IMG/VR virus record: IMGVR_UViG_2671180673_000011
Span: 1 to 37,210 of that record
Length of the DNA stretch: 37,210 nucleotides
From: a virus
Lineage: Duplodnaviria > Heunggongvirae > Uroviricota > Caudoviricetes
Strand: one strand, 5' to 3'
Shown here: positions 1 through 37,210 of the stretch, in pieces
Layout of the letters: each line of letters opens with the position of its first letter
Numbering within the stretch: position 1 is the first letter of the stretch
The notes under the pieces: model-generated
Database searches by the model: none
What the model was told of the DNA's origin: nothing
The model's input: the letters and a program-made list of their open reading frames with translations, nothing else
Made by a program: the position numbers and the translations under genes

Positions 1-258
1 ATGCAAACCGTTATTTTTGGTCGTTCGGGTTGCCCTTACTGTGTGCGTGCAAAAGATCTGGCTGAGAAATTGAGCAATGAACGCGATGATTTTCAGTATC
101 AGTATGTAGATATTCGTGCGGAAGGGATCACTAAAGAAGATCTACAACAAAAGGCAGGTAAACCCGTAGAAACCGTGCCGCAGATTTTTGTCGATCAGCA
201 ACATATCGGCGGCTATACCGATTTTGCTGCATGGGTGAAAGAAAATCTGGACGCCTGA
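1..258 (+). CDS. grxA: glutaredoxin 1
   Basis: 85-aa ORF with CPYC thioredoxin-fold active site (GCPYCVRAK); length and sequence match E. coli GrxA as I recall it. Confidence 0.9.
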   Translation: MQTVIFGRSGCPYCVRAKDLAEKLSNERDDFQYQYVDIRAEGITKEDLQQKAGKPVETVPQIFVDQQHIGGYTDFAAWVKENLDA

Positions 259-287
259 TCGTCTGACAAGCCCTCGCGTTGAGGGCT

Positions 288-665
288 TTACTGATTTTTT
301 CTGTGCTGTGGTTTAAACAAACTACTGATAAATAAGAAACACAGTGCCCCCAGCGCACACCAGAACACCGCGCTTAGTAACCATGCCAGCTCTTGCCAGA
401 ATGAGCGCGTCGGTGAAAAAAACAGCCGCATAATGAGCATCGAACAGGGTGCCGCCAGCATTGCGCCAAACAGAGGTTTCAGGACTTCTCTACGCTGTGA
501 AAAGAAGCTGGCGACTGCTCCAGGAAGAATGAAAAATAGCAAGCCGATTTCAGGATGCCCGGCAGCCCGAAAAGCGCCTTTCATGTGCGTCGCCAGAAAA
601 AGGCACACCACAATGAAGAGGACAAAACAGCAGATTGCCCCCGCCCAACGTTGTTTATGTTTCAC
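288..665 (-). CDS. ybjM: inner membrane protein YbjM
   Basis: 125-aa strongly hydrophobic multi-TM ORF; position fits the conserved E. coli grxA-ybjM-ybjL neighbourhood. Confidence 0.75.
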   Translation of the reverse strand: MKHKQRWAGAICCFVLFIVVCLFLATHMKGAFRAAGHPEIGLLFFILPGAVASFFSQRREVLKPLFGAMLAAPCSMLIMRLFFSPTRSFWQELAWLLSAVFWCALGALCFLFISSLFKPQHRKNQ

Positions 666-934
666 TCGTTCCTCCTGACACTGCGTCTATCGAACACATT
701 TTTCGCCAGTGTGGCGTTCAGTAAGATAAAGCCGCTTCGCATTCCATGCTAATATAGGCCAACGCAATTCATATAGCCGTTGATACCTAATGTGATTACA
801 CTAGTAAAATATATTGTTACTTTACTATCGTTTAGGTGCGCTGAATGAATCTGCGCCCTGAATTCTGGTAAAAAACATTATCGTAAATTACCATTTCTTT
901 CAACAGCTTACTAGTAAACAAGAAGTTAGCCTCC

Positions 935-2620
935 GTGAATATAAACGTCGCCGAATTGTTAAATGGGAATTACATTCTGTTATTATTTGTGGTCCTCGCG
1001 CTTGGGCTATGTCTCGGAAAGTTACGACTTGGTTCGATCCAACTGGGTAATTCCATTGGCGTTTTAGTCGTATCGCTGTTATTAGGCCAACAACATTTCA
1101 GCATTAACACCGATGCGCTTAATCTTGGCTTTATGCTGTTTATTTTCTGCGTCGGGGTCGAAGCCGGACCGAACTTTTTTTCCATTTTTTTTCGCGATGG
1201 GAAAAATTACCTAATGTTAGCACTGGTGATGGTTGGCAGTGCGCTGGTGATCGCCTTAGGGTTAGGTAAGCTGTTTGGCTGGGATATTGGCCTGACGGCC
1301 GGTATGTTAGCAGGCTCTATGACGTCGACACCGGTTCTGGTCGGTGCTGGCGATACACTGCGTCATTCCGGCATGGAAAGCAGGCAGCTCTCACTGGCAC
1401 TGGATAATCTGAGCCTCGGGTATGCCTTAACCTATTTAATCGGTCTGGTGAGTTTGATTGTTGGTGCGCGTTACTTGCCGAAATTGCAGCATCAGGACTT
1501 ACAGACCAGCGCCCAGCAAATCGCCCGCGAACGTGGCCTGGACACTGATGCCAACCGTAAGGTTTATTTACCGGTGATCCGCGCCTATCGCGTCGGCCCG
1601 GAACTGGTGGCCTGGACCGACGGCAAAAATCTGCGTGAACTGGGTATTTATCGACAAACCGGCTGCTACATTGAACGTATTCGACGTAACGGGATTCTGG
1701 CAAATCCAGACGGTGATGCCGTGCTACAAATGGGCGATGAAATAGCGTTGGTAGGCTATCCCGACGCCCATGCCCGACTCGATCCCAGCTTCCGTAACGG
1801 TAAAGAAGTTTTCGATCGTGACCTTCTCGACATGCGTATCGTCACTGAAGAAGTGGTCGTTAAAAACCATAACGCTGTAGGTAAACGTCTCGCACAACTG
1901 AAGTTGACCGATCACGGTTGCTTCCTTAACCGCGTCATTCGTAGCCAGATTGAGATGCCGATAGATGACAACGTCGTGCTTAACAAAGGTGACGTTTTAC
2001 AAGTCAGCGGCGATGCCCGCCGCGTAAAAACCATCGCCGATCGCATCGGCTTTATCTCGATTCACAGCCAGGTCACTGACCTGCTGGCATTCTGCGCCTT
2101 CTTTGTTATTGGGCTGATGATCGGGATGATCACCTTCCAGTTCAGCACATTCAGTTTCGGCATGGGGAACGCTGCCGGGTTGTTATTCGCCGGAATTATG
2201 CTGGGCTTTATGCGTGCTAACCACCCGACCTTCGGTTACATTCCGCAGGGTGCATTAAGCATGGTGAAAGAGTTCGGCTTGATGGTGTTTATGGCAGGCG
2301 TTGGTCTGAGCGCCGGTAGCGGTATTAATAACGGCCTGGGCGCGATTGGCGGTCAGATGTTGATTGCCGGATTGATTGTCAGTCTGGTGCCCGTGGTTAT
2401 CTGTTTCTTGTTCGGTGCTTATGTATTGCGAATGAACCGCGCGCTGTTGTTCGGCGCAATGATGGGCGCACGTACCTGCGCGCCGGCAATGGAGATCATC
2501 AGTGATACAGCTCGCAGTAACATCCCGGCGCTGGGCTATGCGGGCACCTATGCAATCGCCAACGTCCTGCTGACGCTGGCAGGGACAATCATCGTCATGG
2601 TATGGCCAGGATTAGGATAA
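935..2620 (+). CDS. ybjL: putative AAE-family transporter YbjL
   Basis: 561-aa ORF with GTG start; two hydrophobic membrane halves flanking a soluble central region; matches E. coli YbjL length and synteny. Confidence 0.85.
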
Positions 2621-2732
2621 AACTGAAGTTGCCCTGAAAATGAAATTTTTTTGCACAACCGCAGAACTTTTCCGCAGGGCATCAGTCTTAATTAGTGCCA
2701 CTGCTTTTCTTTGATGTCCCCATTTTGTGGAG

Positions 2733-2776
2733 CCCATCAACCCCGCCATTTCGGTTCAAGGTTGATGGGTTTTTTG
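2733..2776 (+). terminator. rho-independent terminator
   Basis: Perfect 10-bp stem CCCATCAACC (2733-2742) / GGTTGATGGG (2760-2769) followed by TTTTTTG, about 110 nt downstream of ybjL. Confidence 0.5.
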
Positions 2777-2855
2777 TTGCCTGAAATTTATGCCTTTTAA
2801 AATCATGATGTTAGAAGCACTGTTTTTTATCGATGGCGACAAAATGGCGGCAGCG

Positions 2856-3074
2856 TCAAAGAGAGAGCGCCACCTGTCCTGATTTCATTGGATGCGGCTG
2901 AACCGGATTTGACTCTTTTGGCGTTGCAATCGAACGAACAAAAGTTTCATGGGTAACAAAAGTATGGCTGCAGTTAATATTCTGGCACTGGTTGTAACGC
3001 TCTTTGGTCAATGAAGATACCTGAAAACTGCTGCGAGTATGGGCGGCACTTCCACACAGTGGGCAAATCATCAT
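2856..3074 (-). CDS. ogr: Ogr/Delta-family zinc-finger late-gene activator
   Basis: 72-aa product from the internal ATG (MICPLCGSAAHTRSS...KERYNQCQNINCSHTF) with the Cys4 pattern and length of P2 Ogr; the track ORF extends 11 codons upstream. Confidence 0.85.
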   Translation of the reverse strand: MMICPLCGSAAHTRSSFQVSSLTKERYNQCQNINCSHTFVTHETFVRSIATPKESNPVQPHPMKSGQVALSL

Positions 3075-3164
3075 TTTTCGAGTTCTCCCCATTTTTGCTA
3101 AATTCACAATAATGATACCGCATTATTCCATTTTGCAAACTTAAAAGTTCTCCATTGCGAAGAA

Positions 3165-4265
3165 TCATTCCATTTCGAAATCATCAATCCTCACTTCAAG
3201 CTCCAGACTGGTCGTAAAACCGTTATCCGGGCTGACGGTATGCGTCAGAGTCGTAATGGTCCATTCCGCATCATCTATCGGCTGTTTAAAGCCACTGACT
3301 TTCACTGGCATTTCCGTGTAGAGATCTGCCCGACCTTCCGCCAGTTGTAGCGAGAATGACGCAACGCCGCGTTGCAGGCGTTCCCACTGCATTTTCGCCG
3401 CTCGTTCGGCGTTGCTCCGGTTGGCATAAGTGCGATTAAGTACCAGCACGTTTTCATCCGTACCCACCAGGTAATCGCCCTGCTTCGCTTCCGGCTCTTT
3501 CTTCTGCTTCTTAGTCCTGCGCTTACGCTTCACCGTGGTGCTTTCTTTCTTCGAGGGTTCGCGAGTATGCAACCAGCTGGCAATTACGCCCGTGTAAGCT
3601 CCGCGATCTGCCAGGGTAAAGCGGTGACTGTCGCCGTCCTTACGTGTGATAGTGATCACCGGCAGTGGTTTACCGCTGGCACTTTTACCCTGTCCCTGTC
3701 GGATGAATAACAGATTGCCATTTTTCACTGACGCGATAGCACCGTACTGGCGCGCCAGCCGCATCAGAAAACTGCCGTCACTCTCATTAGTCTGGTCTAT
3801 ATGTTCCACGGGCTTATCCGACAGGTCTTTACCCAGTGCCATCTTCAGCTTGTGACGCGCGGCTATTTCCTTGACCACTTCCCCGACAGTGGTCTTGTGC
3901 CACGACTTTTCACGGCGGGTATTCAGCGTCTCACGAAAATCAGCACTTCGCGCCCGAATAGTCAGGCGGTCCGGTGCGCCAGTGTGTTCAATCTCGTCCA
4001 CCGTGAATGCCCCTTTCGGGAAAAGCGGCTGCCCCTTCCAGCCCAGCGCCAGCGTAATGACCGCACCACGGCGCGGCAGCACGATTTTTCCGTCAGCGTC
4101 GTCCAGCTCCAGATCAAGCTGGTCCGCTTCAAAGCCCCGGTTATCCGTCAGCGTAAGCCCCATCAGGCGGTTGTCCAGCACAGTGGTTATATCCCTGCCC
4201 TCAATACTGATGCTGAATGCGGGAGTTTTGTTGCCTTTGTTAAGCAGTTCAGAGCTGAAATTCAC
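3165..4265 (-). CDS. D: tail protein D
   Basis: 366 aa; N-terminus MNFSSELLNKGNKTPAFSISIEGRDIT closely parallels P2 gpD; lysine-rich central linker. Confidence 0.85.
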   Translation of the reverse strand: MNFSSELLNKGNKTPAFSISIEGRDITTVLDNRLMGLTLTDNRGFEADQLDLELDDADGKIVLPRRGAVITLALGWKGQPLFPKGAFTVDEIEHTGAPDRLTIRARSADFRETLNTRREKSWHKTTVGEVVKEIAARHKLKMALGKDLSDKPVEHIDQTNESDGSFLMRLARQYGAIASVKNGNLLFIRQGQGKSASGKPLPVITITRKDGDSHRFTLADRGAYTGVIASWLHTREPSKKESTTVKRKRRTKKQKKEPEAKQGDYLVGTDENVLVLNRTYANRSNAERAAKMQWERLQRGVASFSLQLAEGRADLYTEMPVKVSGFKQPIDDAEWTITTLTHTVSPDNGFTTSLELEVRIDDFEME

Positions 4266-4747
4266 GACAGCAGCCCTCCCACCGTTTTACTGATATCGCT
4301 TAAAGCAGATGTTGCCGTTTCCTGCAGATTATTCAGTTGCGCACTGAGATCACCGAACATATCGGACAGGGATTCATCCACCCGTTTGAGCGACAGGGTG
4401 AACTCAATCCGGCGCGGCATACCGTCGCGGAAAAACTCCGTTTTAGTCTGATTCAGTCCCTCAATCACATACATGCCGTAAATCGTGCCGCTGCCTTCAA
4501 TCAGGGGCCATGCTTTCCCCTGTTCTGCCATCTGCTCCAGTGCCAGCAACGACAGCCTGCCGCCTGTTATCTCCGGCATAAGAACACCGGAAAGCGTCAG
4601 CATGTCGTTTTCCGGTCCCAGAAACTGCGTGGACGGACGTCGGTTTACCCGGCTGTTTGCCGCATGTCGCCAGCTGCGTTGATACTGCAGTTCCTGATAC
4701 GGCACGGTGCGCAGCATAAACACGTACAATCCCAGCACCATCATCAT
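4262..4747 (-). CDS. U: tail protein U
   Basis: 161 aa, MMMVLGLYVFMLRTVPYQ start resembling P2 gpU; 4-nt overlap with D. Confidence 0.85.
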   Translation of the reverse strand: MMMVLGLYVFMLRTVPYQELQYQRSWRHAANSRVNRRPSTQFLGPENDMLTLSGVLMPEITGGRLSLLALEQMAEQGKAWPLIEGSGTIYGMYVIEGLNQTKTEFFRDGMPRRIEFTLSLKRVDESLSDMFGDLSAQLNNLQETATSALSDISKTVGGLLS

Positions 4748-7700
4748 GCGTCGTATCCCCCCTGATCGCTGTAGTTACTCCTGGCTTTTGCCTTCAGCCT
4801 GCGTTCACGTTCATCAAGCTGGCGTGCCACCTCCCGCGCAATATCCTGCGCACTTTGTCCTGGCTGCGTCTGAATGATGATCTGCGTCGGTGCCTCAATC
4901 CGGTGAACGGGCGGCACAGTGGCTGCACGACTCACCATCGCTTCGCCGCCTTTCGCGGGAAGTGCCAAAGGATGCAACGGTGGAAGCTCTGCAGGCGCGG
5001 CAGCAACGCCCATCATTCCGGCAACAACGGCAGCCAGTGCAGCTGTATTTCTCCGGCTGGTCACATTTGCCGGGCCGTTAACAATTTCCGGCCCGTTTTC
5101 ACCGACGATGCCAAACTGCCCGCGCGGGATATAGCCGCCGCTGTCATACATCCCCGCAAAGCCATATCCCCATGACGGAAAACCACCCGATGGCATCATC
5201 ACTTTACCGTCTGCATTCACCGTCGCAGGTTGCTGACGCGTCACTCTTTCCGGCAGTTTCGCCTTTGCAGCCTCTTTACTGACAATGCCGAGTTTCTCCA
5301 GCAACCAGGAAACGCCGGATTTCAGGGAGTCCAGCGGATGCATGACCATATTCAGCCCTTCCGCCAGTGCCTCCCCGAATCGTCGCCCCATTGCCGCTGC
5401 GCTCTGCAGTTCGGCAGAGGTCGACTTAACGGGCGTCAGCAGATCAGTAAACCAGCCCCACAACGCCTGCACTTTGTCGCCAATCCACTGAAACACAGGC
5501 TTAAGTGGTTCGAATGCTGCACTGATGGGACCTGCCGCCGCTTTGAATCCTTCCACCACACCAGCGAGAAATGCGGTGATGGGTTGCCAGTATTTCCAGA
5601 CAACCAGCGCCACGCCCGCCAGTGCAGTAACCACAAGACCTATCGGACTGAGCAGAGCACCTAACAGACCAGATATGGCATACAGGGCAACGCGCAGCAT
5701 CGCCAGCGGACCGGATGCCAGTACTCGCAGCACCGCGCCTGCGGCAGCCAGTCCACCGCGTAGTGCTGCCAGTGGATTCATAAACATCACAGCAACAGCA
5801 CGTAAACCGGATAATCCAGACCGCAACAGTGCAACCGGCACACCTGCTACAGTTTTCAGGGCATTCCCCGTCAGTGATGCCGTGCGGCGCAAAGACGACA
5901 ACGGCGCAGTAAGTAAACCCGCTGCGTTGCCCGATGAAGCAAGCCCGCGTCGCAGCAGTGCCAGTGGAGCGCCAGCTAACCAAGACAACGCTCTGCTGGT
6001 TCGTGTTACTGCTGCCGTAACGGAAGGTAACGTTTTGATACCCAGCACAGAGAATCCCAGACGGATGACTGCCAGCGGCCCCAGCACTGCAGCCAGCGCC
6101 ACCGCTAAGGTGCCGAGGCCTACGGTAACCGCAGCCACAACAGCCGCTACTTTCATCAGTGTGCCTGTCAGTTCCGGGTTAGCTTCCACCCAGCGGCGCA
6201 ACGCCCCCGTGATGCTTTTCACCGTGTACAGAATATCCATCAGAGGCTGGCGCAGCGTTTCGCCCAGGCTGCTGAAGGTGTTCTGCGCTCCGGTTTTGAC
6301 CAGCAACCACTGAGCAGAAAGTGAGTCTTTGTTGATGTCGGATTCTTTCTGCATGGAACCGAGCGCATCATTGCCCGCTGTCAGTTTTAGCTGGCGCTGC
6401 AGTTCCGGAAGGTTGTTTGCCAGTTTCGCCGCGTCATCACCAAACTCTTTACCAAACAACATGGTCATGGCAGACAGACGCTTGTCCTGCGGCAGTGCGT
6501 TCACCTTCTCCAGCACACGCTGGATAGTTCCCATCGCATCCTTCGTCATCTGCTTTTCAATCACTTCAGGATTGAGTTTCAGCAGATTCATCCCTTCAAA
6601 GAAACTCTTGCTTTGCATGGTGGCAATGGACAATTCACGCACCATCGCGTTTGCTGCACTGGCTGCAACCTCCGGCGCAGCGCCCAGTGTCAGAAAGGTG
6701 GAACCCAGTGCCGCCGCTTTACGATAATCCAGACGGTCAGCCACACCGCCCAGACGTTGCATCACATCAATGATGTCCGCCCCTTTCGACATGGCATTAT
6801 CATCCAGATAGTTCAGCGCATCGCCGAGCTGTTCAATATTGCGGGTAGGTATTTTGTAGAGCTGGGCGATTTTCCCCAGACTTTCTGACAGTTCATCCGC
6901 TGGCAGCTCAAAGGCTGTTGCCGCCTTTGCTGCCGTACTGGCGAAGGCCAGCAGGTCACGTTTCTGGTCTTCCCAGCTGTCGTCAGGGTTTGCGACGTTC
7001 ATGCGCGCACCACCTTCAACCAGTGCAGCGAAGTCCACCGCACCGTTTTCCATCGGCAACTGTTCGCTGGCAGCCTTGATGGCATCCTGCATTTCATAAA
7101 AACGTGCAGTGCGGTTGCCATTATCGTCACGCAGACCATTGACCTGCTTTGCCACACCTTTCATGGCATCTTCCATGCTGGTATAGCTTTTTACTGCAGC
7201 CATCACTGGCGCACCCATTGCCAGCCCTGCAGCCGTGGTAGTGGCTCCGGCTCCTGCGATGCGATCGCGCACTTCAAGCCGTCTTGAGTATTGATCCCTG
7301 ACAGCGTTCATCCGTGCCTGTTGTTCACCCAGACGTTTAAGTGCTTTTTGCTGGCCCTCCAGTGCCTGCCTTGTTTCTTCAGCATTTTTCTTAAGTTCTC
7401 GCTGGGCACTACTGAGTTGTCTGGTATCAATCCCTGATTTTTTAAGTGCCTGACGTTGTCTCTGGACCGCCCCCAACAAGCCGTTATAGGTCTGCTGAAG
7501 TTCCTGTACTCGTGTTTTGGCCTGACTGAATAACTTTGCCTGTGCGGCGGTTGGCCTGTTAGTGGCAGCAAATTGTGTGGCGAGTTTTGCCGCCTCTTCG
7601 CGGGCTGCGTTCAGGTTGTTGGCTGTTATGGCTAGTTGCGAGCGCGTCTTGCGAAATTCATCAATTCTGCCAGCCTGCTTATTCAGTTCTTTGAGACTGT

Positions 7701-7821
7701 TTCGGGTATTCTGAATTGCGCCAGCCAGCTCTTTCGAACTGGCCTGTGCAGCACGGAATGGGCGGGTAAGTTTGTCAACCGCATTAAGAATGACCTGCAG
7801 CCGCAGGTTGTTATCACTCAT
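4744..7821 (-). CDS. T: tail tape measure protein
   Basis: 1025-aa ORF with N-terminal coiled-coil region and Ala/Gly-rich hydrophobic repeats, directly downstream of E/E' as in P2. Confidence 0.9.
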   Translation of the reverse strand: MSDNNLRLQVILNAVDKLTRPFRAAQASSKELAGAIQNTRNSLKELNKQAGRIDEFRKTRSQLAITANNLNAAREEAAKLATQFAATNRPTAAQAKLFSQAKTRVQELQQTYNGLLGAVQRQRQALKKSGIDTRQLSSAQRELKKNAEETRQALEGQQKALKRLGEQQARMNAVRDQYSRRLEVRDRIAGAGATTTAAGLAMGAPVMAAVKSYTSMEDAMKGVAKQVNGLRDDNGNRTARFYEMQDAIKAASEQLPMENGAVDFAALVEGGARMNVANPDDSWEDQKRDLLAFASTAAKAATAFELPADELSESLGKIAQLYKIPTRNIEQLGDALNYLDDNAMSKGADIIDVMQRLGGVADRLDYRKAAALGSTFLTLGAAPEVAASAANAMVRELSIATMQSKSFFEGMNLLKLNPEVIEKQMTKDAMGTIQRVLEKVNALPQDKRLSAMTMLFGKEFGDDAAKLANNLPELQRQLKLTAGNDALGSMQKESDINKDSLSAQWLLVKTGAQNTFSSLGETLRQPLMDILYTVKSITGALRRWVEANPELTGTLMKVAAVVAAVTVGLGTLAVALAAVLGPLAVIRLGFSVLGIKTLPSVTAAVTRTSRALSWLAGAPLALLRRGLASSGNAAGLLTAPLSSLRRTASLTGNALKTVAGVPVALLRSGLSGLRAVAVMFMNPLAALRGGLAAAGAVLRVLASGPLAMLRVALYAISGLLGALLSPIGLVVTALAGVALVVWKYWQPITAFLAGVVEGFKAAAGPISAAFEPLKPVFQWIGDKVQALWGWFTDLLTPVKSTSAELQSAAAMGRRFGEALAEGLNMVMHPLDSLKSGVSWLLEKLGIVSKEAAKAKLPERVTRQQPATVNADGKVMMPSGGFPSWGYGFAGMYDSGGYIPRGQFGIVGENGPEIVNGPANVTSRRNTAALAAVVAGMMGVAAAPAELPPLHPLALPAKGGEAMVSRAATVPPVHRIEAPTQIIIQTQPGQSAQDIAREVARQLDERERRLKAKARSNYSDQGGYDA

Positions 7822-8250
7822 CGTTGGCCCCGCTTCTCTGAATCGCTTTATACCGCCATTCCAGCACTTCGGTCAGCGGCATAACGTCAGTAACGGATGG
7901 CGGCCAGTGAAAGATGGTGGCGATATCTGCCACCAGATCGTCAACCGTCAGGCTGTCGGTAAACCGGCAAGCACCGACTTCTTCAACAAAAAAGTGACAA
8001 CCTCAACCGACATGGCAGTGAGATCTGCCGGGTCCATCTCTGCAATTTCCTGTGCAGTCAGTGCCGGACTGGAAATGCGGGGGATCACGGTCATCATCGC
8101 GTTCACATCCATATCCATAATGGCCTGCAGGCGTGTACCGCGCAGCGCACCGGACTGCGGTTTACGCAGCACAATTTCGGTGATTTCCGTTTTACCGCGC
8201 TTGATAGGGGTATCCAGTTGAATGGTCTTTTCAGTCTGCTTATCGCTCAT
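7814..8250 (-). CDS. tail assembly chaperone E+E' made by -1 programmed frameshift
   Basis: Slippery heptamer T-TTT-TTG on the minus strand (plus coords 7987-7993); the -1 frame stays open for 57 codons (VEEVGACRFTDSLTVDDLVADIATIFHWPPSVTDVMPLTEVLEWRYKAIQRSGANDE) and stops at TGA 7814-7816, overlapping the T start; predicted fusion about 145 aa, close to the ~142 aa I recall for P2 E+E'. Confidence 0.65.
7948..8250 (-). CDS. E: tail assembly chaperone E
   Basis: 100-aa ORF upstream of T; ends ...VVTFLLKKSVLAGLPTA, containing the slippery run. Confidence 0.85.
   Translation of the reverse strand: MSDKQTEKTIQLDTPIKRGKTEITEIVLRKPQSGALRGTRLQAIMDMDVNAMMTVIPRISSPALTAQEIAEMDPADLTAMSVEVVTFLLKKSVLAGLPTA
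7987..7993 (-). promoter_or_regulatory. -1 ribosomal frameshift slippery site (TTTTTTG)
   Basis: A6 run on plus strand is T6 followed by G on the coding strand, inside codons T-F-L of gpE. Confidence 0.6.
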
Positions 8251-8304
8251 TTTGTTGTCCTGTAAATTGGGTTCTGGCGCGGTATCCCGCGCCGTTCAGA
8301 TACA

Positions 8305-8820
8305 TCAGAGGCCGAGGGCGTTGCGGTGCGCTTCCATCAGGTCCACACCGTCCACAATTTCCACCATGTTGATAAGGTCCACTTCATAGAGCACCTCACC
8401 ATTGATGGTCAGCTTCGCGTAGCTGTTGGTACTGGTCACTTTGGTGGTGTTGCTTTCGCCCGTCTTCCACTCGCCGGAATCCACTTCTTTGTGACGTCCA
8501 CGCACCACAAGCTCCACGGCCTGCACTTCCCCGGTATCGTCACGCTGGATAGAGCCGGTAAAGCGCAACTGGATGCCATCCACCGTGGATTTGCCCATCT
8601 GCTTAAACAGCAGCAGTTCGGTACCACCAATGGAAAATTCTGTATCCAGTGCACTGTCATCCAGTCCCAGATCCACATCCACCGCCCCCGGCATACCGCC
8701 GCCGCGATACTTCTCATATTTGCGGGTGAATTTCGGCAGCGTCAGCGACTCAACGATTCCCTGCCAGTTGTTCCCGTCGTTAAACAGGTTCAGATGTTTT
8801 AATTTGCGTGGTAAAGCCAT
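8305..8820 (-). CDS. FII: tail tube protein FII
   Basis: 171 aa; position and sequence character of P2 gpFII. Confidence 0.9.
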   Translation of the reverse strand: MALPRKLKHLNLFNDGNNWQGIVESLTLPKFTRKYEKYRGGGMPGAVDVDLGLDDSALDTEFSIGGTELLLFKQMGKSTVDGIQLRFTGSIQRDDTGEVQAVELVVRGRHKEVDSGEWKTGESNTTKVTSTNSYAKLTINGEVLYEVDLINMVEIVDGVDLMEAHRNALGL

Positions 8821-8829
8821 GTTGTCCCC

Positions 8830-10002
8830 TTACGCGCTGACCTGGCTTGCGAAATTCACCAGGTACTGATCGGTGATGCGCTGGCGCAGCATCAGATTTT
8901 CAAGTGGCGGCACTGGCGTGTAGTCGTAGTCGATGGTGAGTTTTCCGGCTTTAAGCGTGTCTTTGTCGTTCACCGACTCGTCCAGCCAGCAATCACCACC
9001 AATGAGATAGCCCTGACTGACCAGGCTGCGCATTTTGGCGCGGATACCTTCGATAATGTCGCGGGCCAGCGACGGGTTCAGCGGTTTGTCCACCGCCCAC
9101 ATGTGTGCTTCTGCCATCGTGTCCGTCAGCACCTGCGCCGTGCGGGTGTAGTTTTCGAAGGCAAAAAGCGGATCATCGCTCAGACAGCGGGAACCCCAGA
9201 AGCGGAAACCATCCTTGCGCACAAGCGTGGTGACGTCGTTCTGGTTCAGCAGACCTGCATCGGTTGCCGGGTCCTGCAGATCCCAGAACACATCAGCAGA
9301 AATTCCGGTGACACCGTTCACGCCCACGTTGGACAGGCTTTTGTGCCATCCGGTCTGCTCATCAATTTTGGAGCGCAGACCGAGCGCACGGGCGGTGGCA
9401 TAAGCCGTTGCTTCGGCATTCAGCACCGTGTCCCAGCCAGTAAAGTCGGGCCAGATCAGCATTCCTTCACGCTGACTGAAGTTTTCACGGTAAGTGATTG
9501 CTTCCTGCACCGTCTTGCAACCATACGCTGACAGGTAAGCAAACCCACGCAGGCTTTGCGCCACGCTCAGCAACTCAGTAGCTACCGCCTTCGTGTCGTG
9601 ACCTGGCACGCCGAGAATGCGCGGTTTAACGCCGAGCTGTGACTGGGCAGATAACAGAGCTTTCATGCCTGTTTTTTTACCTTCAGCAGTCACTGCGCCG
9701 ATGATATTGGTCGTGGTTTCTTCTTCCGTTTCACCCTGCGGCACACGCACAACAACGGTCACGGGTTTTGCCTGGTCAGCGATGGCATCCAGCGAACGGG
9801 CCAGCGTGCCGGACTCACCCGCTTTACCGCTGGCAGTCAGCACATCAGTGATCAGCACAGGTTTGTTAAGAGGAAACATTTTTGCATCGGCATCATCGCC
9901 CGTGCAGACCATGCCCACGATGGCGGTGCTCACCGTGGTAATGGATCGGGTGCCTTCGTTGACTTCAACAACGCGCACCCCGTGGTGGTAATCCTGAGCC
10001 AT
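8830..10002 (-). CDS. FI: contractile tail sheath protein FI
   Basis: 390 aa, [19 protein letters not shown] start typical of P2-type sheath. Confidence 0.9.
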
Positions 10003-10078
10003 AGTGGCGAACCTCCTGATTGGATTAGGCTTCGCCCTATGTTGAAGTGATTGTGCCTGACAAACAGCTAAGCGCAGT

Positions 10079-10096
10079 TGTACCGTTATTCACACA
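10079..10096 (-). promoter_or_regulatory. candidate Ogr-binding late-promoter element (TGT-N12-ACA) upstream of FI
   Basis: TGTACCGTTATTCACACA centred about 85 bp upstream of the FI start; shares a TGTACCG...CACACA pattern with the element between O and P. Confidence 0.35.
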
Positions 10097-10144
10097 AAAT
10101 GACGGTATTTGTCTACTTGCAGGGATAATCAAAATAATGCTGAT

Positions 10145-10711
10145 TCAGGGGGATTCATTACTCTTATTTGCCGGAAATTTTCTATAAATTGTGGAAACAC
10201 CCACATCAAAAATCAGTGCAATACGCTGTCTTGATTCTCCGGCCTCGAGTAAACGCCCAATCTGTGCCCACTGTTCGGTGGTCAACTTAGGACGGCGTCC
10301 ACCTACTCTGCCTTTGGCACGAGCTGCAGCCAGCCCTGCCCTGGTACGTTCAACTATCAGTTCGCGTTCCATTTCAGCCAGGGCACCCATGACATGAAAA
10401 AAGAAACGGCCCATTGGGGTACTGGTATCAATACTGTCAGTCAGGCTTCGGAAATTCACACCACGCTGGCGCAACTCCTCTATCAGCGTAACAAGATGCC
10501 GCATACTGCGCCCCAACCTGTCCAGCTTCCAGACAACCAGCGTGTCTCCTGCCGATAGTGTCCTGAGCAGCTTTTTCAGCCCCGGTCTGTCGGACTTAGT
10601 GCCACTGATTTTATCCTCAAAAATCCGCTCACATCCCGCGCAGTTCAGTGCATTACGTTGCAAATCGGTGTTCTGGTCATTTGTTGACACGCGTACATAG
10701 CCAATAAGCAT
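10145..10711 (-). CDS. serine-recombinase DNA invertase (Gin/Pin/Cin/Hin family)
   Basis: N-terminus MLIGYVRVSTNDQNTDLQRNAL from the internal ATG (GGGGG Shine-Dalgarno placed for ATG 10711); C-terminal HTH; adjacent to the tail-fibre inversion site. Confidence 0.9.
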   Translation of the reverse strand: MLIGYVRVSTNDQNTDLQRNALNCAGCERIFEDKISGTKSDRPGLKKLLRTLSAGDTLVVWKLDRLGRSMRHLVTLIEELRQRGVNFRSLTDSIDTSTPMGRFFFHVMGALAEMERELIVERTRAGLAAARAKGRVGGRRPKLTTEQWAQIGRLLEAGESRQRIALIFDVGVSTIYRKFPANKSNESP

Positions 10712-10738
10712 GATCATCCCCCTGAATAAAAACCGGAG

Positions 10739-11113
10739 ATGATGCCAGTTAGCCGTTATCTCTGCATTTTCATAAACGTTGGTTTGGGAGAAGCGGCAAA
10801 ACGAAATGTGGGAACAGGGGAAAATCAGATACCTGATATGTCATCATATGCATCAGGTTCAGGCTGGCGAAAAATGCCAGATGGTTCAATTGAACAGTGG
10901 GGACGAATTAGTTTTCCTGGTGAACACGGGCCTGTATCCGCCAATGTTTCATTCCCGATTCCATTTACACAGACACCGGGCATTGTAATTGTGTGCGATG
11001 GTGGTTTCGGGGGCGGGAATATGTGGGGGGCGACCAACTGGAGCACTACCGGCTTCATAGCTCACTGCAATTATGGTCTTGAAGGTGGTGCGTTTTTCGC
11101 TAAGGGCTGGTAA
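10739..11113 (+). CDS. alternative tail-fibre C-terminal variable domain (Sv'), silent orientation
   Basis: Frame open through the crossover site; from [18 protein letters not shown] onward it would fuse in frame to the H constant part after inversion; the upstream ATG is probably not a native start. Confidence 0.55.
10766..10791. promoter_or_regulatory. gix/hix-like inversion crossover site (invertase-proximal)
   Basis: TTTTCATAAACG-TT-GGTTTGGGAGAA: 26-bp two-fold site with AAAC..GGTTT core; inner 14 bp is an exact inverted repeat of 12640-12653. Confidence 0.6.
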
Positions 11114-11556
11114 TGATGAAATATCTGTACGTAAACAACCTGGCATATCCTTACGAACTTCAGTCTCTTTATGTTGAAAAAGGTGAATGGCCTGAAGAAA
11201 AAGGTGTTGATATAGACGAAGTAATTTTCAGGGAATATTTCTATGATACACCACCAGAAGGAAAATACAGATGTGTCGGAGAGGATGGACTGCCTGCATG
11301 GGCAGATATTCCTCCACCAACACGTAAAGAACAAATTGCATCAGCCGAAACTAAAAAGCAGCAATTGATTAACCAGGCCAACGAATACATCAACAGTAAA
11401 CAATGGCCAGGTAAAGCATCAATTGGTCGTCTGAAAGGTGAGGAACTGGCGCAATATAATTTGTGGCTGGATTATCTGGACGCACTGGAATTGGTCGATA
11501 CTTCCGGTGCGCCAGATATTGAATGGCCTACGCCTCCGGCAGTTCAGGCCAGATGA
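11113..11556 (+). CDS. tail-fibre assembly chaperone (alternative set)
   Basis: 147 aa; conserved C-terminal chaperone signature ...GAPDIEWPTPPAVQ paralleling the opposite-strand copy (...TAPDVIWPELPEA). Confidence 0.75.
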   Translation: MMKYLYVNNLAYPYELQSLYVEKGEWPEEKGVDIDEVIFREYFYDTPPEGKYRCVGEDGLPAWADIPPPTRKEQIASAETKKQQLINQANEYINSKQWPGKASIGRLKGEELAQYNLWLDYLDALELVDTSGAPDIEWPTPPAVQAR

Positions 11557-12121
11557 CGTCCGGCGCTGTGCTGGTATCTGTTGCCGTCACCGCGTCAATG
11601 TAACCCAGCACAGCGTTAAGTCGGGTGTTTTCTGGCTGCGTCAGCTTCCGCCCAGCCTGTAATTTCAGTTGAATCAGACTGATGGAAGCCATTGCAGCAT
11701 CAATCAGCGACTGGCGCTGTGCTTCTGCCGCTTCTACTGCGGCGCTATGCTGTGCCTCGGTATCCGTCACCCATTTCTCACCATCCCATTTATCGTATGG
11801 CGTTAACGGTGAAAGCGTGACATAACCGTCTTTGATGGCACCGATATAATCCACTGTAACAGCTGCGCCATTTTCAGTTGAGTAAACGGTCTCATTGCGA
11901 TGGTCTTCTTCATGGCTCCATCCCTTACCCGTAAATACTGCCACTTTTCCCGGGATGTTTTCGCCCGGGTCAATACCAGTGGAACAGGCGGGTATACTTA
12001 CGCCAGTATTAATATATTCATCAGACCAGCCAGTATATTCATACGTTACTGCATTATAATAAAAACAACGCATATCGCCCGGCACTGTAGCCAGCCCATT
12101 TTCATCAAAAACAGGTTTCAT
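11528..12121 (-). CDS. G: tail-fibre assembly chaperone G (expressed orientation)
   Basis: 197 aa directly downstream of H; Tfa-like C-terminus. Confidence 0.8.
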   Translation of the reverse strand: MKPVFDENGLATVPGDMRCFYYNAVTYEYTGWSDEYINTGVSIPACSTGIDPGENIPGKVAVFTGKGWSHEEDHRNETVYSTENGAAVTVDYIGAIKDGYVTLSPLTPYDKWDGEKWVTDTEAQHSAAVEAAEAQRQSLIDAAMASISLIQLKLQAGRKLTQPENTRLNAVLGYIDAVTATDTSTAPDVIWPELPEA

Positions 12122-13701
12122 TATTTAGCCCTCACCAGAAAGTTAAATGCAATATTTCGTGGACGGGTTTCTGTATCTACATTTCCACTAATTTCACCAT
12201 AACGTTTAACACTACGAGAGCTAAGAGCTCGTAGTGAGGAAGGCACCTTAAGACCGGGTTCGTCCGTTTTAACTATTCCCCCGTCACCGTATGTAGCCAG
12301 TATTCCTGGGTTTACTCCTTCCCGTGCACTTCCTGCGGCAAGCCCGTCCCCCGTCCACAATTCCATATTGTGTGCATGATCCATAATTGTGTGTGATTGC
12401 CCTGAAAGTAGGGTACGTCCGACATCAATCCCGCGCCCATCATCCCAGATACGAATGAAATCACCCCGTGCGTCAGGTAATGCTAGCGCCGGAAACACTT
12501 TCGCCAGCACAGGGTAATCAGTGGCAGAGAATTTCGCGCCGTTGAACTTCAAAAACACCATACTGGACCAACTGTCGATTACAGTATTTGGCATTGCGGC
12601 GGACGGCCAGAAGAACGGAACGCCAATAGCTGGAGCACCTTCTCCCAAACCAAGGTATGCGAGAAGACCAGCGACATCCTTTCCACTCAAATTAGTCAGC
12701 GTATTGTCCAGCGGTTGTTTACCTGCCAGCGCATTAAGCATTGTCGTGGCAAAGTTCGGATCATTCCCCAACGCCGACGCCAGTTCGTTCAGTGTATCCA
12801 GTGCCGCAGGTGCAGAACCTACCATTGCTGCAATCGCCGATTTCACAAAAGCCGTGGTGGCAATCTGTGTATTGTTGACCGACTGTGCAGCAGTGGGGGC
12901 TGTTGGCGTTCCGGTGAGTGCCGGACTCGACAACGGCGCTTTCAGTGCCAGCGCATTGTTAATGGTGGTACTGAAATTCGGATCATTGTTAATGGCTGCG
13001 GCTATTTCTTTCAGCGTGTCCAGCGTGGCTGGCGCACCATTAATAAGAGCCGTCAGTGCCGCCTGAACAAACGCGGTGGTCGCAACCTGCGTGGTGTTAT
13101 TCCCTGCCGCTGGAGTTGGCGCTTTTGGTGTCCCGGTAAACGTCGGACTTTCTTTGGGTGCATACTGTGAATGCGGGTCCGGTGCGGCAAGATGTTTTGC
13201 CATCTGATCATCCACGTACACCTTCAGCTCCAGTACCTTGTCATCCACATACTTGCGGGTTGCCAGCACTACGGCAGGGTCGATTTTCAGGGTGATATTG
13301 TCCGTGCTGCTGGTAATCAGCACCATGCGCACGGTCTGGGTACGCCCGCTGCCTTCAGCCAGTTGCGGCTTATAGCTTTCCGGGCAGTTGCCCACGGCAA
13401 TCAATGCCCCGGACTCATCAAACAGGCCCACTTCACGTATCCACCAACCGCCCTCGTTTTCAGGGATCACCTGTTCAGCAATAATCTGGCTGCTGTTCTG
13501 CGGGTCGATATAGAGCATATTCAGCGCAGCCCGGCGTTTCTCATTTACCAATGCTGTCTGCTTGGCGTCCGGCGTTGGCAATGTTCCGCCGCCATCGCCC
13601 ACCGCCATATGGGTAATTTTTAGCGGCACACCGAGCGCGGCGGCGCTGGCAAGTTTCGCCGCGCCAATATCCGTCAGCAGGGTATAAAATTTTGTGCTCA
13701 T
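12121..13701 (-). CDS. H: tail fibre protein H (constant N-terminal part plus current variable C-terminus)
   Basis: 526 aa; MSTKFYTLLTDIGAAKLASAAA...MAVGDGGG start like P2 gpH; crossover site embedded at codons LAYLGLGEG. Confidence 0.9.
   Translation of the reverse strand: MSTKFYTLLTDIGAAKLASAAALGVPLKITHMAVGDGGGTLPTPDAKQTALVNEKRRAALNMLYIDPQNSSQIIAEQVIPENEGGWWIREVGLFDESGALIAVGNCPESYKPQLAEGSGRTQTVRMVLITSSTDNITLKIDPAVVLATRKYVDDKVLELKVYVDDQMAKHLAAPDPHSQYAPKESPTFTGTPKAPTPAAGNNTTQVATTAFVQAALTALINGAPATLDTLKEIAAAINNDPNFSTTINNALALKAPLSSPALTGTPTAPTAAQSVNNTQIATTAFVKSAIAAMVGSAPAALDTLNELASALGNDPNFATTMLNALAGKQPLDNTLTNLSGKDVAGLLAYLGLGEGAPAIGVPFFWPSAAMPNTVIDSWSSMVFLKFNGAKFSATDYPVLAKVFPALALPDARGDFIRIWDDGRGIDVGRTLLSGQSHTIMDHAHNMELWTGDGLAAGSAREGVNPGILATYGDGGIVKTDEPGLKVPSSLRALSSRSVKRYGEISGNVDTETRPRNIAFNFLVRAK
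12640..12665. promoter_or_regulatory. gix/hix-like inversion crossover site inside H
   Basis: TTCTCCCAAACC-AA-GGTATGCGAGAA; its reverse complement shares TTGGTTTGGGAGAA with site 10778-10791. Confidence 0.6.
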
Positions 13702-14303
13702 GGATTCACTCTCATTGTGTCAATAACATGGACCGCCCCGCCTTCATGCGCGGTGCCGCCGGAAATAATTGTTTCGTTGATATACGGATAGATCGTGATT
13801 TCTTCGCCAAGATAGCTGGCGGCCCCCACCCAATGCGGACCGCTGGTCTGCAGATTGATGGACATGCCGATCATGTGACGGCTACATGGTTTGGCATCGC
13901 TTATCAGCCGCTCAAGTTCCAGATAGGTATCTTCAGTGATGCCCTGGTCCTGCACGCCGATATCCAGGCGAAACGTGCCCGGTGTTTCTCCGGTCTGCCA
14001 CCACTCAATAATGCGGATCAGGAATCCGAACGGTTCCACCACCCGCCGCACGGCACTGGTAGTTCCTTTATGCTGATGAATATAAAAAGCATCCTTCACT
14101 ACCTGGCGTTTGACGCTTTCTGTCCAGCCCTCGTCCCAGCGATCCACAGAGAACGCCCAGGCGAGATAAGGCAGGAAGCTGACCGGACAGGTAGCCGGAT
14201 TCCACAAGTCACGCAGCGGCACCTGCAGATCAGAAATCCCGCTACAGGTTTGCGCCAGTCGGCGCTCCAGTGAAGTTGAACCCGGTGGCAGCAGACTATT
14301 CAT
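13698..14303 (-). CDS. I: baseplate protein I
   Basis: 201 aa, position between J and H as in P2. Confidence 0.85.
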   Translation of the reverse strand: MNSLLPPGSTSLERRLAQTCSGISDLQVPLRDLWNPATCPVSFLPYLAWAFSVDRWDEGWTESVKRQVVKDAFYIHQHKGTTSAVRRVVEPFGFLIRIIEWWQTGETPGTFRLDIGVQDQGITEDTYLELERLISDAKPCSRHMIGMSINLQTSGPHWVGAASYLGEEITIYPYINETIISGGTAHEGGAVHVIDTMRVNP

Positions 14304-15204
14304 CCGTTCCTCCGTTGGTTACGCTCCACTGCGTACATGATGCCGCCTGTGTTTTGTTCAGGACCACATCCGCCAGCGGAGAAGCCAGTTCCACACGTTG
14401 AACACCCTCAACATGCAGAGCAGCAAAGATGGCGCTACGGCGAATATCCCGACCAAGCCTCGTCTGGCTGGCAATGTACTTCTGCAGACTGGCTTTTGCC
14501 GCTGCCATTACCGGCTCTGCTTCCGGTCCCGGATAGAGAAAAATGGTGGCTTCCACGCGATACGGGATGATTTCTGCGCTGCGAACCGTAAGACGGTCAG
14601 CCACCGGGCGGACGTTCTCACTGTTCAGAGCTTTTTCCACCACGTCCAGCAGGTCTTTTTCTGCAGTTCCATCGCCTTCGCGGCTAAGGACAGTCAGCAC
14701 CACCTCTGCAGGTGCCGGGCTGGTTGCACTGGCATCCGCCACCCGACCGTCGGCGCTTCGGGCATGAAATTCATAAGCTGCAGTTGGCCCCGCAACTGAA
14801 AGCCCTTCAAAGGCTGCAGGCACACGCAGGCGTAACGCTTCATCGCTTTCCATCACAGCTGCAACGGGCGGCACAGCGTCATTATCAGCAGGCGTCACCG
14901 TCAGGCGTTTCACGTTGTAGTTGGCGGCGAGCTGGTCCAGATCGCCCCCTATGGCATAAGCCACCATCACCGCCTGCGCGGCTTCGTTAATGCGCTGGCG
15001 CAGAAGCAACTCACGGTAAGCATTCTCCTGCAACAATTTGGTGACGGGTTCAGATTCCAGTTCCAGCGTGCGGATCACTGCTTCCTGCTCATCTTTCGGA
15101 TGAAGCGCCACAAATTCTGCCTTGCGTTCGGCAAGCAGCGTCTCAAAGTCCGGCACATCCACAATCTGCGGCGCAGGCAACTGCGAAAGGTCAATCACTG
15201 CCAT
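14296..15204 (-). CDS. J: baseplate protein J
   Basis: Start set at internal ATG (MAVIDLSQLPAPQIVD) with GGAG 8 nt upstream; aligns with P2 gpJ N-terminus as I recall it. Confidence 0.85.
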   Translation of the reverse strand: MAVIDLSQLPAPQIVDVPDFETLLAERKAEFVALHPKDEQEAVIRTLELESEPVTKLLQENAYRELLLRQRINEAAQAVMVAYAIGGDLDQLAANYNVKRLTVTPADNDAVPPVAAVMESDEALRLRVPAAFEGLSVAGPTAAYEFHARSADGRVADASATSPAPAEVVLTVLSREGDGTAEKDLLDVVEKALNSENVRPVADRLTVRSAEIIPYRVEATIFLYPGPEAEPVMAAAKASLQKYIASQTRLGRDIRRSAIFAALHVEGVQRVELASPLADVVLNKTQAASCTQWSVTNGGTDE

Positions 15205-15550
15205 TCTCTGCTCCTGTTGATACGGAAAGGGAAACAGGCACACCGTTATTACGCCGCCCGGTCAGCTCCACCACCATTGAACCGTCAAAATTGCTGTTAA
15301 TGGTGATGGAATCCAGCGTCAGCCGTGGCTCCCAGCGACTCAGCGCCACATACACTGCCGACATGACCTGCAGGCGTAATGCCGGATTTTGTGGCTGGTC
15401 TATCAGTGCCGACAGCAGGGAACCATATTCCCGACGGGCAATGCGGCTACCCTGCGGCGTCAGCAAAATGTCCCGCACCGACTGGCGCAGATGATCAATA
15501 TCAGTAATGGCTTTACCGCTGGTATTGTTCATCCCGCTATAAAGCGTCAT
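15191..15550 (-). CDS. W: baseplate wedge protein W
   Basis: 119 aa; MTLYSGMN...RREYGSLLSALIDQPQNPALRLQ resembles P2 gpW. Confidence 0.85.
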   Translation of the reverse strand: MTLYSGMNNTSGKAITDIDHLRQSVRDILLTPQGSRIARREYGSLLSALIDQPQNPALRLQVMSAVYVALSRWEPRLTLDSITINSNFDGSMVVELTGRRNNGVPVSLSVSTGAENGSD

Positions 15551-16125
15551 ACCGGGCCTCCGGTTGTGTCGCCGCCTTTCAGGACGTCAGTATGCTGATG
15601 CGCATCAACCACGATCCCGTTAGAACTCATCGCTCCGCCGCCCTGGGTAACGCCACCATTGATCACCACTTCGCTGTTAATGCGCGTGCGGTCAGCCTCC
15701 AGTACAAACTCACTGGTTTTCATGGTGATGTTGTCAGCGGCCTCAATGACCATTGATTTGATGCCCCTGACATACCAGCGCCCGGTAGTGGGTTCGTATT
15801 CAAACCAGCCGCCGTCAGGATGTTCTGTCACGCAGGCGTCTGCCGACGTCGACGGTGGTGCGAACTGATTCGAATAGACAGCGGGCAGCGCAAAGGCAGT
15901 TTCCAGATTGCCGCCCAGACTCAGCAGCACCACCTGCTCACCTTCCGATGGTCGCCACCATGTGCGGGCATTCCCGGCACGCAGCGTCAGCCAGCTGATC
16001 CAGTTGGTTTCAAGCTCGCCCGTTTTCACCCGGCAAAGCCAGTTTTCCCGGTCCACTTCGGTGACTACACCAGTGCGGATCAGGTTGGTGATAAGGCGCA
16101 TGATTTCGGTTAGTTGTGCGTTCAT
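15547..16125 (-). CDS. V: baseplate spike protein V
   Basis: Start set at ATG 16125 (MNAQLTEIMRLITNLIRTGVVTEV) by alignment to the P2 gpV N-terminus; the track ORF extends 36 codons upstream. Confidence 0.8.
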   Translation of the reverse strand: MNAQLTEIMRLITNLIRTGVVTEVDRENWLCRVKTGELETNWISWLTLRAGNARTWWRPSEGEQVVLLSLGGNLETAFALPAVYSNQFAPPSTSADACVTEHPDGGWFEYEPTTGRWYVRGIKSMVIEAADNITMKTSEFVLEADRTRINSEVVINGGVTQGGGAMSSNGIVVDAHQHTDVLKGGDTTGGPV

Positions 16126-16171
16126 AGGGTTAGGTTGCACGGACCTTGAATCTATGGCATCAATACGTCCT

Positions 16172-16189
16172 TGTGTGGTAAATGACACA
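16172..16189 (-). promoter_or_regulatory. candidate Ogr-binding late-promoter element (TGT-N12-ACA) upstream of V
   Basis: TGTGTGGTAAATGACACA in the V-upstream intergenic region, between V and the reverse-strand ORF. Confidence 0.3.
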
Positions 16190-16220
16190 AATACAATTCC
16201 AATCAAAGAAAGGTAAAAGA

Positions 16221-16751
16221 ATGAGCCATCCAATTGATTATTACGCTATAGAAGAACACGCAAGAATAATTGAGCAATTATGCTGTTCATCTGAATTTTA
16301 TTTACAGCGTATATATTCCACACAGAAAGTATATGATGGTTCTATAGTAACTGAATTTGAAATGGAGGAGTTATCGTACAACGGATGGTTGGAATATACC
16401 ATTAGCAACAATCTTATTAGCCTTTGTACAAAACTACGAATTCTCCAAGACACTAGTGAACATGAGTGGAACCCAGATTACTCACCTGAGAAAGAAGCAT
16501 TTGAAGAACATGAAAATATACTTTTTGTTATAGATGGTCATGTTAAAGATTCTATACGCGAATGCTGCAATAAAATTATTCACGCATTAAGTTTTGAGTT
16601 AACAAAAAAGACCGGCAAAAATGGAATAAAATATTGGGACGGTTCTATTATTGCTTCTGGGGTTCAAAACAAAAAAAACTGGAAAATTAAAATAGACCTT
16701 TTCCCTTTTTGCCAAAGCATAAAAAGTTATTTAAGTTTATTAAGAGCGTAA
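16221..16751 (+). CDS. hypothetical protein, accessory gene in the S/V slot (P2 orf30 position)
   Basis: AT-rich ORF opposite to the late operon; start chosen at ATG 16221 (AGGT 6 nt upstream); alternative start 16182; no recognisable motif. Confidence 0.55.
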   Translation: MSHPIDYYAIEEHARIIEQLCCSSEFYLQRIYSTQKVYDGSIVTEFEMEELSYNGWLEYTISNNLISLCTKLRILQDTSEHEWNPDYSPEKEAFEEHENILFVIDGHVKDSIRECCNKIIHALSFELTKKTGKNGIKYWDGSIIASGVQNKKNWKIKIDLFPFCQSIKSYLSLLRA

Positions 16752-16756
16752 ACATT

Positions 16757-17209
16757 CTAATTTTTCATCAATAAATACTTTAAAAGTAAATCTCTTACTT
16801 CATTTTCAGTATGTTCATTTAAACCCAGCAATTTTCGGGATGGATACTTAATGACTCCCCCCTTTGGACTGACGCGATCGCGCAGACCGTAGTGATGAAC
16901 ACGGGCAATACGCTGTACCTTACCTTCAAACTGTACGCTGGCAGAATCCGCGCTGGCGGCAGTTCTCAGGTATTTTGTGGTGCGCAGCTTTGCAAACATC
17001 TGACGTTTGATGCGCCCCTTCTTGCTGCGTGCTGTTACCCTGCGCGGCTCATAACTGCTGCCATCTGGATTGCGCTGCATCCTGATATTCTGCTGCTGTG
17101 TCCGGCGCAGTTCCTGCGCCAGCTGGCGCATCATTCGGCTTCTTGCGGCTGGTTCCAGATTCGCCAGCAAAGCACTCAGCCAGTCGTCCACCTTCTGCAG
17201 TTCAGCCAC
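16757..17209 (-). CDS. S: tail completion protein S
   Basis: 150 aa, position and character of P2 gpS. Confidence 0.85.
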   Translation of the reverse strand: MAELQKVDDWLSALLANLEPAARSRMMRQLAQELRRTQQQNIRMQRNPDGSSYEPRRVTARSKKGRIKRQMFAKLRTTKYLRTAASADSASVQFEGKVQRIARVHHYGLRDRVSPKGGVIKYPSRKLLGLNEHTENEVRDLLLKYLLMKN

Positions 17210-17654
17210 GTTTCACCGTCCACATTTCTTCAGGTTCATCGGGTTCCGCTACTGCTTCAACGCTCGACACACTTCCGTCAGTGCTGACCAGCACACGTTC
17301 CGTCAGTTGCAGGTTGAGGCTGATATCACAGACATCGTTGCGCAGAATATCCACCTCAAAGGTGAATAACTTTTCCCGTAACGCCGGATTATTGATGGCA
17401 TCGGGCTGGTTATCACGCAGCCACAGCAAAACCGGGGCCATCAGCAGATTCTGGTCGCCGCTGAAATCCTCAATCACCACGTTGAGGGTATAACGGTACT
17501 CCCATGACATGGAGCTGGCCCCCGTGGCAACCAGCGAACCGTTATCCACAAACAGATGCAGCTTATCCGGGTTATTGCGGACATAAGGCACTGCTTTATT
17601 GAGGGCGTGGCGCAGGGATTGTGGTTTGTTCACTGTTTCGCTCCTGACACGCAA
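17202..17654 (-). CDS. R: tail completion protein R
   Basis: 150 aa; ...FVDNGSLVATGASSMSWEYRYTLNVVIEDFSGD resembles P2 gpR. Confidence 0.85.
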   Translation of the reverse strand: MRVRSETVNKPQSLRHALNKAVPYVRNNPDKLHLFVDNGSLVATGASSMSWEYRYTLNVVIEDFSGDQNLLMAPVLLWLRDNQPDAINNPALREKLFTFEVDILRNDVCDISLNLQLTERVLVSTDGSVSSVEAVAEPDEPEEMWTVKRG

Positions 17655-17886
17655 TAATCATGTCCACTTTGTCTGCACAGACCGCCCAGGCGGCCTCCGT
17701 TTCATCCAGCAATGCGTTCAGATCACCGTTAGTGCGCGGCGCTGCCTGCTCCAGCCGACACGGCGTCACTCGCGGACAACCACTGACGGTAAGCTGCACC
17801 TCCGGTGAGTGCCGGACGTTCCCGCAGCCGGATAATGTCAGCAGGCAAAGGAGTATCAGCCCAGCGGCGTAAATCCTCGTTCTCAC
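17596..17886 (-). CDS. lysC: o-spanin LysC (Rz1-like lipoprotein), embedded and out of frame in lysB
   Basis: Signal peptide with lipobox LTLSGC; overlaps the lysB 3' end and the R start. Confidence 0.7.
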   Translation of the reverse strand: MRTRIYAAGLILLCLLTLSGCGNVRHSPEVQLTVSGCPRVTPCRLEQAAPRTNGDLNALLDETEAAWAVCADKVDMIIACQERNSEQTTIPAPRPQ

Positions 17887-18157
17887 GTTTCAGTTCCTCG
17901 ATCCGGTGTTGTCGTTGTCTCAGCAGCGCGCTGGTCTGTTCTGCTTCGGCATAGAGCCGCGCCTGCTCCCGGTTATTGGTTTCAGCCAGAATGGACAGAC
18001 TGATCAGCTGGCTATTTTTCTTCGTTAGTTCGTGCGCTTTACTTTTCAGCGCCGCGCGCTGCGTTTCGATGGTGTGGCTGGCGCTGTTAAGCCGCCACGA
18101 CTGCCAGCCCAGCGCAACGAGTGCCAGCGCCGCCACTACCGCCAGCGCACGCGTCAT
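17729..18157 (-). CDS. lysB: i-spanin LysB (Rz-like)
   Basis: N-terminal TM helix then coiled-coil-rich periplasmic domain; directly downstream of the endolysin. Confidence 0.8.
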   Translation of the reverse strand: MTRALAVVAALALVALGWQSWRLNSASHTIETQRAALKSKAHELTKKNSQLISLSILAETNNREQARLYAEAEQTSALLRQRQHRIEELKRENEDLRRWADTPLPADIIRLRERPALTGGAAYRQWLSASDAVSAGAGSAAH

Positions 18158-18669
18158 AATCCAGCTCCTTTAAGGCACCAGGCCATCTCCCGCGCACGGC
18201 GGTTATCCAGCCCCTGATTAAACACACCTTTCACATAAACCCAGCGCGGCAACTGTCGGCACGCTTCTGCCCAGCGCCGCTGATTGAGCAATTTCACCAG
18301 CGTAGAACTGCAGGCATTGCCCGTTCCCACGTTGAAGGCAAACGACACCGTAGCGTCATATACCTTCTGCGGCGGCTGTTGCTTCACACACCTTTCCAGC
18401 GCCCGCTCCACACGCAGCACGTTGGAAATAAGCCCTTCTGCTGCCTGTCGTTCCGTGATTGTTTTGCCGGGAATGACGCCCGACGTATTTCCAATGCCGT
18501 CGGTCCAGACACCCGCGCTGCACTGATACGGCTGCAGACGACAACCTTCGTAATCGGCAATCAGTTTCAGCCCCTCCACGGAGGTGTGAAGCTGCTGAAA
18601 CCCCGGCAGCGTGGCAGCAATAGCCAGCACGGCCCCGACAAGGCAGCGTTTAACGATTGATGGATTCAT
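18154..18669 (-). CDS. K: endolysin K (phage lysozyme with N-terminal signal-anchor)
   Basis: 171 aa; hydrophobic N-terminus then lysozyme-like core (...EGCRLQPYQCSAGVWTDGIGNT...). Confidence 0.85.
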   Translation of the reverse strand: MNPSIVKRCLVGAVLAIAATLPGFQQLHTSVEGLKLIADYEGCRLQPYQCSAGVWTDGIGNTSGVIPGKTITERQAAEGLISNVLRVERALERCVKQQPPQKVYDATVSFAFNVGTGNACSSTLVKLLNQRRWAEACRQLPRWVYVKGVFNQGLDNRRAREMAWCLKGAGL

Positions 18670-18865
18670 AGTCCTCCCGCGAAATCTGCCCGTCGCGCAG
18701 AAGCTGGTAGGCTTTGTGTTTGTAGTACCAGTTGATAGCCAGCATCAGCACACCAATCATCAGGCCGCCCAGCGTTGAGGCATCCTTGATGGACAAATCG
18801 CCCAGCCAGGCCAGCACGACGGCGATGCAATACGTGATAAAGGCGCTGATTCGCTCAAGCGTCAT
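18650..18865 (-). CDS. holin (putative)
   Basis: 71-aa protein with two hydrophobic helices and charged C-terminus immediately upstream of the endolysin. Confidence 0.6.
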   Translation of the reverse strand: MTLERISAFITYCIAVVLAWLGDLSIKDASTLGGLMIGVLMLAINWYYKHKAYQLLRDGQISREDYESINR

Positions 18866-18868
18866 AAT

Positions 18869-19072
18869 TCAGTCCCATAGCTGGACGGTCTGCACGGTGG
18901 TGGTGGTCGGAATGTCCGGCAGCTCCACCTGCAGCCCTTGAGGTAAAAAGGGGCCGTATTCGGCAAGCCCCGGATTTGCCTTCAGTACCTGCTCCGTGAC
19001 ACCCTGCGTGCGCCCGTAATGACGCCAGCAAAGCGCGTCCACCGTGTCATACTGATGCGCACGTACTTTCAT
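18869..19072 (-). CDS. X: tail protein X
   Basis: 67 aa; MKVRAHQYDTVDALCWRHYGRTQGV...ANPGLAEYG parallels P2 gpX. Confidence 0.8.
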   Translation of the reverse strand: MKVRAHQYDTVDALCWRHYGRTQGVTEQVLKANPGLAEYGPFLPQGLQVELPDIPTTTTVQTVQLWD

Positions 19073-19536
19073 CAGATAAGCTCCACAGTGCAGTGCGGCG
19101 CATCCTGTACCCGGCTGATGGCCCAGCGGGCGTCACGCCATAAATCACCGCTGGCTTCCGCCAGTTCCTCGCCCCGCTTCACACCGGATGCCGTGGCGTC
19201 ATAGTCCTGGTAACGTTCGTTGAGCATGGCGCGTGCCCAGCAGTAAACCGCGTTGAAATAGTGCTGAATGCGCTCACTTTTCCCATCCAGCTGTTCTGCC
19301 GGAACCTCTGCCAGCGAGGCATATCCCAGCATCTGCTGGCGTCTGCGAAACTCATACAGCTCTGCGTTGACCTCCGAAATTGCCGACAGGGCAACCTGTT
19401 TTAAACGCGGCTGCGTCACCGTGCCGTCAGTGCGCATCACACTGCGAAACTCCGACAGGTCCACATCAGGCCAGAACGGCGTATTTCTGATGATTTCCGC
19501 CTGTTCCGGTGCCTGTTCTGGCGCAACAAACATCAT
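19072..19536 (-). CDS. L: head completion protein L
   Basis: Start placed at ATGATG 19536 with AGGAG 9 nt upstream; track ORF extends 21 codons further. Confidence 0.8.
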   Translation of the reverse strand: MMFVAPEQAPEQAEIIRNTPFWPDVDLSEFRSVMRTDGTVTQPRLKQVALSAISEVNAELYEFRRRQQMLGYASLAEVPAEQLDGKSERIQHYFNAVYCWARAMLNERYQDYDATASGVKRGEELAEASGDLWRDARWAISRVQDAPHCTVELI

Positions 19537-19631
19537 GCGGCTTTCTCCTGAAATAGAGGGCGGTGGACGGGGTTTTGATGTGGCAGTGCCTTTCGCCACC
19601 CCGTGCCGCCCGTGCGCGGGGGCACGTTCTG

Positions 19632-20282
19632 TCAGCGGCTGTCATTGCGCAGTCTGCGCTCCAGCTGCTGTTTGTCTTTTTTCACGCCACAGCGGGGATC
19701 GAGCTGTAACGCATGGTTGAGATGATTAAGGGCGGAAGCCGGGTTGCTTTCACTCAGGACAGCGCCAATCGCTTTATGCAGACGCGCCCGTGACTGGTCC
19801 GGCATATCCAGACCGTCTGTCAGCTCCAGCGTCTGCAGCAACAGATCGGCATCAAAGCCGGTGGCGGCAAGCATTGCGCTCTGCGCCGCGTCTGCCATTT
19901 CCTCTGCCAGCACGGTCTGCACATTGCGATTACCCAGCGGCATCACCCAGCCATGACGCAGGGCATGACGCCCGATCTCCAGCGCCCCGGCATAATCTCC
20001 GGCATCAATGCGCCACAGCATCACGTACATCAGCACGTCATCCTGTTGAGCGCCTCCGGCAGCCAGGACACCCTCTGCCCAGGCGACGTATTTCGGCAGC
20101 AGCTCCACCTTGATTTCCGCTTTTTTGACCGTGGACTGAACGCCCTTGAGACGGCGGCGGTCTTCCGCCAGTTGCAGCAGCATCAGGTCATAGCCCGACG
20201 CGTGGCGAACACTGCCGCCCTCACGGGCGGCCTGTTCAGCCTGAACGCGCAGGCGATGCTGCCGTGCGGGACTCAGGCTCAT
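19632..20282 (-). CDS. M: terminase endonuclease subunit M
   Basis: 216 aa, position between N and L as in P2. Confidence 0.85.
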   Translation of the reverse strand: MSLSPARQHRLRVQAEQAAREGGSVRHASGYDLMLLQLAEDRRRLKGVQSTVKKAEIKVELLPKYVAWAEGVLAAGGAQQDDVLMYVMLWRIDAGDYAGALEIGRHALRHGWVMPLGNRNVQTVLAEEMADAAQSAMLAATGFDADLLLQTLELTDGLDMPDQSRARLHKAIGAVLSESNPASALNHLNHALQLDPRCGVKKDKQQLERRLRNDSR

Positions 20283-20285
20283 GAA

Positions 20286-21344
20286 TTACGCTCCGGCTTC
20301 TGCTGCAGCGGCGCTGAAATCGCCAATCTGGATGTTTTCCACCAGTGCGGCGCAGCGGTAGTCCTCAACCACATAGGCTTCGTTAACGGATTCAAAGTTT
20401 TCAATCCGGTCACGTTTCGGGTTGTCGATAACTGAACGGCGGCGGGTGTCTTCCTGCCAGTAGATGGACAGGTTATCCAGACGGGTGATCAGCAGCGCAT
20501 TCGGCGGGAAGAACGGCGCACGCACGGCCTGCAGGCCCCCCATGCGTTTCTGACTGATGATCATATCGGCAGCCAGTTTTTCACTGTTTTCCTGCTCTTT
20601 GTTGACCAGCGGGAAATACTTGTCAGACAACAGTTCACGACCGCAAATCACCACCAGATCGTCATCGTCCTGGTAAACCACGTCGATAAGCTCATTGACC
20701 GCATCCATCACCACAGCGTCCAGGTTGGCATATTCGCCACCTTTCCCGACTTTCACCGCACCCGGTGTGGTTTCACCGCCCGTGGTGGTACTGCCCATGA
20801 CGTGATCCGGTGCATCCTCACGGATTTTCTGCAGCCAGCCTTTGTTCACATCCTGCAGCAGCGGGTTTTCGCTACGGTTGGAGGTTTTCGCACGCTTCAC
20901 GCCGTTAAAGCCGATCATGATGCGGTCCAGTGCCTGACGTTTCACGATGGCGTTACGGATACGCACCTGGAAATCCTGAAACTTCGCCCACAGGTCCAGC
21001 TTCGCGTAGGTCAGCACCGTGTCAAAGTTGGTCTGCTCGCATTTATATTCCACATCGACCATCAGCGTCGGATCGACAGGCTCACGCTCTTTTGCGGTGG
21101 TATCAGTGGTTCCGGCAATGGTGCTGCCAACCCCCAGCCCCAGCAACTGCCCAGACTGCTCAGTCACTGGCGTGACGTTAATCAGCGTCAGGAAAGCGGC
21201 GGACTGCTGGATCTGGTCTTCCAGCGTCTGCTGTACAGACGGCTCCACGGTGAACTTGCTGGACAGTTCTTCAACTGCCACACCGTTCAGACGCGCCAGC
21301 TGCTGCAGGTAAGCGTTAAAAGCAAAGCGGGTATTCTTCTTCAT
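20286..21344 (-). CDS. N: major capsid protein N
   Basis: 352 aa; length and position of P2 gpN. Confidence 0.9.
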   Translation of the reverse strand: MKKNTRFAFNAYLQQLARLNGVAVEELSSKFTVEPSVQQTLEDQIQQSAAFLTLINVTPVTEQSGQLLGLGVGSTIAGTTDTTAKEREPVDPTLMVDVEYKCEQTNFDTVLTYAKLDLWAKFQDFQVRIRNAIVKRQALDRIMIGFNGVKRAKTSNRSENPLLQDVNKGWLQKIREDAPDHVMGSTTTGGETTPGAVKVGKGGEYANLDAVVMDAVNELIDVVYQDDDDLVVICGRELLSDKYFPLVNKEQENSEKLAADMIISQKRMGGLQAVRAPFFPPNALLITRLDNLSIYWQEDTRRRSVIDNPKRDRIENFESVNEAYVVEDYRCAALVENIQIGDFSAAAAEAGA

Positions 21345-21360
21345 CAGGTTTTGTGCTCCA

Positions 21361-22194
21361 TCAGCAATTGGTCAGAGTGTCAGCGAGGGCGTTACCGCCT
21401 GTTGCACGCTGGCGGTAGTCCTGGCGGCTGTCTTCATGGCTCAGCTTATTCACCAGTTCGTTAAAGGCGGTTTGCTGCTCCTGCAGAGCAGTCTCCAGCT
21501 CAGACAGGCGTTCTTCCTGCTCAGACAGGGATTTTTCGGTGCGTGCGCTCAGGTTCTGCTGCTCAGTGGCGACCAGCTCCACGGCTTTATGCACATCAGA
21601 GAACCGGGCATCGTCTGACTGCTCTTTTTTGGTGAACAGCGCCGTGACGCGGGCAAACAGGGACGGTTTGTCATCCTGGATTTCTTCCAGTTCGATCACC
21701 GTTTCCTCTGCAGCGGTAAAGAGATTGGCGGGATTCTGCTTGCGGTTTGCCAGCGGGTTATGGGCTGCACTGGCGCTGAATGTCAGCATTTCCGTACCCA
21801 GACTGGCAGGGTCATCAGTGGCAGCCAGGCCGACCAGGTAGGCTTTGCCCGTATCAGCGAACTTCGGGCTGACTTCCATAGAGGTGAATAATTTCTGGCC
21901 TTTTTTCACCAGTTCCACCAGGGACTCCGTTGGCTCAACGTCGGCATACAGCGCCATCTTGCCTGCCAGCGGACCTTCCGTGATTTCTTCAGCAAACAGC
22001 GCCGTCACCTTGCCGTAGCGGTTAAAGGTGCTGTCCGGCAGATAAGACTTGATGTGCTCAAGGTTAATCAGCGCGGTATACACCGCCGGGTTGTAGCTGG
22101 CTGCCATCTGTTCCAGCCATTCACGCTGGATTTCGCGTCCGTCGGTGGTGGCACCTTCCACCCCGATGCGAAAACGCTTTGCTTTCACTGTCAT
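21361..22194 (-). CDS. O: capsid scaffolding protein O
   Basis: 277 aa; ...FRIGVEGATTDGREI...INLEH... and C-terminal ...ATGGNALADTLTNC resemble P2 gpO. Confidence 0.85.
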   Translation of the reverse strand: MTVKAKRFRIGVEGATTDGREIQREWLEQMAASYNPAVYTALINLEHIKSYLPDSTFNRYGKVTALFAEEITEGPLAGKMALYADVEPTESLVELVKKGQKLFTSMEVSPKFADTGKAYLVGLAATDDPASLGTEMLTFSASAAHNPLANRKQNPANLFTAAEETVIELEEIQDDKPSLFARVTALFTKKEQSDDARFSDVHKAVELVATEQQNLSARTEKSLSEQEERLSELETALQEQQTAFNELVNKLSHEDSRQDYRQRATGGNALADTLTNC

Positions 22195-22272
22195 GAGCCG
22201 TGCTCCGTTAGAAAAAACTTACTGGAGCCTTATGGTTGCGGTGATGGGGGCAGTGAAACAATGCGCGGTATT

Positions 22273-22290
22273 TGTACCGACAACCACACA
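22273..22290. promoter_or_regulatory. candidate Ogr-binding late-promoter element (TGT-N12-ACA) in the divergent O/P region
   Basis: TGTACCGACAACCACACA, about 87 bp upstream of O and 55 bp upstream of P. Confidence 0.35.
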
Positions 22291-22336
22291 AACCGCAGGC
22301 GGGGAAAGCCTTCATTCAAGGCTGTAGGTTTGTGCC

Positions 22337-24103
22337 ATGAACACCACACTGACACCCGCAGATCTCGATCCCCGTCGGCAGGCCATGCTGCTGTACTTTC
22401 AGGGATACCGCGTAGCCCGCATTGCTGAAATGCTGGGCGAGAAAGTTGCAACCGTTCACAGCTGGAAAAAACGCGACAAGTGGGGTGACTATGGGCCGCT
22501 GGATCAGATGCAGCTCACCACCGCCGCACGCTACTGCCAGCTCATTATGAAGGAGCACAAAGAAGGGAAAGATTTCAAAGAGATTGACCTGCTGGCGCGC
22601 CAGTCGGAGCGCCATGCGCGGATCGGCAAGTTTAACAATGGCGGCAACGAAGCCGACTTAAACCCTAACGTCGCCAACCGCAACAAAGGCCCGCGCCGTC
22701 AGCCGGAAAAGAACGTTTTCACCGATGAACAGATTGAGAAGCTGGAAGAAATCTTCCATTCCTCCATGTTCAACTACCAGCGCCACTGGTGGGAAGCCGG
22801 AAAAACCAACCGCATCCGCAACCTGCTGAAGTCACGCCAGATCGGCGCGACCTTTTACTTTGCCCGTGAAGCCCTGATTGACGCCCTGCTTACCGGACGT
22901 AACCAGATTTTCCTTTCTGCCAGTAAGGCACAGGCTCACGTCTTTAAGCAGTACATCATAGACTTCGCCAAAGAAGTCGAGGTGGAGCTGAAAGGCGATC
23001 CGATGGTGCTTCCTAACGGAGCCACGCTTTACTTCCTCGGCACCAATGCCCGCACGGCCCAGAGTTATCACGGCAACCTGTATCTGGATGAATATTTCTG
23101 GATACCGAAATTCCAGGAGCTGCGCAAAGTGGCTTCCGGTATGGCTATTCACAAAAAATGGCGACAGACCTATTTTTCCACGCCATCCAGTCTGACACAC
23201 AGTGCTTATCCGTTCTGGTCCGGTGCGCTGTTCAACCGTGGGCGCAACAAAGCCGACAAGGTGGACATCGACCTGTCCCACAGCAATCTGGCCCCCGGCC
23301 TGCTGTGCGCAGACGGGCAATACCGCCAGATAGTCACCGTGGAAGATGCGGTGCGCGGCGGCTGTAACCTGTTCGACCTCGACCAGCTACGCATGGAGTA
23401 CAGCCCGGACGAATACCAGAACCTGCTGATGTGCGAGTTTGTGGACGATCTCGCGTCCGTGTTTCCGCTCAGCGAGCTGCAGGCGTGCATGGTGGACAGT
23501 TGGGAAGTCTGGACCGACTTTCATGCACTGGCCCTGCGCCCGTTTGGCTGGCGCGAAGTGTGGATCGGTTATGATCCGGCAAAAGGTACGCAGAACGGCG
23601 ACAGTGCCGGATGCGTGGTGGTGGCACCGCCAGCCGTGCCGGGTGGTAAGTTCCGCATTCTTGAGCGTCACCAGTGGCGCGGGATGGACTTCCGCGCCCA
23701 GGCTGACGCCATCAAAAAACTGACCGAGCAGTACAACGTGACCTACATCGGCATCGACTCGACAGGTGTCGGCCACGGGGTTTACGAGAACGTGAAAGCG
23801 TTTTTTCCAGCCGTCCGGGAGTTTGTCTACAACCCCAACGTTAAAAACGCCCTGGTACTCAAGGCCTACGACATTATCAGTCACCGTCGTCTGGAGTTTG
23901 ACGCCGGACACACCGACATAGCGCAGTCATTTATGGCAATCCGTCGCGCCACCACCGCCAGCGGCAACCGCCCAACCTATGAAGCCAGCCGCAGCGAAGA
24001 AGCCAGCCATGCCGATCTGGCCTGGGCAACAATGCACGCACTGTTTAACGAACCGCTGCAGGGCGAATCCGCCAATACCAGCAATATTGTGGAGATTTTT
24101 TGA
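22337..24103 (+). CDS. P: terminase ATPase (large) subunit P
   Basis: 588 aa, divergent from O as in P2. Confidence 0.9.
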   Translation: MNTTLTPADLDPRRQAMLLYFQGYRVARIAEMLGEKVATVHSWKKRDKWGDYGPLDQMQLTTAARYCQLIMKEHKEGKDFKEIDLLARQSERHARIGKFNNGGNEADLNPNVANRNKGPRRQPEKNVFTDEQIEKLEEIFHSSMFNYQRHWWEAGKTNRIRNLLKSRQIGATFYFAREALIDALLTGRNQIFLSASKAQAHVFKQYIIDFAKEVEVELKGDPMVLPNGATLYFLGTNARTAQSYHGNLYLDEYFWIPKFQELRKVASGMAIHKKWRQTYFSTPSSLTHSAYPFWSGALFNRGRNKADKVDIDLSHSNLAPGLLCADGQYRQIVTVEDAVRGGCNLFDLDQLRMEYSPDEYQNLLMCEFVDDLASVFPLSELQACMVDSWEVWTDFHALALRPFGWREVWIGYDPAKGTQNGDSAGCVVVAPPAVPGGKFRILERHQWRGMDFRAQADAIKKLTEQYNVTYIGIDSTGVGHGVYENVKAFFPAVREFVYNPNVKNALVLKAYDIISHRRLEFDAGHTDIAQSFMAIRRATTASGNRPTYEASRSEEASHADLAWATMHALFNEPLQGESANTSNIVEIF

Positions 24104-25140
24104 TGGGAAAGAGTAAGAAGAACCGAGCTGCGGCGACGAAACAGATCCAGCTTAAAAGTCAAACTACAGCCGAAGCATTCAGCTTCGGCGATCCCGTTCC
24201 TGTTCTGGACCGCCGTGAACTGCTGGACTATGTGGAATGCGTACAGATGGACCGTTGGTATGAGCCGCCCGTCAGCTTTGACGGACTGGCGCGCACCTTC
24301 CGCGCCGCCGTGCATCACAGTTCCCCGATTGCAGTAAAGTGCAACATTCTGACCAGTACCTATATCCCTCATCCGCTGCTCAGCCAGCAGGCTTTTTCGC
24401 GTTTTGTGCAGGACTATCTGGTATTTGGTAACGCCTACCTGGAGAAACGCACGAACCGATTCGGTGAAGTTATCGCCCTTGAGCCTGCCCTGGCAAAATA
24501 CACCCGACGTGGATTAGACCTGGATACCTACTGGTTTGTGCAATACGGCATAACAACGCAACCGTATCAGTTCACGAAAGGCAGCATTTTTCACCTGATG
24601 GAACCGGATATCAACCAGGAGATCTACGGCCTGCCCGGTTATCTTTCTGCCATTCCGTCAGCCCTGCTCAACGAGTCCGCCACGCTGTTCCGTCGAAAGT
24701 ATTACATTAACGGCAGTCATGCAGGCTTCATCATGTACATGACCGACGCCGCGCAGAACCAGGAGGATGTAAACAACCTCCGTAACGCGATGAAAAGCGC
24801 CAAAGGACCAGGTAACTTCCGCAATCTGTTTATGTACTCGCCTAACGGCAAAAAGGACGGACTTCAGATCATCCCATTGTCAGAAGTCGCGGCGAAGGAT
24901 GAGTTTCTGAATATCAAAAATGTCAGCCGCGATGACATGATGGCAGCGCACCGTGTGCCACCGCAAATGATGGGGATTATGCCGAATAATGTTGGGGGGT
25001 TTGGGGATGTGGAGAAGGCAAGCCGTGTATTCGTCCGAAATGAGCTAATGCCACTACAAAAGCGATTACAGGAGATGAATGATTGGCTTGGCAAGGAGGC
25101 GATACAGTTTGATACCTACTCGCTAGATATAGCCCCATAA
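24100..25140 (+). CDS. Q: portal protein Q
   Basis: 346 aa, overlaps the P stop by 4 nt; length of P2 gpQ. Confidence 0.9.
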   Translation: MMGKSKKNRAAATKQIQLKSQTTAEAFSFGDPVPVLDRRELLDYVECVQMDRWYEPPVSFDGLARTFRAAVHHSSPIAVKCNILTSTYIPHPLLSQQAFSRFVQDYLVFGNAYLEKRTNRFGEVIALEPALAKYTRRGLDLDTYWFVQYGITTQPYQFTKGSIFHLMEPDINQEIYGLPGYLSAIPSALLNESATLFRRKYYINGSHAGFIMYMTDAAQNQEDVNNLRNAMKSAKGPGNFRNLFMYSPNGKKDGLQIIPLSEVAAKDEFLNIKNVSRDDMMAAHRVPPQMMGIMPNNVGGFGDVEKASRVFVRNELMPLQKRLQEMNDWLGKEAIQFDTYSLDIAP

Positions 25141-25144
25141 TAAG

Positions 25145-25168
25145 AAAAGCCACCGTTTGGTGGCTTTT
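25145..25168. terminator. bidirectional rho-independent terminator
   Basis: AAAA-GCCACC-GTTT-GGTGGC-TTTT between the convergent Q and the HipS/HIRAN gene. Confidence 0.5.
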
Positions 25169-25174
25169 CTTCAT

Positions 25175-25915
25175 TTACTCAATAGGTTCAAACTCATCTT
25201 GAGGAATCAGCGTCGATTGACAGGCTTGGCTTAGTACCCCTGATAATTTACATAATAACCGATAGTTATGAGGAGCATCATCGCTAATCTTTTCGACCGT
25301 TAAAGTGATTGATTTTGGATCATCCAATAACATCTTCTTGATGTCATTACTTAAATACCTAGGGCAGTAACCAACGATTTCAGCTGGTTTATCTGCACGA
25401 ACGACAACAGCATCCCCATCGTATTCATTTTGAAGATCCAAGCAAAGACGCAAAATTTGCCCCGGTTTCAATTCAGATACACGAGCATTAGCTAAGCTAT
25501 TCAAGTAACCAAGTCCATGTAAGAAGAAAAAATGCTCAAAGTTACCATCAGAATCAAAATCAATTTTTTTGAAAATCTGCAGCTGATCAGTGCTTCGTAA
25601 GCCTCCCGAGCGAGCAAGAATATCGATAGGATTTACCTTATCTTCTTCAAATCCAAGCCATTTAATGAAACTCGGATACTCTGGACGTCTCGGTGATAAA
25701 AGGCGATTTTTAAAAAGAGGAAACAATTCTTCCGATACATAAGTTTCACGAACATCACTCATGCCGCTAAACTTTGTAAATTTAGAAGATTTAAGAGCAC
25801 CTTTGGTATACCTGAAAACATACCCCGATTTGCGCTCTTGCAAGTTACCAACAACATGCCAGTCTCTGGTATCTGGTGCCTGCCATGCGACGTAAACGGA
25901 GTTTGTATTAGTCAT
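25175..25915 (-). CDS. HipS-like / HIRAN-domain fusion protein (putative partner of the HipA-like kinase)
   Basis: N-terminal LFPLFKNRLLSP and DILARSGGL resemble HipA N-subdomain-1 (FFDNLLPDSP...); C-terminal LRLCLDLQNEYDGDAVVVRADKPAEIVGYCPRYL fits the HIRAN signature; ATGA overlap with the upstream kinase gene. Confidence 0.6.
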   Translation of the reverse strand: MTNTNSVYVAWQAPDTRDWHVVGNLQERKSGYVFRYTKGALKSSKFTKFSGMSDVRETYVSEELFPLFKNRLLSPRRPEYPSFIKWLGFEEDKVNPIDILARSGGLRSTDQLQIFKKIDFDSDGNFEHFFFLHGLGYLNSLANARVSELKPGQILRLCLDLQNEYDGDAVVVRADKPAEIVGYCPRYLSNDIKKMLLDDPKSITLTVEKISDDAPHNYRLLCKLSGVLSQACQSTLIPQDEFEPIE

Positions 25916-26826
25916 TCTAGTAACCTTCTGCGATTTTCCATTACCATTAACGTTGCAAATCTACGTGCACTGTCGGATATACACGATGAAGGCACTTGGT
26001 TAAACACATCTGTAATGGAATCTTCTGTTAAAACGCTCAACTTACCTAACCAATGGTCGCGAGCGGCAACTCTCCCTTCAACTGCATGTTGAAATGCTTC
26101 AACAGTCAGCAAGGGCTTTTTATCAGTTTTTGCTTTGAATAGCTCAGAGCGAGCTTTTCTTACAAAACATGGGATTTGTCGATTTTTATCTTTAGTATTA
26201 AGCCGTTCGTTACGCTCATCATCTAACATCTCCCTTCCTAAACTAGCGGCATGATCGTATGTTGGACACAAAAACTGCTCACCAGTTTCATTGTTAAGCA
26301 TGATTGCCCAATTTTCATGGTGGCGATCTTGATTACTCACAAGTGCATCGAGCATCAAATATCCACAAAATACATCTGCTGCATTTAGCCCGGTTAGATC
26401 ATATACACTCGGAGGAGGCTTGATAGATTCCCTATCTAAACAACCCAAGACCCTTGTGACAGTGTGTTCTCTGACCCTTACCGGCTTTTCCCCGGCTTGT
26501 AAAGGCCCAGGATAATCGAATGTCGAACTGTGAAGCACTTCATTTCCCATTACCATCCGGAAACCAGATGGAATGATATTCTGAGTCACCACACCGAATC
26601 GACCATTGTATCGCGCCAAATCATAGCTAGCATGTGGAATGTTAAGCAAATGACATAACTCAGCAGCACACTTTTCAGACCAATGCTCGCCAGTACCTGG
26701 CCTAGAGTACTTAAACAACTGCAAATTTACAGTGTCATCGGAGAAATAGAACCAAAACTTCTCTTTGGTTCCTAACTGTTCAAGATCGTTAGCTACGGGG
26801 CTAAGCTCTACCAATTGGTATGGCAT
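25912..26826 (-). CDS. HipA-like (HipT-type core) protein kinase
   Basis: 304 aa; GTKEKFWF (cf. HipA Gly-rich loop VAGAQEK), catalytic loop SNQDRHHENWAIM (cf. HipA GATDGHAKNF), CPTYD (cf. HipA TPFYD); no HipA N-subdomain-1. Confidence 0.7.
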   Translation of the reverse strand: MPYQLVELSPVANDLEQLGTKEKFWFYFSDDTVNLQLFKYSRPGTGEHWSEKCAAELCHLLNIPHASYDLARYNGRFGVVTQNIIPSGFRMVMGNEVLHSSTFDYPGPLQAGEKPVRVREHTVTRVLGCLDRESIKPPPSVYDLTGLNAADVFCGYLMLDALVSNQDRHHENWAIMLNNETGEQFLCPTYDHAASLGREMLDDERNERLNTKDKNRQIPCFVRKARSELFKAKTDKKPLLTVEAFQHAVEGRVAARDHWLGKLSVLTEDSITDVFNQVPSSCISDSARRFATLMVMENRRRLLE

Positions 26827-26978
26827 CTGACATCCCTGTTTAGCGGATTATGAATAAGTTAGGTTCCATTTTATCCAAACATTGTCAAATACCCTAAGAT
26901 TTATTAGATGATAGAGCGATACTGTATGTATGTCCAGCAATCAAATCAATATATAACTCTTATATGGCTTAACGCGCG

Positions 26979-26997
26979 CTCGTATCCCCGCCACGCC
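26979..26997 (-). other. candidate cohesive-end (cos) site
   Basis: Minus strand reads GGCGTGGCGGGGATACGAG; first 13 nt equal the 186 cos as I recall it (GGCGTGGCGGGGAAAGCAT). Confidence 0.4.
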
Positions 26998-27042
26998 TGC
27001 CCGCTTTATGTAGTGGTTTTCATGCACCTGCATGATCTACGC

Positions 27043-27066
27043 AAAAGCCCGCCAGTTCTGGCGGGC
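27043..27066 (-). terminator. rho-independent terminator after the DinI/Tum-like operon
   Basis: GCCCGCC/GGCGGGC stem with a T-run on the minus strand. Confidence 0.45.
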
Positions 27067-27201
27067 CTTAGCAAAAACGATCCTCAAACGATCATGCGAT
27101 CTCATGCGGCATAGACATGCACTACAGAGCTAACGCCTCGCAAGGGCTCGTTGTTCAACCTTGCTGACGCCAGAAGCAAGTTCAGACGCCAGCAACGTTT
27201 C

Positions 27202-27435
27202 TTAATGCAGCCAGCTGTCGTCTTCCCACACCTTCTGCATAATTTTCATCACTTGTTTTCTTTCTTCGTCCAGTTGCAATCCGGTAAGTTCCACACCGTT
27301 AGAGCTACCTTTGCGGATACGAATTACCGTTTTGGGATACAGAGGGCGCAGATTGCGGTAAAGCTCGGATTCAAGAGCGTCCAGGGTAGACTGGCTAATC
27401 TTCTGCTCTTTATCGATCATTATTTCAATGCGCAT
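27202..27435 (-). CDS. DinI-family protein (C-terminal part of a 186 Tum-like antirepressor)
   Basis: MRIEIMIDKEQ...DALESEL...WEDDSWLH aligns along its length with E. coli DinI; GAGGTGA Shine-Dalgarno 5 nt before ATG 27435. Confidence 0.8.
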   Translation of the reverse strand: MRIEIMIDKEQKISQSTLDALESELYRNLRPLYPKTVIRIRKGSSNGVELTGLQLDEERKQVMKIMQKVWEDDSWLH

Positions 27436-27445
27436 AAAAGTCACC

Positions 27446-27634
27446 TCAGCTGATGACATCCATTGAGCGGTTGTATTCGTGGGTTCTGATTTTTGCCATG
27501 AGTTCATCAGTCAATTCAGAAACCCACTGCAGAGCCAGCCCCTTCTCTTCATCACTACACTCACTAGCCGCTACAAGCTTAAGAAAAAAATCAATGCGCT
27601 GGAGCTTCAAAGACTCCAAAAAATAGTCCTGCAT
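27446..27634 (-). CDS. small SOS-regulated protein, possibly the N-terminal part of a split Tum-like antirepressor
   Basis: 62 aa from ATG 27634 with AGGAGG Shine-Dalgarno; LexA box about 45 bp upstream; the 3' end overlaps the DinI-frame ORF in another frame. Confidence 0.5.
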   Translation of the reverse strand: MQDYFLESLKLQRIDFFLKLVAASECSDEEKGLALQWVSELTDELMAKIRTHEYNRSMDVIS

Positions 27635-27675
27635 CTTTCCTCCTATGACACCACACGCAATACTGTATGCATAAC

Positions 27676-27695
27676 CACTGTTTATATTTACAGTA
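27676..27695. promoter_or_regulatory. LexA (SOS) box
   Basis: cACTGTTTATATTTACAGTA, a perfect CTGT-N8-ACAG with AT-rich spacer. Confidence 0.65.
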
Positions 27696-27787
27696 TATAA
27701 TAATCTTACTGATGTAAAACGTTTTTTTACGTTCATCAGCCTGATATGCCTGGTATTATTAAGAGCACGAATTGTTAACCCGCGTAA

Positions 27788-30160
27788 TTAATACAGGTTC
27801 CGCCACTGATCATCTTCCTGCAAACGCTGGTTCCGATAGAAGATACGCAGGCCTGCTCCTGACGGAATACTGCCTCCGCGAAGGAGTAAATCGACCTCTT
27901 TCTCGCTGCCATCAAATCCTCTGGACTTCAGCTCATACACGAGCTGCAGTCGCTGATGGTCTGTAATTCGCTGTTTGTAGTCTTTACGCCGTTTCGGTTT
28001 CACCAGGCGTAACCTTGCTGCCAGTTCCCGGCGCTCTTTTTTGCTCATACTGTGCAGGTAATCGTGCAACTCCTTGTCATCCATGCTGGTAATGTCCGTT
28101 CTGGGGTTCCCATCAGCTGATTTATCTTTCTCCTGTTGGTTCAAATTTTCAGCAAGGGGACAGTTATTGCCACGAGTCCAAGGGGCGCAAGCGCCCTGGT
28201 CGGCTGCCGCCTCCTGAACGTCAACGGCCTTACGAACCATTTTCCACTTCACTGCATGAGTGCAGATCTTGCCCTCTGCAATGGGTGACCAGATGCCATA
28301 AATACGAATACCGTGATCGCCATAGGCGGTTGGCTCTTCGTTGATTTCATAAGCGGTTCTGATGAGGTGATATTTGCGGGGAACCAGTACGCCGCCCTGC
28401 TTCATGATGTAGGTGGCAAAACAACCAGCATCAGCAGCAGCCAGGATGGCATCAAGGCGCGGGTTATCCAGTACCGGCGCACCTGCTTTTTTGTCACCCT
28501 GTTGCCTTGCCGCCTGACCAGCCAGCAATCGCAGTTCACGGTAAGCCTGACGCCCCGGAATGCCAAAGAAGCGGAATTGCTGAACACGATGCAGAGACGC
28601 CCAGGCATTAACGTATTCAGCGTTATCACGCAGGGATTTACCCGTTTCCTTACTGATCTCGCCAGCCAAACCACGCCCGTCAATATTCTTACTGATATAT
28701 TTCGCAATGTAGCTTGTCGGCGTTCCTTTGCGCGGGTTTATCAGCTCAGACTTAAAGCGTGGCCCCGTGTTATTGCCCAGCTCCTCGCGGTCTTCACGGA
28801 TGGCAAACTTACGCAACAATGCAGTAATGGCGCGGCGGTCTTTTTTGCGCATGAAACACAACAGGTGCCAGTGAACTGTGCCGTCATGATGCGGCTCAGC
28901 CACCCGCACGCCATACCAGCGCAACCCGGCTTTGTGCATAGCCTTACGAAATGCAGCAAACATGCCGACCAGATAATCGCTGCTTTGTCTTACTGTCGCG
29001 TTGGTCCAGGTCGGGTTTGGCCTGCCGTTATTTAGCGTGGAATGGAAACGTGACGGACAGGTGATGGTGTAGAAAACGGCGCAGTCACCACGCATTTCCG
29101 CGATAAGCTCCAGGCCTTTAACACAGGCCATCATCTCATTGCGGCGATGCGCCGGGTTGCTGCTGCTGGCGTTTACCACATCCTCCATGTCCAGCGTGTC
29201 GCCGTCTTCGTTCACCAGTTCATGAGAACGGAAAAACTCCAGCGACTTACGGCGCTGCTCACGTTTATGCATCACGGCTTCATAGCTGACATAAGGAGAT
29301 GCTTTTTTGCTGACCAGGCAGACAGCGCGCAACTGCTCTTCCCGCCATTCGCAACGCATCTTCCATAATTTCCGGTACCACCAGTCGGCGCACAACATAC
29401 GCGCCAGCGAACCCGGAATGAGTTCATAGGGCACGGGTTTACGGCGGTTTCTTTTCCGACGGAGTTGCTCAAACGCAGGCGGGATAACATCCAGACGCAG
29501 GGTTTCCGCTGCCACCTTTTCCCATGTCTTGCGGATTTCTTCTGGCTTAACGTCATCGGTGGCATACAAATCACCACAAGCTGCATCAAGGCACATGCTC
29601 ATATGCGCAGCGACAAGGGTAGACAGGCGCTTCACCTGATCCTGACTCATTTCAGGCAGGATAAGCAGGCCATCCAGCCCTTCATGGCTTGCCATAAAGC
29701 GAAAAGAAGCGGATAGCTGACTGTCGCGTACATGCTCCAGTCGTTCCAGACATGGCTTAATCGTCTCACGCAAATAGCGGGAATAAGCCTTTGGCCTGCC
29801 CAGGCTGCTGAAGTATTCAATACGTTGCATCAGCGGCTTGCTGATATGGGAAGGCTGGGCATTGACGTCCGCCAGAATGACCATATCTGGATTAAAACGC
29901 TGCTGCTCATGCGCCAGCTTTGCCCGACTAATGAGCTTATCCTGCTCCATTTCGCGCTGGACAGGATCACGGGATTCATTAAAGAAATAACGCTCCCAGA
30001 CCTGATCACTCAGTACCTCGCGGCGCAGGTGTTCCTGTTCGTTATCGGCAGCGTACAGAGCGATCAGGTTTGAAAGCGCAGAAACTGAAGATTGCTCTTC
30101 TGTCCCTACGTAAGGATTGATTGCTTTTTTCTCAGCATTCCAGGAATAGCTGTAGTTCAT
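27788..30160 (-). CDS. A: replication initiation endonuclease A
   Basis: Large ORF of P2 gpA type; start placed at ATG 30160 (MNYSYSWN) with GGAG upstream, overlapping the upstream stop as TAATG. Confidence 0.85.
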
Positions 30161-30990
30161 TACGCAATCTCCAGTTCGAGCTGTGATGGCTGCAAACCAT
30201 TCGACAGCCAATCAGAAACTGAAGGTGGGCGAACAGCTTCAATTGCACCTTTTAAAATTGCGCAACGGTTTTTCAGAATGACAGCTTTCAGCTCCTTTTC
30301 CGTCAGATTGCGCGAATACTCAGCCTCCTGAATAGCCCGCGTAAGCTCAGGATATTTGCTATTAAATTTGGGGACATTGCAGGCAAGATTTGTACTGTCG
30401 GCAGTCGCCAGTGGGTAATTTCCCAACACACGACCGTCAAGCATGCGCAAACCATGAACAGCTGTTTTGAAATTGTGTCGGCAATAAATTGCTTCAAAAG
30501 CGTCCTGCATACGACGATGCCAGTGCGCAGTTCTGATAGCCGCATATTCACCAGACGATCCAAAGCAGACACGAGGCCATTCACGACATAGCTCGATAAG
30601 CCGATCGATTGACTCGTGCAGATGCCAGACGGGAGTTGCCTTCCCGTAGAACATTTTCGGAACTTCGTTTATCAGGGCATCATTGCCACGTTCACCGCCG
30701 TCCACAACATCAGGAATGACAAAAAAAGCGACCTTAGGATGGTGGTAATAGTTCAGGAGCCATTTATAAAAATCACTCCAGTTAATTTTTAGCCCACGCA
30801 CCCATGCAGAAAATGCGCCGTTATCAATGCCGACGACCTGAGCGTGCTGAATGGACGCCGCAATCTGATCTGGTCGTACATAGGAGACGAAAGCGCCAGC
30901 TCCGCTCACCGCAATACGATGAACGTCGCCAGCACTTCCCCAGACAGGCGTCCCATGGAAATGATGAATTCCGTGGTGCATTTCTTTCAC
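30160..30990 (-). CDS. hypothetical protein coupled to Dam; possible TGT/DpdA-like fold (speculative)
   Basis: 276 aa, GTG start overlapping the Dam stop; HG-TPV and GIDNGAFS loosely recall tRNA-guanine transglycosylase motifs, but no Zn-binding Cys cluster. Confidence 0.5.
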
Positions 30991-31841
30991 ACTTGCACCC
31001 CGAAAATAACAGTAGAGTCACGTCCCCTACTAAAATCGGCACTAAACCAATTAGCAGATTTAGTGGCAATCATCTCTGTTGCAAATTTTCCCTCCCCCGC
31101 TGCAACGCCGATGCTGCGTTTCGCCCTGATGTAGTGGTGAGTGAAATTACGATAAAGAGACCGGGTCAAAGACGTGTCACTGTTAGAAACAATGACCGGA
31201 TGTCCTTCAGATGCTCGATGTTCAAGAACGGATGCCAGGTGATACTGGTCATCTTCAGTGAAACCATCAGTGTGATAGCCGGAAAACGTACCGTCATACG
31301 GCGGATCGCAATACACCACATCCCCCGCCTTCAACATCGCCAGCGTTTCATCAAAGCTGGCGCAGATAAACGTTGCCCGCTGGGCTTTTTCTGCAAATGC
31401 GCGAATTTCTTTTTCAGGGAAATACGGATTTTTATAATTACCGTAGGGAATGTTGAAATGCCCGCTCTTGTTATAGCGACATAAACCACGGTAACCGTGA
31501 CGATTGAGATACAGGAAATATACCGCTTTCATGAAATCAGTAATTTCAGTGGAGTAATTAAACTCCTGCCTTATGTTATAATAAGCCACCTCCCTGTTTG
31601 CGATCTCAAATAAAACTCTGGCGCGAGATATAAACGATTCACAATCAGCGGCAACCTTTTTATAGAGGTTGATTAAATCAGGATTAATATCCGCAACCAG
31701 ATAGCTGGGGTAATCCGTCTCCATCATCACAGCACAGGAACCCGCGAAAGGTTCAACCAGTCGCGGGCCAGCAGGAAGGTGTTTTTTCAGTTCGGACATT
31801 ACGGCGGTTTTATTTCCCGCCCATTTCAAGATGGTGCTCAT
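30987..31841 (-). CDS. dam: DNA adenine methyltransferase, Dam family
   Basis: ILKWAGNK N-terminal motif, FAGSCAV SAM-binding motif, DPPY catalytic motif; start ATG 31841 with GGAGG Shine-Dalgarno, ATGA overlap with upstream gene. Confidence 0.9.
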
Positions 31842-32065
31842 ACAGCACCTCCGTTGTAATGTTTGCCTTTCAGCTCTGCGATTTCCTGACATGTAATGCA
31901 AAGCTGCACACCCGGAATGGCACGGCGGCGTGCTGGCGGAATTGGCGCTTCACACTCAACGCAAAGCACGCGGGACACGCCCGGCGTTTTGGCACGGGCA
32001 GCACGGATATGGCGCTGGCGTTCTTCTTCAACGCGCTGCTGTACGAGATCCATTGCATCAGCCAT
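31838..32065 (-). CDS. TraR/DksA-family C4 zinc-finger protein
   Basis: 75 aa with CVECEAPIPPARRRAIPGVQLCITC (CxxC...CxxC). Confidence 0.75.
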   Translation of the reverse strand: MADAMDLVQQRVEEERQRHIRAARAKTPGVSRVLCVECEAPIPPARRRAIPGVQLCITCQEIAELKGKHYNGGAV

Positions 32066-32304
32066 TAGTGGATCTCCTGCGCTTCGTTCTGGATTGCTTC
32101 AGCAGTCACACGCAGCAGTTCTGCCGCTTCCACGTGGTTTAGCTGACGGGATGAGATATGACACGCCAGGCTATCAAGGCGAGCTGCCATTGCTTCAGCC
32201 CTTGCCCGGCGTTCTTCCAGACGAGCCTCTGTCAGTAAAATATTAAGCCCTGCGTCATCCGGTCCGGTTTTAGTCGTGAGGGTTTCAATATTACGCATAA
32301 TCAA
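32065..32304 (-). CDS. hypothetical early protein
   Basis: 79-aa ORF in the early operon, coding-strand continuity with neighbours. Confidence 0.55.
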   Translation of the reverse strand: MIMRNIETLTTKTGPDDAGLNILLTEARLEERRARAEAMAARLDSLACHISSRQLNHVEAAELLRVTAEAIQNEAQEIH

Positions 32305-32365
32305 TTCTCCTGAATTTAGATAAAGGGATGCCCGGCGGGTTTACGCCATTAATTTCATTAGTTGG

Positions 32366-32707
32366 TTAATTCGGCATGGTTAGCCGTCTGGGAAATAAGC
32401 TCACCACTGCACGAAAATGATTCATTGCTTTAATCAGCTCCCGCTTTTCGTCAGTGGTCAGCTCATTAATGCTGATGCTATGACGTTCAGCTGGAATTTT
32501 TGCCATAAAGAATATGGCAGCCAGTGCTCGTTTATTTTGTTCATTATTGATATCCCGTGGATCACGCATATCTTTAATAAACCGCTCAAGCTCTGACTCA
32601 ATATTCAGGCCAAAAACTTTCGCCCTTAACTCCGCAATGTGATTAAGTCCATTCAGGCGTTCACCGGGGCTTAATGGAACAGTTGCCGCAGCGCCTTCAA
32701 TAGCCAT
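32366..32707 (-). CDS. hypothetical early protein
   Basis: 113-aa ORF in the early operon. Confidence 0.55.
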   Translation of the reverse strand: MAIEGAAATVPLSPGERLNGLNHIAELRAKVFGLNIESELERFIKDMRDPRDINNEQNKRALAAIFFMAKIPAERHSISINELTTDEKRELIKAMNHFRAVVSLFPRRLTMPN

Positions 32708-32871
32708 TTGTTCCCCCGTTTTTTCGTAGATAGTTCTGCCAGCAATTCATCCTGTGAACGGCACGGATGCCAGCGTTTACCATCCTCCCCCATGATCCAG
32801 CCGTGACCGTAGTGCATTGCCGGGCTTTGTTTTACCAGCAGCGATGCAAATGATGGTTCTTTCGTCAGCAT
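32671..32871 (-). CDS. hypothetical early protein
   Basis: 66 aa from internal ATG 32871 with GAGGTG Shine-Dalgarno just after the CII stop. Confidence 0.45.
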   Translation of the reverse strand: MLTKEPSFASLLVKQSPAMHYGHGWIMGEDGKRWHPCRSQDELLAELSTKKRGNKWLLKALRQLFH

Positions 32872-32878
32872 AAGCACC

Positions 32879-33388
32879 TCACAGCAAACCGAATGAAGCA
32901 CCGAGGCCAGTAACGGTATCAACTGCACTCGCCATCGCAGGATTAGCCTGTAAACGGGCCTGCAATGAAACAGCGGCCAGCGCCATCAGCCGTGTTACAG
33001 AGTTAATGCTGCTGATAGCATCACGACGACCTGCACTGGTTTTTACATCGCCGGATACCGCACCTGCAGCAACACGCCCGATCTCTGCGGTTGCACTCAT
33101 GACATAATGCGGCAGTTTCTCTTTTGCCACCTCATTAATCGGTACACATGGCAGGCAGTGAATCTGTGCCAGAAAGCCATCTACCAGCGTTGAATCTTCA
33201 GTCAGATCGGTAAGCAACCAGATTTCTGGTGCGGTTAATAAATGAGGTTGAGCTGGGTTCAGCTTGTTCCGCAGAATCTGTACATTCATGCCTGCACGTT
33301 CTGCCAGTTGCACCAGGTTGTGGCGCAGTGCGAATGCACGACAAGCTTCGTCAAAATGTGGATGTTTGGAAACTTGGTAATCAAACAT
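32879..33388 (-). CDS. cII: CII-like lysogeny-establishment regulator (186 type)
   Basis: 169 aa from ATG 33388 ([24 protein letters not shown]...); same length and position as 186 CII as I recall. Confidence 0.7.
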
Positions 33389-33420
33389 AGTCGACACCCC
33401 TGATGTATCCCAAAATGGAA

Positions 33421-33642
33421 CTAGTTGAATACAACATTGCAATCAGTAAGTGCATCAACGGTAAGAGCAGCAAGGTTGATCATTACCTTTTCTCTTTTCT
33501 TGTCTTTCCGAAGGCGATGGCGAGGGATGCGACCATCAGCCAGCATATCGTTGATGGTGTCGATAGAAAGACCAGTAAGTTCGCTATAACGCTCAATTGT
33601 GACATGTGGCGTATTCAGAGTTATTGAAATGTTAGGGGTCAT
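33421..33642 (-). CDS. apl: Apl/Cox-like excisionase-repressor
   Basis: 73-aa basic protein ([26 protein letters not shown]...) divergent from cI. Confidence 0.6.
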
Positions 33643-33737
33643 GATGCAACATCTCCTATTGGCTTGTGGTGAGCCTGTAGTAATCGTGACAAGTACCCAA
33701 ATGGGGACAAAATTGATACTAGGATCGCAAAAGAGAT
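33643..33737. promoter_or_regulatory. lysis-lysogeny switch region (divergent apl and cI promoters)
   Basis: 95-bp AT-rich intergenic region between divergent apl and cI. Confidence 0.4.
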
Positions 33738-34334
33738 ATGTCAACATCAAAGTACCCAAATGAGATCAAAATAAATCCCAATAAAGGTGGTAAGGCTGCG
33801 ATTGAGCGATTAGTCGAAGCTTATGGCTTTACGACACGACAGGCTTTAGCTGATCACTTGGAAGTATCAAAAAGCACTCTGGCGAACAGGTATTTGCGGG
33901 ATACGTTTCCTGCAGACTGGATAATCCAATGTGCTCTTGAAACAGGAACCTCACTGAAATGGTTAACCACCGGGCAAGGCCTTAAGCAAAGCTCGCTGAC
34001 AGCAGCTACAGAAGAGCTTGCCAAGTTTCGCCTTACCGCAGGCAAAATGATTGAAGATGGTTCATATGTCTTCGATTCATCATTTCTTCCTGCAAATCTT
34101 TCATCACCAATTGTTATTCAGGATGGGCTCGTCACATACATTTGTGATCAAAAATTTTCTGAAGTACTTGATGGGCACTGGTTAATCAACATCGACGGAA
34201 CCTATTCCATTCGAAAAATCACAAAGCTTCCAAAAGGTATGATTAAAATTACAAGTACAGAGAATAGCTTTGAATGTGCATTTTCTGATATTGAAGTAGT
34301 TGCTTGTATAAGAAGTACAATAGTTTCAAATTAA
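33738..34334 (+). CDS. cI: CI immunity repressor (186 type)
   Basis: 198 aa with N-terminal HTH (FTTRQALADHLEVSKSTLANRY) and C-terminal domain, upstream of int. Confidence 0.8.
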   Translation: MSTSKYPNEIKINPNKGGKAAIERLVEAYGFTTRQALADHLEVSKSTLANRYLRDTFPADWIIQCALETGTSLKWLTTGQGLKQSSLTAATEELAKFRLTAGKMIEDGSYVFDSSFLPANLSSPIVIQDGLVTYICDQKFSEVLDGHWLINIDGTYSIRKITKLPKGMIKITSTENSFECAFSDIEVVACIRSTIVSN

Positions 34335-34354
34335 TATAGTAAAAGGATTTAAAA

Positions 34355-36031
34355 ATGAATTCATTTTCCATCGTTATATTCTTATTAGCATTTCTCGCCC
34401 CCATTCTAGCTGTAATATTATTTAAGCAAAGCAAAAAACATAAAGCGGCTATAAATACCTTGACAGCTAACAACATAGCCCTTTCCAACCAACTGAAAGA
34501 AAATCAAGAAGAATTAGCACAGACTGTACGAGATCTATCAGAGCTTGAAGGACGAGCTGCGCCATTATGGCAATACGCAGAATTGCACAGCGCAGTGATG
34601 GAAGCAGAGAATAAGATAAAAAATGCAGACTCAATAGCCAGGCAAAAAATAGAAGAAGCCCAAATAAAGGCTGCTAAGACAGTAAACGAAGCAAATTATC
34701 AAGCTCAGATAAAAATAAGCAACGCTAATAGCGAAGCTATAGCAATTACTAAAGACGCTCGCGATGCACGCCTGAAAGCTAAAGAACGTCTTGATAATGC
34801 CAATAGTAAAGCAAATGAGCTGATCTCAAATGCTAATGACAATGCAGTGAAAATTATTTCCGATGCAGAAGAAAGAGCAAAAGAGATTGCTGGTTCAGCA
34901 TATGAAGCTAAAGAGTTTGCAGAAAAATATGAAGCAGTTGCCAAATCAATGAAAAATAAAATTGAAGGTTATGGTGATGAATGGATCATCCCTAACCGTA
35001 GCGTTCTCGATGAATTGGCAGAAAATTATGAGTTTACAGATGCAGGTAAGGAATTACAAAAAGCCAGGGAGTTAACAAAATCATTAATAAAAACTAATAA
35101 AGCTGCTTCGTGTGATTATGTTGAACAAAACAGGCGTAATACTGCTATCAACTTTGTTTTAGATGCCTTCAATGGAAGAGTTGACAGTATTTTATCAAAA
35201 GTCAAACACCACAATTTTGGAAAACTTTCCCAAGAGATAAAAGATGCGTTTCAACTTGTAAATTACAATGGTTCTGCCTTTAGGTCCGCAAAAATAAGTG
35301 ACATCTATCTTCAAGCTCGACTCAACGAGCTAAAATGGGGAGTTGCAGTTAATGAAATTATGCTCGAAGAAAAAGAAGAGCAAAGAAGGATTAAAGAACA
35401 ACTTCGTGAAGAGGAAAGAGCTCGTAGGGAGTATGAAAAAGCGATAAAAGAAGCTGAAAAAGAAGAGAAAGCTATTCAGCAAGCTATAAATAAAGCAACA
35501 AAAGAGCTTATGCTTGCAAATGAAGAACAACGCTTAGCTTTAGAGCAAAAAATAGCTGAACTACAGTTAAAATATGAAGAAGCTGAAGCTAAAAACCAAC
35601 GAGCTATTTCTATGGCTCAACAAACTAGATCAGGCCACGTTTATATAATTAGTAATATTGGCTCATTTGGCGAAGATGTATATAAAATTGGAATGACACG
35701 CCGCCTTGAACCACTTGATCGTGTTCGTGAACTCGGTGATGCTAGTGTTCCTTTTTCGTTCGATGTTCATGCGATGATTTATAGTGATGATGCACCATCA
35801 TTAGAAAATCATCTGCATAAAGTCTTCAACGAAAAACAGGTCAATAAAATTAACTCACGAAAAGAGTTTTTCAACGTAAATATTAAAGAAATTAAGTCTG
35901 TTATTGAAGATATGAACATCAACGCACAATGGACAATGTTTGCGGAAGCGAAAGAATATAGAGAGTCACTGGCGATTGAGCAAGAGCGCAAAGCAGCAAC
36001 TTCCGCCAACGATGAACTGCATGTTGCTTAG
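34355..36031 (+). CDS. membrane-anchored coiled-coil protein with C-terminal T5orf172/MUG113-like (GIY-YIG-like) domain
   Basis: 558 aa; N-terminal TM helix (IVIFLLAFLAPILAVILF), about 350 aa of K/E/A-rich coiled coil, then GHVYIISNIGSFGEDVYKIGMTRRLEPLDRVREL...LHKVF...EFFNV; strongly AT-rich; AAAGGA Shine-Dalgarno. Confidence 0.7.
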   Translation: MNSFSIVIFLLAFLAPILAVILFKQSKKHKAAINTLTANNIALSNQLKENQEELAQTVRDLSELEGRAAPLWQYAELHSAVMEAENKIKNADSIARQKIEEAQIKAAKTVNEANYQAQIKISNANSEAIAITKDARDARLKAKERLDNANSKANELISNANDNAVKIISDAEERAKEIAGSAYEAKEFAEKYEAVAKSMKNKIEGYGDEWIIPNRSVLDELAENYEFTDAGKELQKARELTKSLIKTNKAASCDYVEQNRRNTAINFVLDAFNGRVDSILSKVKHHNFGKLSQEIKDAFQLVNYNGSAFRSAKISDIYLQARLNELKWGVAVNEIMLEEKEEQRRIKEQLREEERARREYEKAIKEAEKEEKAIQQAINKATKELMLANEEQRLALEQKIAELQLKYEEAEAKNQRAISMAQQTRSGHVYIISNIGSFGEDVYKIGMTRRLEPLDRVRELGDASVPFSFDVHAMIYSDDAPSLENHLHKVFNEKQVNKINSRKEFFNVNIKEIKSVIEDMNINAQWTMFAEAKEYRESLAIEQERKAATSANDELHVA

Positions 36032-36090
36032 CAATGTATGTTTCATAGTAATCACACATTGATTACTGGTTGTATATACAGTTAAATTTA

Positions 36091-36114
36091 GCCCTCTGAT
36101 ATGAGGGCTTTTTT
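36091..36114 (+). terminator. rho-independent terminator abutting the int start
   Basis: GCCCTC-TGATAT-GAGGGC followed by TTTTTT, then ATG 36115. Confidence 0.5.
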
Positions 36115-36939
36115 ATGGCAGTACGAAAACTCACCACAGGAAAATGGCTTTGCGAATGTTACCCCGCCGGACGTAGTGGACGTCGTGTGCGTAAACAATT
36201 CGCCACCAAAGGCGAAGCTCTGGCTTTTGAGCGTCACACGATGGAAGAAACCGAAGCAAAGCCCTGGCTGGGTGAATCAGTGGATCGTCGAACACTGAAA
36301 GACGTGGTTGAACTATGGTTCAAACTACATGGTAAATCTCTGACAGCTGGGCAGCATGTCTATGACAAATTGCTGTTGATGGTTGACGCTCTGGGCAATC
36401 CTCTTGCAACCGATCTCACCTCTAAAATGTTTGCCCACTATCGAGATAAACGCCTGACAGGCGAGATCTACTTCAGCGAGAAATGGAAGAAAGGAGCAAG
36501 CCCGGTCACCATTAACCTGGAGCAAAGCTATCTAAGTAGTGTTTTTAGCGAACTATCCCGTCTGGGCGAATGGTCGTATCCGAACCCACTGGAGAACATG
36601 CGAAAATTCACCATCGCAGAAAAAGAGATGGCATGGCTTACCCATGAGCAGATTGTTGAATTGCTGGCTGATTGCAAACGTCAGGACCCAATTCTGGCAC
36701 TGGTAGTTAAGATATGCTTAAGCACAGGCGCACGCTGGCGTGAAGCCGTAAATCTTACTCGCTCACAGGTGACCAAATACCGAATTACCTTTGTCAGAAC
36801 GAAGTAGAAGAAAAACAGAAGCATCCCTATCAGTAAAGAGCTTTACGAAGAGATCATGGCGCTTGATGGGTTCAATTTCTTCACAGACTGCTATTTTCAA
36901 TTTTTATCAGTGATGGAAAAAACGTCTATCGTGCTCCCT

Positions 36940-36940
<1 letters not shown>
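36115..36940 (+). pseudogene. int: P2/186-type tyrosine integrase, interrupted by in-frame TAG and 3' end lost at contig end
   Basis: MAVRKLTTGKWLCECYPAGRSGRRVRKQFATKGEALAFE closely matches 186 Int; in-frame amber at 36805-36807; frame continues (KKNRSIPISKELYEEIMALDGFNFFTDCY...LPRG) until the sequence turns into poly-C. Confidence 0.8.

Positions 36941-37210
<270 letters not shown>

Follow-up and report, generated by a model that had tools for sequence, protein, structure and literature searches.

The window, the whole 37,210-nucleotide stretch of viral DNA that was analysed, carries between its tail-fibre and tail-sheath genes a DNA invertase gene and, next to it, a segment that holds two sets of fibre tips and chaperones between two inverted crossover sites. 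The features of the locus are the following:

10145..10711, minus strand: DNA invertase gene of the Pin/Gin (Din) family, 188 aa
10627..10689, inside the 5' end of the invertase gene: candidate Fis-dependent recombinational enhancer
10767..10792: invertase-proximal 26-bp crossover site, TTTTCATAAACG TT GGTTTGGGAGAA, core at 10779-10780
10779..12653: putative invertible segment, 1,875 bp from core to core
10781..11113, plus strand: silent alternative fibre C-terminus, GLGE followed by 106 aa, with a gp53-like/YfdL-like tip
11113..11556, plus strand: silent alternative tail-fibre assembly chaperone, 147 aa, TfaP-like
11528..12121, minus strand: tail-fibre assembly chaperone of the present orientation, in the G position, 197 aa, TfaE-like
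12640..12665: H-internal 26-bp crossover site, TTCTCCCAAACC AA GGTATGCGAGAA, core at 12652-12653
12121..13701, minus strand: tail-fibre gene H in its present configuration, 526 aa

The surrounding genes follow the P2 order V-W-J-I-H-G / FI-FII-E-T-U-D and encode homologous proteins, with identities to those of P2 of 41% for V, 55% for W, 65% for J, 56% for I, 53% for the N-terminus of H, 68% for FI and 52% for FII. A gpA replication gene and portal and terminase genes, as expected of P2-like phages, are present, and Pfam matches to Tail_P2_I, Phage_GPD, Phage_GPA and a 186-type CI repressor were also found. Among deposited phages the closest is Cartapus, which is assigned to Peduoviridae. Judged by gene content and order, the element is a 186/Fels-2/P2-like (Peduoviridae) prophage, in which the module occupies the interval that holds fun(Z) in P2. 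A preliminary description made from the sequence had placed a serine invertase gene in the G/FI interval and described the H-G fibre module of P2 as fixed; both statements hold: P2 has H, G and then fun(Z), with no invertase in that interval. The prophage also carries two defence systems, PDC-M03 and PD-Lambda-1.

The invertase open reading frame spans 10145..10717 on the minus strand and opens with MIMLIGYVRVSTNDQ. Translation likely starts at the ATG at 10711 (MLIGY..., 188 aa), as in annotated identical copies, the ATG at 10717 being also possible. The protein matches the N-terminal catalytic domain Resolvase (PF00239, 2.3e-53) and the C-terminal helix-turn-helix HTH_7 (PF02796, 1.5e-15), as well as the "DNA invertase" family PHROG 125 (8.8e-101) and the Gin structures 3uj3/4m6f (E about 1e-92), whereas gamma-delta resolvase is a far weaker match (E 1e-34). 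It is 85.3% identical to e14 PinE, 74.5% identical to Mu Gin and 100% identical to the copies in phage Cartapus and in Escherichia coli 95-3322. The catalytic Ser9, in MLIGYVRVSTNDQ (a motif of the GYxRVST-DQ type), aligns identically to Gin, as do Arg7, Arg42 and the KLDRLGRS motif. Lys46, Lys47, Arg50, His106, Met114, Gln150, Arg153 and Leu154 are present too. His106 and Met114 are presumably the wild-type Gin residues at the positions of Fis-independent mutants, and the C-terminal trio (Q150, R153 and L154) was placed in Hin numbering through what we take to be the sequence of the Hin DNA-binding domain. In that numbering, which runs one ahead of the Gin type, K46, K47, R50, Q150, R153 and L154 correspond to K47, K/R48, K/R51, Q151, R154 and L155 of Hin, the residues conserved uniquely in the Fis/enhancer-dependent invertases (PMC3798978). 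The identity to PinE and Gin, Ser9 and the Fis-contact residues support the assignment of this recombinase to the DNA-invertase subclass.

Within the 5' end of the gene, two 15-bp candidate Fis cores (10675-10689 and 10627-10641) lie 48 bp apart from centre to centre. They agree with the degenerate motif GNNYRNNWNNYRNNC at 6-7 of its 7 specified positions; about 8 matches to it are expected by chance per 330 bp. A candidate pair is found at the same gene positions in Mu gin, in a region that is also constrained by the active-site codons. The centre of the proximal core is 97.5 bp from that of the left crossover site; the Hin enhancer is 65 bp long and about 100 bp from hixL (PMC3798978). Inversion at this locus may be Fis dependent, through the candidate enhancer.

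The two crossover sites share the exact 14-mer TTGGTTTGGGAGAA, which occurs twice in the 37 kb, at 10779-10792 on the plus strand and at 12640-12653 on the minus strand, against a chance expectation of 0.23 matches even with up to two mismatches allowed. Each site agrees with the gix/hix half-site consensus TTNTCNNAAACC at 17 of 18 positions; the rest of the window contains no further site scoring above 13, and no site of 16 or more arose in 100 shuffles. Both have the same core dinucleotide, which reads TT in the direction of the fibre, and in both fibre frames the inner half-site encodes GLGE, at 12640-12651 (minus) and at 10781-10792 (plus). The proximal site matches the reverse complement of the e14 pinE-proximal site, TTCTCCCAAACCAACGTTTATGAAAA, at 26/26 positions, and the inner half of the window sites is identical to the published repeat of the e14 P segment, TTGGTTTGGGAGAAGG (PMC12529663). 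Both sites are kept in eight related prophage or phage loci, and the loci where they flank the cassettes include 95-3322, KOr024, Cartapus, KP12, 500465-2, "P2" T22 and 611R5; related P2-like loci of Escherichia and Klebsiella have the H-internal site at the corresponding position. These comparisons support the identification of both as gix/pix-type 26-mers of 12-2-12 architecture in inverted orientation. The preliminary description had recognized inverted gix-like sites bounding about 1.87 kb. Its right site (12640-12665) stands and its left site (10766-10791) has to be moved by one nucleotide, to 10767-10792; the exact inverted inner halves, the identical central dinucleotides and GLGE in the fibre frame at both sites are as it reported, and the alignment to the gix/hix consensus that it proposed agrees with it. 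Nor did the two sequence findings that it named as counting against a switch appear: the invertase gene is intact and the inverted repeat is conserved among relatives.

Between the sites lie two convergent sets, each of a fibre C-terminus and a chaperone, with all four reading frames intact and the two chaperone genes overlapping tail to tail by 29 bp. The constant part of H comprises residues 1-354, with GLGE at its end. Its N-terminal domain matches Phage_tail_fib (3.5e-65), and residues 1-332 are 53% identical to P2 H. The variable part, residues 355-526 (12121-12639), is a StfE-like tip (73/196 identical to e14 StfE) with a weak match to Collar (0.0015), and the 197-aa chaperone downstream matches Caudo_TAP (3.5e-27), PHROG 105 (1.1e-82) and e14 TfaE (125/200 identical). 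On the opposite strand, the silent fibre C-terminus matches Gp53-like_C (9.2e-08); lacking a credible start, it would be expressed only once the segment has inverted. The accompanying 147-aa chaperone matches Caudo_TAP (7.9e-33), PHROG 188 (1.6e-53) and e14 TfaP (63/126 identical). Inversion in silico changes H from 526 to 460 aa with the frame kept, replaces the 172 residues after GLGE with 106 and exchanges the 197-aa chaperone for the 147-aa one. The in-frame swap of tip and chaperone that had been suggested at the outset is thus borne out, and its size of about 170 residues applies to the expressed copy but not to the incoming one. The tips come from unrelated families (StfE-like and Gp53-like_C), which makes it likely that they recognize different receptors.

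We consider it very probable that the region is a Din-family (Pin/Gin/Cin/Hin-type) inversion module in the tail-fibre region of a P2-like prophage, acting as a two-tip switch. In the proposed mechanism, dimers of the 188-aa serine invertase would bind both inverted 26-bp sites, cut the DNA at the 2-bp TT/AA cores, swap strands through subunit rotation and rejoin them. As the Hin and Gin systems suggest, this would probably take place within an invertasome assembled with Fis on the candidate enhancer in the 5' part of the invertase gene, and the 1,875-bp segment would flip. The late V-W-J-I-H operon would always encode H residues 1-354, with the tip set by the orientation: in the state seen in the window the 172-aa StfE-like tip followed by the 197-aa TfaE-like chaperone, and in the flipped state the 106-aa gp53/YfdL-like tip followed by the 147-aa TfaP-like chaperone. 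Provided that the two tips bind different receptors, as we infer, a population of lysogens would release virions of two receptor specificities, a form of host-range bet-hedging.

The predicted flipped form exists in a relative. In the prophage of E. coli 95-3322, the flanks align to the window in the forward direction at 98.1% and 99.1% identity and the segment aligns in reverse at 99.6%; only 10776-12653 is reversed, with the breakpoints inside the 14-bp repeat. The flipped junction constructed in silico is present there at 100% identity over 800 bp, and the 460-aa H predicted for the flipped state matches the annotated H of that prophage at 100% identity. In complete E. coli genomes, the right junction was found at a coverage of at least 80% in the flipped form in 11 and in the native form in 8. 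These comparisons indicate that the segment inverts, and the same would hold for the source strain itself. In 95-3322 the silent cassette contains five 1-bp indels, which, if real and not assembly errors, indicate that silent copies can decay.

An inverted repeat could also be inverted by RecA-mediated homologous recombination, the neighbouring recombinase gene being incidental, and such inversion between inverted repeats is known in E. coli (discussed in PMC4272514). We regard this as extremely improbable here: the exact repeat of 14-15 bp is far shorter than efficient RecA substrates, it has the architecture and sequence of Din-family 12-2-12 sites and adjoins a Pin orthologue, and the 95-3322 breakpoints fall exactly at the sites.

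It is also unlikely that the module is a frozen relic, once invertible but no longer switching in this prophage, for instance because the invertase is unexpressed or the enhancer defective, with the opposite orientations elsewhere reflecting old events. The window is a single assembly with one orientation, and the enhancer is a candidate. Two independent LF82 assemblies in which the invertase and left site are identical also agree in orientation, but a minority form would not show up in a consensus assembly. Against such a loss of activity, the invertase is intact and has 100% identical copies in independent phages and prophages, both sites keep 17 of 18 consensus positions and identical cores, and the cassette genes are all open. 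The occurrence of the other orientation in a 98-99% identical prophage implies that the flip is recent on that scale of divergence. In addition, even a degraded P2-like remnant in enteropathogenic E. coli (EPEC) still inverts (PMC4272514).

A DNA-inversion switch in these elements is already known. The module is essentially the Pin/P-segment system of e14, and there are published reports of inversion in P2-like prophages (PMC4272514; PMC7953296 for Fels-2). In the e14 system of E. coli K-12 (pinE, stfP-tfaP / tfaE-stfE), besides the close invertase and the fully matching proximal site, the other site shares its inner half-site and TT core with that of the window, and the GLGE junction is alike. 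Two convergent tip/chaperone pairs whose chaperone 3' ends overlap, and TfaE-, TfaP- and StfE-like cassettes, are common to both. The e14 segment is 1,797 bp long, compared with 1,875 bp, and e14 is defective, its fibre gene being truncated and accompanied by pseudogenes, whereas the window has a complete P2/186-like late operon and a full-length H (526 or 460 aa), with one tip gp53/YfdL-like instead of StfP-like. The Mu Gin/G segment (S-U / U'-S') and the P1 Cin/C segment likewise have a constant fibre N-terminus and two variable C-termini on opposite strands, each with its cognate chaperone, an invertase gene just outside one site on the strand of the fibre gene, and 26-bp sites of the same half-site consensus. 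They are embedded in a Mu or P1 tail and backbone, however, and Mu has a TC/GA core in place of TT/AA and a 3-kb G segment with a 34-bp repeat, compared with 1.9 kb and a 14-bp exact repeat here. The characterization of the locus as Mu G-segment logic on a P2-type tail was thus apt, given its constant part, its two variable parts with chaperones and the P2 protein identities of 41-68%.

Closer in setting are the EPEC P2-like loci and the Fin system of Salmonella Fels-2, which have a P2-type tail, an invertase that separates the fibre genes from the sheath gene, and the same repeat as the window, TTGGTTTGGGAGAAG. In clonal cultures of EPEC E2348/69, both orientations were found together at e14 and at two P2-like prophages by whole-genome sequencing and PCR (Goldberg et al. 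2014, PMC4272514, Table S1), and for Fels-2 the two orientations appear in the comparison of LT2 with LT7 (PMC7953296, citing Kutsukake 2006). The EPEC locus has an invertase 77.7% identical to that of the window and a proximal site identical at 25/26 positions. The cassettes of EPEC and Fels-2 are different ones, the prophage at the EPEC locus compared here is truncated, and a second EPEC locus has three repeats and four states, in contrast to the simple two-state arrangement of the complete prophage described here. The same architecture, annotated with a "DNA invertase", is found in the deposited P2-like phages Cartapus (Peduoviridae, Elveevirus; an LF82 prophage), Klebsiella KP12 and Escherichia 500465-1 and 500465-2. 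The invertases of Cartapus, where it is annotated as a Gin homologue, and of KP12 are 100% and 99.5% identical to that of the window and the sites are the same, while the variable cassettes differ, a sign of mosaic exchange. A 2001 study, cited in PMC4272514, reportedly described a fibre gene of a contractile-tail tailocin in which DNA inversion alters the target range; the element is a tailocin and not a prophage, and the likeness to the window is one of described behaviour.

The likeness to e14 raises the question of whom the switch serves. Inversion of the e14 P segment, driven by PinQ, produces StfE2, which inhibits T2 adsorption (PMC12529663), and by the same token a chimeric prophage fibre that blocks the adsorption of other phages could be the main selected function here, benefiting the host. 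The window sites are identical to those of e14, the tip of the present orientation is StfE-like and the prophage carries defence cargo, but we hold this to be highly improbable: H is part of a complete late operon in an apparently intact prophage, where expression in the lysogen is not expected, and nothing in the sequence points to it. The late-operon position of H fits host-range switching of the virion. A function for the host is nevertheless compatible with a two-tip virion switch. By analogy with StfE2, the locus might additionally be used by the host in the lysogen, the fibre or tip of one orientation masking a receptor against other phages, which we think very unlikely, and it would then possibly be flipped in trans by the invertases of co-resident prophages, given the shared e14 sites.

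The stretch comprising the sheath-gene end, the invertase and the left site is found in 663 of the 5,426 complete E. coli genomes (about 12%), which, together with the named Peduoviridae phages and the published inversions, leaves the novelty implied by the preliminary description unsupported. The value of the finding lies mainly in annotation and practical use, not in discovery. Assemblies of such prophages catch an arbitrary orientation, and annotation of the silent cassette has yielded a free-standing or frameshifted "tail protein". A host range predicted from one H sequence leaves out half of the phage repertoire, and both tips and both chaperones have to be reckoned with when the prophage is induced or engineered. 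As the module is widespread and its sites are interchangeable with those of e14, cross-talk between the invertases of co-resident prophages is plausible.

The prophage, which runs from position ~3165 through to the window end, is nearly complete and P2/186/Fels-2-like, and the inversion region lies inside its late tail operon. The genes are arranged as follows:

~15547-16125, minus strand: V, followed by W and J
13698-14303, minus strand: I
12121-13701, minus strand: H, tail fibre
11528-12121, minus strand: chaperone in the G position
10145-10711, minus strand: invertase, between the G-position chaperone and FI
8830-10002, minus strand: FI sheath
8305-8820, minus strand: FII tube, with E next, before T
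4744-7821, minus strand: T tape measure, followed by U
3165-4265, minus strand: D

Identities to the P2 proteins are 41% (V), 55% (W), 65% (J), 56% (I), 53% (H, residues 1-332), 68% (FI) and 52% (FII). Phage P2 has fun(Z) and no recombinase between G and FI, so the contrast with the reference phage drawn in the preliminary description is right. In the chromosomal flank lies a gene for an Asp-Al_Ex/TrkA_C permease (935-2620, plus strand); the integrase end of the prophage is cut by the window edge at 37210, and no tRNA gene was found in the window.

The invertase gene encodes a 188-aa protein with a resolvase catalytic domain and an HTH_7 domain, which matches the Gin crystal-structure sequences (E about 1e-92) and is 85.3% identical to PinE of e14 and 74.5% identical to Mu Gin. 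The nucleophile Ser9 and its GYVRVSTNDQ motif are intact. Six residues are reported to be uniquely conserved in Fis/enhancer-dependent invertases (Hin K47, K/R48, K/R51, Q151, R154 and L155; McLean et al., PMC3798978), and all of them are found in this protein, as K46, K47, R50, Q150, R153 and L154.

There are just two exact copies of the 14-mer TTGGTTTGGGAGAA in the 37 kb, at 10779-10792 and, inverted, at 12640-12653; 0.23 matches would be expected by chance with up to two mismatches allowed. In the 26-bp format of the Din family, the two crossover sites are:

10767-10792, left, invertase-proximal site: TTTTCATAAACG-TT-GGTTTGGGAGAA
12640-12665, right, H-internal site: TTCTCCCAAACC-AA-GGTATGCGAGAA

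Their 2-bp cores are identical, and each site agrees with the half-site consensus TTNTCNNAAACC at 17 of 18 positions (16/18 for the Mu gix sites taken from NC_000929), while no other position in the window scored above 13 and none reached 16 in 100 shuffles. Of the two inverted gix-like sites proposed earlier, the left one had been placed one base off. Multi-state shuffling through extra crossover sites, as in one EPEC P2-like prophage, was considered and rejected, since only two sites in the window score 14 or more. The inner half-sites encode G-L-G-E both in the H frame (12640-12651, minus strand) and in the frame of the silent cassette, the fibre tip and chaperone not joined to H (10781-10792, plus strand). 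Among GTDB species representatives the exact left site was found at three Escherichia/Shigella loci only, a query too strict to indicate taxonomic breadth.

When the flipped sequence was constructed in silico, the H reading frame was kept. The constant part of H comprises 354 residues, ending in ...LAYLGLGE, and the present StfE-like tip of 172 residues is replaced by a gp53/YfdL-like tip of 106 residues, and H, now of 526 aa, would then have 460. The gene following H, now that of a 197-aa TfaE-like chaperone, becomes that of a 147-aa TfaP-like one; each of the two is an intact Caudo_TAP protein, and their genes are convergent with a 29-bp overlap. An 800-bp query spanning the flipped H junction is matched at 100% identity by E. 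coli 95-3322. The prophage of this strain aligns with the window in forward orientation at the left (98.1%) and right (99.1%) flanks, and with 10776-12653 in reverse (99.6%), the breakpoints falling inside the repeat. The H protein annotated there (WP_106873684.1, 460 aa) agrees at every residue with the H flipped in silico. The native orientation was seen in KOr024 and others, and among complete E. coli genomes, at a coverage of at least 80%, the flipped right junction was found in 11 and the native one in 8. Two independent assemblies of LF82, with identical invertase and left site, show the same orientation, which has no bearing either way. The inversion feature is real, intact and almost certainly functional; the earlier interpretation as a Gin/Pin-type fibre switch in a P2-family prophage is correct.

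The silent cassette of the 95-3322 locus (4492-5651), which corresponds to the expressed tip and chaperone of the window, contains five 1-bp indels, of which four lie within runs of G or C, and is annotated as frameshifted in RefSeq. Their cause is either an error of the long-read assembly or the decay of the unexpressed copy.

The same two sites surround differing cassette pairs in seven related loci (95-3322, KOr024, phage Cartapus, Klebsiella phage KP12, 500465-2, "P2" from O157:H43 T22 and vB_EcoM-611R5). The invertase of KP12 is 99.5% identical to that of the window, and the one of Cartapus, annotated as "Mu phage Gin invertase homolog", is 100% identical. The region that begins at the end of FI, takes in the invertase and reaches to the left site was found, at a coverage of at least 80%, in 663 of 5,426 complete E. 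coli genomes.

Hin and Gin follow an established Din-family pathway (PMC3798978). If it holds here, invertase dimers bound to both sites would join a Fis-bound enhancer, cut the cores via phosphoserine links, turn by 180 degrees and rejoin the strands. A strict Fis motif search for the enhancer found nothing. A looser, degenerate consensus gave a statistically weak candidate at 10627-10689, with two Fis-consensus-like 15-mers 48 bp apart, the nearer of which is separated from the left site by 97.5 bp. The pair lies in DNA that codes for the active site, and Mu gin has it at corresponding places in the gene. The geometry of this putative enhancer fits the published one, of 65 bp at about 100 bp from hixL (PMC3798978).

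The invertase ORF is exactly flanked by the two 12-nt arms of a perfect inverted repeat (10143-10154 and 10716-10727; ATTCAGGGGGAT and ATCCCCCTGAAT), through which its Shine-Dalgarno and stop regions pair. Roles of this repeat in mRNA autoregulation or as a mobile-cassette boundary were rejected: chance alone predicts about 0.5 such pairs over the 3.9 kb scanned, KOr024 has the repeat broken with no compensating change, and pinE, gin and 500465-2 lack it. It is probably due to chance. Between the left site and the invertase start there is a terminator-like hairpin followed by a T-run (10731-10750, minus strand), whose motif TGGCATCAT...TTTT is also recognisable upstream of pinE and gin; it may shield the invertase from late-operon read-through. 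The promoter part of the promoter/terminator scan of this region performed no better than shuffles.

Outside the inversion region, the following genes were noted:

25912-26826, minus strand: HipA_C-like protein
25175-25915, minus strand: HIRAN-domain protein
34355-36031, plus strand: 558-aa DUF4041 and T5orf172/MUG113 protein, matching the defence protein PD-Lambda-1 (1.4e-119)
16182-16751, plus strand: 189-aa ORF, full-length match to PHROG 18838, unknown function (6e-136)
30160-30990, minus strand: 276-aa protein adjoining gpA, PHROG 887 "queuine tRNA-ribosyltransferase" (6.5e-96)

The first two form a two-gene cargo (25175-26826) in the hotspot equivalent to tin/old, between portal Q and gpA, and correspond to PDC-M03A (2e-122) and PDC-M03B (7e-93) of a candidate defence system in PADLOC. 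The PD-Lambda-1-like gene lies between those of the CI repressor (33738-34334) and the integrase (from 36115, cut at the window end). The 189-aa ORF takes the place of P2 orf30, immediately upstream of V and on the strand opposite to it, and gave no match in Pfam or PADLOC; it is found in 95-3322 and Cartapus and is absent from KOr024. The 276-aa protein has no Pfam match and may be a DpdA-like DNA-modification enzyme.

Of known systems, the one that the inversion system matches most closely is the Pin/P-segment module carried by e14 of E. coli K-12. Read as its reverse complement, the e14 site next to pinE, TTCTCCCAAACCAACGTTTATGAAAA, equals the left site at every base, and the second e14 site has its core and inner half in common with the window. 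The GLGE fibre junction is the same, the cassettes of the window include homologues of the e14 proteins TfaE, TfaP and StfE, and the published e14 repeat TTGGTTTGGGAGAAGG (PMC12529663) is that of the window. Paired-end sequencing and PCR have revealed both orientations coexisting in clonal cultures, for e14 (51% forward) as well as for two P2-like prophages of EPEC E2348/69, the simple one being 93% forward (Goldberg et al., PMC4272514, Table S1). Compared with the window, this simple locus has a proximal site identical at 25 of 26 positions and an invertase of 77.7% identity. The distal site of the EPEC P2-like remnant (4069-4094 of its locus), which adjoins an integrase fragment, has just its core and inner half left, TTCTTCTTTCCC-TT-GGTTTGGGAGAA. 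Yet the remnant inverts experimentally, with the flipped form in about 7% of cells (PMC4272514), which suggests that a degenerate outer half-site is tolerated or that other invertases assist.

Fels-2, a P2-like Salmonella prophage, carries the Fin invertase and a fibre segment whose orientation differs between LT2 and LT7 (PMC7953296), and a 2024 preprint on P2-like hotspots describes a DNA invertase often located at the Z/fun locus, with adjacent genes inverting (10.1101/2024.10.15.618418). Given these precedents, together with e14 and EPEC, the arrangement in the window is already described, both by experiment and by database annotation. The system is of a textbook kind, found in a common context.

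Follow-up and report, generated by a model that had tools for sequence, protein, structure and literature searches.

A mobile single-gene cargo with a putative role in anti-phage defence in the S-V slot of a P2-like prophage

P2-like prophages are found in a large share of Escherichia coli genomes, and two of their variable loci have been the source of many new defence systems. The P2-like defence hotspots, comprising old/tin between gpQ and gpA, and Z/fun, are small loci between conserved phage genes in which the AT-rich cargo turns over rapidly, and is in large part anti-phage (Rousset et al. 2022). The orf30 locus, between the tail genes S and V, is one of three variable loci in P2-like phages, and is occupied by a different ORF in phage R18C (PMC3091744; PMC6823313). 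This S-V slot lies outside two large hotspot surveys (Rousset et al. 2022; iLund4u). In the P2 record, the O-operon terminator follows S; Orf30 (NP_046770.1), which is of 261 aa, nonessential and encoded on the opposite strand, comes next, and precedes the pV activator site and V. The transcription start of V is annotated at the first base of this gene.

Small single proteins with anti-phage activity have also been described outside prophages. Esos, encoded by a single cassette of the chromosomal integron of Vibrio cholerae, is a defence protein consisting only of a HEPN-like domain, which confers phage resistance with growth arrest or death; approximately 18% of the tested V. cholerae integron cassettes without a known function protect against phages (preprint 10.1101/2024.07.02.601686). 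In the published description of HEPN domains, a motif ends helix 3, helix 2 contributes an acidic residue, and inserts may separate these two helices; the motif may be followed by a beta hairpin, and in some families the basic residues are displaced (PMC3710099). The superfamily is further characterised by a four-helix up-and-down bundle, by a polar residue following the Arg of its Rx4-6H motif, and by RNase activity that is independent of metals and comes from a composite site in the dimer.

The stretch of DNA analysed here, hereafter the window, is 37,210 nt long; it contains a P2-like prophage, the late genes of which occupy the - strand. Escherichia phage Cartapus (Peduoviridae, Elveevirus) has 100% identity to the window over positions 15500-17300, and its copy of the cargo gene of the S-V slot, gp14, is annotated as a 'hypothetical protein'. 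Over positions 16100-16900 there is also 100% identity to E. coli LF82, in which the gene is LF82_787 (WP_000019234.1). A literature search with the accession numbers of the protein found no paper. Both neighbours of the gene, gpV and gpS, are encoded on the other strand (Table 1). The initial annotation had likened this position to that of P2 orf30, and the P2 record does indeed show the same layout, in that a nonessential gene, opposite to the late-gene strand, separates the 3' end of S from the pV activator site. Homology between the two cargo proteins was ruled out, given their lengths of 261 and 176 aa and an hhalign probability of 0.7%. A tblastn search of the cargo protein against 50,697 phage records matched Cartapus alone, and not P2.

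Table 1. Features of the S-V slot and its flanks, in window coordinates
Feature	Coordinates	Strand	Basis
gpV baseplate spike gene, first in the V late operon	15547..16125	-	annotated as such in Cartapus, which is identical here; homologous loci match Pfam Phage_base_V
TGT-N12-ACA dyad, Ogr/Delta-type activator site of the V late promoter	16172..16189		sequence, conservation, P2 equivalent
Acquired low-GC block (GC 0.32), comprising the cargo gene and the replaced gpS 3' end	~16190..16865		60-nt GC profile; block GC; empty-slot relatives
Candidate weak -10 (TACAAT, 16192-16197) and Shine-Dalgarno sequence (AAGG, 16210-16213)	16192..16214	+	read from sequence; low confidence
Cargo gene	16221..16751	+	ORF, conserved start, dN/dS 0.094, PHROG 18838 member
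gpS tail completion gene, last in the O late operon	16757..17209	-	annotation of the identical Cartapus record; Pfam Phage_tail_S in homologous loci
Last ~36 codons of gpS in AT-rich acquired DNA; mosaic junction inside S	16757..16865	-	gpS comparison

The boundaries of the cargo gene differ from those of its longest open frame, which in the ORF listing runs from 16182 to 16751 and would encode 189 aa. An M-S-H-P N-terminus, corresponding to the ATG at 16221, is common to 14 of 14 aligned homologues with identities as low as 32%. Therefore the product is a protein of 176 aa (16221-16748, with the stop at 16749-16751), whereas the start at 16182 was rejected, as the 13-residue extension it would add is present in none of these homologues. 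Hence the ORF proposed by the initial annotation, at 177-189 aa, is real, but the longer of these starts is unsupported. The AAGG sequence lies 7 nt 5' of the ATG. The predicted protein is of 20.6 kDa, with a pI of 5.4, and is cytoplasmic, with no signal peptide, transmembrane segment or known domain. The expectation that the ORF would be much more AT-rich than the late genes was borne out, as its GC is 0.324, and its GC3 0.27, compared with a GC of 0.55 for the late region and a GC3 of 0.65 for V.

A chance open frame, or a decaying remnant with no function, might well be annotated only as a 'hypothetical protein', and might have the low expression in LB that is described below. Yet the probability of an open frame of 176-189 codons is approximately 1e-7 per frame start, given the local base composition. 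Comparison with the copy in Salmonella, at 74% amino acid identity, gave a dN of 0.152, a dS of 1.62 and hence a dN/dS of 0.094, demonstrating that the gene is under strong purifying selection. There are also hundreds of full-length homologues with an invariant core, and the fold is confidently predicted. Such conservation refutes the explanation, leaving it with a negligible probability, and it is the only alternative considered here to be excluded. The ORF is a real gene.

The slot in which this gene is found is polymorphic. Flanks with 94-96% identity to those of the window are found in Klebsiella phages and in E. coli phage 500465-1, with approximately 570 bp missing between them, and in both Fels-2 and 500465-1 the stop codon of S lies directly against the activator site. 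Absent from close relatives, the gene is neither universal nor structural. The initial annotation had proposed a survey of the S-V interval, which was run across 5426 complete E. coli genomes: the cargo gene is present in 22, and a joined-flank search found the V and S flanks at one place in approximately 727. In an evenly spaced sample of these approximately 727 genomes the slot was mostly empty, with a span of 1094 bp. At least three other unrelated single-gene cargos occupy E. coli slots, all opposite to the late-gene strand: a DUF6216 protein of 268 aa, found in genomes including the BL21 derivatives T7Express and BAP1, and hypothetical proteins of 145 aa and 481 aa. Hence the view of the ORF as cargo in a variable slot was substantiated both by its absence between flanks that are otherwise almost identical, and by the empty or alternatively filled slots of other genomes. 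A PADLOC scan of the slot cargos seen matched none of them.

Among phage-borne copies, the V-ORF-S layout is retained in 20 of 20, over an identity range of 58-100%, and their GC is 0.32-0.38, compared with 0.47-0.58 for the loci that carry them. In the window the low-GC DNA exceeds the ORF, taking in the final ~36 codons of gpS. Residues 1-114 of gpS are identical to those of phage 500465-1, whereas residues 115-150 are divergent, and closer to the gpS of other cargo-bearing phages. The cargo gene was thus brought in by a recombination event that crossed over within S. It was horizontally acquired into a polymorphic slot, and is dispensable.

At the other end of the slot, the acquisition left the V late promoter undisturbed. 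The dyad reads TGTGTGGTAAATGACACA (TGT-N12-ACA), its centre precedes the V ATG by 55 nt, and its distance to the V start is unchanged across relatives with empty and filled slots; the promoter element that the initial annotation had considered preserved is thus intact, and keeps its position in relatives. No sigma-70 promoter was found on the cargo strand by a consensus scan, and the TACAAT hexamer is not conserved, being absent from the equivalent place in the Salmonella and Enterobacter copies. An Rfam search of the acquired block identified no RNA element. The cargo gene and gpS are convergent, with 5 bp between their stops. P2 has an annotated terminator after S, whereas none was seen in the window, where a consensus scan detected no terminator for the cargo gene, and the convergent stops have no terminator-like hairpin. 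Since the gene is on the opposite strand to S, and convergent with it with no terminator between them, it is a matter for speculation that read-through from the late O operon may silence the cargo gene during lytic growth of its own prophage.

Published RNA-seq data on LF82 report the expression of the identical copy, as two log2(fpkm+5) values per condition (PMC9928086 S1 table). The values for the cargo gene were 3.5 and 2.7 in stationary LB; 5.1 and 5.2 in B1; 5.9 and 6.0 in B6; 5.1 and 5.3 in MB1; and 4.6 and 4.4 in MB6, the macrophage sample at 6 h. The flanking V and S genes were at 2.3-3.3 in nearly all samples, such that fpkm was approximately 30-55 for the cargo gene in B1, B6 and MB1, versus approximately 0-5 for V and S (PMC9928086). 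Going by the table caption, B1 and B6 are presumably DMEM cultures (PMC9928086). As the cargo gene is expressed while V and S are silent, it has its own weak, condition-dependent transcription in this lysogen. Judged from these LF82 data, it has the property that characterises a moron, namely transcription in the lysogen independent of the lytic genes. It was left off the list of morons in the LF82 study (PMC9928086), because the cut-off was applied to LB data, and the gene is near background in stationary LB. Together with the dN/dS, this transcription answers the concern raised by the initial annotation that the ORF might show neither expression nor a coding signature.

This pattern of expression is also compatible with a moron that adapts the host to certain growth or host conditions, independently of any conflict with phages, for example as a regulator of stress or metabolism, or as a small-molecule enzyme. 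The LF82 transcript rises from approximately 2-6 fpkm in stationary LB to approximately 30-55 in B1 and B6, and is also elevated in the macrophage samples, with the late genes off. Furthermore, several homologues of the gene sit among ordinary chromosomal genes, and toxins and partition systems are among the cargo of the P2 hotspots that has no part in defence (PMC9122126). However, the protein lacks a signal peptide, transmembrane segments and known domains, and its family occurs in very different ecologies, where it is associated with mobile elements and with defence islands, and not with any one pathway. Such a host-adaptive function is consequently regarded as unlikely, although it is the least improbable of the alternatives to a role in defence.

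The family to which the protein belongs is large, and almost entirely without annotation. Scans of the protein against Pfam, NCBIfam and PADLOC v2 found no match, in agreement with its initial description as uncharacterised, and its sole family match was PHROG 18838 (E 6.6e-127), of which it is a full-length member. No function is assigned to this PHROG, the 189-residue profile of which takes in the unsupported 13-residue N-terminal extension. A word-indexed search recovered 16 relatives, and an exhaustive profile search of 1.84 billion representatives recovered 464 clusters with E<=1e-3, of which 109 have E<=1e-10; counted at 50% identity, the family comprises at least 464 clusters. Its members are almost all single-domain proteins of 170-210 aa, spread across taxa that include marine Vibrio, Pseudoalteromonas, Burkholderia, Chloroflexia and Bacteroidota. 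Those that are named are all a 'hypothetical protein', for instance in Burkholderia, and scans of 50 diverse members against Pfam and PADLOC gave only single hits at the level expected by chance, such that none of the 50 is assigned a Pfam domain, from a HEPN family or otherwise. Hence neither the cargo protein nor these relatives match a defence family described in PADLOC v2 beyond that level. As this compact 176-residue family spans hundreds of clusters across phyla, establishing one function could annotate many 'hypothetical proteins'.

Residue conservation was counted over 127 full-length members. R73, N117 and H121 are each conserved in 126 of these, K118, G147 and W154 each in 124, R113 in 120, D77 in 113 (with Glu in eight more), C116 in 105 and E114 in 104. 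The near-invariant core therefore comprises R73, D77, R113, N117, K118 and H121, and the family signature is [ST]-[LI]-R-E-x-C-N-K-I-I-H-A. AlphaFold2, run with the family alignment, produced a confident model (pLDDT 90.3, pTM 0.86), with predicted helices at residues 7-21, 24-34, 45-78, 89-95, 112-120 and, finally, 160-175, and predicted strands at 101-105, 124-131, 137-149 and 152-159. The Foldseek comparison suggested by the initial annotation found no match under E 0.1 in PDB or BFVD. Sequence and profile searches of PDB likewise identified no meaningful match.

In outline, the predicted fold agrees with the published description of HEPN domains. The motif is on a short helix preceding a beta insert, and the conserved acidic residue expected in helix 2 is represented by D77, at the end of the predicted helix 45-78, beside the invariant R73. 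However, the Rx4-6H spacing of HEPN proteins is not observed: the family has R113-E-x-C-N117-K118-I-I-H121, which is R-x7-H, and at the canonical HEPN Arg position, which precedes the His by four residues, 105 of 127 members have Cys. Given the precedent of families with displaced basic residues, these residues possibly represent a variant HEPN site. Direct comparison gave little in the way of a sequence link, as hhalign returned a probability of 0.1% when the family was aligned with the DUF4145 protein, a HEPN protein, that the LF82 prophage encodes. For 120 HepT proteins, which had been retrieved with a consensus and confirmed as PF01934, the local mode returned a probability of 4.5% (P 0.009), and the global mode nothing; at this probability of 4.5%, the local alignment pairs C116-N-K-I-I-H121 with the HepT R-[ND]-x-x-I-H motif. 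Compared with HepT/DUF86 HEPN toxins (PDB 7ae2 and 5yep; integron-cassette HEPN 3jrt), the cargo family differs in the three-stranded beta insert that follows the motif, and in having neither an adjacent MNT antitoxin nor a sequence or profile link. HEPN is therefore a weak lead for this family, suggested by a predicted model, and not a classification. If the R-x7-H site were catalytic, it would broaden the sequence definition of HEPN nucleases.

The genomic contexts of relatives were compared using one genome per species, together with a metagenome scan that added 80 loci; 61 dereplicated loci were compared for shared neighbours. The genomes sampled by species yielded matches in Aliivibrio, Vibrio, two Pseudoalteromonas, a Chloroflexia MAG and a Dokdonia MAG; the nearest non-phage relatives of the cargo gene are cassettes or island genes in the first three of these genera. 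The Aliivibrio homologue is a single-gene integron cassette, lying between attC-like repeats of 125-132 nt, of which there are 11 in the array; those either side of the gene are at 7783-7906 and 8477-8600 of locus L010. This status as an integron cassette applies to the Aliivibrio homologue only, and not to the window copy. The neighbours of the Aliivibrio gene are a cassette encoding a Lit-like peptidase (PADLOC Lit, 2e-23) and a GNAT cassette, and the layout and N-terminal sequence of a nearby two-ORF cassette (114 and 95 aa) suggest that it is RelE/ParE-like. The Chloroflexia copy has a GC of 0.38 in a locus of 0.56, the Dokdonia copy adjoins a resolvase, and the Pseudoalteromonas copies adjoin either an AAA_23/LmuB-like ATPase or a DUF2971 protein.

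Associations with defence genes were also evident at other loci. On one metagenomic island, the family gene overlaps the stop of a ThsB-like/PDC-S66 TIR gene by 4 bp, and has on its two sides a restriction-modification methylase with IS elements and a type II CBASS operon, with Cap15 beyond. Another copy adjoins a PDC-S15 FRG protein, one is at the end of the tail module of another prophage, and one is beside the capsid, protease, portal and TerS genes of a satellite-like element that also bears a primase; some contexts are uninformative. Among 137 neighbours no more than two genes away, in 53 further loci, there were at least 13 very strong PADLOC matches, comprising Shedu SduA, Drt8, PrrC, AbiU, a type I MTase, two PDC-S06, S08, S35, S46, M22A/B and mad2. 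This represents approximately 10% of neighbours, relative to an expectation of approximately 1.5%, a yardstick that is a literature base rate for defence genes rather than a matched control (figure quoted in PMC13434031). Members of the family are therefore recurrently sited beside defence genes and in mobile hotspots. No conserved partner or antitoxin gene was found across the 61 dereplicated loci, in which only five neighbour clusters recur, each in two or three loci, and none generally. The family is a stand-alone mobile unit.

These contexts bear on whether the gene might instead be a selfish addiction module, in which a solo toxin is countered by an unrecognised RNA or a host factor, and stabilises the prophage or cassette array. 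The resemblance of the fold to HepT-type toxins would be consistent with this, as would the AT-rich composition of the gene wherever it is found, and the abundance of toxin-antitoxin modules in integron arrays and prophages, exemplified by the RelE/ParE-like cassette, as it was read, in the Aliivibrio array. Yet across the 61 loci there is no conserved small ORF adjacent to the gene, and the acquired block contains no Rfam RNA. Moreover, most closely related prophages live without the cargo gene, and single-gene cassettes move alone. Hence addiction is the least probable of the functional alternatives, and is considered improbable.

A further alternative is that the beneficiary is the phage itself, with the protein acting as a counter-defence factor, or as an inhibitor of satellites such as P4. 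The gene is inside the structural region of a phage, beside a late promoter, and anti-defence genes also occupy the variable slots of phages (PMC9122126). In two viral contigs, moreover, a relative lies between a terminase-sized gene and the portal gene. Against this, the gene runs in the opposite direction to the two late operons, and its transcript is seen in a lysogen with silent late genes, while many members of the family are not in phages at all, but in integron cassettes and chromosomal defence islands. The invariant polar core, with its resemblance to an active site, is also better suited to an enzyme than to a stoichiometric inhibitor. A benefit to the phage is thus slightly more plausible than addiction, but is still unlikely.

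A role in defence is instead favoured by the spread of the family over prophage slots, satellites, integron cassettes and defence islands, and by the precedent of Esos, which is, like members of this family, a small single protein on an integron cassette, although the likeness is by published description only. The cargo gene is therefore annotated as encoding a putative anti-phage defence protein, a reading that is judged to be probable. The fuller joint reading, in which it is an autonomous single-gene accessory ('moron') defence cassette of the abortive infection type, employing a HEPN-like RNase mechanism, is finely balanced. The HEPN-like RNase mechanism is more tentative when considered in its own right, being somewhat less likely than not; the fold, the RNase chemistry, the trigger and the abortive outcome are all inferred. 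Under this proposal, the cargo gene would be weakly expressed in the lysogen, from a promoter of its own and without dependence on the late operons, and its product would be a small cytoplasmic enzyme, inactive until infection by a heterologous phage. The site formed by R73, D77, R113, N117, K118 and H121, most plausibly that of a metal-independent and dimeric HEPN-like RNase, would then cut cellular or phage RNA, such that the infection would be stopped, and the lysogen population protected along with the resident prophage.

The S-V slot itself resembles the P2-like defence hotspots in being a small locus between conserved phage genes, but its cargos seen here are all single genes without a PADLOC match. 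It hosts at least four unrelated single genes, each on the opposite strand, and yet has been omitted from surveys of defence systems. It is conceivable, though doubtful on present evidence, that the slot represents a third reservoir of P2-like single-gene anti-phage systems, and that the cargo gene is the founder of a hitherto undescribed family of minimal defence effectors, combining a HEPN-like fold with a non-canonical R-x3-N-K-x2-H catalytic motif, and acting alone in prophages and cassettes and coupled to a TIR (ThsB-like) protein in some lineages. The slot, the idea that it holds cargo, and the deposition of this gene as a hypothetical protein are already known. New here are the revised limits of the gene and the finding of a mosaic junction within S, as are the presence of several unrelated opposite-strand single genes in the slot, the size, mobility and defence association of the family, and its variant HEPN-like motif.

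The sharing of this slot with LF82 does not extend to the wider prophage, as the identity is limited to the region of the ORF. The tmRNA is not in the window, in contrast to LF82, and the gpQ-proximal hotspot, which holds a DUF4145 gene in LF82, is here occupied by a HipA-like and HIRAN pair. This second hotspot of the window carries the candidate system PDC-M03.

Over residues 1-114 the protein gpS matches that of phage 500465-1 exactly, and beyond this point the two diverge. Hence the cargo exchange has made a mosaic of an essential structural gene, the tail-completion gene S, whose 3' end shares its acquired DNA with the cargo gene (Table). Further E. coli prophages that share these V and S flanks have unrelated single genes in the slot, all encoded on the opposite strand, and PADLOC, which searches for models of defence systems, matched none of the three alternatives.

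Table. Features of the S-V slot and of the hotspot beside the portal gene; L-numbers denote retrieved loci, and other positions refer to the window.
Feature	Position	Strand	Remarks
Last ~36 codons of gpS	16757-16865	-	AT-rich acquired DNA, common to the cargo gene
DUF6216 protein in slot	L016 883-1689	opposite	also in BL21-derived T7Express and BAP1
145-aa hypothetical protein in slot	L017 868-1305	opposite	
481-aa hypothetical protein in slot	L018 4159-5604	opposite	
Two-gene candidate defence system	25175-26826	-	PADLOC; hotspot adjoining the portal gene

The stop codons of the convergent cargo gene and gpS are separated by only 5 bp (16749-16760), with no terminator-like hairpin between them, unlike in P2, where a terminator is annotated downstream of S. 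Read-through from the late operon would run antisense to the cargo gene. In the interval 16125-16189, on the other side of the slot, the TGT-N12-ACA dyad (16172-16189) has its centre 55 nt before the V start codon (ATG), and the V transcription start annotated in the P2 record is the first base of the coding sequence; hence the mRNA from which V is translated appears to be leaderless, in the window and P2 alike.

Homologues of the cargo gene retain a GC content of 0.32-0.38 throughout, although that of the local host DNA ranges from 0.35 to 0.58 (L014 8001-8534; L019-L035), and this low value persists even in a Chloroflexia metagenome-assembled genome with a local GC content of 0.56. Such constancy across hosts suggests either that transfer has been frequent and recent or that AT-richness is under selection. 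The Salmonella copy has TTG, rather than ATG, at the conserved M-S-H-P start (L002 6001-6003). In two IMG/VR viral contigs, a family member lies between a gene encoding ~520-550 aa and the portal gene (L055 1705-2199; L057 6001-6456), which is another insertion point, in another kind of phage.

The gene for P0080, a distant member of the family, shares 4 bp with the 3' end of a gene encoding a 246-aa ThsB-like/PDC-S66 TIR protein (L039 6264-7612), and the two may form a two-gene system. IS elements bound this pair, which shares its island with an RM methylase as well as a type II CBASS operon; in another locus, L093, a similar TIR protein is encoded three genes away from the family member. An Aliivibrio contig (L010 600-11600) consists of an integron cassette array in which attC-like repeats, 125-132 nt long, occur 11 times. 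Among its cassettes are those for a Lit-like peptidase U49 and a GNAT, a two-ORF unit (114 and 95 aa) read, without a family search, as RelE/ParE-like, and a larger repeated element of ~300 nt.

The portal-side hotspot of the window corresponds to the old/tin position of P2. It encodes a HipA-like kinase matching PADLOC family PDC-M03A (2e-122) and a HIRAN-domain protein matching PDC-M03B (7e-93), whereas E. coli LF82 and Escherichia phage Cartapus carry a DUF4145 (HEPN-family) gene there. Hence the window represents a Cartapus-like prophage of another strain.

Follow-up and report, generated by a model that had tools for sequence, protein, structure and literature searches.

A hipIN-type kinase–HIRAN gene pair as probable accessory cargo of a P2-like prophage

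The window analysed here, the whole stretch of 37,210 nucleotides of a Caudoviricetes virus (IMG/VR record IMGVR_UViG_2671180673_000011), contains a two-gene cassette that by its identity and architecture is very probably a hipIN-type pair (PADLOC PDC-M03), carried as accessory cargo by a P2-like prophage. A hipIN-type defence function of this cassette is a plausible hypothesis. The locus is already known: its family, architecture, hotspot position and proposed mechanism are all published. The organisation was named hipIN and predicted to form a toxin-antitoxin (TA) family by Gerdes, Baerentsen and Brodersen (2021, mBio, PMC8262856), whose survey the original prediction had described correctly; it covers only 14 hipIN modules, and prophages are not mentioned. 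As a discovery, the locus adds little, the exact proteins being already in a published table. The analysis adds that the predicted structure confirms the HipS-like domain, that the solved structure nearest to the kinase is that of CtkA, that the two genes are paired almost without exception in different phyla, that Vinavirales phages are among the carriers, and that the cassette has a portal-side position relative to cos. The features of the locus are listed below.

25142..25171, no strand assigned: 13-bp perfect hairpin with A/T runs on its flanks, between the convergent portal and hipN stops
25175..25915, minus strand: hipN-type partner gene, ORF of 246 aa
25232..25537, minus strand: predicted HIRAN domain at partner residues 127-228
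25556..25915, minus strand: predicted HipS-like domain of the partner, residues 1-120 approximately, equivalent of HipA N-subdomain-1
25912..26826, minus strand: hipI-type kinase gene, ORF of 304 aa
26908..26936, minus strand: promoter-like site TGGACA-17 nt-TATCAT, 10/12 in a consensus scan
26984..27025 (about), no strand assigned: cos-like packaging sequence, boundary of the cassette on the gpA side, from local alignment to P2 cos

Both ORFs and their overlap have exactly the coordinates originally given. At 25912-25915 the plus strand has tcat and the minus strand ATGA, in which the kinase stop and the partner start overlap. At E <= 1e-3, 955 and 535 protein clusters (90% identity) match the kinase and the partner, respectively, and the best matches are 99% identical (E 3.5e-204 and 8.7e-162); therefore both are real genes and not chance ORFs. 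The GC content over 25001-27000 is 0.40-0.42 versus 0.51-0.59 in the flanking structural genes, in agreement with the lower GC given in the original prediction; this low GC is in favour of the reading as hipIN-type cargo.

The portal gene ends at 25140, and its stop is convergent with that of hipN. The hairpin between them (dG -20.4 and -21.0 kcal/mol on the two strands, z -6.6 and -6.8, none of 200 shuffles equally stable) is likely to be a bidirectional terminator, judging by its sequence. It was absent from the list produced by a consensus terminator scan. The promoter-like site is located between cos and the cassette, approximately 80 nt upstream of the kinase ATG. Such sites are no commoner in this region than by chance, and thus it is the position alone that supports this candidate. 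No convincing operator-like inverted repeats were found near it. Between cos and the hairpin there are just the two genes and no HTH ORF.

The first gene is predicted to encode a short Ser/Thr kinase core of the HipA/CtkA fold, with HipA N-subdomain-1 absent and the active site intact. The Gly-rich loop occupies residues 19-26 (G19-T-K-E-K-F-W-F26); the catalytic-loop stretch is S164-N-Q-D-R-H-H-E-N-W-A174 with the core D167-R-H-H-E-N172; the Mg-binding D191 lies within Y190-D-H-A-A-S195. All three motifs are invariant in 22 relatives at 57-90% identity, as are the partner motifs L64-F-P-L-F68, N70-R71 and L73-S74; the motifs quoted originally are thus both present and conserved. In 32 wider relatives (34-56% identity), the residues K23, K39, E51, D167, R168, H169, N172 and D191 are invariant. 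The Glu of DRHHEN, to which attention had been drawn as a departure from HipA, is invariant in close relatives; however, its conservation falls below 90% across the wider family, and thus it is not a family hallmark.

The PADLOC model PDC-M03A matches residues 2-304 of 304 of the kinase (E 2.1e-122). The Pfam model HipA_C (PF07804) gives the window kinase 20.7 bits against a gathering score of 30.5 (E 3.6e-4), and is matched by 21 of the 22 close and 31 of the 32 wider relatives (best E 5.7e-12). No NCBIfam model matches either protein. Searches of PDB chains with the single sequences and the close-family profiles recovered neither HipA nor HipT for the kinase, CtkA being the only match (E 0.43 and 8.4e-4), nor HipS for the partner; these relationships emerged only when folds were compared and a wider profile was used. 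In Foldseek, the AF2 model of the kinase (pLDDT 81, pTM 0.85) matches CtkA (E 5.5e-10, TM 0.60-0.69), HipA (E 3e-6, TMq 0.54) and HipT of L. pneumophila (E 6e-4 to 1e-3). The wider family profile, compared with PDB, matches CtkA over residues 49-302 with E 1.7e-16, and HipT with E 0.008.

The nearest solved relative of the kinase is H. pylori CtkA (JHP0940, PDB 3AKJ/3AKK/3AKL), rather than HipT or HipA. CtkA is also its closest characterised relative by sequence, and has the same DRHxxNW catalytic loop. The original assignment to the HipA-family kinases agrees with the fold and the conserved catalytic residues, but the likeness to HipT is a distant one. Its gene belongs to a T4SS plasticity zone, and a different role has been described for its product, that of a kinase which is secreted and promotes inflammation. 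A hidden HipS/HIRAN partner of ctkA was sought downstream of the H. pylori gene, and none was found there.

The second gene, according to its model, provides in trans the N-terminal domain of HipA (HipS-like), fused to a HIRAN domain. PDC-M03B matches residues 1-244 of 246 (E 6.8e-93), and the AF2 model is confident (pLDDT 86, pTM 0.82). The C-terminus has both a profile match to HIRAN (PF08797) above threshold and the HIRAN fold, as had been proposed. The predicted fold of the N-terminal domain matches HipS; its Pfam score is below the gathering cutoff. Thus, among the domains originally named, HIRAN passes its Pfam threshold, whereas HipA_C and the HipS-like domain do not; the fold matches to CtkA, HipA, HipT, HipS and HIRAN agree with all of them. 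HLTF HIRAN binds DNA 3' ends and not specific internal operator sequences. In hhalign, partner residues Q162, N163, Y165, D166 and R186 are opposite HLTF N90, N91, Y93, D94 and K113, in an alignment that is weak when taken alone (probability 22%, E 9.5e-4). Q162, N163, D166 and R186 are invariant among relatives, which have Y, F or H at position 165. Hence this HIRAN domain appears from the alignment to keep the residues with which HLTF holds the DNA 3' end.

The family comprises 2324 clusters (50% identity) at E <= 1e-3, far more than the survey of Gerdes et al. covered. The partner is directly downstream of the kinase in 132 of 134 uncut related loci, with a median gap of 3 nt. The pair was found in Gammaproteobacteria, Cyanobacteria, Acidobacteria, Deltaproteobacteria and Planctomycetota, and its two genes are inherited together in different phyla and on unrelated mobile elements. 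In another E. coli setting the cassette adjoins AlpA/DUF3987/primase genes; in V. cholerae the two genes are inserted on their own; in PM2-like Vinavirales phages of Vibrio it adjoins an integrase; and it is also carried by Nostoc and actinobacterial plasmids. Megablast against cultured-phage genomes gave no match, and a protein search yielded just four records, all of them Vibrio Vinavirales.

The window cassette lies between gpQ (portal) and gpA, in the interval where the P2-like prophages L002 and L003 hold other genes. The exact P2 and 186 cohesive-end 19-mers were absent with up to three mismatches allowed, and therefore cos was located by local alignment. The candidate agrees at 35 of 42 aligned positions with the P2 cos region within the pFR108 insert of Rousset et al., and confirms the position between portal and cos. 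In all P2-type loci this sequence precedes the kinase start by 125-210 nt. The old and tin genes of reference P2 are on the gpA side of cos. The cassette, originally placed where P2 carries cargo such as old and tin, is indeed variable cargo of this hotspot (it is present in 21 of 5426 E. coli genomes, and the adjacent portal gene in 1260), but it is on the portal side, whereas pFR108 and pFR106 have their cargo on the gpA side of cos. By tblastn the window proteins are 100% identical to genes annotated as WP_001146828 and WP_000185756 in locus L001, and both accessions are listed as P2 hotspot cargo in Table S5 of Rousset et al. 2022 (PMC9122126). The other cargo (old, tin, DprA-PRTase, DUF4238, 3HP) shares the gpA-gpQ interval and the variable, low-GC moron character, but its proteins are unrelated to those of the cassette. 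DprA-PRTase was likewise proposed to combine a DNA-binding sensor with an effector (PMC9122126).

In comparison with known systems, no difference in architecture from hipIN was observed: hipIN kinases have 279-321 aa, lack N-subdomain-1 and carry the Gly-rich loop near the N-terminus, as the window kinase of 304 aa does, and the downstream gene is HipS-like plus HIRAN. The taxa of the proteobacterial/cyanobacterial HipI subclade of Gerdes et al. match those found for the window's family. Equally, both proteins match the PDC-M03 models over their full length, with no difference; PDC-M03 is described as HipA and HIRAN proteins in a genome annotation (PMC13245101). The split-HipA logic is common to the cassette, HipBST of E. 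coli O127 and HipT/HipS of L. pneumophila. However, HipBST consists of hipB (HTH), hipS and hipT, whereas the cassette has two genes only, no HipB or other HTH ORF, the kinase first and HipS fused to HIRAN, and the kinase is related to HipT distantly (profile E 0.008, Foldseek E about 6e-4); membership in HipBST was therefore rejected. The HipL-type "Exonuclease + HipA" system of pFR108, which comes from the same P2 hotspot and was cloned by Rousset et al. (PMC9122126), has the same domain set: its kinase aligns with the window kinase at the catalytic loop (37% identity over 51 aa, E 9e-9), and its HipS-like stretch aligns weakly with the partner (E 0.03). It differs in having the kinase and the HipS-like part in one fused protein, paired with a DEDD exonuclease. 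The domain set is also that of the actinobacterial diDNase-HipA-HIRAN clusters (PMC11706625). In HLTF/Rad5, HIRAN is attached to an SNF2 helicase/ubiquitin ligase, and in the window the predicted HIRAN is on a putative kinase regulator.

The best explanation, to which we assign a probability of about 0.5, is that this is a hipIN accessory cassette with a role against phages, for which the proposed mechanism is DNA-end sensing by HIRAN that gates the kinase and leads to abortive infection. Whether the cassette has an anti-phage or TA role at all is, by analogy, close to an even bet, and the specific HIRAN-sensor mechanism is less likely than not. Upon infection by another phage, HIRAN would bind free DNA 3' ends, such as those of injected linear genomes or of replication or degradation intermediates. 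Binding would release or activate the kinase, which would then phosphorylate a protein essential to the host; the likeliest target is an aminoacyl-tRNA synthetase, as it is for HipA (GltX) and HipT (TrpS). The ensuing stop of translation would abort the infection, and the lysogen population, hence the prophage, would be protected. The mechanism is drawn from the analogy with HipBST and follows the 2021 proposal of Gerdes et al. Thus the defence model offered in the original prediction as its own had already been published, with HIRAN sensing phage DNA ends and the kinase triggering abortive infection (PMC8262856). Defence candidacy or the same model has been proposed repeatedly (PMC8262856; PMC11706625; PMC9122126, Tables S5 and S6; PMC13245101).

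A literature search on the hipIN/PDC-M03 family found no experimental report of kinase activity, toxicity, neutralisation, DNA-end binding or phage protection; a single paper naming PDC-M03 was found, with annotation only, and PDC-M03 is a candidate for which this search found no validation. In the experiments of Rousset et al., three of eight additional P2 systems were active in tests with eight phages, none of them matching pFR108 (PMC9122126). By elimination, the fused relative in pFR108 appears to have given no protection against these eight phages.

If the hypothesis is true, a eukaryote-type DNA-end reader, HIRAN, joined to a persistence-type kinase would be a new immune sensing logic, and the Hip kinases would be extended from antibiotic tolerance to phage defence. 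It is possible, though rather doubtful, that hipIN is a working DNA-end-triggered, kinase-based abortive-infection system common to tailed P2-like and non-tailed PM2-like temperate phages. Located beside cos, hipIN might in addition single out the recessed 3' ends that incoming genomes of cos phages or satellites carry. For testing, the P2 version from E. coli is convenient, as it is 1.65 kb long and has its own promoter-like site and candidate terminator, and large phage panels exist for its host. P2 has rolling-circle replication and cohesive ends, and therefore a DNA-end sensor in a P2 prophage would have to avoid self-triggering, a point against the sensor model.

An addiction-type TA system, with HipI as toxin and HipN as antitoxin stabilising the prophage or mobile element by post-segregational killing, is an unlikely alternative. 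HIRAN would then be the DNA-binding part of the antitoxin, for instance replacing the HTH of HipB in autoregulation, and not a sensor of infection. Neutralisation of HipI by HipN is a prediction of Gerdes et al., who class hipIN as a TA module (PMC8262856). The split-HipA architecture parallels HipT/HipS, the cassette rides on many kinds of mobile elements, and, since it has no HTH gene, another DNA-binding autoregulator is conceivable. However, HIRAN as known from HLTF binds 3' ends, and it is the end-binding residues that are conserved; no convincing operator-like inverted repeat was found at the promoter-like site; and a bare chromosomal insertion has nothing to stabilise. The location also favours defence, as the P2 hotspots are rich in validated defence genes (PMC9122126).

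About as improbable is a defence or signalling system with an output other than translation arrest through an aminoacyl-tRNA synthetase, in which the kinase would target phage proteins, DNA-metabolism proteins or HipN, or the system would respond to damaged or stalled forks. The staphylococcal Stk2 system is a model of kinase defence with other targets. Since CtkA resembles the kinase more than HipA or HipT do, substrate specificity is not transferable to it from HipA. The link of DEDD (di)nucleases with the actinobacterial and HipL-type relatives is a hint of a DNA-centred pathway, but no DEDD exonuclease was found near any of the 138 loci of the window's subfamily. Eukaryotic HIRAN acts at replication forks, according to papers cited in PMC8262856; on the other hand, all experimentally characterised Hip kinases in Table 1 of the same survey target tRNA synthetases.

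A P2 life-cycle module that senses cohesive-end, packaging or replication intermediates of P2 or of P4-type satellites, and regulates superinfection or satellite parasitism in place of general defence, would account for the position always 125-210 nt from cos in P2-type loci, and Rousset et al. showed that systems of the hotspot can be active against other phages of the P2-like group (PMC9122126). However, proximity to cos goes with the hotspot and extends to unrelated cargo, and most members of the family are outside P2-like or cos phages, in cyanobacteria, Vinavirales, plasmids and bare insertions, which makes this reading very improbable. Finally, decaying cargo with a pseudo-kinase remnant, suggested by Pfam scores that fall below threshold in two of the three domains, is effectively refuted by the full-length ORFs, the confident fold predictions, the catalytic residues invariant down to 34% identity and the conservation of the pair across phyla.

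The cassette is confirmed as two real minus-strand open reading frames. The ORF list contains both at the positions claimed for them in the original prediction, and the cassette and its neighbours are arranged as follows.

22337-24103, plus strand: terminase ATPase gene, converging on the cassette
24100-25140, plus strand: portal gene, converging on the cassette
25142-25171: 13-bp perfect hairpin between the portal and hipN stop codons
25175-25915, minus strand: hipN, the partner (246 aa)
25912-26826, minus strand: hipI, the kinase (304 aa)
26936-26908, minus strand: promoter-like site between cos and the kinase start
~26984-27025: cos-like sequence (35/42 identities aligned with the P2 cos region)
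27044-27069: second strong hairpin, 3' of the DinI-like gene
27202-27507, minus strand: DinI-like gene on the far side of the cassette, followed by a small ORF
27788-30211, minus strand: gpA replication endonuclease gene, beyond the DinI-like gene and the small ORF

The expected ATGA overlap is present: the plus strand reads tcat at 25912-25915, joining the kinase TGA with the partner ATG on the coding strand. Purine-rich stretches, read by eye as possible ribosome-binding sites, precede both start codons. The GC content is 0.40-0.42 across 25001-27000 and 0.51-0.59 in the adjoining late genes, a drop that had also been noted. Its flanking signals give the cassette the appearance of an independent transcription unit.

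The gene order is that of a P2-like prophage, and the layout agrees with that of the annotated prophage of E. coli CFSAN061772 (99.9% identity over the query). Since the cassette is bounded by the portal-side hairpin and the cos-like sequence, its assignment to the interval between portal and cos is correct. In the reference P2 map old and tin are on the gpA side of cos. Cargo seems to occupy both sides of cos in this hotspot: in the window (25141-27200) and in two other P2-like prophages, L002 (7076-9200) and L003 (7076-9630), it is flanked by the portal gene and cos. Rousset et al. count the entire gpA-gpQ interval as a single hotspot, and in their clones pFR106 and pFR108 cargo comes after cos when read from the gpQ end (PMC9122126). 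Unlike the window, L002 and L003, these inserts have cos immediately after the portal terminator and cargo on the gpA side. The gpA-side cargo differs among loci whose kinase is 100% identical to that of the window.

The window kinase matches Pfam HipA_C below threshold (20.7 bits against a cutoff of 30.5, E 3.6e-4, residues 154-225), and the same profile matches 21 of 22 close and 31 of 32 wider relatives (best E 5.7e-12). For the AF2 model, which is confident (pLDDT 81, pTM 0.85) except at the disordered residues 96-120, the best Foldseek match is Helicobacter pylori CtkA (E 5.5e-10, TM 0.60-0.69) and the second E. coli HipA (E 3e-6); CotH, Legionella HipT and PI3K-type kinases follow. A profile of the wider relatives (34-56% identity) finds CtkA nearly over its full length (E 1.7e-16) and HipT(Lp) at E 0.008. 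K23, K39, E51, D167, R168, H169, N172 and D191 are invariant in this wider set. The CtkA and HipA matches, together with invariant D167, N172 and D191, bear out the proposed HipA-family kinase core; judged by sequence, the catalytic site is intact, and these kinases are active-site-competent and under selection. All motifs quoted in the original prediction were found and are invariant in 22 relatives (57-90% identity). The emphasis on the Glu of DRHHEN holds for these close relatives, but in the wider set this residue is less than 90% conserved, as is T20 of the Gly-rich loop. At E <= 1e-3 the kinase matches 955 and the partner 535 protein clusters at 90% identity; among 50%-identity clusters the kinase has 2324 matches at the same cutoff and 461 at E <= 1e-30.

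Of the relatives of this family with a solved structure, CtkA is the nearest; the literature describes it as a pro-inflammatory kinase that is secreted. No HipS or HIRAN gene was found 3' of H. pylori ctkA (L149 3950-6100). In gut-metagenome relatives of CtkA (L150-L153 3778-4867, ~55% identity) a 77-aa gene overlaps the kinase start, a layout resembling toxin-antitoxin (TA) loci.

The N-terminal domain of the partner matches Pfam Couple_hipA weakly (E 0.014); 14 of 22 relatives match it too. In an hhalign alignment with the HIRAN sequence of HLTF, itself verified in PDB, Q162, N163, Y165, D166 and R186 pair with N90, N91, Y93, D94 and K113, the residues of the HLTF 3'-end pocket; the alignment is weak alone (probability 22%). 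Q162, N163, D166 and R186 are invariant in 22 relatives (57-90% identity); the DNA-end pocket is conserved. The predicted architecture, a kinase and a HipS-like-HIRAN partner, is correct.

The cassette was sought in 138 loci with a kinase relative (80 genome loci, 57 viral contigs, and L001, the CFSAN061772 locus). The partner lies 3' of the kinase on the same strand in 132 of the 134 loci uncut by a contig end (median gap 3 nt); the other two show the HipS-like part only. The two genes are an obligate pair and mobile accessory cargo. Hosts include Gammaproteobacteria, Cyanobacteria, Acidobacteria, Deltaproteobacteria, Tepidisphaeraceae and one Clostridia MAG; Nostoc and actinobacterial plasmids also bear the cassette. 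It occurs in 21 of 5426 complete E. coli genomes, every copy at least 99% identical, compared with 1260 for the adjacent portal gene, and L002 and L003 have unrelated genes in the same place, as expected of variable prophage cargo. The distance to gpA varies among P2-flanked loci because other cargo occupies the far side of cos, in agreement with Table S5 rows joining the pair to DarT/Macro, Mrr_cat or ASCH genes (PMC9122126).

Outside P2, a second E. coli variant of the cassette (L141-L145 8001-9663, 71% identity, at least 49 contigs) adjoins AlpA/DUF3987/AEP-primase genes on one side and a two-partner-secretion/CDI locus on the other, in an integrative element different from P2. In V. cholerae the cassette is a bare two-gene insert amid housekeeping genes, and in temperate PM2-like phages (Vinavirales, 14.6 kb) that infect Vibrio cyclitrophicus it is beside the integrase. 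In one of them, Vibrio phage 10N.222.46.E12_PE001, the kinase/HIRAN pair (37% identity) spans 11590-13304. Occurring in P2-like and Vinavirales phages, the module is thus common to tailed and non-tailed phages.

The cassette has all the testable defining features of PADLOC PDC-M03 and of hipIN as described by Gerdes (2021, PMC8262856). It was rejected as a HipBST system for lack of HipB and for its reversed gene order. A tblastn comparison gave 100% identity between the window proteins and the CFSAN061772 genes annotated WP_001146828 and WP_000185756, both listed among P2 hotspot arrangements in Table S5 of Rousset et al.; their Table S6 calls a Vibrio homologue "HIRAN-kinase" (PMC9122126). 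The hipIN-type prediction was restated without experiments in later papers (PMC11706625, PMC13245101). Given these features and the exact proteins in Table S5, the cassette is already known as a published, unvalidated candidate. It would not surprise a specialist, yet is a compact, well-defined handle on a five-year-old hypothesis.

The function originally proposed, a defence kinase with a HIRAN sensor, is plausible. HipS neutralises HipT in HipBST, and the HIRAN domain of HLTF binds 3' ends. [quoted passage not shown] The released kinase would phosphorylate an essential protein; HipA and HipT act on tRNA synthetases, and one of these would be the likeliest target here too. Translation arrest would then abort infection. 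The same model was published by Gerdes et al. (PMC8262856). We rate the chance of an anti-phage or TA function as about even; that 3'-end binding by HIRAN is the specific sensor step is less likely than not.

One alternative is a TA module of the addiction type, in which HIRAN would be the DNA-binding part. P2 replicates by rolling circle, and a DNA-end sensor in a P2 prophage would have to escape self-triggering, a point against the sensor model. So is the status of pFR108, a fused kinase relative with a DEDD exonuclease, which is outside the three active extra P2 systems (PMC9122126), a negative by inference only and for eight phages only. Unlike in pFR108, a DEDD exonuclease is near the cassette in 0/138 loci. 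Literature searches found no experiments on the hipIN/PDC-M03 family, which also counts against the favoured model. Another possibility is that the kinase acts on a different target: it is closer to CtkA, so HipA substrate specificity is not transferable. A third and much less likely possibility is a P2-specific role linked to cos. Among the 138 loci only the enterobacterial copies are flanked by P2 genes, and in each of these cos precedes the kinase start by 125-210 nt.

Further features of the window and of L001 were observed.

10145-10717, minus strand: serine resolvase/invertase gene (Resolvase E 2.3e-53, and HTH_7)
10739-11113, plus strand: tail-fibre C-terminal fragment adjoining it
11113-11556: tail-fibre assembly gene, facing, like the fragment, minus-strand tail-fibre genes
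16182-16751, plus strand: 189-aa orphan ORF antisense to the late operon, at the P2 orf30 position
33738-34334: CI-like repressor ORF, one flank of the 558-aa gene
34355-36031, plus strand: 558-aa gene with DUF4041 and T5orf172/MUG113 domains (PADLOC PD-Lambda-1, E 1.4e-119)
from 36115: integrase, the other flank

The 189-aa ORF lies in a GC trough (0.36-0.40) and has no match in Pfam or PADLOC. The 558-aa gene lies in a second low-GC island (0.35-0.39); PD-Lambda-1 is an experimentally validated type, and by this match the prophage holds a second defence gene. In L001 the ogr-to-portal-to-HIRAN segment occurs twice in tandem (10550-20816 and 31829-41851), each copy with a truncated tape-measure pseudogene and most tail genes missing; an assembly artefact or a rearranged tandem prophage would account for this. 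The region 10145-11556 of the window, at the P2 Z/fun position, resembles an invertible host-range segment of the Gin/Cin type.

Follow-up and report, generated by a model that had tools for sequence, protein, structure and literature searches.

The window, the whole 37,210-nt stretch of viral DNA analysed here (IMGVR_UViG_2671180673_000011:1-37210), very probably carries a two-gene SOS operon that is intact, repressed by LexA and equivalent to the phage 186 tum gene split into tumA and tumB, the prophage being of the Fels-2/186-like (Peduoviridae) kind; we put the probability of this reading at roughly 0.88. Judged from sequence, the structural features of a 186-type Tum SOS induction module appear to be present: the locus, the operator, both parts of Tum, two cistrons to encode them and a CI repressor. 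The two-gene arrangement is a known feature with a near-identical precedent in Fels-2, so that the importance of the assignment lies mainly in annotation and the understanding of the 186/Fels-2 switch is unchanged. It makes tumA the gene that probably triggers SOS induction in a prophage family found in about one fifth of complete E. coli genomes, as well as in Klebsiella, Salmonella and Yersinia phages, and naming the gene shows which P2-like prophages should respond to DNA-damaging antibiotics by induction.

Organization of the operon and its promoter

The two genes lie on the minus strand directly 3′ of the gene for a gpA-type replicase, where the early region ends, and form their own transcription unit. 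The synteny of the tum locus with gene A is the same in 186, PSP3 and Fels-2. The features of the locus are as follows.

27788-30211, minus strand: gpA-type replicase, 807 aa (Pfam Phage_GPA, E 8e-128)
27713-27718, minus strand: TTTACA, the putative -35 hexamer of the tum promoter, which corresponds to p95 in 186; a 17-nt spacer and then TACTGT follow
27676-27695, minus strand: LexA box 1 (distal), TACTGTAAATATAAACAGTG, matching 17/20 consensus positions and overlapping the presumed -10
27661-27680, minus strand: LexA box 2 (proximal, imperfect), CAGTGGTTATGCATACAGTA, matching 14/20 consensus positions by hand count
27639-27644, minus strand: Shine-Dalgarno sequence AGGAGG of tumA, by direct reading and kept in relatives
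27446-27634, minus strand: tumA, 62 aa (189 nt, ATG at 27634, TGA ending at 27446), homologue of the N-terminal (antirepressor) part of 186 Tum
27442-27447, minus strand: GAGGTG, the tumB Shine-Dalgarno sequence, which shares bases with the TGA of tumA
27202-27435, minus strand: tumB, 77 aa (234 nt), DinI-family, counterpart of the 186 Tum C-terminal half and of the short product that 186 makes from an internal start
27157-27199, minus strand: long hairpin directly 3′ of the tumB stop, lacking a U tract (RNA fold)
27043-27069, minus strand: GC-rich hairpin with an 11-bp stem, then UUUU (RNA fold)

Read along the minus strand, the order is thus TTTACA, 17 nt, TACTGTAAATATAAACAGTG, AGGAGG, the ATG at 27634, tumA, GAGGTG, the ATG at 27435 and tumB. 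The TTTACA hexamer and its spacing are kept in Fels-2, SopEPhi, ST437phi4.1 and Yp_MLG42, and the spacer sequence varies. The annotated -10 of p95 in 186 consists of the first six bases of the LexA site, and the same holds for TACTGT in the window. A consensus promoter scan did not call the tum promoter, because TACTGT matches TATAAT at just three of six positions. Some gene callers propose a 96-aa ORF from the ATG at 27736, which would run through the promoter and the LexA boxes and has no Shine-Dalgarno sequence; this candidate was rejected, the extension being unconserved, with 17-42 open codons of unrelated sequence at this place in relatives.

Within the operon, the sole match of the promoter and terminator scan was a weak 6-bp hairpin (GTCATC/GGTGAC) at 27440-27457 (minus strand), which spans the tumA stop and the tumB Shine-Dalgarno sequence and could couple tumB translation to tumA termination. 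It is probably unconserved, since the junction sequence differs in SopEPhi, ST437 and MLG42. What relatives do have is a purine-rich GGGG/AGGG element within the 10-13 nt that separate tumA from tumB.

The 176-nt tail 3′ of the operon folds with a z-score of -3.6 taken as a whole. The hairpin at 27157-27199 occupies the position of t95a, a partial terminator in 186, and by analogy may act as one here. The GC-rich hairpin at 27043-27069 is likely the intrinsic terminator that closes the two-gene operon; it was missed by a simple terminator scan because its U tract is short. An Rfam search of 26800-27800 gave no match. The genes that come next have a separate promoter-like site and encode defence-type cargo, with no homologue of 186 orf97.

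A double LexA operator of the colicin type

The original prediction started from a perfect LexA box (CTGT-N8-ACAG) at 27678-27693. The sequence there is indeed CTGTAAATATAAACAG, the sole CTGT-N8-ACAG in the window. Occurrence of the bare motif is within chance (0.47 expected, with at least one in 36 of 100 shuffles) and its count is weak on its own; it was therefore replaced by a search with the 20-nt LexA consensus and by an assessment of conservation. The consensus TACTGTATATATATACAGTA was matched once in the window, at 27676-27695 with three mismatches, and in none of 100 shuffles. Its CTGT and ACAG bases are invariant across six phage promoters, and a LexA box was found in the upstream regions of all nine relatives, 40-65 nt ahead of the start codon. 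A box also stands at the position equivalent to box 1 in 186 (annotated 'LexA, putative'), PSP3, ESSI2_ev015 and Cronobacter ESSI-2. A LexA operator that overlaps the promoter, as a 186-type Tum module should have, thus seems to be in place.

A second, overlapping LexA box (27661-27680) had been overlooked. Its 16-mer core shares one base with the core of box 1 at a CAGTGG junction, and CAGTGG...TACAGT is invariant in all six Fels-2-type promoters, the window included. When these six promoters were aligned, every box-defining base was invariant and the flanks varied.

This arrangement resembles the double overlapping SOS boxes of colicin genes. The 35-nt operator of the window (27661-27695) can be aligned with those of the colicin N and klebicin-like genes with no gaps, and the pattern TACTGTA.ATA.AA.CAGTGGTTAT....ACAGTA is almost base-for-base that of these promoters. 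A 50-nt query with the Fels-2 operator matched >1,100 plasmid records, mostly of small and mobilizable plasmids; in the two records inspected, colicin N and a gene for a colicin-like tRNase bacteriocin come right after the match (TACTGTATATAAAACCAGTGGTTATATGTACAGT). The likeness has its limits: the boxes control bacteriocin genes on the plasmids but a prophage antirepressor gene in the window, and the spacing from -35 to box differs. Two LexA dimers are reported to bind at such double overlapping boxes of colicin genes, for tight repression (PMC2994835). Given the resemblance of the operators, the tum promoter is by analogy probably held off by two LexA dimers as well. A colicin-type double operator at the tum promoter would be a modest addition to a known feature; a literature search for tumA and tumB by name and for the operator string found nothing useful.

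TumA and TumB correspond to the two parts of 186 Tum

The 62-aa ORF had been described as lying about 45 bp downstream of the LexA box, with a strong Shine-Dalgarno sequence; the measured distance from the box at 27678-27693 to the tumA ATG is 43 nt, and the Shine-Dalgarno sequence is AGGAGG. The protein is 98.4% identical to Fels-2 STM2728 and to its RE2010 counterpart. Many Klebsiella phages and vB_EcoM-813R9 encode it without a single substitution (100% identity), and identity to the versions in SopEPhi, SEN8, ST13-OXA48phi12.1, ST437-OXA245phi4.1 and Yersinia MLG42 is 84-89%. In phage and RefSeq records the product is labelled 'hypothetical protein' and once 'levan regulatory domain protein'.

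Homology of TumA to 186 Tum is seen by profiles alone, since a pairwise BLASTP of the 62-aa protein against Tum gave no alignment. A family profile built from 31 diverse relatives matched Tum residues 5-48 with 35.5 bits (E 1.7e-9), as compared with 8.5 bits for the best of 4,000 shuffled controls. Independent agreement came from PHROG: TumA belongs to phrog_698 (E 3.6e-38), and the N-terminus of 186 Tum matches phrog_1993, phrog_8554 and phrog_698, the last at residues 7-44. PSP3 TumA is a member of phrog_1993 that scores weakly (3.9 bits) against the TumA family profile and is linked to it via phrog_1993/698. An exhaustive single-sequence HMMER search of 1.84 billion representatives with TumA recovered 66 relatives, of which almost every one is a stand-alone protein with 52-104 aa, and reached no fused Tum-like protein among these representatives. 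TumA matched no family in Pfam or NCBIfam, and PHROG labels its family 'unknown function'.

The AlphaFold model of TumA is a two-helix hairpin (helices 2-23 and 28-61, pLDDT 87). A Foldseek search of the PDB with this model found nothing at E <= 0.001; the best hits had E > 1 and were generic helical hairpins. Many distant members of the family carry a conserved glycine-rich C-terminal tail, ...KNPQxGGxSGGGxx(F/L)Q (e.g. alignment rows P0147, P0152, P0155, P0172 and P0181), which is absent from TumA of the window and of Fels-2.

The second ORF had been called DinI-like and placed in another frame, and both points were borne out. Its frame is +1 relative to tumA, and its product matches Pfam DinI (PF06183) over profile positions 1-63 of 63 (E 6.6e-23, 81.3 bits, gathering cut-off 24.2). 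Against the NCBIfam equivalog for chromosomal DinI it scored 42.7, under the cut-off of 111, so that TumB is a member of the DinI family rather than a DinI orthologue. TumB aligns without gaps to residues 71-145 of 186 Tum (41% identity, E 3e-24), and the alignment starts at the residue, 71, which is the annotated internal GTG start of the 186 'truncated Tum'; phrog_189 was matched at positions 71-148. The protein is 100% identical to its Fels-2 counterpart and has the same length as PSP3 TumB (77 aa), to which it is visibly very similar when the translations are read side by side. A search of PDB sequences with 186 Tum matched DinI itself (1GHH) alone.

Some relatives do without the second gene. 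In the Escherichia phage ESSI2_ev015 (locus 1201-1413) and in Cronobacter ESSI-2 (locus 1201-1420, approximate end), a LexA-boxed tumA homologue of 70-74 aa has no DinI-like gene after it, and the portal region comes directly next. The DinI part is therefore dispensable for such modules. Deletion of the dinI homologues of Gifsy had no significant effect (Lemire 2011).

The CI repressor as the presumed target of TumA

33738-34334, plus strand: cI, 186-type immunity repressor and presumed TumA target (Pfam Phage_CI_repr, E 8e-32; Phage_CI_C, E 4e-27)

The immunity region of the window is of the 186 type, with CII (CP76) and Fil encoded near cI on the opposite strand. Together with the conserved LexA operator and the homologue of the Tum N-terminus, this supports, at the level of sequence, the earlier view that this prophage, unlike P2, has the wiring for SOS induction. 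The window CI shares 33% identity with that of 186 and about 44% with that of RE2010, a Fels-2-like phage.

Among phages with identical TumA, CI identity is 42-50% overall, 69-78% in the N-terminal helix-turn-helix domain and 31-36% in the C-terminal one. In a comparison of 11 phages, the identity of TumA correlated with that of the CI N-terminal domain (Spearman 0.85) and much less with that of the C-terminal domain (0.32); this co-variation is no more than suggestive, because the compared pairs are not phylogenetically independent. It suggests that TumA may contact the DNA-binding domain of CI and would, like the double operator, add modestly to what is known. A further step, which we consider possible but doubtful, is that TumA is a broad-range antirepressor which recognises CI repressors through their N-terminal helix-turn-helix domain, a part conserved in repressors that otherwise diverge. 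If this were true, a single TumA made under SOS could also induce P2/186-like prophages of other immunity in the same cell, and the colicin-grade double LexA operator would hold the trigger especially tight.

Two cistrons or one interrupted gene

The original prediction offered two explanations for the pair of ORFs, a frameshifted tum or a two-gene variant, and the relatives favour the second. A 901-nt query across the region matched 56 phage records at full or near-full coverage. The two-ORF layout was found in Fels-2, SopEPhi, RE2010, 4LV2017, ST13-OXA48phi12.1, ST437-OXA245phi4.1, Yersinia MLG42 and vB_EcoM-813R9, which are intact, named phages of several Peduoviridae genera, and the genes measure 189 and 234 nt in every annotated case. 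The 499-nt module is present in 1,125 of 5,426 complete E. coli genomes (100% identical in one), and among the E. coli matches listed the annotation is always that of two genes, 'hypothetical protein' and 'DinI-like family protein'. The distance from the tumA stop to the tumB start, and with it the frame, differs among relatives.

Window, 813R9 and Fels-2: spacer of 10 nt, tumB in frame +1 relative to tumA
SopEPhi and ST437phi4.1: spacer of 11 nt, tumB in frame +2 relative to tumA
Yp_MLG42: spacer of 12 nt, tumB in frame 0 relative to tumA
ST13phi12.1: spacer of 13 nt, tumB in frame +1 relative to tumA

The relative frame thus varies because the spacer varies from 10 to 13 nt, and the proteins stay fixed at 62 and 77 residues. 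In the window the DinI frame is open upstream as far as an ATG at 27507 (a 101-aa ORF) and overlaps the first ORF, as had been predicted. The open stretch ahead of the tumB ATG amounts to 25, 14, 19 or 4 codons of unrelated sequence; since neither its length nor its sequence is conserved, it is a by-product and does not code. On this evidence tumA and tumB are independent cistrons, each with its own Shine-Dalgarno sequence and ATG. Both genes are under purifying selection, with dN/dS values of 0.06-0.08 for tumA and 0.06-0.09 for tumB (Nei-Gojobori, against four relatives, pS 0.45-0.67). Neither frame disruption with respect to intact orthologues nor relaxed selection, the marks of a frameshifted pseudogene, was found: the structure is the same and dN/dS is 0.06-0.09.

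Just one relative has a module that really looks damaged or mis-sequenced. In NC_049342.1 (Escherichia phage 500465-1, locus 2665-3297) there are local frame disruptions in both genes; tumA reads EERGWLCSGV instead of EEKGLALQWV, tumB stops after four codons, and the neighbouring replication gene is broken by IS elements.

Alternative explanations

For the window itself, a frameshifted tum, in which a one-base indel (e.g. in the A5 run at 27490-27494) has split a 186-like 146-aa gene through inactivation or mis-sequencing, would account for two ORFs in different frames and for a DinI frame that is open back to 27507. It would also fit their summed length: 27634 to 27202 is 433 nt, in line with the estimate of about 144 codons and close to the 146 aa of 186 Tum, whose C-terminus is DinI-like as had been noted. 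The contig end is moreover of low quality (poly-C from about 36940). The A5 run does exist, but it holds no indel. An identical layout in many independently sequenced intact phages and in more than 1,000 E. coli genomes is just the observation that the original prediction had named as refuting a frameshift. The constant lengths despite changing frames, the placement of tumB behind its own Shine-Dalgarno sequence and ATG at a conserved position, the lack of conservation in the overlap, the strong selection on both genes and the recurrence of the 499-nt region without a mismatch in an independent complete genome all argue the same way, and a frameshifted tum, left with very little probability, is rejected. 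Programmed +1 ribosomal frameshifting within the 27446-27507 overlap (e.g. at A-AAA-A), which would make a fused TumA-TumB beside the separate products, seems equally improbable. The tumB frame of the window is the one required, both frames stay open for about 60 nt, the A5 run among them, and 186 makes long and short products from one gene; yet among close relatives the frame relation is +1, +2 or 0, the overlap closes after 4-19 codons in some of them, and the peptides that would serve as linkers are unrelated. No +1 shift signal of a known kind was seen, and ESSI-2-type phages have tumA without any tumB.

A two-gene variant, the form already published for PSP3 (tumA/tumB) and by Lemire 2011, thus accounts best for the gene structure, and what is left to weigh is the function of the first gene. 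The operon might be SOS-regulated and its 62-aa protein still not be the inducer of this prophage, having another SOS role or acting on another repressor, with induction by another route. All libraries do label the TumA family as of unknown function, and the same TumA sequence occurs beside CI proteins that are only 42-50% identical overall. However, TumA has profile homology to the Tum N-terminus, lies in strict synteny with 186 tum and diverges in step with the CI N-terminal domain. The published statement on PSP3 also argues for an inducer, as does the Fels-2-dependent lethality of a lexA null mutation given in the title of Bunny, Liu & Roth 2002, and we regard a TumA that is not the inducer as unlikely.

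A model for induction

In 186, SOS derepression of the LexA-regulated promoter p95 yields Tum, which reversibly sequesters CI and derepresses pR (PMC7708051; Lemire 2011). By analogy with 186, PSP3 and Fels-2, the tumA-tumB operon could work as follows. In an undamaged lysogen LexA, probably as two dimers, would occupy the double overlapping operator over the -10 and keep the promoter off. DNA damage would activate RecA, leading to self-cleavage of LexA and to transcription of tumA-tumB. TumA, a predicted 62-aa helical hairpin, would then bind the 186-type CI, probably via its N-terminal DNA-binding domain, and keep it off its operators, so that the early lytic promoter would be reversibly derepressed. 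TumB, translated from its own ribosome-binding site, may modulate the RecA/SOS signal rather than act on CI.

Comparison with known systems

The split of tum is a described feature, on account of the PSP3 annotation and of the statement of Lemire 2011 that tum of Fels-2 and PSP3 is split in two. The same paper reports, as a personal communication, that the upstream gene of PSP3 has antirepressor activity, and it is from this that the antirepressor role proposed for tumA is taken by analogy.

Fels-2 of Salmonella Typhimurium LT2 (STM2728/STM2726.1) has the same 189 + 10 + 234-nt layout after gpA and the same double LexA operator, save for substitutions in the box 2 spacer. Downstream it has a 732-nt gene where 186 has the 732-nt orf97 (compared by position and length), whereas the window has a HipA-like/HIRAN pair. 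In PSP3 two cistrons likewise follow a LexA box after gene A, and they are annotated as 'similar to 5′ end 186 tum; UV induction of prophage' (tumA) and 'similar to dinI and 3′ end of 186 tum' (tumB). The PSP3 genes are in the same frame, with the stop codon and 3 nt between them, and behind a single LexA box, whereas those of the window are in different frames and behind two; TumA itself is only weakly similar (phrog_1993 in PSP3, phrog_698 in the window). Phage 186 has the same locus, a LexA-repressed promoter and a CI target of the same type. There, however, the two parts of Tum are fused in one 146-aa ORF with a linker of about 22 residues, a single LexA box is annotated, and orf97 lies downstream. 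The 186 record also lists shorter products from internal starts, of which the GTG one, 'truncated Tum - modulates SOS induction', starts where tumB starts.

Outside the P2/186-like phages, the Gifsy/Fels-1 antirepressors GfoA, GftA and FsoA offer a parallel, since a small antirepressor and a DinI homologue are likewise encoded in one LexA-controlled operon, and the repressor is inactivated by binding, not cleavage (Lemire 2011). In these lambdoid phages, however, the gene order is reversed (dinI first) and the antirepressor and repressor families are unrelated to those of the window.

Other features of the window

The integrase gene (start at 36115) has an in-frame TAG at 36805-36807; a related E. 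coli prophage encodes Gly at this position (GG where the window has TA). The integrase reading frame is otherwise intact beyond the TAG. This may be either a genuine amber codon, which would make the prophage excision-defective, or a sequencing error near the contig end. Because of the TAG, this copy of the prophage may not excise even with a working switch. The last ~270 bases of the window (36940-37210) are almost pure poly-C with scattered other bases, which looks like a sequencing or assembly artefact, and the window therefore ends inside int, short of the attachment site.

Between cI and int, at 34355-36031 (plus strand), lies a gene for a 558-aa protein with DUF4041 and T5orf172/MUG113 domains (match to the PADLOC defence model PD-Lambda-1, E 1e-119), which is an insertion at this place; all that some related E. 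coli prophages have here is a small YdcA-family gene. The region 25175-26826 (minus strand), which lies between the portal gene and tumB, encodes a HipA-like kinase (304 aa; PADLOC PDC-M03A, E 2e-122; weak Pfam HipA_C) and, in an overlapping gene, a HIRAN-domain protein (246 aa; PDC-M03B, E 7e-93), which together are a candidate anti-phage defence pair. They occupy the position of orf97 in 186, and other relatives have other cargo there (TIR, Hypoth_Ymh and ATP-binding proteins).

Follow-up and report, generated by a model that had tools for sequence, protein, structure and literature searches.

The window, a 37,210-nucleotide stretch of DNA (positions 1 to 37,210 of IMG/VR record IMGVR_UViG_2671180673_000011), belongs to a P2-like temperate prophage of E. 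coli. Direct reading of its minus strand shows four genes linked by start/stop overlaps, which encode, in this order, a TraR/DksA-like protein, a Dam methyltransferase, a 276-aa protein and the replication protein gpA. These genes and two further features of the locus are:

31838-32065, minus strand: TraR/DksA-like protein of the C4 zinc-finger type, 75 aa (PF01258, 4.4e-11; TIGR02419, 67 bits; PHROG 54)
30987-31841, minus strand: Dam-family (D12 class) N6-adenine DNA methyltransferase, 284 aa (EPFAGS and DPPY motifs; PF02086; TIGR00571)
30160-30990, minus strand: DpdA-family (TGT-superfamily) putative DNA-guanine transglycosylase, 'singleton DpdA' clade, 276 aa, start codon GTG
27788-30160, minus strand: gpA replication initiator (nicking endonuclease), 790 aa (PF05840, 8e-128; PHROG 91)
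30085-31066, no strand assigned: mosaic module of ~980 bp, with boundaries from a blastn comparison of the window and the Dam-only prophage L097
33716-33744, minus strand: promoter-like site TTGACA-17-TAGTAT, a match to the sigma-70 consensus only

The TGA of the TraR/DksA-like ORF shares bases with the Dam ATG (ATGA, 31841-31838), the Dam TGA with the GTG start of the 276-aa ORF (GTGA, 30990-30987), and the TAA of the latter with the gpA ATG (TAATG, 30162-30158). The initial annotation had described all three overlaps, a TraR-like gene and a position just upstream of A, and each of these points was confirmed, the overlaps by reading the minus strand and the two gene identities by the domain matches listed above. 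Four-base gene overlaps are ordinary in phage operons and unremarkable alone, and a similar Dam/A overlap is present in Dam-only relatives. An alternative start of the 276-aa ORF, proposed by PGAP, is the ATG at 30981, three codons downstream, which yields a 273-aa product (WP_001420002.1). The overlapping GTG is favoured because the alignment of homologues without that internal Met begins at the first codon; both candidate starts fall inside coupling distance of the Dam stop. The promoter-like site points away from the CI repressor gene and is the sole minus-strand sigma-70-like match in 34000-27400, and the scan detected no other such site on the minus strand from the CI-facing promoter to gpA. 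Judged by the P2/186-type gene order, it is probably the early lytic promoter of the operon comprising Dam, DpdA and A. The search for a terminator between Dam and DpdA returned one weak hairpin, and the number of terminator-like sites did not exceed that in shuffled sequences.

The Dam call of the initial annotation is firmly upheld. The translation contains EPFAGS and CDPPYDG (the AdoMet motif FxGxG and the catalytic DPPY) and matches PF02086 (3.2e-75, 253.6 bits, cut-off 22), TIGR00571 (316 bits, cut-off 115) and the E. coli Dam structure 2g1p (E 3.5e-73). Its identity to K-12 Dam is 47% over 262 residues, and the two share the recognition loop LYLNR.GY.GLCRYN, which points to GATC as its probable specificity. 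Its best PADLOC model is 'orphan methyltransferase', and it differs from the E. coli host Dam in falling below the NCBIfam equivalog cut-off (287 vs 441 bits). The window has 127 GATC sites vs 124.6 expected, which indicates neither avoidance nor enrichment. P2-like prophages of E. coli very often have a phage-borne Dam at this locus (~23% of complete genomes): among 5,426 complete E. coli genomes, 1,231 carry this Dam allele family flanked by TraR and A.

The 276-aa protein, for which the initial annotation had offered a TGT/DpdA relationship as speculation, can be placed in that family. It matches PHROG 887, 'queuine tRNA-ribosyltransferase', with an E-value of 6.5e-96, and hhalign of a 67-sequence profile against the CAjan DpdA family gave 98.5% probability (E 1.4e-15) over 169 columns. 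Every named match in BFVD is a phage queuine tRNA-ribosyltransferase, and the model of the protein is a TGT-type TIM barrel, (beta/alpha)8, whose best match by structural matching is the TGT-like Cap10; Foldseek against the PDB returned generic TIM barrels, with ArcTGT first at rank 11. Homologues detected by tblastn include proteins of phages SEN1 (75% identity, 1e-138), MED16 (54%, 2e-89), HK106 (38%, 2e-54), PEAT2 and SE131 (36% each) and 7-11 (34%, 9e-50; 34-36% overall). Supplementary Data 1 of Hutinet 2019 (PMC6884629) lists 7-11, SEN1, HK106, PEAT2 and SE131, and MED16 is absent from it. The relatives in other phages are thus already catalogued as DpdA, and the 276-aa protein adds one more member.

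The similarity to cellular TGTs is too weak for HMMER against Pfam or the PDB. Pfam and NCBIfam scans of the ORF returned nothing relevant, and PF01702 was absent in Pfam scans of 67 family members, CAjan DpdA, 7-11 DpdA and SEN1 gp38. Searches of PDB sequences by phmmer or hmmsearch with the single protein and with 23- and 67-sequence profiles gave chance matches only; CAjan DpdA itself finds nothing in the PDB by phmmer. With a single E. coli Tgt sequence as the target, rather than a diverse TGT alignment, hhalign of the family profile gave a non-significant probability of 0.8%, and PADLOC returned no family for the protein.

Six residues, D56, D94, H123, H179, D198 and S199, are invariant among 67 homologues of 26-84% identity, with D56 lying in the motif IDNGAF and D198 in ADST. 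The catalytic Asp pair of TGT and DpdA enzymes is present, namely the acid/base in D-x-G-x-[FY] after strand 3 and the nucleophile after strand 8. In the hhalign alignment, D56 pairs with CAjan D63, H123 with H132, H179 with H187, and D198-S199 with D206-S207; D63 and D206 are invariant in the CAjan DpdA family. The register of the strand-4 Asp is uncertain, as D94 aligns to CAjan S102, and CAjan D105 to position 97 of the window protein. The six residues follow the same barrel-strand order as D95, D130, H181 and D256 of bacterial DpdA, in which D95A and D256A each abolish exchange (PMC10164549). By strand order and motif, not superposition, D56 would correspond to D95 and D198 to D256 of 7UI4.

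The initial annotation had noted that the protein lacks a Zn-binding Cys cluster and counted this against a DpdA assignment. The absence is real: all 67 family members lack CxCxxC, and no Cys position is conserved across the family. However, the motif is also missing in the CAjan DpdA family (18 sequences), which is experimentally validated, so the absence is no argument against DpdA; the zinc site marks TGT and bacterial DpdA, not phage DpdA.

The closest known counterparts are SEN1 gp38 (YP_009217891) and SW9 gp39 from P2-like Salmonella phages (Eganvirus), which are also 276 aa long, 75% identical over 267-269 residues, and occupy the same place in the early operon, upstream of and overlapping gpA. 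The SEN1 locus differs in that the upstream neighbour is a DUF5405 gene instead of Dam, and its gpA belongs to another lineage, ~34% identical to the window gpA. SEN1 is among the DpdA-only phages of Hutinet 2019 (Supplementary Data 1, PMC6884629), and SEN1 and SW9 are the closest viral relatives of the DpdA (gp38) of Pantoea phage vB_PagS_MED16 (PMC8306585). The latter protein is 54% identical to the window protein, shares with it one CLANS cluster, 'DpdA/TGT_1', and matches TGT 2ASH by HHpred at 99.2% (PMC8306585). It is a singleton, i.e., a DpdA of a phage without preQ0 synthesis genes; singletons, group 3 of Hutinet 2019, were the largest group of DpdA phages in that survey (76 of 182; PMC6884629). 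MED16 is a lytic siphovirus without gpA, in contrast to the P2-like temperate phage of the window. Its DNA contains 354 dADG per 10^6 nt (~0.13% of G) plus m6dA (PMC8306585), and that of phage 7-11 contains 50 dADG per 10^6 nt, or 0.02% of G (PMC6884629).

CAjan DpdA (DpdA1, Queuovirinae) is homologous at the profile level, with the motifs D-[SN]-G-A-F-S, H, H-G and D-S common to both, but pairwise similarity is ~20% and the C-terminal regions are unrelated. CAjan replaces ~32% of G and encodes FolE, QueD, QueE and QueC itself, with a preQ0 transporter gene beside dpdA, deletion of which leads to loss of dPreQ0 (PMC6884629), whereas the window prophage has no Que genes. Specifically, neither the annotation of a 98%-identical prophage nor the window parts that differ from it, which encode PDC-M03, PD-Lambda-1, CI and integrase, contain FolE, QueD, QueE, QueC or amidotransferase genes. 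DpdA of the bacterial Dpd island (Salmonella Montevideo, PDB 7UI4) is larger (413 aa), with a structural zinc site and insertions specific to DpdA, and requires the ATPase DpdB; the prophage has neither DpdB nor DpdC. Elsewhere in the clade, two links to the 7-deazaguanine pathway are seen: a YhhQ/Vut_1 transporter gene lies 42 nt upstream of a 61%-identical homologue, and a QueD/PTPS domain is fused to one member.

The interpretation we favour, with moderate confidence, is that the 276-aa protein is a singleton-clade DpdA that places sparse, host-made 7-deazaguanine in phage DNA independently of Dam; the gene structure, modular distribution, family membership, conservation of catalytic residues and lack of Que genes in the prophage are observed here, and its substrate base, DNA target, modification level and protective effect are inferred. 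Dam, DpdA and gpA would be expressed together as the early lytic operon of a P2/186-like prophage, and DpdA would accordingly be made only after induction or infection. E. coli makes preQ0, and the host Que pathway (FolE, QueD, QueE, QueC) may supply the 7-deazaguanine for insertion. Catalysis would proceed by double displacement as in TGT and DpdA enzymes, in which D198 would attack C1' and guanine would be expelled, with D56 as the likely general acid/base and D94 and H123 as candidates for base reading. The capacity to draw on a host pool has a precedent, since 9g DpdA alone inserts dPreQ0 from this source in E. coli (PMC6884629). The expected outcome, from the levels in the two tested relatives, MED16 and 7-11, is a sparse and probably site-specific mark (~0.02-0.13% of G as dADG) rather than bulk replacement. 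Dam would act as an independent GATC-type adenine methylase of the same operon, so that two different marks might be set on replicating phage DNA, most plausibly blunting host nucleases. A protective role is unproven, because the dADG of MED16 did not visibly affect any of the restriction enzymes tried (PMC8306585) and the level in 7-11 is so low. The inserted base is likewise uncertain, since dADG instead of dPreQ0 was found in the tested relatives and no DpdC-like nitrile hydratase is evident.

ADG is an intermediate of the host QueC reaction. A tentative and rather doubtful extension is that the singleton clade inserts this 7-amido base, rather than preQ0, at a few defined sites of phage DNA, with no need for a DpdC-type hydratase. 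Three observations hint at it: MED16 and 7-11 both carry dADG rather than dPreQ0; Cap10, the best structural match, binds a 7-amido-7-deazaguanine adduct; and the gene keeps its close linkage to gpA even where the gpA lineages diverge. If this were true, the mark would be a sparse signal, not a bulk shield, serving for example self-recognition, evasion of one defence, or control of replication or packaging beside gpA, and in Dam-carrying variants it might adjoin m6A in GATC.

It is unlikely that the protein is an active enzyme directed at another target, such as host tRNA or, by analogy with the 7-amido-7-deazaguanine-protein adduct of Cap10, a protein. The window contains neither the Cap9/QueC-like nor the CD-NTase partner of the type IV CBASS module to which Cap9/Cap10 belong. 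Moreover, the profile similarity is to a DNA-modifying phage DpdA, and both tested relatives, growing on preQ0-making hosts, have low dADG in their DNA.

Viral contigs were scanned for relatives with a 23-sequence alignment. A further proposal is that the protein is a gpA accessory factor, a TIM barrel that binds DNA at the origin or nick site, with base exchange as a secondary activity. Of 90 related loci, 85 have the DpdA-like gene immediately upstream of gpA, as a rule with an overlap between the two, and this arrangement persists where gpA is only 29-36% identical and the DpdA-like protein keeps 70-76% identity. Nevertheless, the catalytic Asp/His set is invariant in the 67 homologues down to 26% identity, homologues also exist at sites without a neighbouring gpA (the nin region of a lambdoid or P22-like phage, MED16, 7-11 and Tbat1_6), and most E. 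coli P2-like prophages replicate without a DpdA-like gene, which makes an accessory role quite improbable.

The pairing of Dam with the 276-aa ORF, suggested by the initial annotation, stands as an overlap of start and stop codons but not as an obligate pair, as each gene occurs without the other. An obligate two-enzyme system acting on one site, e.g., the G and A of GATC, was considered since the DpdAs of CAjan and iggy target GA, a known DpdA motif. The codon overlap would fit such a system, as would the repetition of Dam-DpdA adjacency in several DpdA identity classes (99, 82-83, 79, 74 and 70%), a Dam-like gene immediately downstream of DpdA in Rosenbergiella (locus L012), and the presence of an adenine methylase in addition to DpdA in MED16. 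That methylase, however, is of the PF05869 family and lies five genes away from DpdA. In complete E. coli genomes, Dam occurs at the locus without DpdA in ~1,130 of 5,426 and with it in ~100, including ATCC 8739; conversely, DpdA follows DUF5405 or TraR, without Dam, in 36 of the 90 loci. The only Dam::DpdA fusion found (P0011) was rejected as Rosetta-stone evidence, being a single in-frame deletion on one contig in which the Dam C-terminus and the DpdA N-terminus are lost. Dam and DpdA are separate modules, and an obligate system is very improbable.

A restriction endonuclease partner of Dam in a type II restriction-modification system, an alternative raised by the initial annotation for which adjacency to a methyltransferase is the sole point in favour, can be practically dismissed, since the protein has a TGT-like TIM barrel fold and no nuclease family match in Pfam, NCBIfam, PHROGs or PADLOC, the best PADLOC model of Dam is an orphan enzyme, and the same Dam usually occurs without the 276-aa gene; the ORF instead corresponds to the other alternative named there, a second modification enzyme.

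An annotation gap concerns this family: RefSeq names the 276-aa protein 'hypothetical', and it escapes all Pfam and NCBIfam models, as does the validated CAjan DpdA. In the two phages with a tested singleton DpdA, dADG is present in traces only, and protection from the restriction enzymes tried was not measurable. The prophage offers a tractable test case: it is temperate and inducible, and its host is easy to manipulate genetically. It is present in ~100 complete genomes, among them the common laboratory strain ATCC 8739, where the module lies at NC_010468.1 3,052,390-3,053,220, and it has natural isogenic-like relatives differing only by the missing ~1-kb DpdA module. The boundaries of this module are visible against L097, in which the gene order is TraR, Dam and A: similarity to the window ends at 31066 and returns at 30085, and the module replaces the last ~26 Dam codons and the first ~25 A codons and adds the entire DpdA gene.

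The window was found to be a P2/186-like E. coli prophage, collinear with and 94–98% identical to the prophage of strain AR_0017. Its early operon comprises the following features:

33744-33716, minus strand, promoter-like site facing the CI gene, probable start of the early operon
head of the operon before the DUF2732 gene, minus strand, genes for CII, Fil and DUF5347
32065-32304, minus strand, DUF2732 gene
31838-32065, minus strand, TraR/DksA-like gene
30987-31841, minus strand, Dam gene
30160-30990, minus strand, 276-aa ORF
27788-30160, minus strand, gpA gene

The start/stop overlaps that chain these last four genes were recovered exactly as described in the initial annotation: ATGA between the TraR-like gene and Dam (31841-31838), GTGA between Dam and the 276-aa ORF (30990-30987), and TAATG between that ORF and gpA (30162-30158). 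PGAP places the start of the 276-aa ORF at an ATG three codons inside it; the overlapping GTG start is nevertheless plausible, because homologues lacking the internal Met align from codon 1. Overlaps of this type are ordinary in phage operons, and relatives with Dam alone show one between Dam and A as well.

The 276-aa protein very likely belongs to the DpdA family. The TGT/DpdA-type assignment, proposed initially as speculative from weak motif resemblance, is supported by a match to PHROG 887, 'queuine tRNA-ribosyltransferase' (E 6.5e-96), and by profile alignment. HMMER searches with the protein and its family profiles against Pfam, NCBIfam and PDB sequences gave no match, which is no argument against DpdA, since the genetically validated CAjan DpdA likewise has no Pfam or PDB sequence match. 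Matches in 107 phage records were obtained by tblastn, with identities of 75% in the P2-like Salmonella phages SEN1, SW9 and SI22, 54% in Pantoea phage MED16, 38% in HK106 and 34-36% in Salmonella phage 7-11. An exhaustive profile search extended the family to 808 clusters (50% identity; E up to 0.001), and in a 67-sequence alignment sampling this diversity exactly six residues were invariant: D56, D94, H123, H179, D198 and S199. The profile of these sequences aligned with an 18-sequence CAjan DpdA1 alignment over 169 columns (98.5% probability, E 1.4e-15; 90% for a closer 23-sequence alignment), pairing IDNGAFS with LDSGAFS, the strand-5 His, the strand-7 H-G and the strand-8 D-S. AlphaFold2 predicts a beta/alpha barrel of eight strands that ends in a C-terminal helical tail (pLDDT 83.7); in this model the invariant residues are positioned after strands 3, 4, 5, 7 and 8. 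They appear to be ordered like D95, D130, H181, L236 and D256 of Salmonella DpdA, a residue mapping that we infer; in that enzyme, guanine exchange is abolished by D95A and by D256A (PMC10164549). The zinc motif is absent, as had been noted initially, and it is likewise absent from all 18 CAjan-family DpdAs.

Relatives of this protein are represented in the literature. SEN1 YP_009217891 (gp38) is listed among phages encoding DpdA alone of the pathway, together with 7-11, HK106, PEAT2 and SE131 (Hutinet et al. 2019, Supplementary Data 1, PMC6884629); gp38 is the 75%-identical orthologue and occupies the same place upstream of gpA. The MED16 DpdA falls in a cluster termed 'DpdA/TGT_1', where SEN1 gp38 and SW9 gp39 are the sole viral proteins on its branch, and matches T. 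maritima TGT by HHpred at 99.18% (PMC8306585). DNA of phage 7-11 contains 50 dADG per 10^6 nt (PMC6884629) and that of MED16 354 dADG and 633 m6dA per 10^6 nt, with the restriction enzymes tried unaffected by dADG (PMC8306585). Our literature search returned no paper on the E. coli P2-like version of DpdA or its pairing with Dam, and the gene represents an annotation gap. Hutinet et al. stated that further work was needed on whether singleton DpdAs have diverged functionally (PMC6884629), a question for which this prophage offers a tractable system.

Two relatives bear on the preQ0 pathway. In the Flyfo siphovirus Tbat1_6 (L096:3525-4783), a DpdA homologue with 61% identity lies 42 nt after a gene of the Vut_1/YhhQ transporter family (PF02592, 4.7e-10), and the inspected part of this phage carries no other Que genes; YhhQ transports preQ0 (PMC6884629). 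In P0331, a 335-aa protein of a JGI metagenome 3300041077 contig (L103:2840-3847), a QueD/PTPS domain (PF01242, 1.2e-24) is fused to a member of the DpdA clade, which ties this clade to the pathway. The prophage itself carries no Que genes, so the base must come from the host; 9g DpdA alone, expressed in E. coli, inserts dPreQ0 into plasmid DNA from the host pool (PMC6884629).

The upstream neighbour is, as initially proposed, a Dam methyltransferase, a standard D12-class enzyme (PF02086, 3e-75; TIGR00571, 316 bits). It matches E. coli Dam structures in the PDB (E 3.5e-73) and has an orphan methyltransferase as its top PADLOC model. GATC specificity is predicted from its 47% identity to K-12 Dam, which includes a conserved recognition-loop segment; GATC itself occurs in the window at its expected frequency.

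A DNA-modification role for DpdA is moderately probable. Upon induction, the early operon would yield Dam, DpdA and gpA together; DpdA, with D198 as putative nucleophile and D56 as putative acid/base, would substitute a 7-deazaguanine of host origin for a few guanines in the replicated phage DNA, and Dam would independently methylate GATC. The candidate inserted base is either preQ0, hydrated later, or ADG directly.

A single Dam-DpdA system is contradicted by the distribution of the two genes, Dam occurring mostly without DpdA in E. coli and DpdA, across related loci, often without Dam upstream. The Dam allele family was found in 1,231 of 5,426 complete E. coli genomes and the DpdA gene in 102-103; every copy of the latter has at least 99% identity and, among the matches listed, each lies between Dam and A. 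The usual E. coli arrangement is TraR > Dam > A, from which the window differs by a mosaic segment of ~980 bp (31066-30085) in which the Dam 3' end is exchanged, the DpdA gene added and the A 5' end exchanged. A hairpin with a T-run (31010-31032, minus strand) lies at the edge of this module, within the Dam 3' end, with the DpdA start ~20 nt further on; the number of terminator-like sites in this region does not exceed that in shuffles. Among 90 related loci, not de-replicated (SEN1, nine species-representative genomes and 80 IMG/VR contigs), the neighbour upstream of DpdA was Dam in 50, DUF5405 in 26, and TraR directly in 10; the remaining four loci have a different context, not of P2 type. 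In 85 of these 90 loci gpA directly follows DpdA, even where gpA is only 29-36% identical; no gpA adjoins the DpdA homologues of lambdoid, MED16-type and 7-11-type phages. The tight linkage of DpdA to A is the single feature that our reading leaves partly unexplained; possible reasons are preferential insertion where the early operon ends, or co-expression with replication.

Two further arrangements were observed. In Rosenbergiella metrosideri (L012:6001-7686), a 62%-identical DpdA homologue outside any P2 context precedes a Dam-like gene by ~110 nt; the latter shares 34% identity with the window Dam, and the order of the two genes is the reverse of that in the window. P0011, a 421-aa protein encoded on Logan contig SRR27214370 (L104:4001-5266), results from an in-frame deletion joining Dam residues 1-193 to DpdA 45-276 in an otherwise identical prophage; only a single contig shows this deletion, which probably leaves neither enzyme active.

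Two further loci of the prophage were recorded. A 558-aa protein encoded between the CI repressor and integrase genes (34355-36031, plus strand) matches PADLOC PD-Lambda-1 (E 1.4e-119), contains DUF4041 and T5orf172/MUG113 domains, and is probably an anti-phage defence cargo protein. A two-gene cassette (25175-26826, minus strand) occupies a variable position flanked by the portal gene and a DinI-like gene; its products are a HipA-like kinase (304 aa; PDC-M03A, E 2e-122) and a 246-aa protein with a HIRAN domain (PDC-M03B, E 7e-93). In the AR_0017 prophage (98% identical) this position is taken by a different gene.

Follow-up and report, generated by a model that had tools for sequence, protein, structure and literature searches.

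A SNIPE-type (PD-λ-1 family) defence gene as probable cargo of the cI–int junction in a P2/186-like prophage

The gene that separates cI from int in a P2/186-like prophage, within the 37,210-nucleotide stretch of DNA analysed here (the window), very likely encodes a single-protein defence system of the SNIPE type (PD-λ-1 family), carried by the prophage as cargo. The family is already named, is found by standard tools and is mechanistically characterised. By analogy with its characterised member, the most likely function of the gene is direct defence, in which the DNA of an incoming siphovirus would be cleaved at the inner membrane. What this locus adds to the established picture is modest, namely the divergence of the subfamily in its specificity-related parts and the bounded cI–int cassette with its conserved hairpin.

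The gene at the cI–int junction

The ORF listing of the window contains a 558-aa frame with an ATG start on the plus strand, 20 nt further on from the cI stop codon (34332–34334). The features of the locus are as follows:

32879–33442, minus strand: CII (CP76), by Pfam, on the strand opposite to cI
33686–33713, plus strand: pL-like site GTGACA-16-CAAAAT, from a consensus scan; cI and the cargo gene would be transcribed from it
33744–33716, minus strand: pR-like site TTGACA-17-TAGTAT, from a consensus scan, on the opposite strand and overlapping the region of the pL-like site
33738–34334, plus strand: cI immunity repressor, 198 aa (Pfam Phage_CI_repr 8e-32, Phage_CI_C 4e-27)
34343–34347, plus strand: Shine-Dalgarno sequence AAGGA, 7 nt 5' of the ATG at 34355, read directly from the sequence
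34355–36031, plus strand: SNIPE / PD-λ-1 homologue, 558 aa (ORF, PADLOC, Pfam and identity to the PhiR26_1 PD-lambda-1 product)
36032–36114, plus strand: conserved int leader, the right cassette edge (homology between cargo types, hairpin scan)
36115–36946, plus strand: integrase gene (Pfam Int_N 1.8e-32)

The GC content of the gene is 0.369, compared with 0.524 in the remaining prophage (3165–33700) and 0.475 in int, and the lower GC is already found from the C-terminal half of cI (0.342). In phage 186, cI (22433–23011) and int (21423–22433) share one base, and the cI–int junction in the window holds approximately 1.78 kb more. A sequence-only reading of this DNA had described a strongly AT-rich gene with its own Shine-Dalgarno sequence, wedged between two genes that adjoin in 186-type phages, and the ORF, the AAGGA motif, the composition and the arrangement in phage 186 all agree with that description.

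Domain architecture of the encoded protein

The protein is predicted to consist of a membrane anchor, a helical stalk, a central domain, a linker helix and a nuclease domain, arranged in the following order on the plus strand:

34364–34426, plus strand: predicted N-terminal transmembrane (TM) helix, residues 4–24 (hydropathy; same layout in SNIPE)
34427–34846, plus strand: predicted helical stalk/adapter, residues 25 to ~164 (AF2 helix)
34847–35359, plus strand: conserved central domain, residues ~165–335, holding the Pfam DUF4041/'SNIPE' match
35360–35629, plus strand: predicted long E/K/R-rich linker helix, residues 336–425 (AF2 helices 316–387 and 390–425)
35630–35929, plus strand: GIY-YIG (T5orf172/MUG113) nuclease domain, residues 426–525 (Pfam)

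Residues 4–24 are the sole strongly hydrophobic stretch of the protein, scoring 2.99 on the Kyte-Doolittle scale with a 19-residue window, and the KQSKKHK motif that directly follows the predicted helix would fit a cytoplasmic location of its C-terminal side. The stalk/adapter is rich in A, E, K and N and is the most variable region of the protein; within the subfamily, residues 1–110 are approximately 65% identical, as against 85–93% elsewhere. It carries NANS-like repeats, with NADS, NANS and NAND motifs at residues 90, 123, 148 and 159, and the self-similarity of the protein peaks at a lag of 11 residues. A weak DivIVA-like match at residues 34–194 was rejected as a coiled-coil artefact, the score of the DivIVA_Wag31 model being far under its cut-off.

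DUF4041 (PF13250) matches residues 267–322 with 46.0 bits (cut-off 27). Among representatives that are 34–53% identical, however, conservation begins near residue 165, and the central domain therefore extends well beyond the 56 residues of the Pfam model. In the C-terminal domain, Pfam T5orf172 matches residues 427–520 (61.7 bits, 1e-16, cut-off 20) and MUG113 matches residues 443–520 (70.7 bits, 1.6e-19, cut-off 22.3). In a set of 42 sequences with identities as low as 34%, the invariant or near-invariant positions are G427, Y430, K444-I-G446, R449/R450, E484, N497/N500 and E504-F-F506; of these, E484 (codon 35804–35806) is the counterpart of the catalytic E414 in SNIPE.

The AF2 model, with a mean pLDDT of 82.4, shows near-continuous helix at residues 2–204 and 316–425 with a helical middle domain between them, and gives the C-terminal domain a β-β-α-β-α topology. 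This model was built with the 34–53%-identical representatives; an alignment of 32 sequences at 81–97% identity gave a mean pLDDT of only 54.9, and that model was left out of the fold search. Fold searches with the full-length model returned mostly coiled coils and weak matches to Slx1 (GIY-YIG) with E values of about 1, and a sequence search of the PDB with the window protein found no relative. Taken together, the single hydrophobic stretch, the AF2 helix with its four motifs, and two Pfam nuclease models above their gathering cut-offs bear out the N-terminal TM helix, the long coiled coil with NANS-like motifs and the C-terminal T5orf172/MUG113 GIY-YIG-like domain of the sequence-only reading, whose proposed domain check recovers both DUF4041 and T5orf172 above cut-off.

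Relation to SNIPE

A functional selection had brought PD-λ-1 to light in E. coli ECOR26 (Vassallo et al. 2022, PMC9519451). It was renamed SNIPE when its mechanism was solved (Saxton et al., Nature 2026, PMC13190303). The ECOR26 protein is anchored in the membrane and cuts incoming phage DNA during injection, in a manner that depends on E414, and its DUF4041 region binds DNA. Phage adsorption is unaltered by SNIPE; injected λ genomes appear approximately 30-fold less, 32P-labelled injected DNA is fragmented, and an induced λ prophage is unaffected. Protection extends to siphoviruses only, no tested myovirus having been blocked, and is described as direct defence with cell survival, in explicit contrast to an Abi system (PMC13190303). 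Contact with the tape measure protein is indicated by gain-of-function mutations that affect DUF4041 or the helix after it, by phage escape mutations and by crosslinking; ManYZ is an additional partner for λ, and the W257R substitution strengthened SNIPE against Bas14 (PMC13190303). The N-termini of SNIPE homologues are highly variable; many look like DivIVA or like subunit b of ATP synthase, and a role as specificity adapters was proposed for them, and 59% of the homologues have one TM helix within their first 70 residues (PMC13190303).

The window protein matches this family over most of its length. The PADLOC PD-Lambda-1 models PDLC03976 (1.4e-119; residues 103–550 against profile positions 33–481 of 491) and PDLC03977 (9.9e-116) together cover residues 103–551, and the PADLOC candidate PDC-S57 matches the C-terminal domain at 3.3e-20. 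PF13250 carries the label 'SNIPE' in the precomputed Pfam annotation, and in RefSeq this protein already bears the name 'DUF4041 domain-containing protein' or 'SNIPE associated domain-containing protein'. The top PHROG match, phrog_1847 (6.4e-132), is an entry without an assigned function.

As the SNIPE reference, we used a 500-aa DUF4041 protein from a lambdoid prophage of E. coli 730V1. It has all nine residues mutated in PMC13190303 at the positions given there, and is 99% identical to the product annotated in GenBank as 'PD-lambda-1' of Escherichia phage PhiR26_1. BLASTP aligns the window protein with the PhiR26_1 product over 293 aa at 49% identity (E = 7e-77), whereas the N-terminal ~260 aa give no significant BLASTP alignment to SNIPE. 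By region, identity to SNIPE is 74% in the nuclease, 47% in the linker and 25% in the Pfam DUF4041 stretch.

The two proteins are alike in general plan: each is encoded by a single gene carried by a temperate phage and combines a short N-terminus that would be periplasmic, one TM helix at the same extreme N-terminal position followed by a basic cluster, a stalk, DUF4041, a linker helix and a T5orf172-type nuclease in which the catalytic Glu is kept (E414 in SNIPE, E484 here). They differ in length (558 aa against 500), the stalk of the window protein being approximately 70 residues longer, and in genomic setting: the SNIPE gene of a lambdoid phage is flanked by ren and the nin region, whereas the gene studied here occupies a P2/186-like cI–int junction. 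The positions at which mutation or crosslinking marked out the tape-measure-facing surface of SNIPE map to S292, Q320, L323, K327, E334, Q375, I378 and N389 of the window protein. Five of these eight differ from SNIPE (S292, Q320, K327, Q375 and N389), with K327 standing where SNIPE has W257. Because both the DUF4041 surface and the N-terminus have diverged, the partner proteins and the phage range may differ as well.

On the strength of this fit, in homology, variable N-terminus and architecture, we assign the SNIPE mechanism to the window protein with fairly high confidence. The PD-Lambda-1 matches and the 49% identity to a characterised protein also support the earlier suggestion of a prophage defence gene, but not the novelty that it implied: the architecture is that of a characterised system, PD-λ-1 / SNIPE. 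Zorya, Kiwa and prophage superinfection exclusion proteins are also active at the inner membrane, while the genome is being injected or shortly afterwards (discussed in PMC13190303), yet their sequences and domains are unrelated to the window protein, and PADLOC returned no match of the window protein to any of them.

The cI–int junction as a cargo slot

We gathered 157 related loci via cI or int, and both genes could be located in 123 of them. In 18 of these 123, cI and int are separated by only 9–34 nt, and the integrases of these loci are only 50–56% identical to that of the window. All sampled loci with an integrase at least 64% identical carry cargo of 411–3036 nt. The cargo falls into approximately 40 protein clusters, many of which are defence systems, and nearly all are oriented with cI and int on the plus strand. 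The SNIPE type occurs in 47 loci, all of which have a CI allele sharing at least 78% identity with that of the window. Other cargo includes an AAA_15/OLD/AriA-like ATPase, PDC-M11A/B, PDC-M18A/B, HEC-01 (AAA_21 plus DUF4276), PDC-S20 KAP NTPases, AbiU, a HEPN protein, a Tle1-like phospholipase and several families without a match.

Homology between loci with different cargo extends through 34303–34334, stops at the cI stop codon, which is thus the left edge of the cargo cassette, and restarts at approximately 36032–36056. This comparison of cI–int spacing among relatives identifies the gene as cargo, in a slot that phage 186 leaves unoccupied. It agrees with the sequence-only reading in placing the gene among defence cargo rather than conserved core, since the gene is absent or replaced in most related loci. 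One correction to the earlier reading is that the prophage, though P2/186-like, is distinct from 186 itself.

In P2-like prophages, hotspots at fixed positions between core genes likewise hold variable defence cargo (Rousset et al. 2022, PMC9122126; Vassallo et al. 2022, PMC9519451; also NAR 2026, PMC13586616, and the iLund4u preprint 10.1101/2024.10.15.618418). The two classic P2 hotspots are gpA–portal (old/tin) and Z/fun, whereas the site studied here runs from the cI stop to the int start and lies inside the lysogenic operon, with a conserved, hairpin-bearing int leader as its right edge. The accessible text of these sources does not mention that leader as a boundary of the cI–int site. 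The cI–int hotspot is already known, coarsely, from recent surveys, and its exact boundaries may be new. The prophage also carries a second candidate system, PDC-M03, at a classic P2 hotspot.

Distribution

The gene is common: full-length copies with at least 90% nucleotide identity are present in 165 of 5,426 complete E. coli genomes. Approximately 143 further E. coli genomes match only the nuclease region, at approximately 73% nucleotide identity, and the one of these that was inspected carries an ECOR26-type protein. The window type is also present in two phage isolates, Klebsiella phage KP12 and Escherichia phage vB_EcoM-813R9, and Citrobacter, Salmonella, Klebsiella and Enterobacter are among the hosts of proteins with 81–85% identity. 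For the Klebsiella and Citrobacter homologues, the gene order cII-apl-cI-gene-int is the same. When the N-terminal 264 aa were used as the query, in order to look for fusions of this adapter to other effectors, all 40 full-length matches carry DUF4041 and 33 also carry the nuclease; the remaining seven have DUF4041 only and may be truncated.

Proposed mechanism and alternative readings

The functions of the pL-like and pR-like sites were assigned by analogy with the annotated pL and pR of phage 186, and the consensus scan found no promoter-like site between cI and the SNIPE-like gene. From these scans, it is plausible that the gene is transcribed together with cI in the lysogen, most likely from the pL-like promoter, with most transcripts probably ending at the hairpin and T-run that precede int. 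The N-terminal helix of the protein would insert in the inner membrane, leaving the stalk, DUF4041 and the GIY-YIG nuclease in the cytoplasm. Upon injection of a superinfecting genome, most likely that of a siphovirus building its tape-measure-protein conduit, the DUF4041 region would engage the tape measure protein complex together with the entering DNA, and the nuclease would cut this DNA during entry. The cell would survive, making this direct defence rather than abortive infection, and the membrane tether would hold the nuclease away from the chromosome. We further propose that the resident prophage would be unharmed on induction because the nuclease acts only on entering DNA. Of this scheme, the present analysis shows the ORF with its position and domains, its homology to the characterised protein and the conserved catalytic residues. 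Localisation, nuclease activity and action during injection are transferred by homology from the published work on SNIPE, and the shared transcript with cI, the host partner and the phage range we only infer.

One alternative is an abortive-infection or toxin-type nuclease, in which infection would free or activate the GIY-YIG domain, so that host and phage DNA were degraded and the cell died. SNIPE without its TM helix is toxic, causing E414-dependent chromosome breaks (PMC13190303). The match of the C-terminal domain to PDC-S57 and the presence of Abi-type cargo at the same junction in other loci (AbiU, HEPN, KAP NTPases) point in this direction. We nevertheless consider such a mode of action improbable: in the nearest relative that has been characterised, defence is direct and the cells survive, it is PD-Lambda-1 and not PDC-S57 that matches the full-length protein, and the TM helix and the architecture are kept in the window protein.

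Somewhat less probable again is a role in the prophage's own cycle, either the exclusion of related P2-like phages or the degradation of host DNA during lytic growth. The placement of the gene in the lysogenic operon beside the immunity gene, and its restriction to CI alleles close to that of the window, would suit such a role. On the other side, SNIPE had no effect on the tested myoviruses or on prophage induction (PMC13190303), phage 186 does without the gene, and most relatives lack it and have unrelated defence genes instead, which argues against a core function.

The GIY-YIG-type domain, a base composition unlike the surroundings and the precise placement between two genes would also be expected of a selfish homing endonuclease gene that had inserted itself between cI and int. 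We rejected this reading as very improbable, since Pfam finds DUF4041 and no homing-endonuclease DNA-binding module in this protein, which also has a predicted TM helix, the slot is shared by approximately 40 unrelated cargo families, a pattern that points to the swapping of cassettes at a hotspot and not to homing, and the characterised relative is a defence protein (PMC13190303). The product name 'chromosome segregation ATPase', given to the protein in the GenBank records of KP12 and vB_EcoM-813R9 and echoed by a weak NCBIfam SMC match, is a mislabelling with next to no probability of being right, because that match, a coiled-coil artefact, reaches 15.5 bits where the cut-off is 729.4 and is confined to the coiled-coil linker (residues 319–431), and Pfam finds no ATPase domain.

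Implications and the int leader

The main value of assigning the gene to the SNIPE family lies in annotation, in that the prophage can be recognised as carrying an entry-stage defence nuclease. With this nuclease and the PDC-M03 candidate, lysogens should resist some superinfecting phages, and such resistance would be relevant to phage therapy and to host-range prediction. Additionally, it is precisely in the regions believed to determine specificity that the subfamily departs from SNIPE, which makes it well suited to testing the adapter hypothesis. The sharply bounded cI–int slot, which holds many unannotated genes, is in turn a source of candidate defence genes.

Two further ideas, separate from each other, are put forward tentatively, with somewhat less than even confidence. 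The first is that the window subfamily is a re-targeted SNIPE: its adapter at the N-terminus, which is longer and diverges fast, and its changed DUF4041 surface could steer it towards another inner-membrane entry factor and another set of phages than those of the ECOR26 protein. The second is that cI, cargo and int form a defined expression cassette. The int leader contains the hairpin AGCCCTC-tgatat-GAGGGCT at 36090–36109, followed by a T-run (36110–36114) that abuts the int ATG; the scan classes it as terminator-like, and its 3' arm contains the GAGG-like Shine-Dalgarno sequence of int. In 41 of 43 distinct int leaders, a helix of 5 bp or more ends within 9 nt of the ATG, and the folds of these leaders, calculated per sequence, have a median z-score of -4.55 against mononucleotide shuffles, a weaker control than dinucleotide-preserving ones. 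If the cassette idea is right, the hairpin would terminate a constitutive transcript of cI plus defence gene and sequester the int ribosome-binding site, and defence cargo could be exchanged without de-repressing the integrase.

The integrase gene itself is interrupted by a TAG codon at 36805–36807, where its ORF (36115–36807) ends. In the alignment to phage vB_EcoM-813R9, this codon corresponds to a GGG-to-TAG change within int, and the alignment decays from approximately 36947, a poly-C artefact.

Cargo genes at the cI–int junction

Across the surveyed loci related to the window prophage (L002 and L045–L157), the slot between cI and int holds approximately 40 families of cargo genes. Several of the recurrent families have no match in Pfam or PADLOC, and their proteins are candidates for new defence genes. 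The following are cargo proteins without a match in either database:

L157, 3229–4242: protein of approximately 330 aa, an example from a family present in 9 loci
L053, 6687–7766: protein of 360 aa
L074, 6623–7765: protein of 381 aa, encoded upstream of PDC-M11A/B
L089 (Klebsiella phage 4LV2017), 4250–5906: pair of proteins of 350 aa and 201 aa
L099, 4448–5926: protein of 493 aa

The SNIPE homologue itself can be accompanied by a second gene, which lies between it and int in 9 loci (L032, L033, L034, L037, L041, L044, L091, L092 and L093) and encodes one of the following products:

same strand: 309-aa protein, no match
opposite strand: PDC-S31/DUF2971 protein
opposite strand: DUF559/REase_MTES_1575 protein
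opposite strand: 286-aa protein, no match

A hairpin in the int leader

Downstream of the SNIPE homologue, a short leader directly abuts the int start codon:

36032–36114: int leader, consisting of ATACAGTTAAATTT, then a GC-rich hairpin, then a T-run, placed directly against the int ATG

This arrangement of ATACAGTTAAATTT, hairpin and T-run is conserved in the int leaders of cargo-bearing loci among L002–L157. The sequence of the stem occurs in several different versions. Specifically, 41 of the 43 distinct leaders form a helix of 5 bp or more that ends no more than 9 nt from the int ATG, and folding of these 43 leaders gives a median MFE of −13.4 kcal/mol and a median z-score of −4.55 against mononucleotide shuffles. 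Additionally, a GAGG-like Shine–Dalgarno sequence lies within the 3′ arm of the hairpin in 40 of the 43; the majority of cargo-free 186-like loci have no such leader. We propose that the int-leader hairpin may act both as a terminator of the cI-cargo transcript and as a mask over the int ribosome-binding site.

The integrase ORF that follows is interrupted by a TAG at 36805–36807, where a close relative reads GGG, and this stop codon may be a sequencing error. Farther along, 231 of the final 264 bases of the window (36947–37210) are C, and in the close relative ordinary int sequence continues from the point at which the window turns C-rich. This C-rich stretch resembles an artefact of base calling or assembly at a contig end.

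A second candidate defence locus and other features of the prophage

The classic P2 hotspot, the interval between the portal gene and gpA, is occupied by a two-gene candidate system detected with PADLOC:

24100–25140: portal, flanking the hotspot
25175–26826, minus strand: PDC-M03A and PDC-M03B
27788–30211: gpA, flanking the hotspot

The PDC-M03A gene (match at 2.1e-122) is also weakly HipA_C-like, and the PDC-M03B gene (6.8e-93) contains a HIRAN domain. Together with the SNIPE homologue, this candidate brings the defence loci of the window prophage to at least two. Further features lie elsewhere in the window:

935–2617: host YbjL-like permease with Asp-Al_Ex and TrkA_C domains, at the left end
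10148–10717: resolvase-type invertase in the tail-fibre region, close to a tail-fibre assembly gene
30990–31901: Dam-like orphan methyltransferase, adjoining gpA

In phage vB_EcoM-813R9, rcdA adjoins int. Taken together with the YbjL-like permease at the left end of the window, this puts ybjL on one side of the attachment site and rcdA on the other.

SNIPE-type relatives elsewhere

In some Klebsiella loci (L166 and L167), the order cII-apl-cI-SNIPE-int is retained, with most other prophage genes deleted or fused. In one of them ogr and a reverse transcriptase adjoin host ybjL, and another contains an ORF that fuses CII to the tape measure. The immunity-plus-defence module thereby retained seems to outlast prophage decay.

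Among 40 full-length matches to the N-terminal 264 aa of the window protein, six (P0144, P0151, P0162, P0220, P0226 and P0234) contain Pfam DUF4041 without T5orf172/MUG113, and these may be truncated or bear a different effector. In P0151, a protein of 565 aa, 288 residues following DUF4041 have no Pfam domain assignment. For P0211, a seventh nuclease-negative match, the Pfam domains are limited to thioredoxin-like and NHL.

The window-type gene of two isolated phages (GenBank records OM835953.1 and ON470620.1) carries the label ‘chromosome segregation ATPase’, a misannotation driven by the coiled coil, which we reject.

Proteins of Synechococcus phage Yong-L1-251 and Marinitoga camini virus 2 (OM868080.1 and KP836356.2) share 63–66% identity with the C-terminal half of the window protein, whereas the characterised E. 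coli reference, ECOR26 SNIPE, is more distant at about 50% identity. Such closeness of the two phage proteins is unexpected given their hosts.
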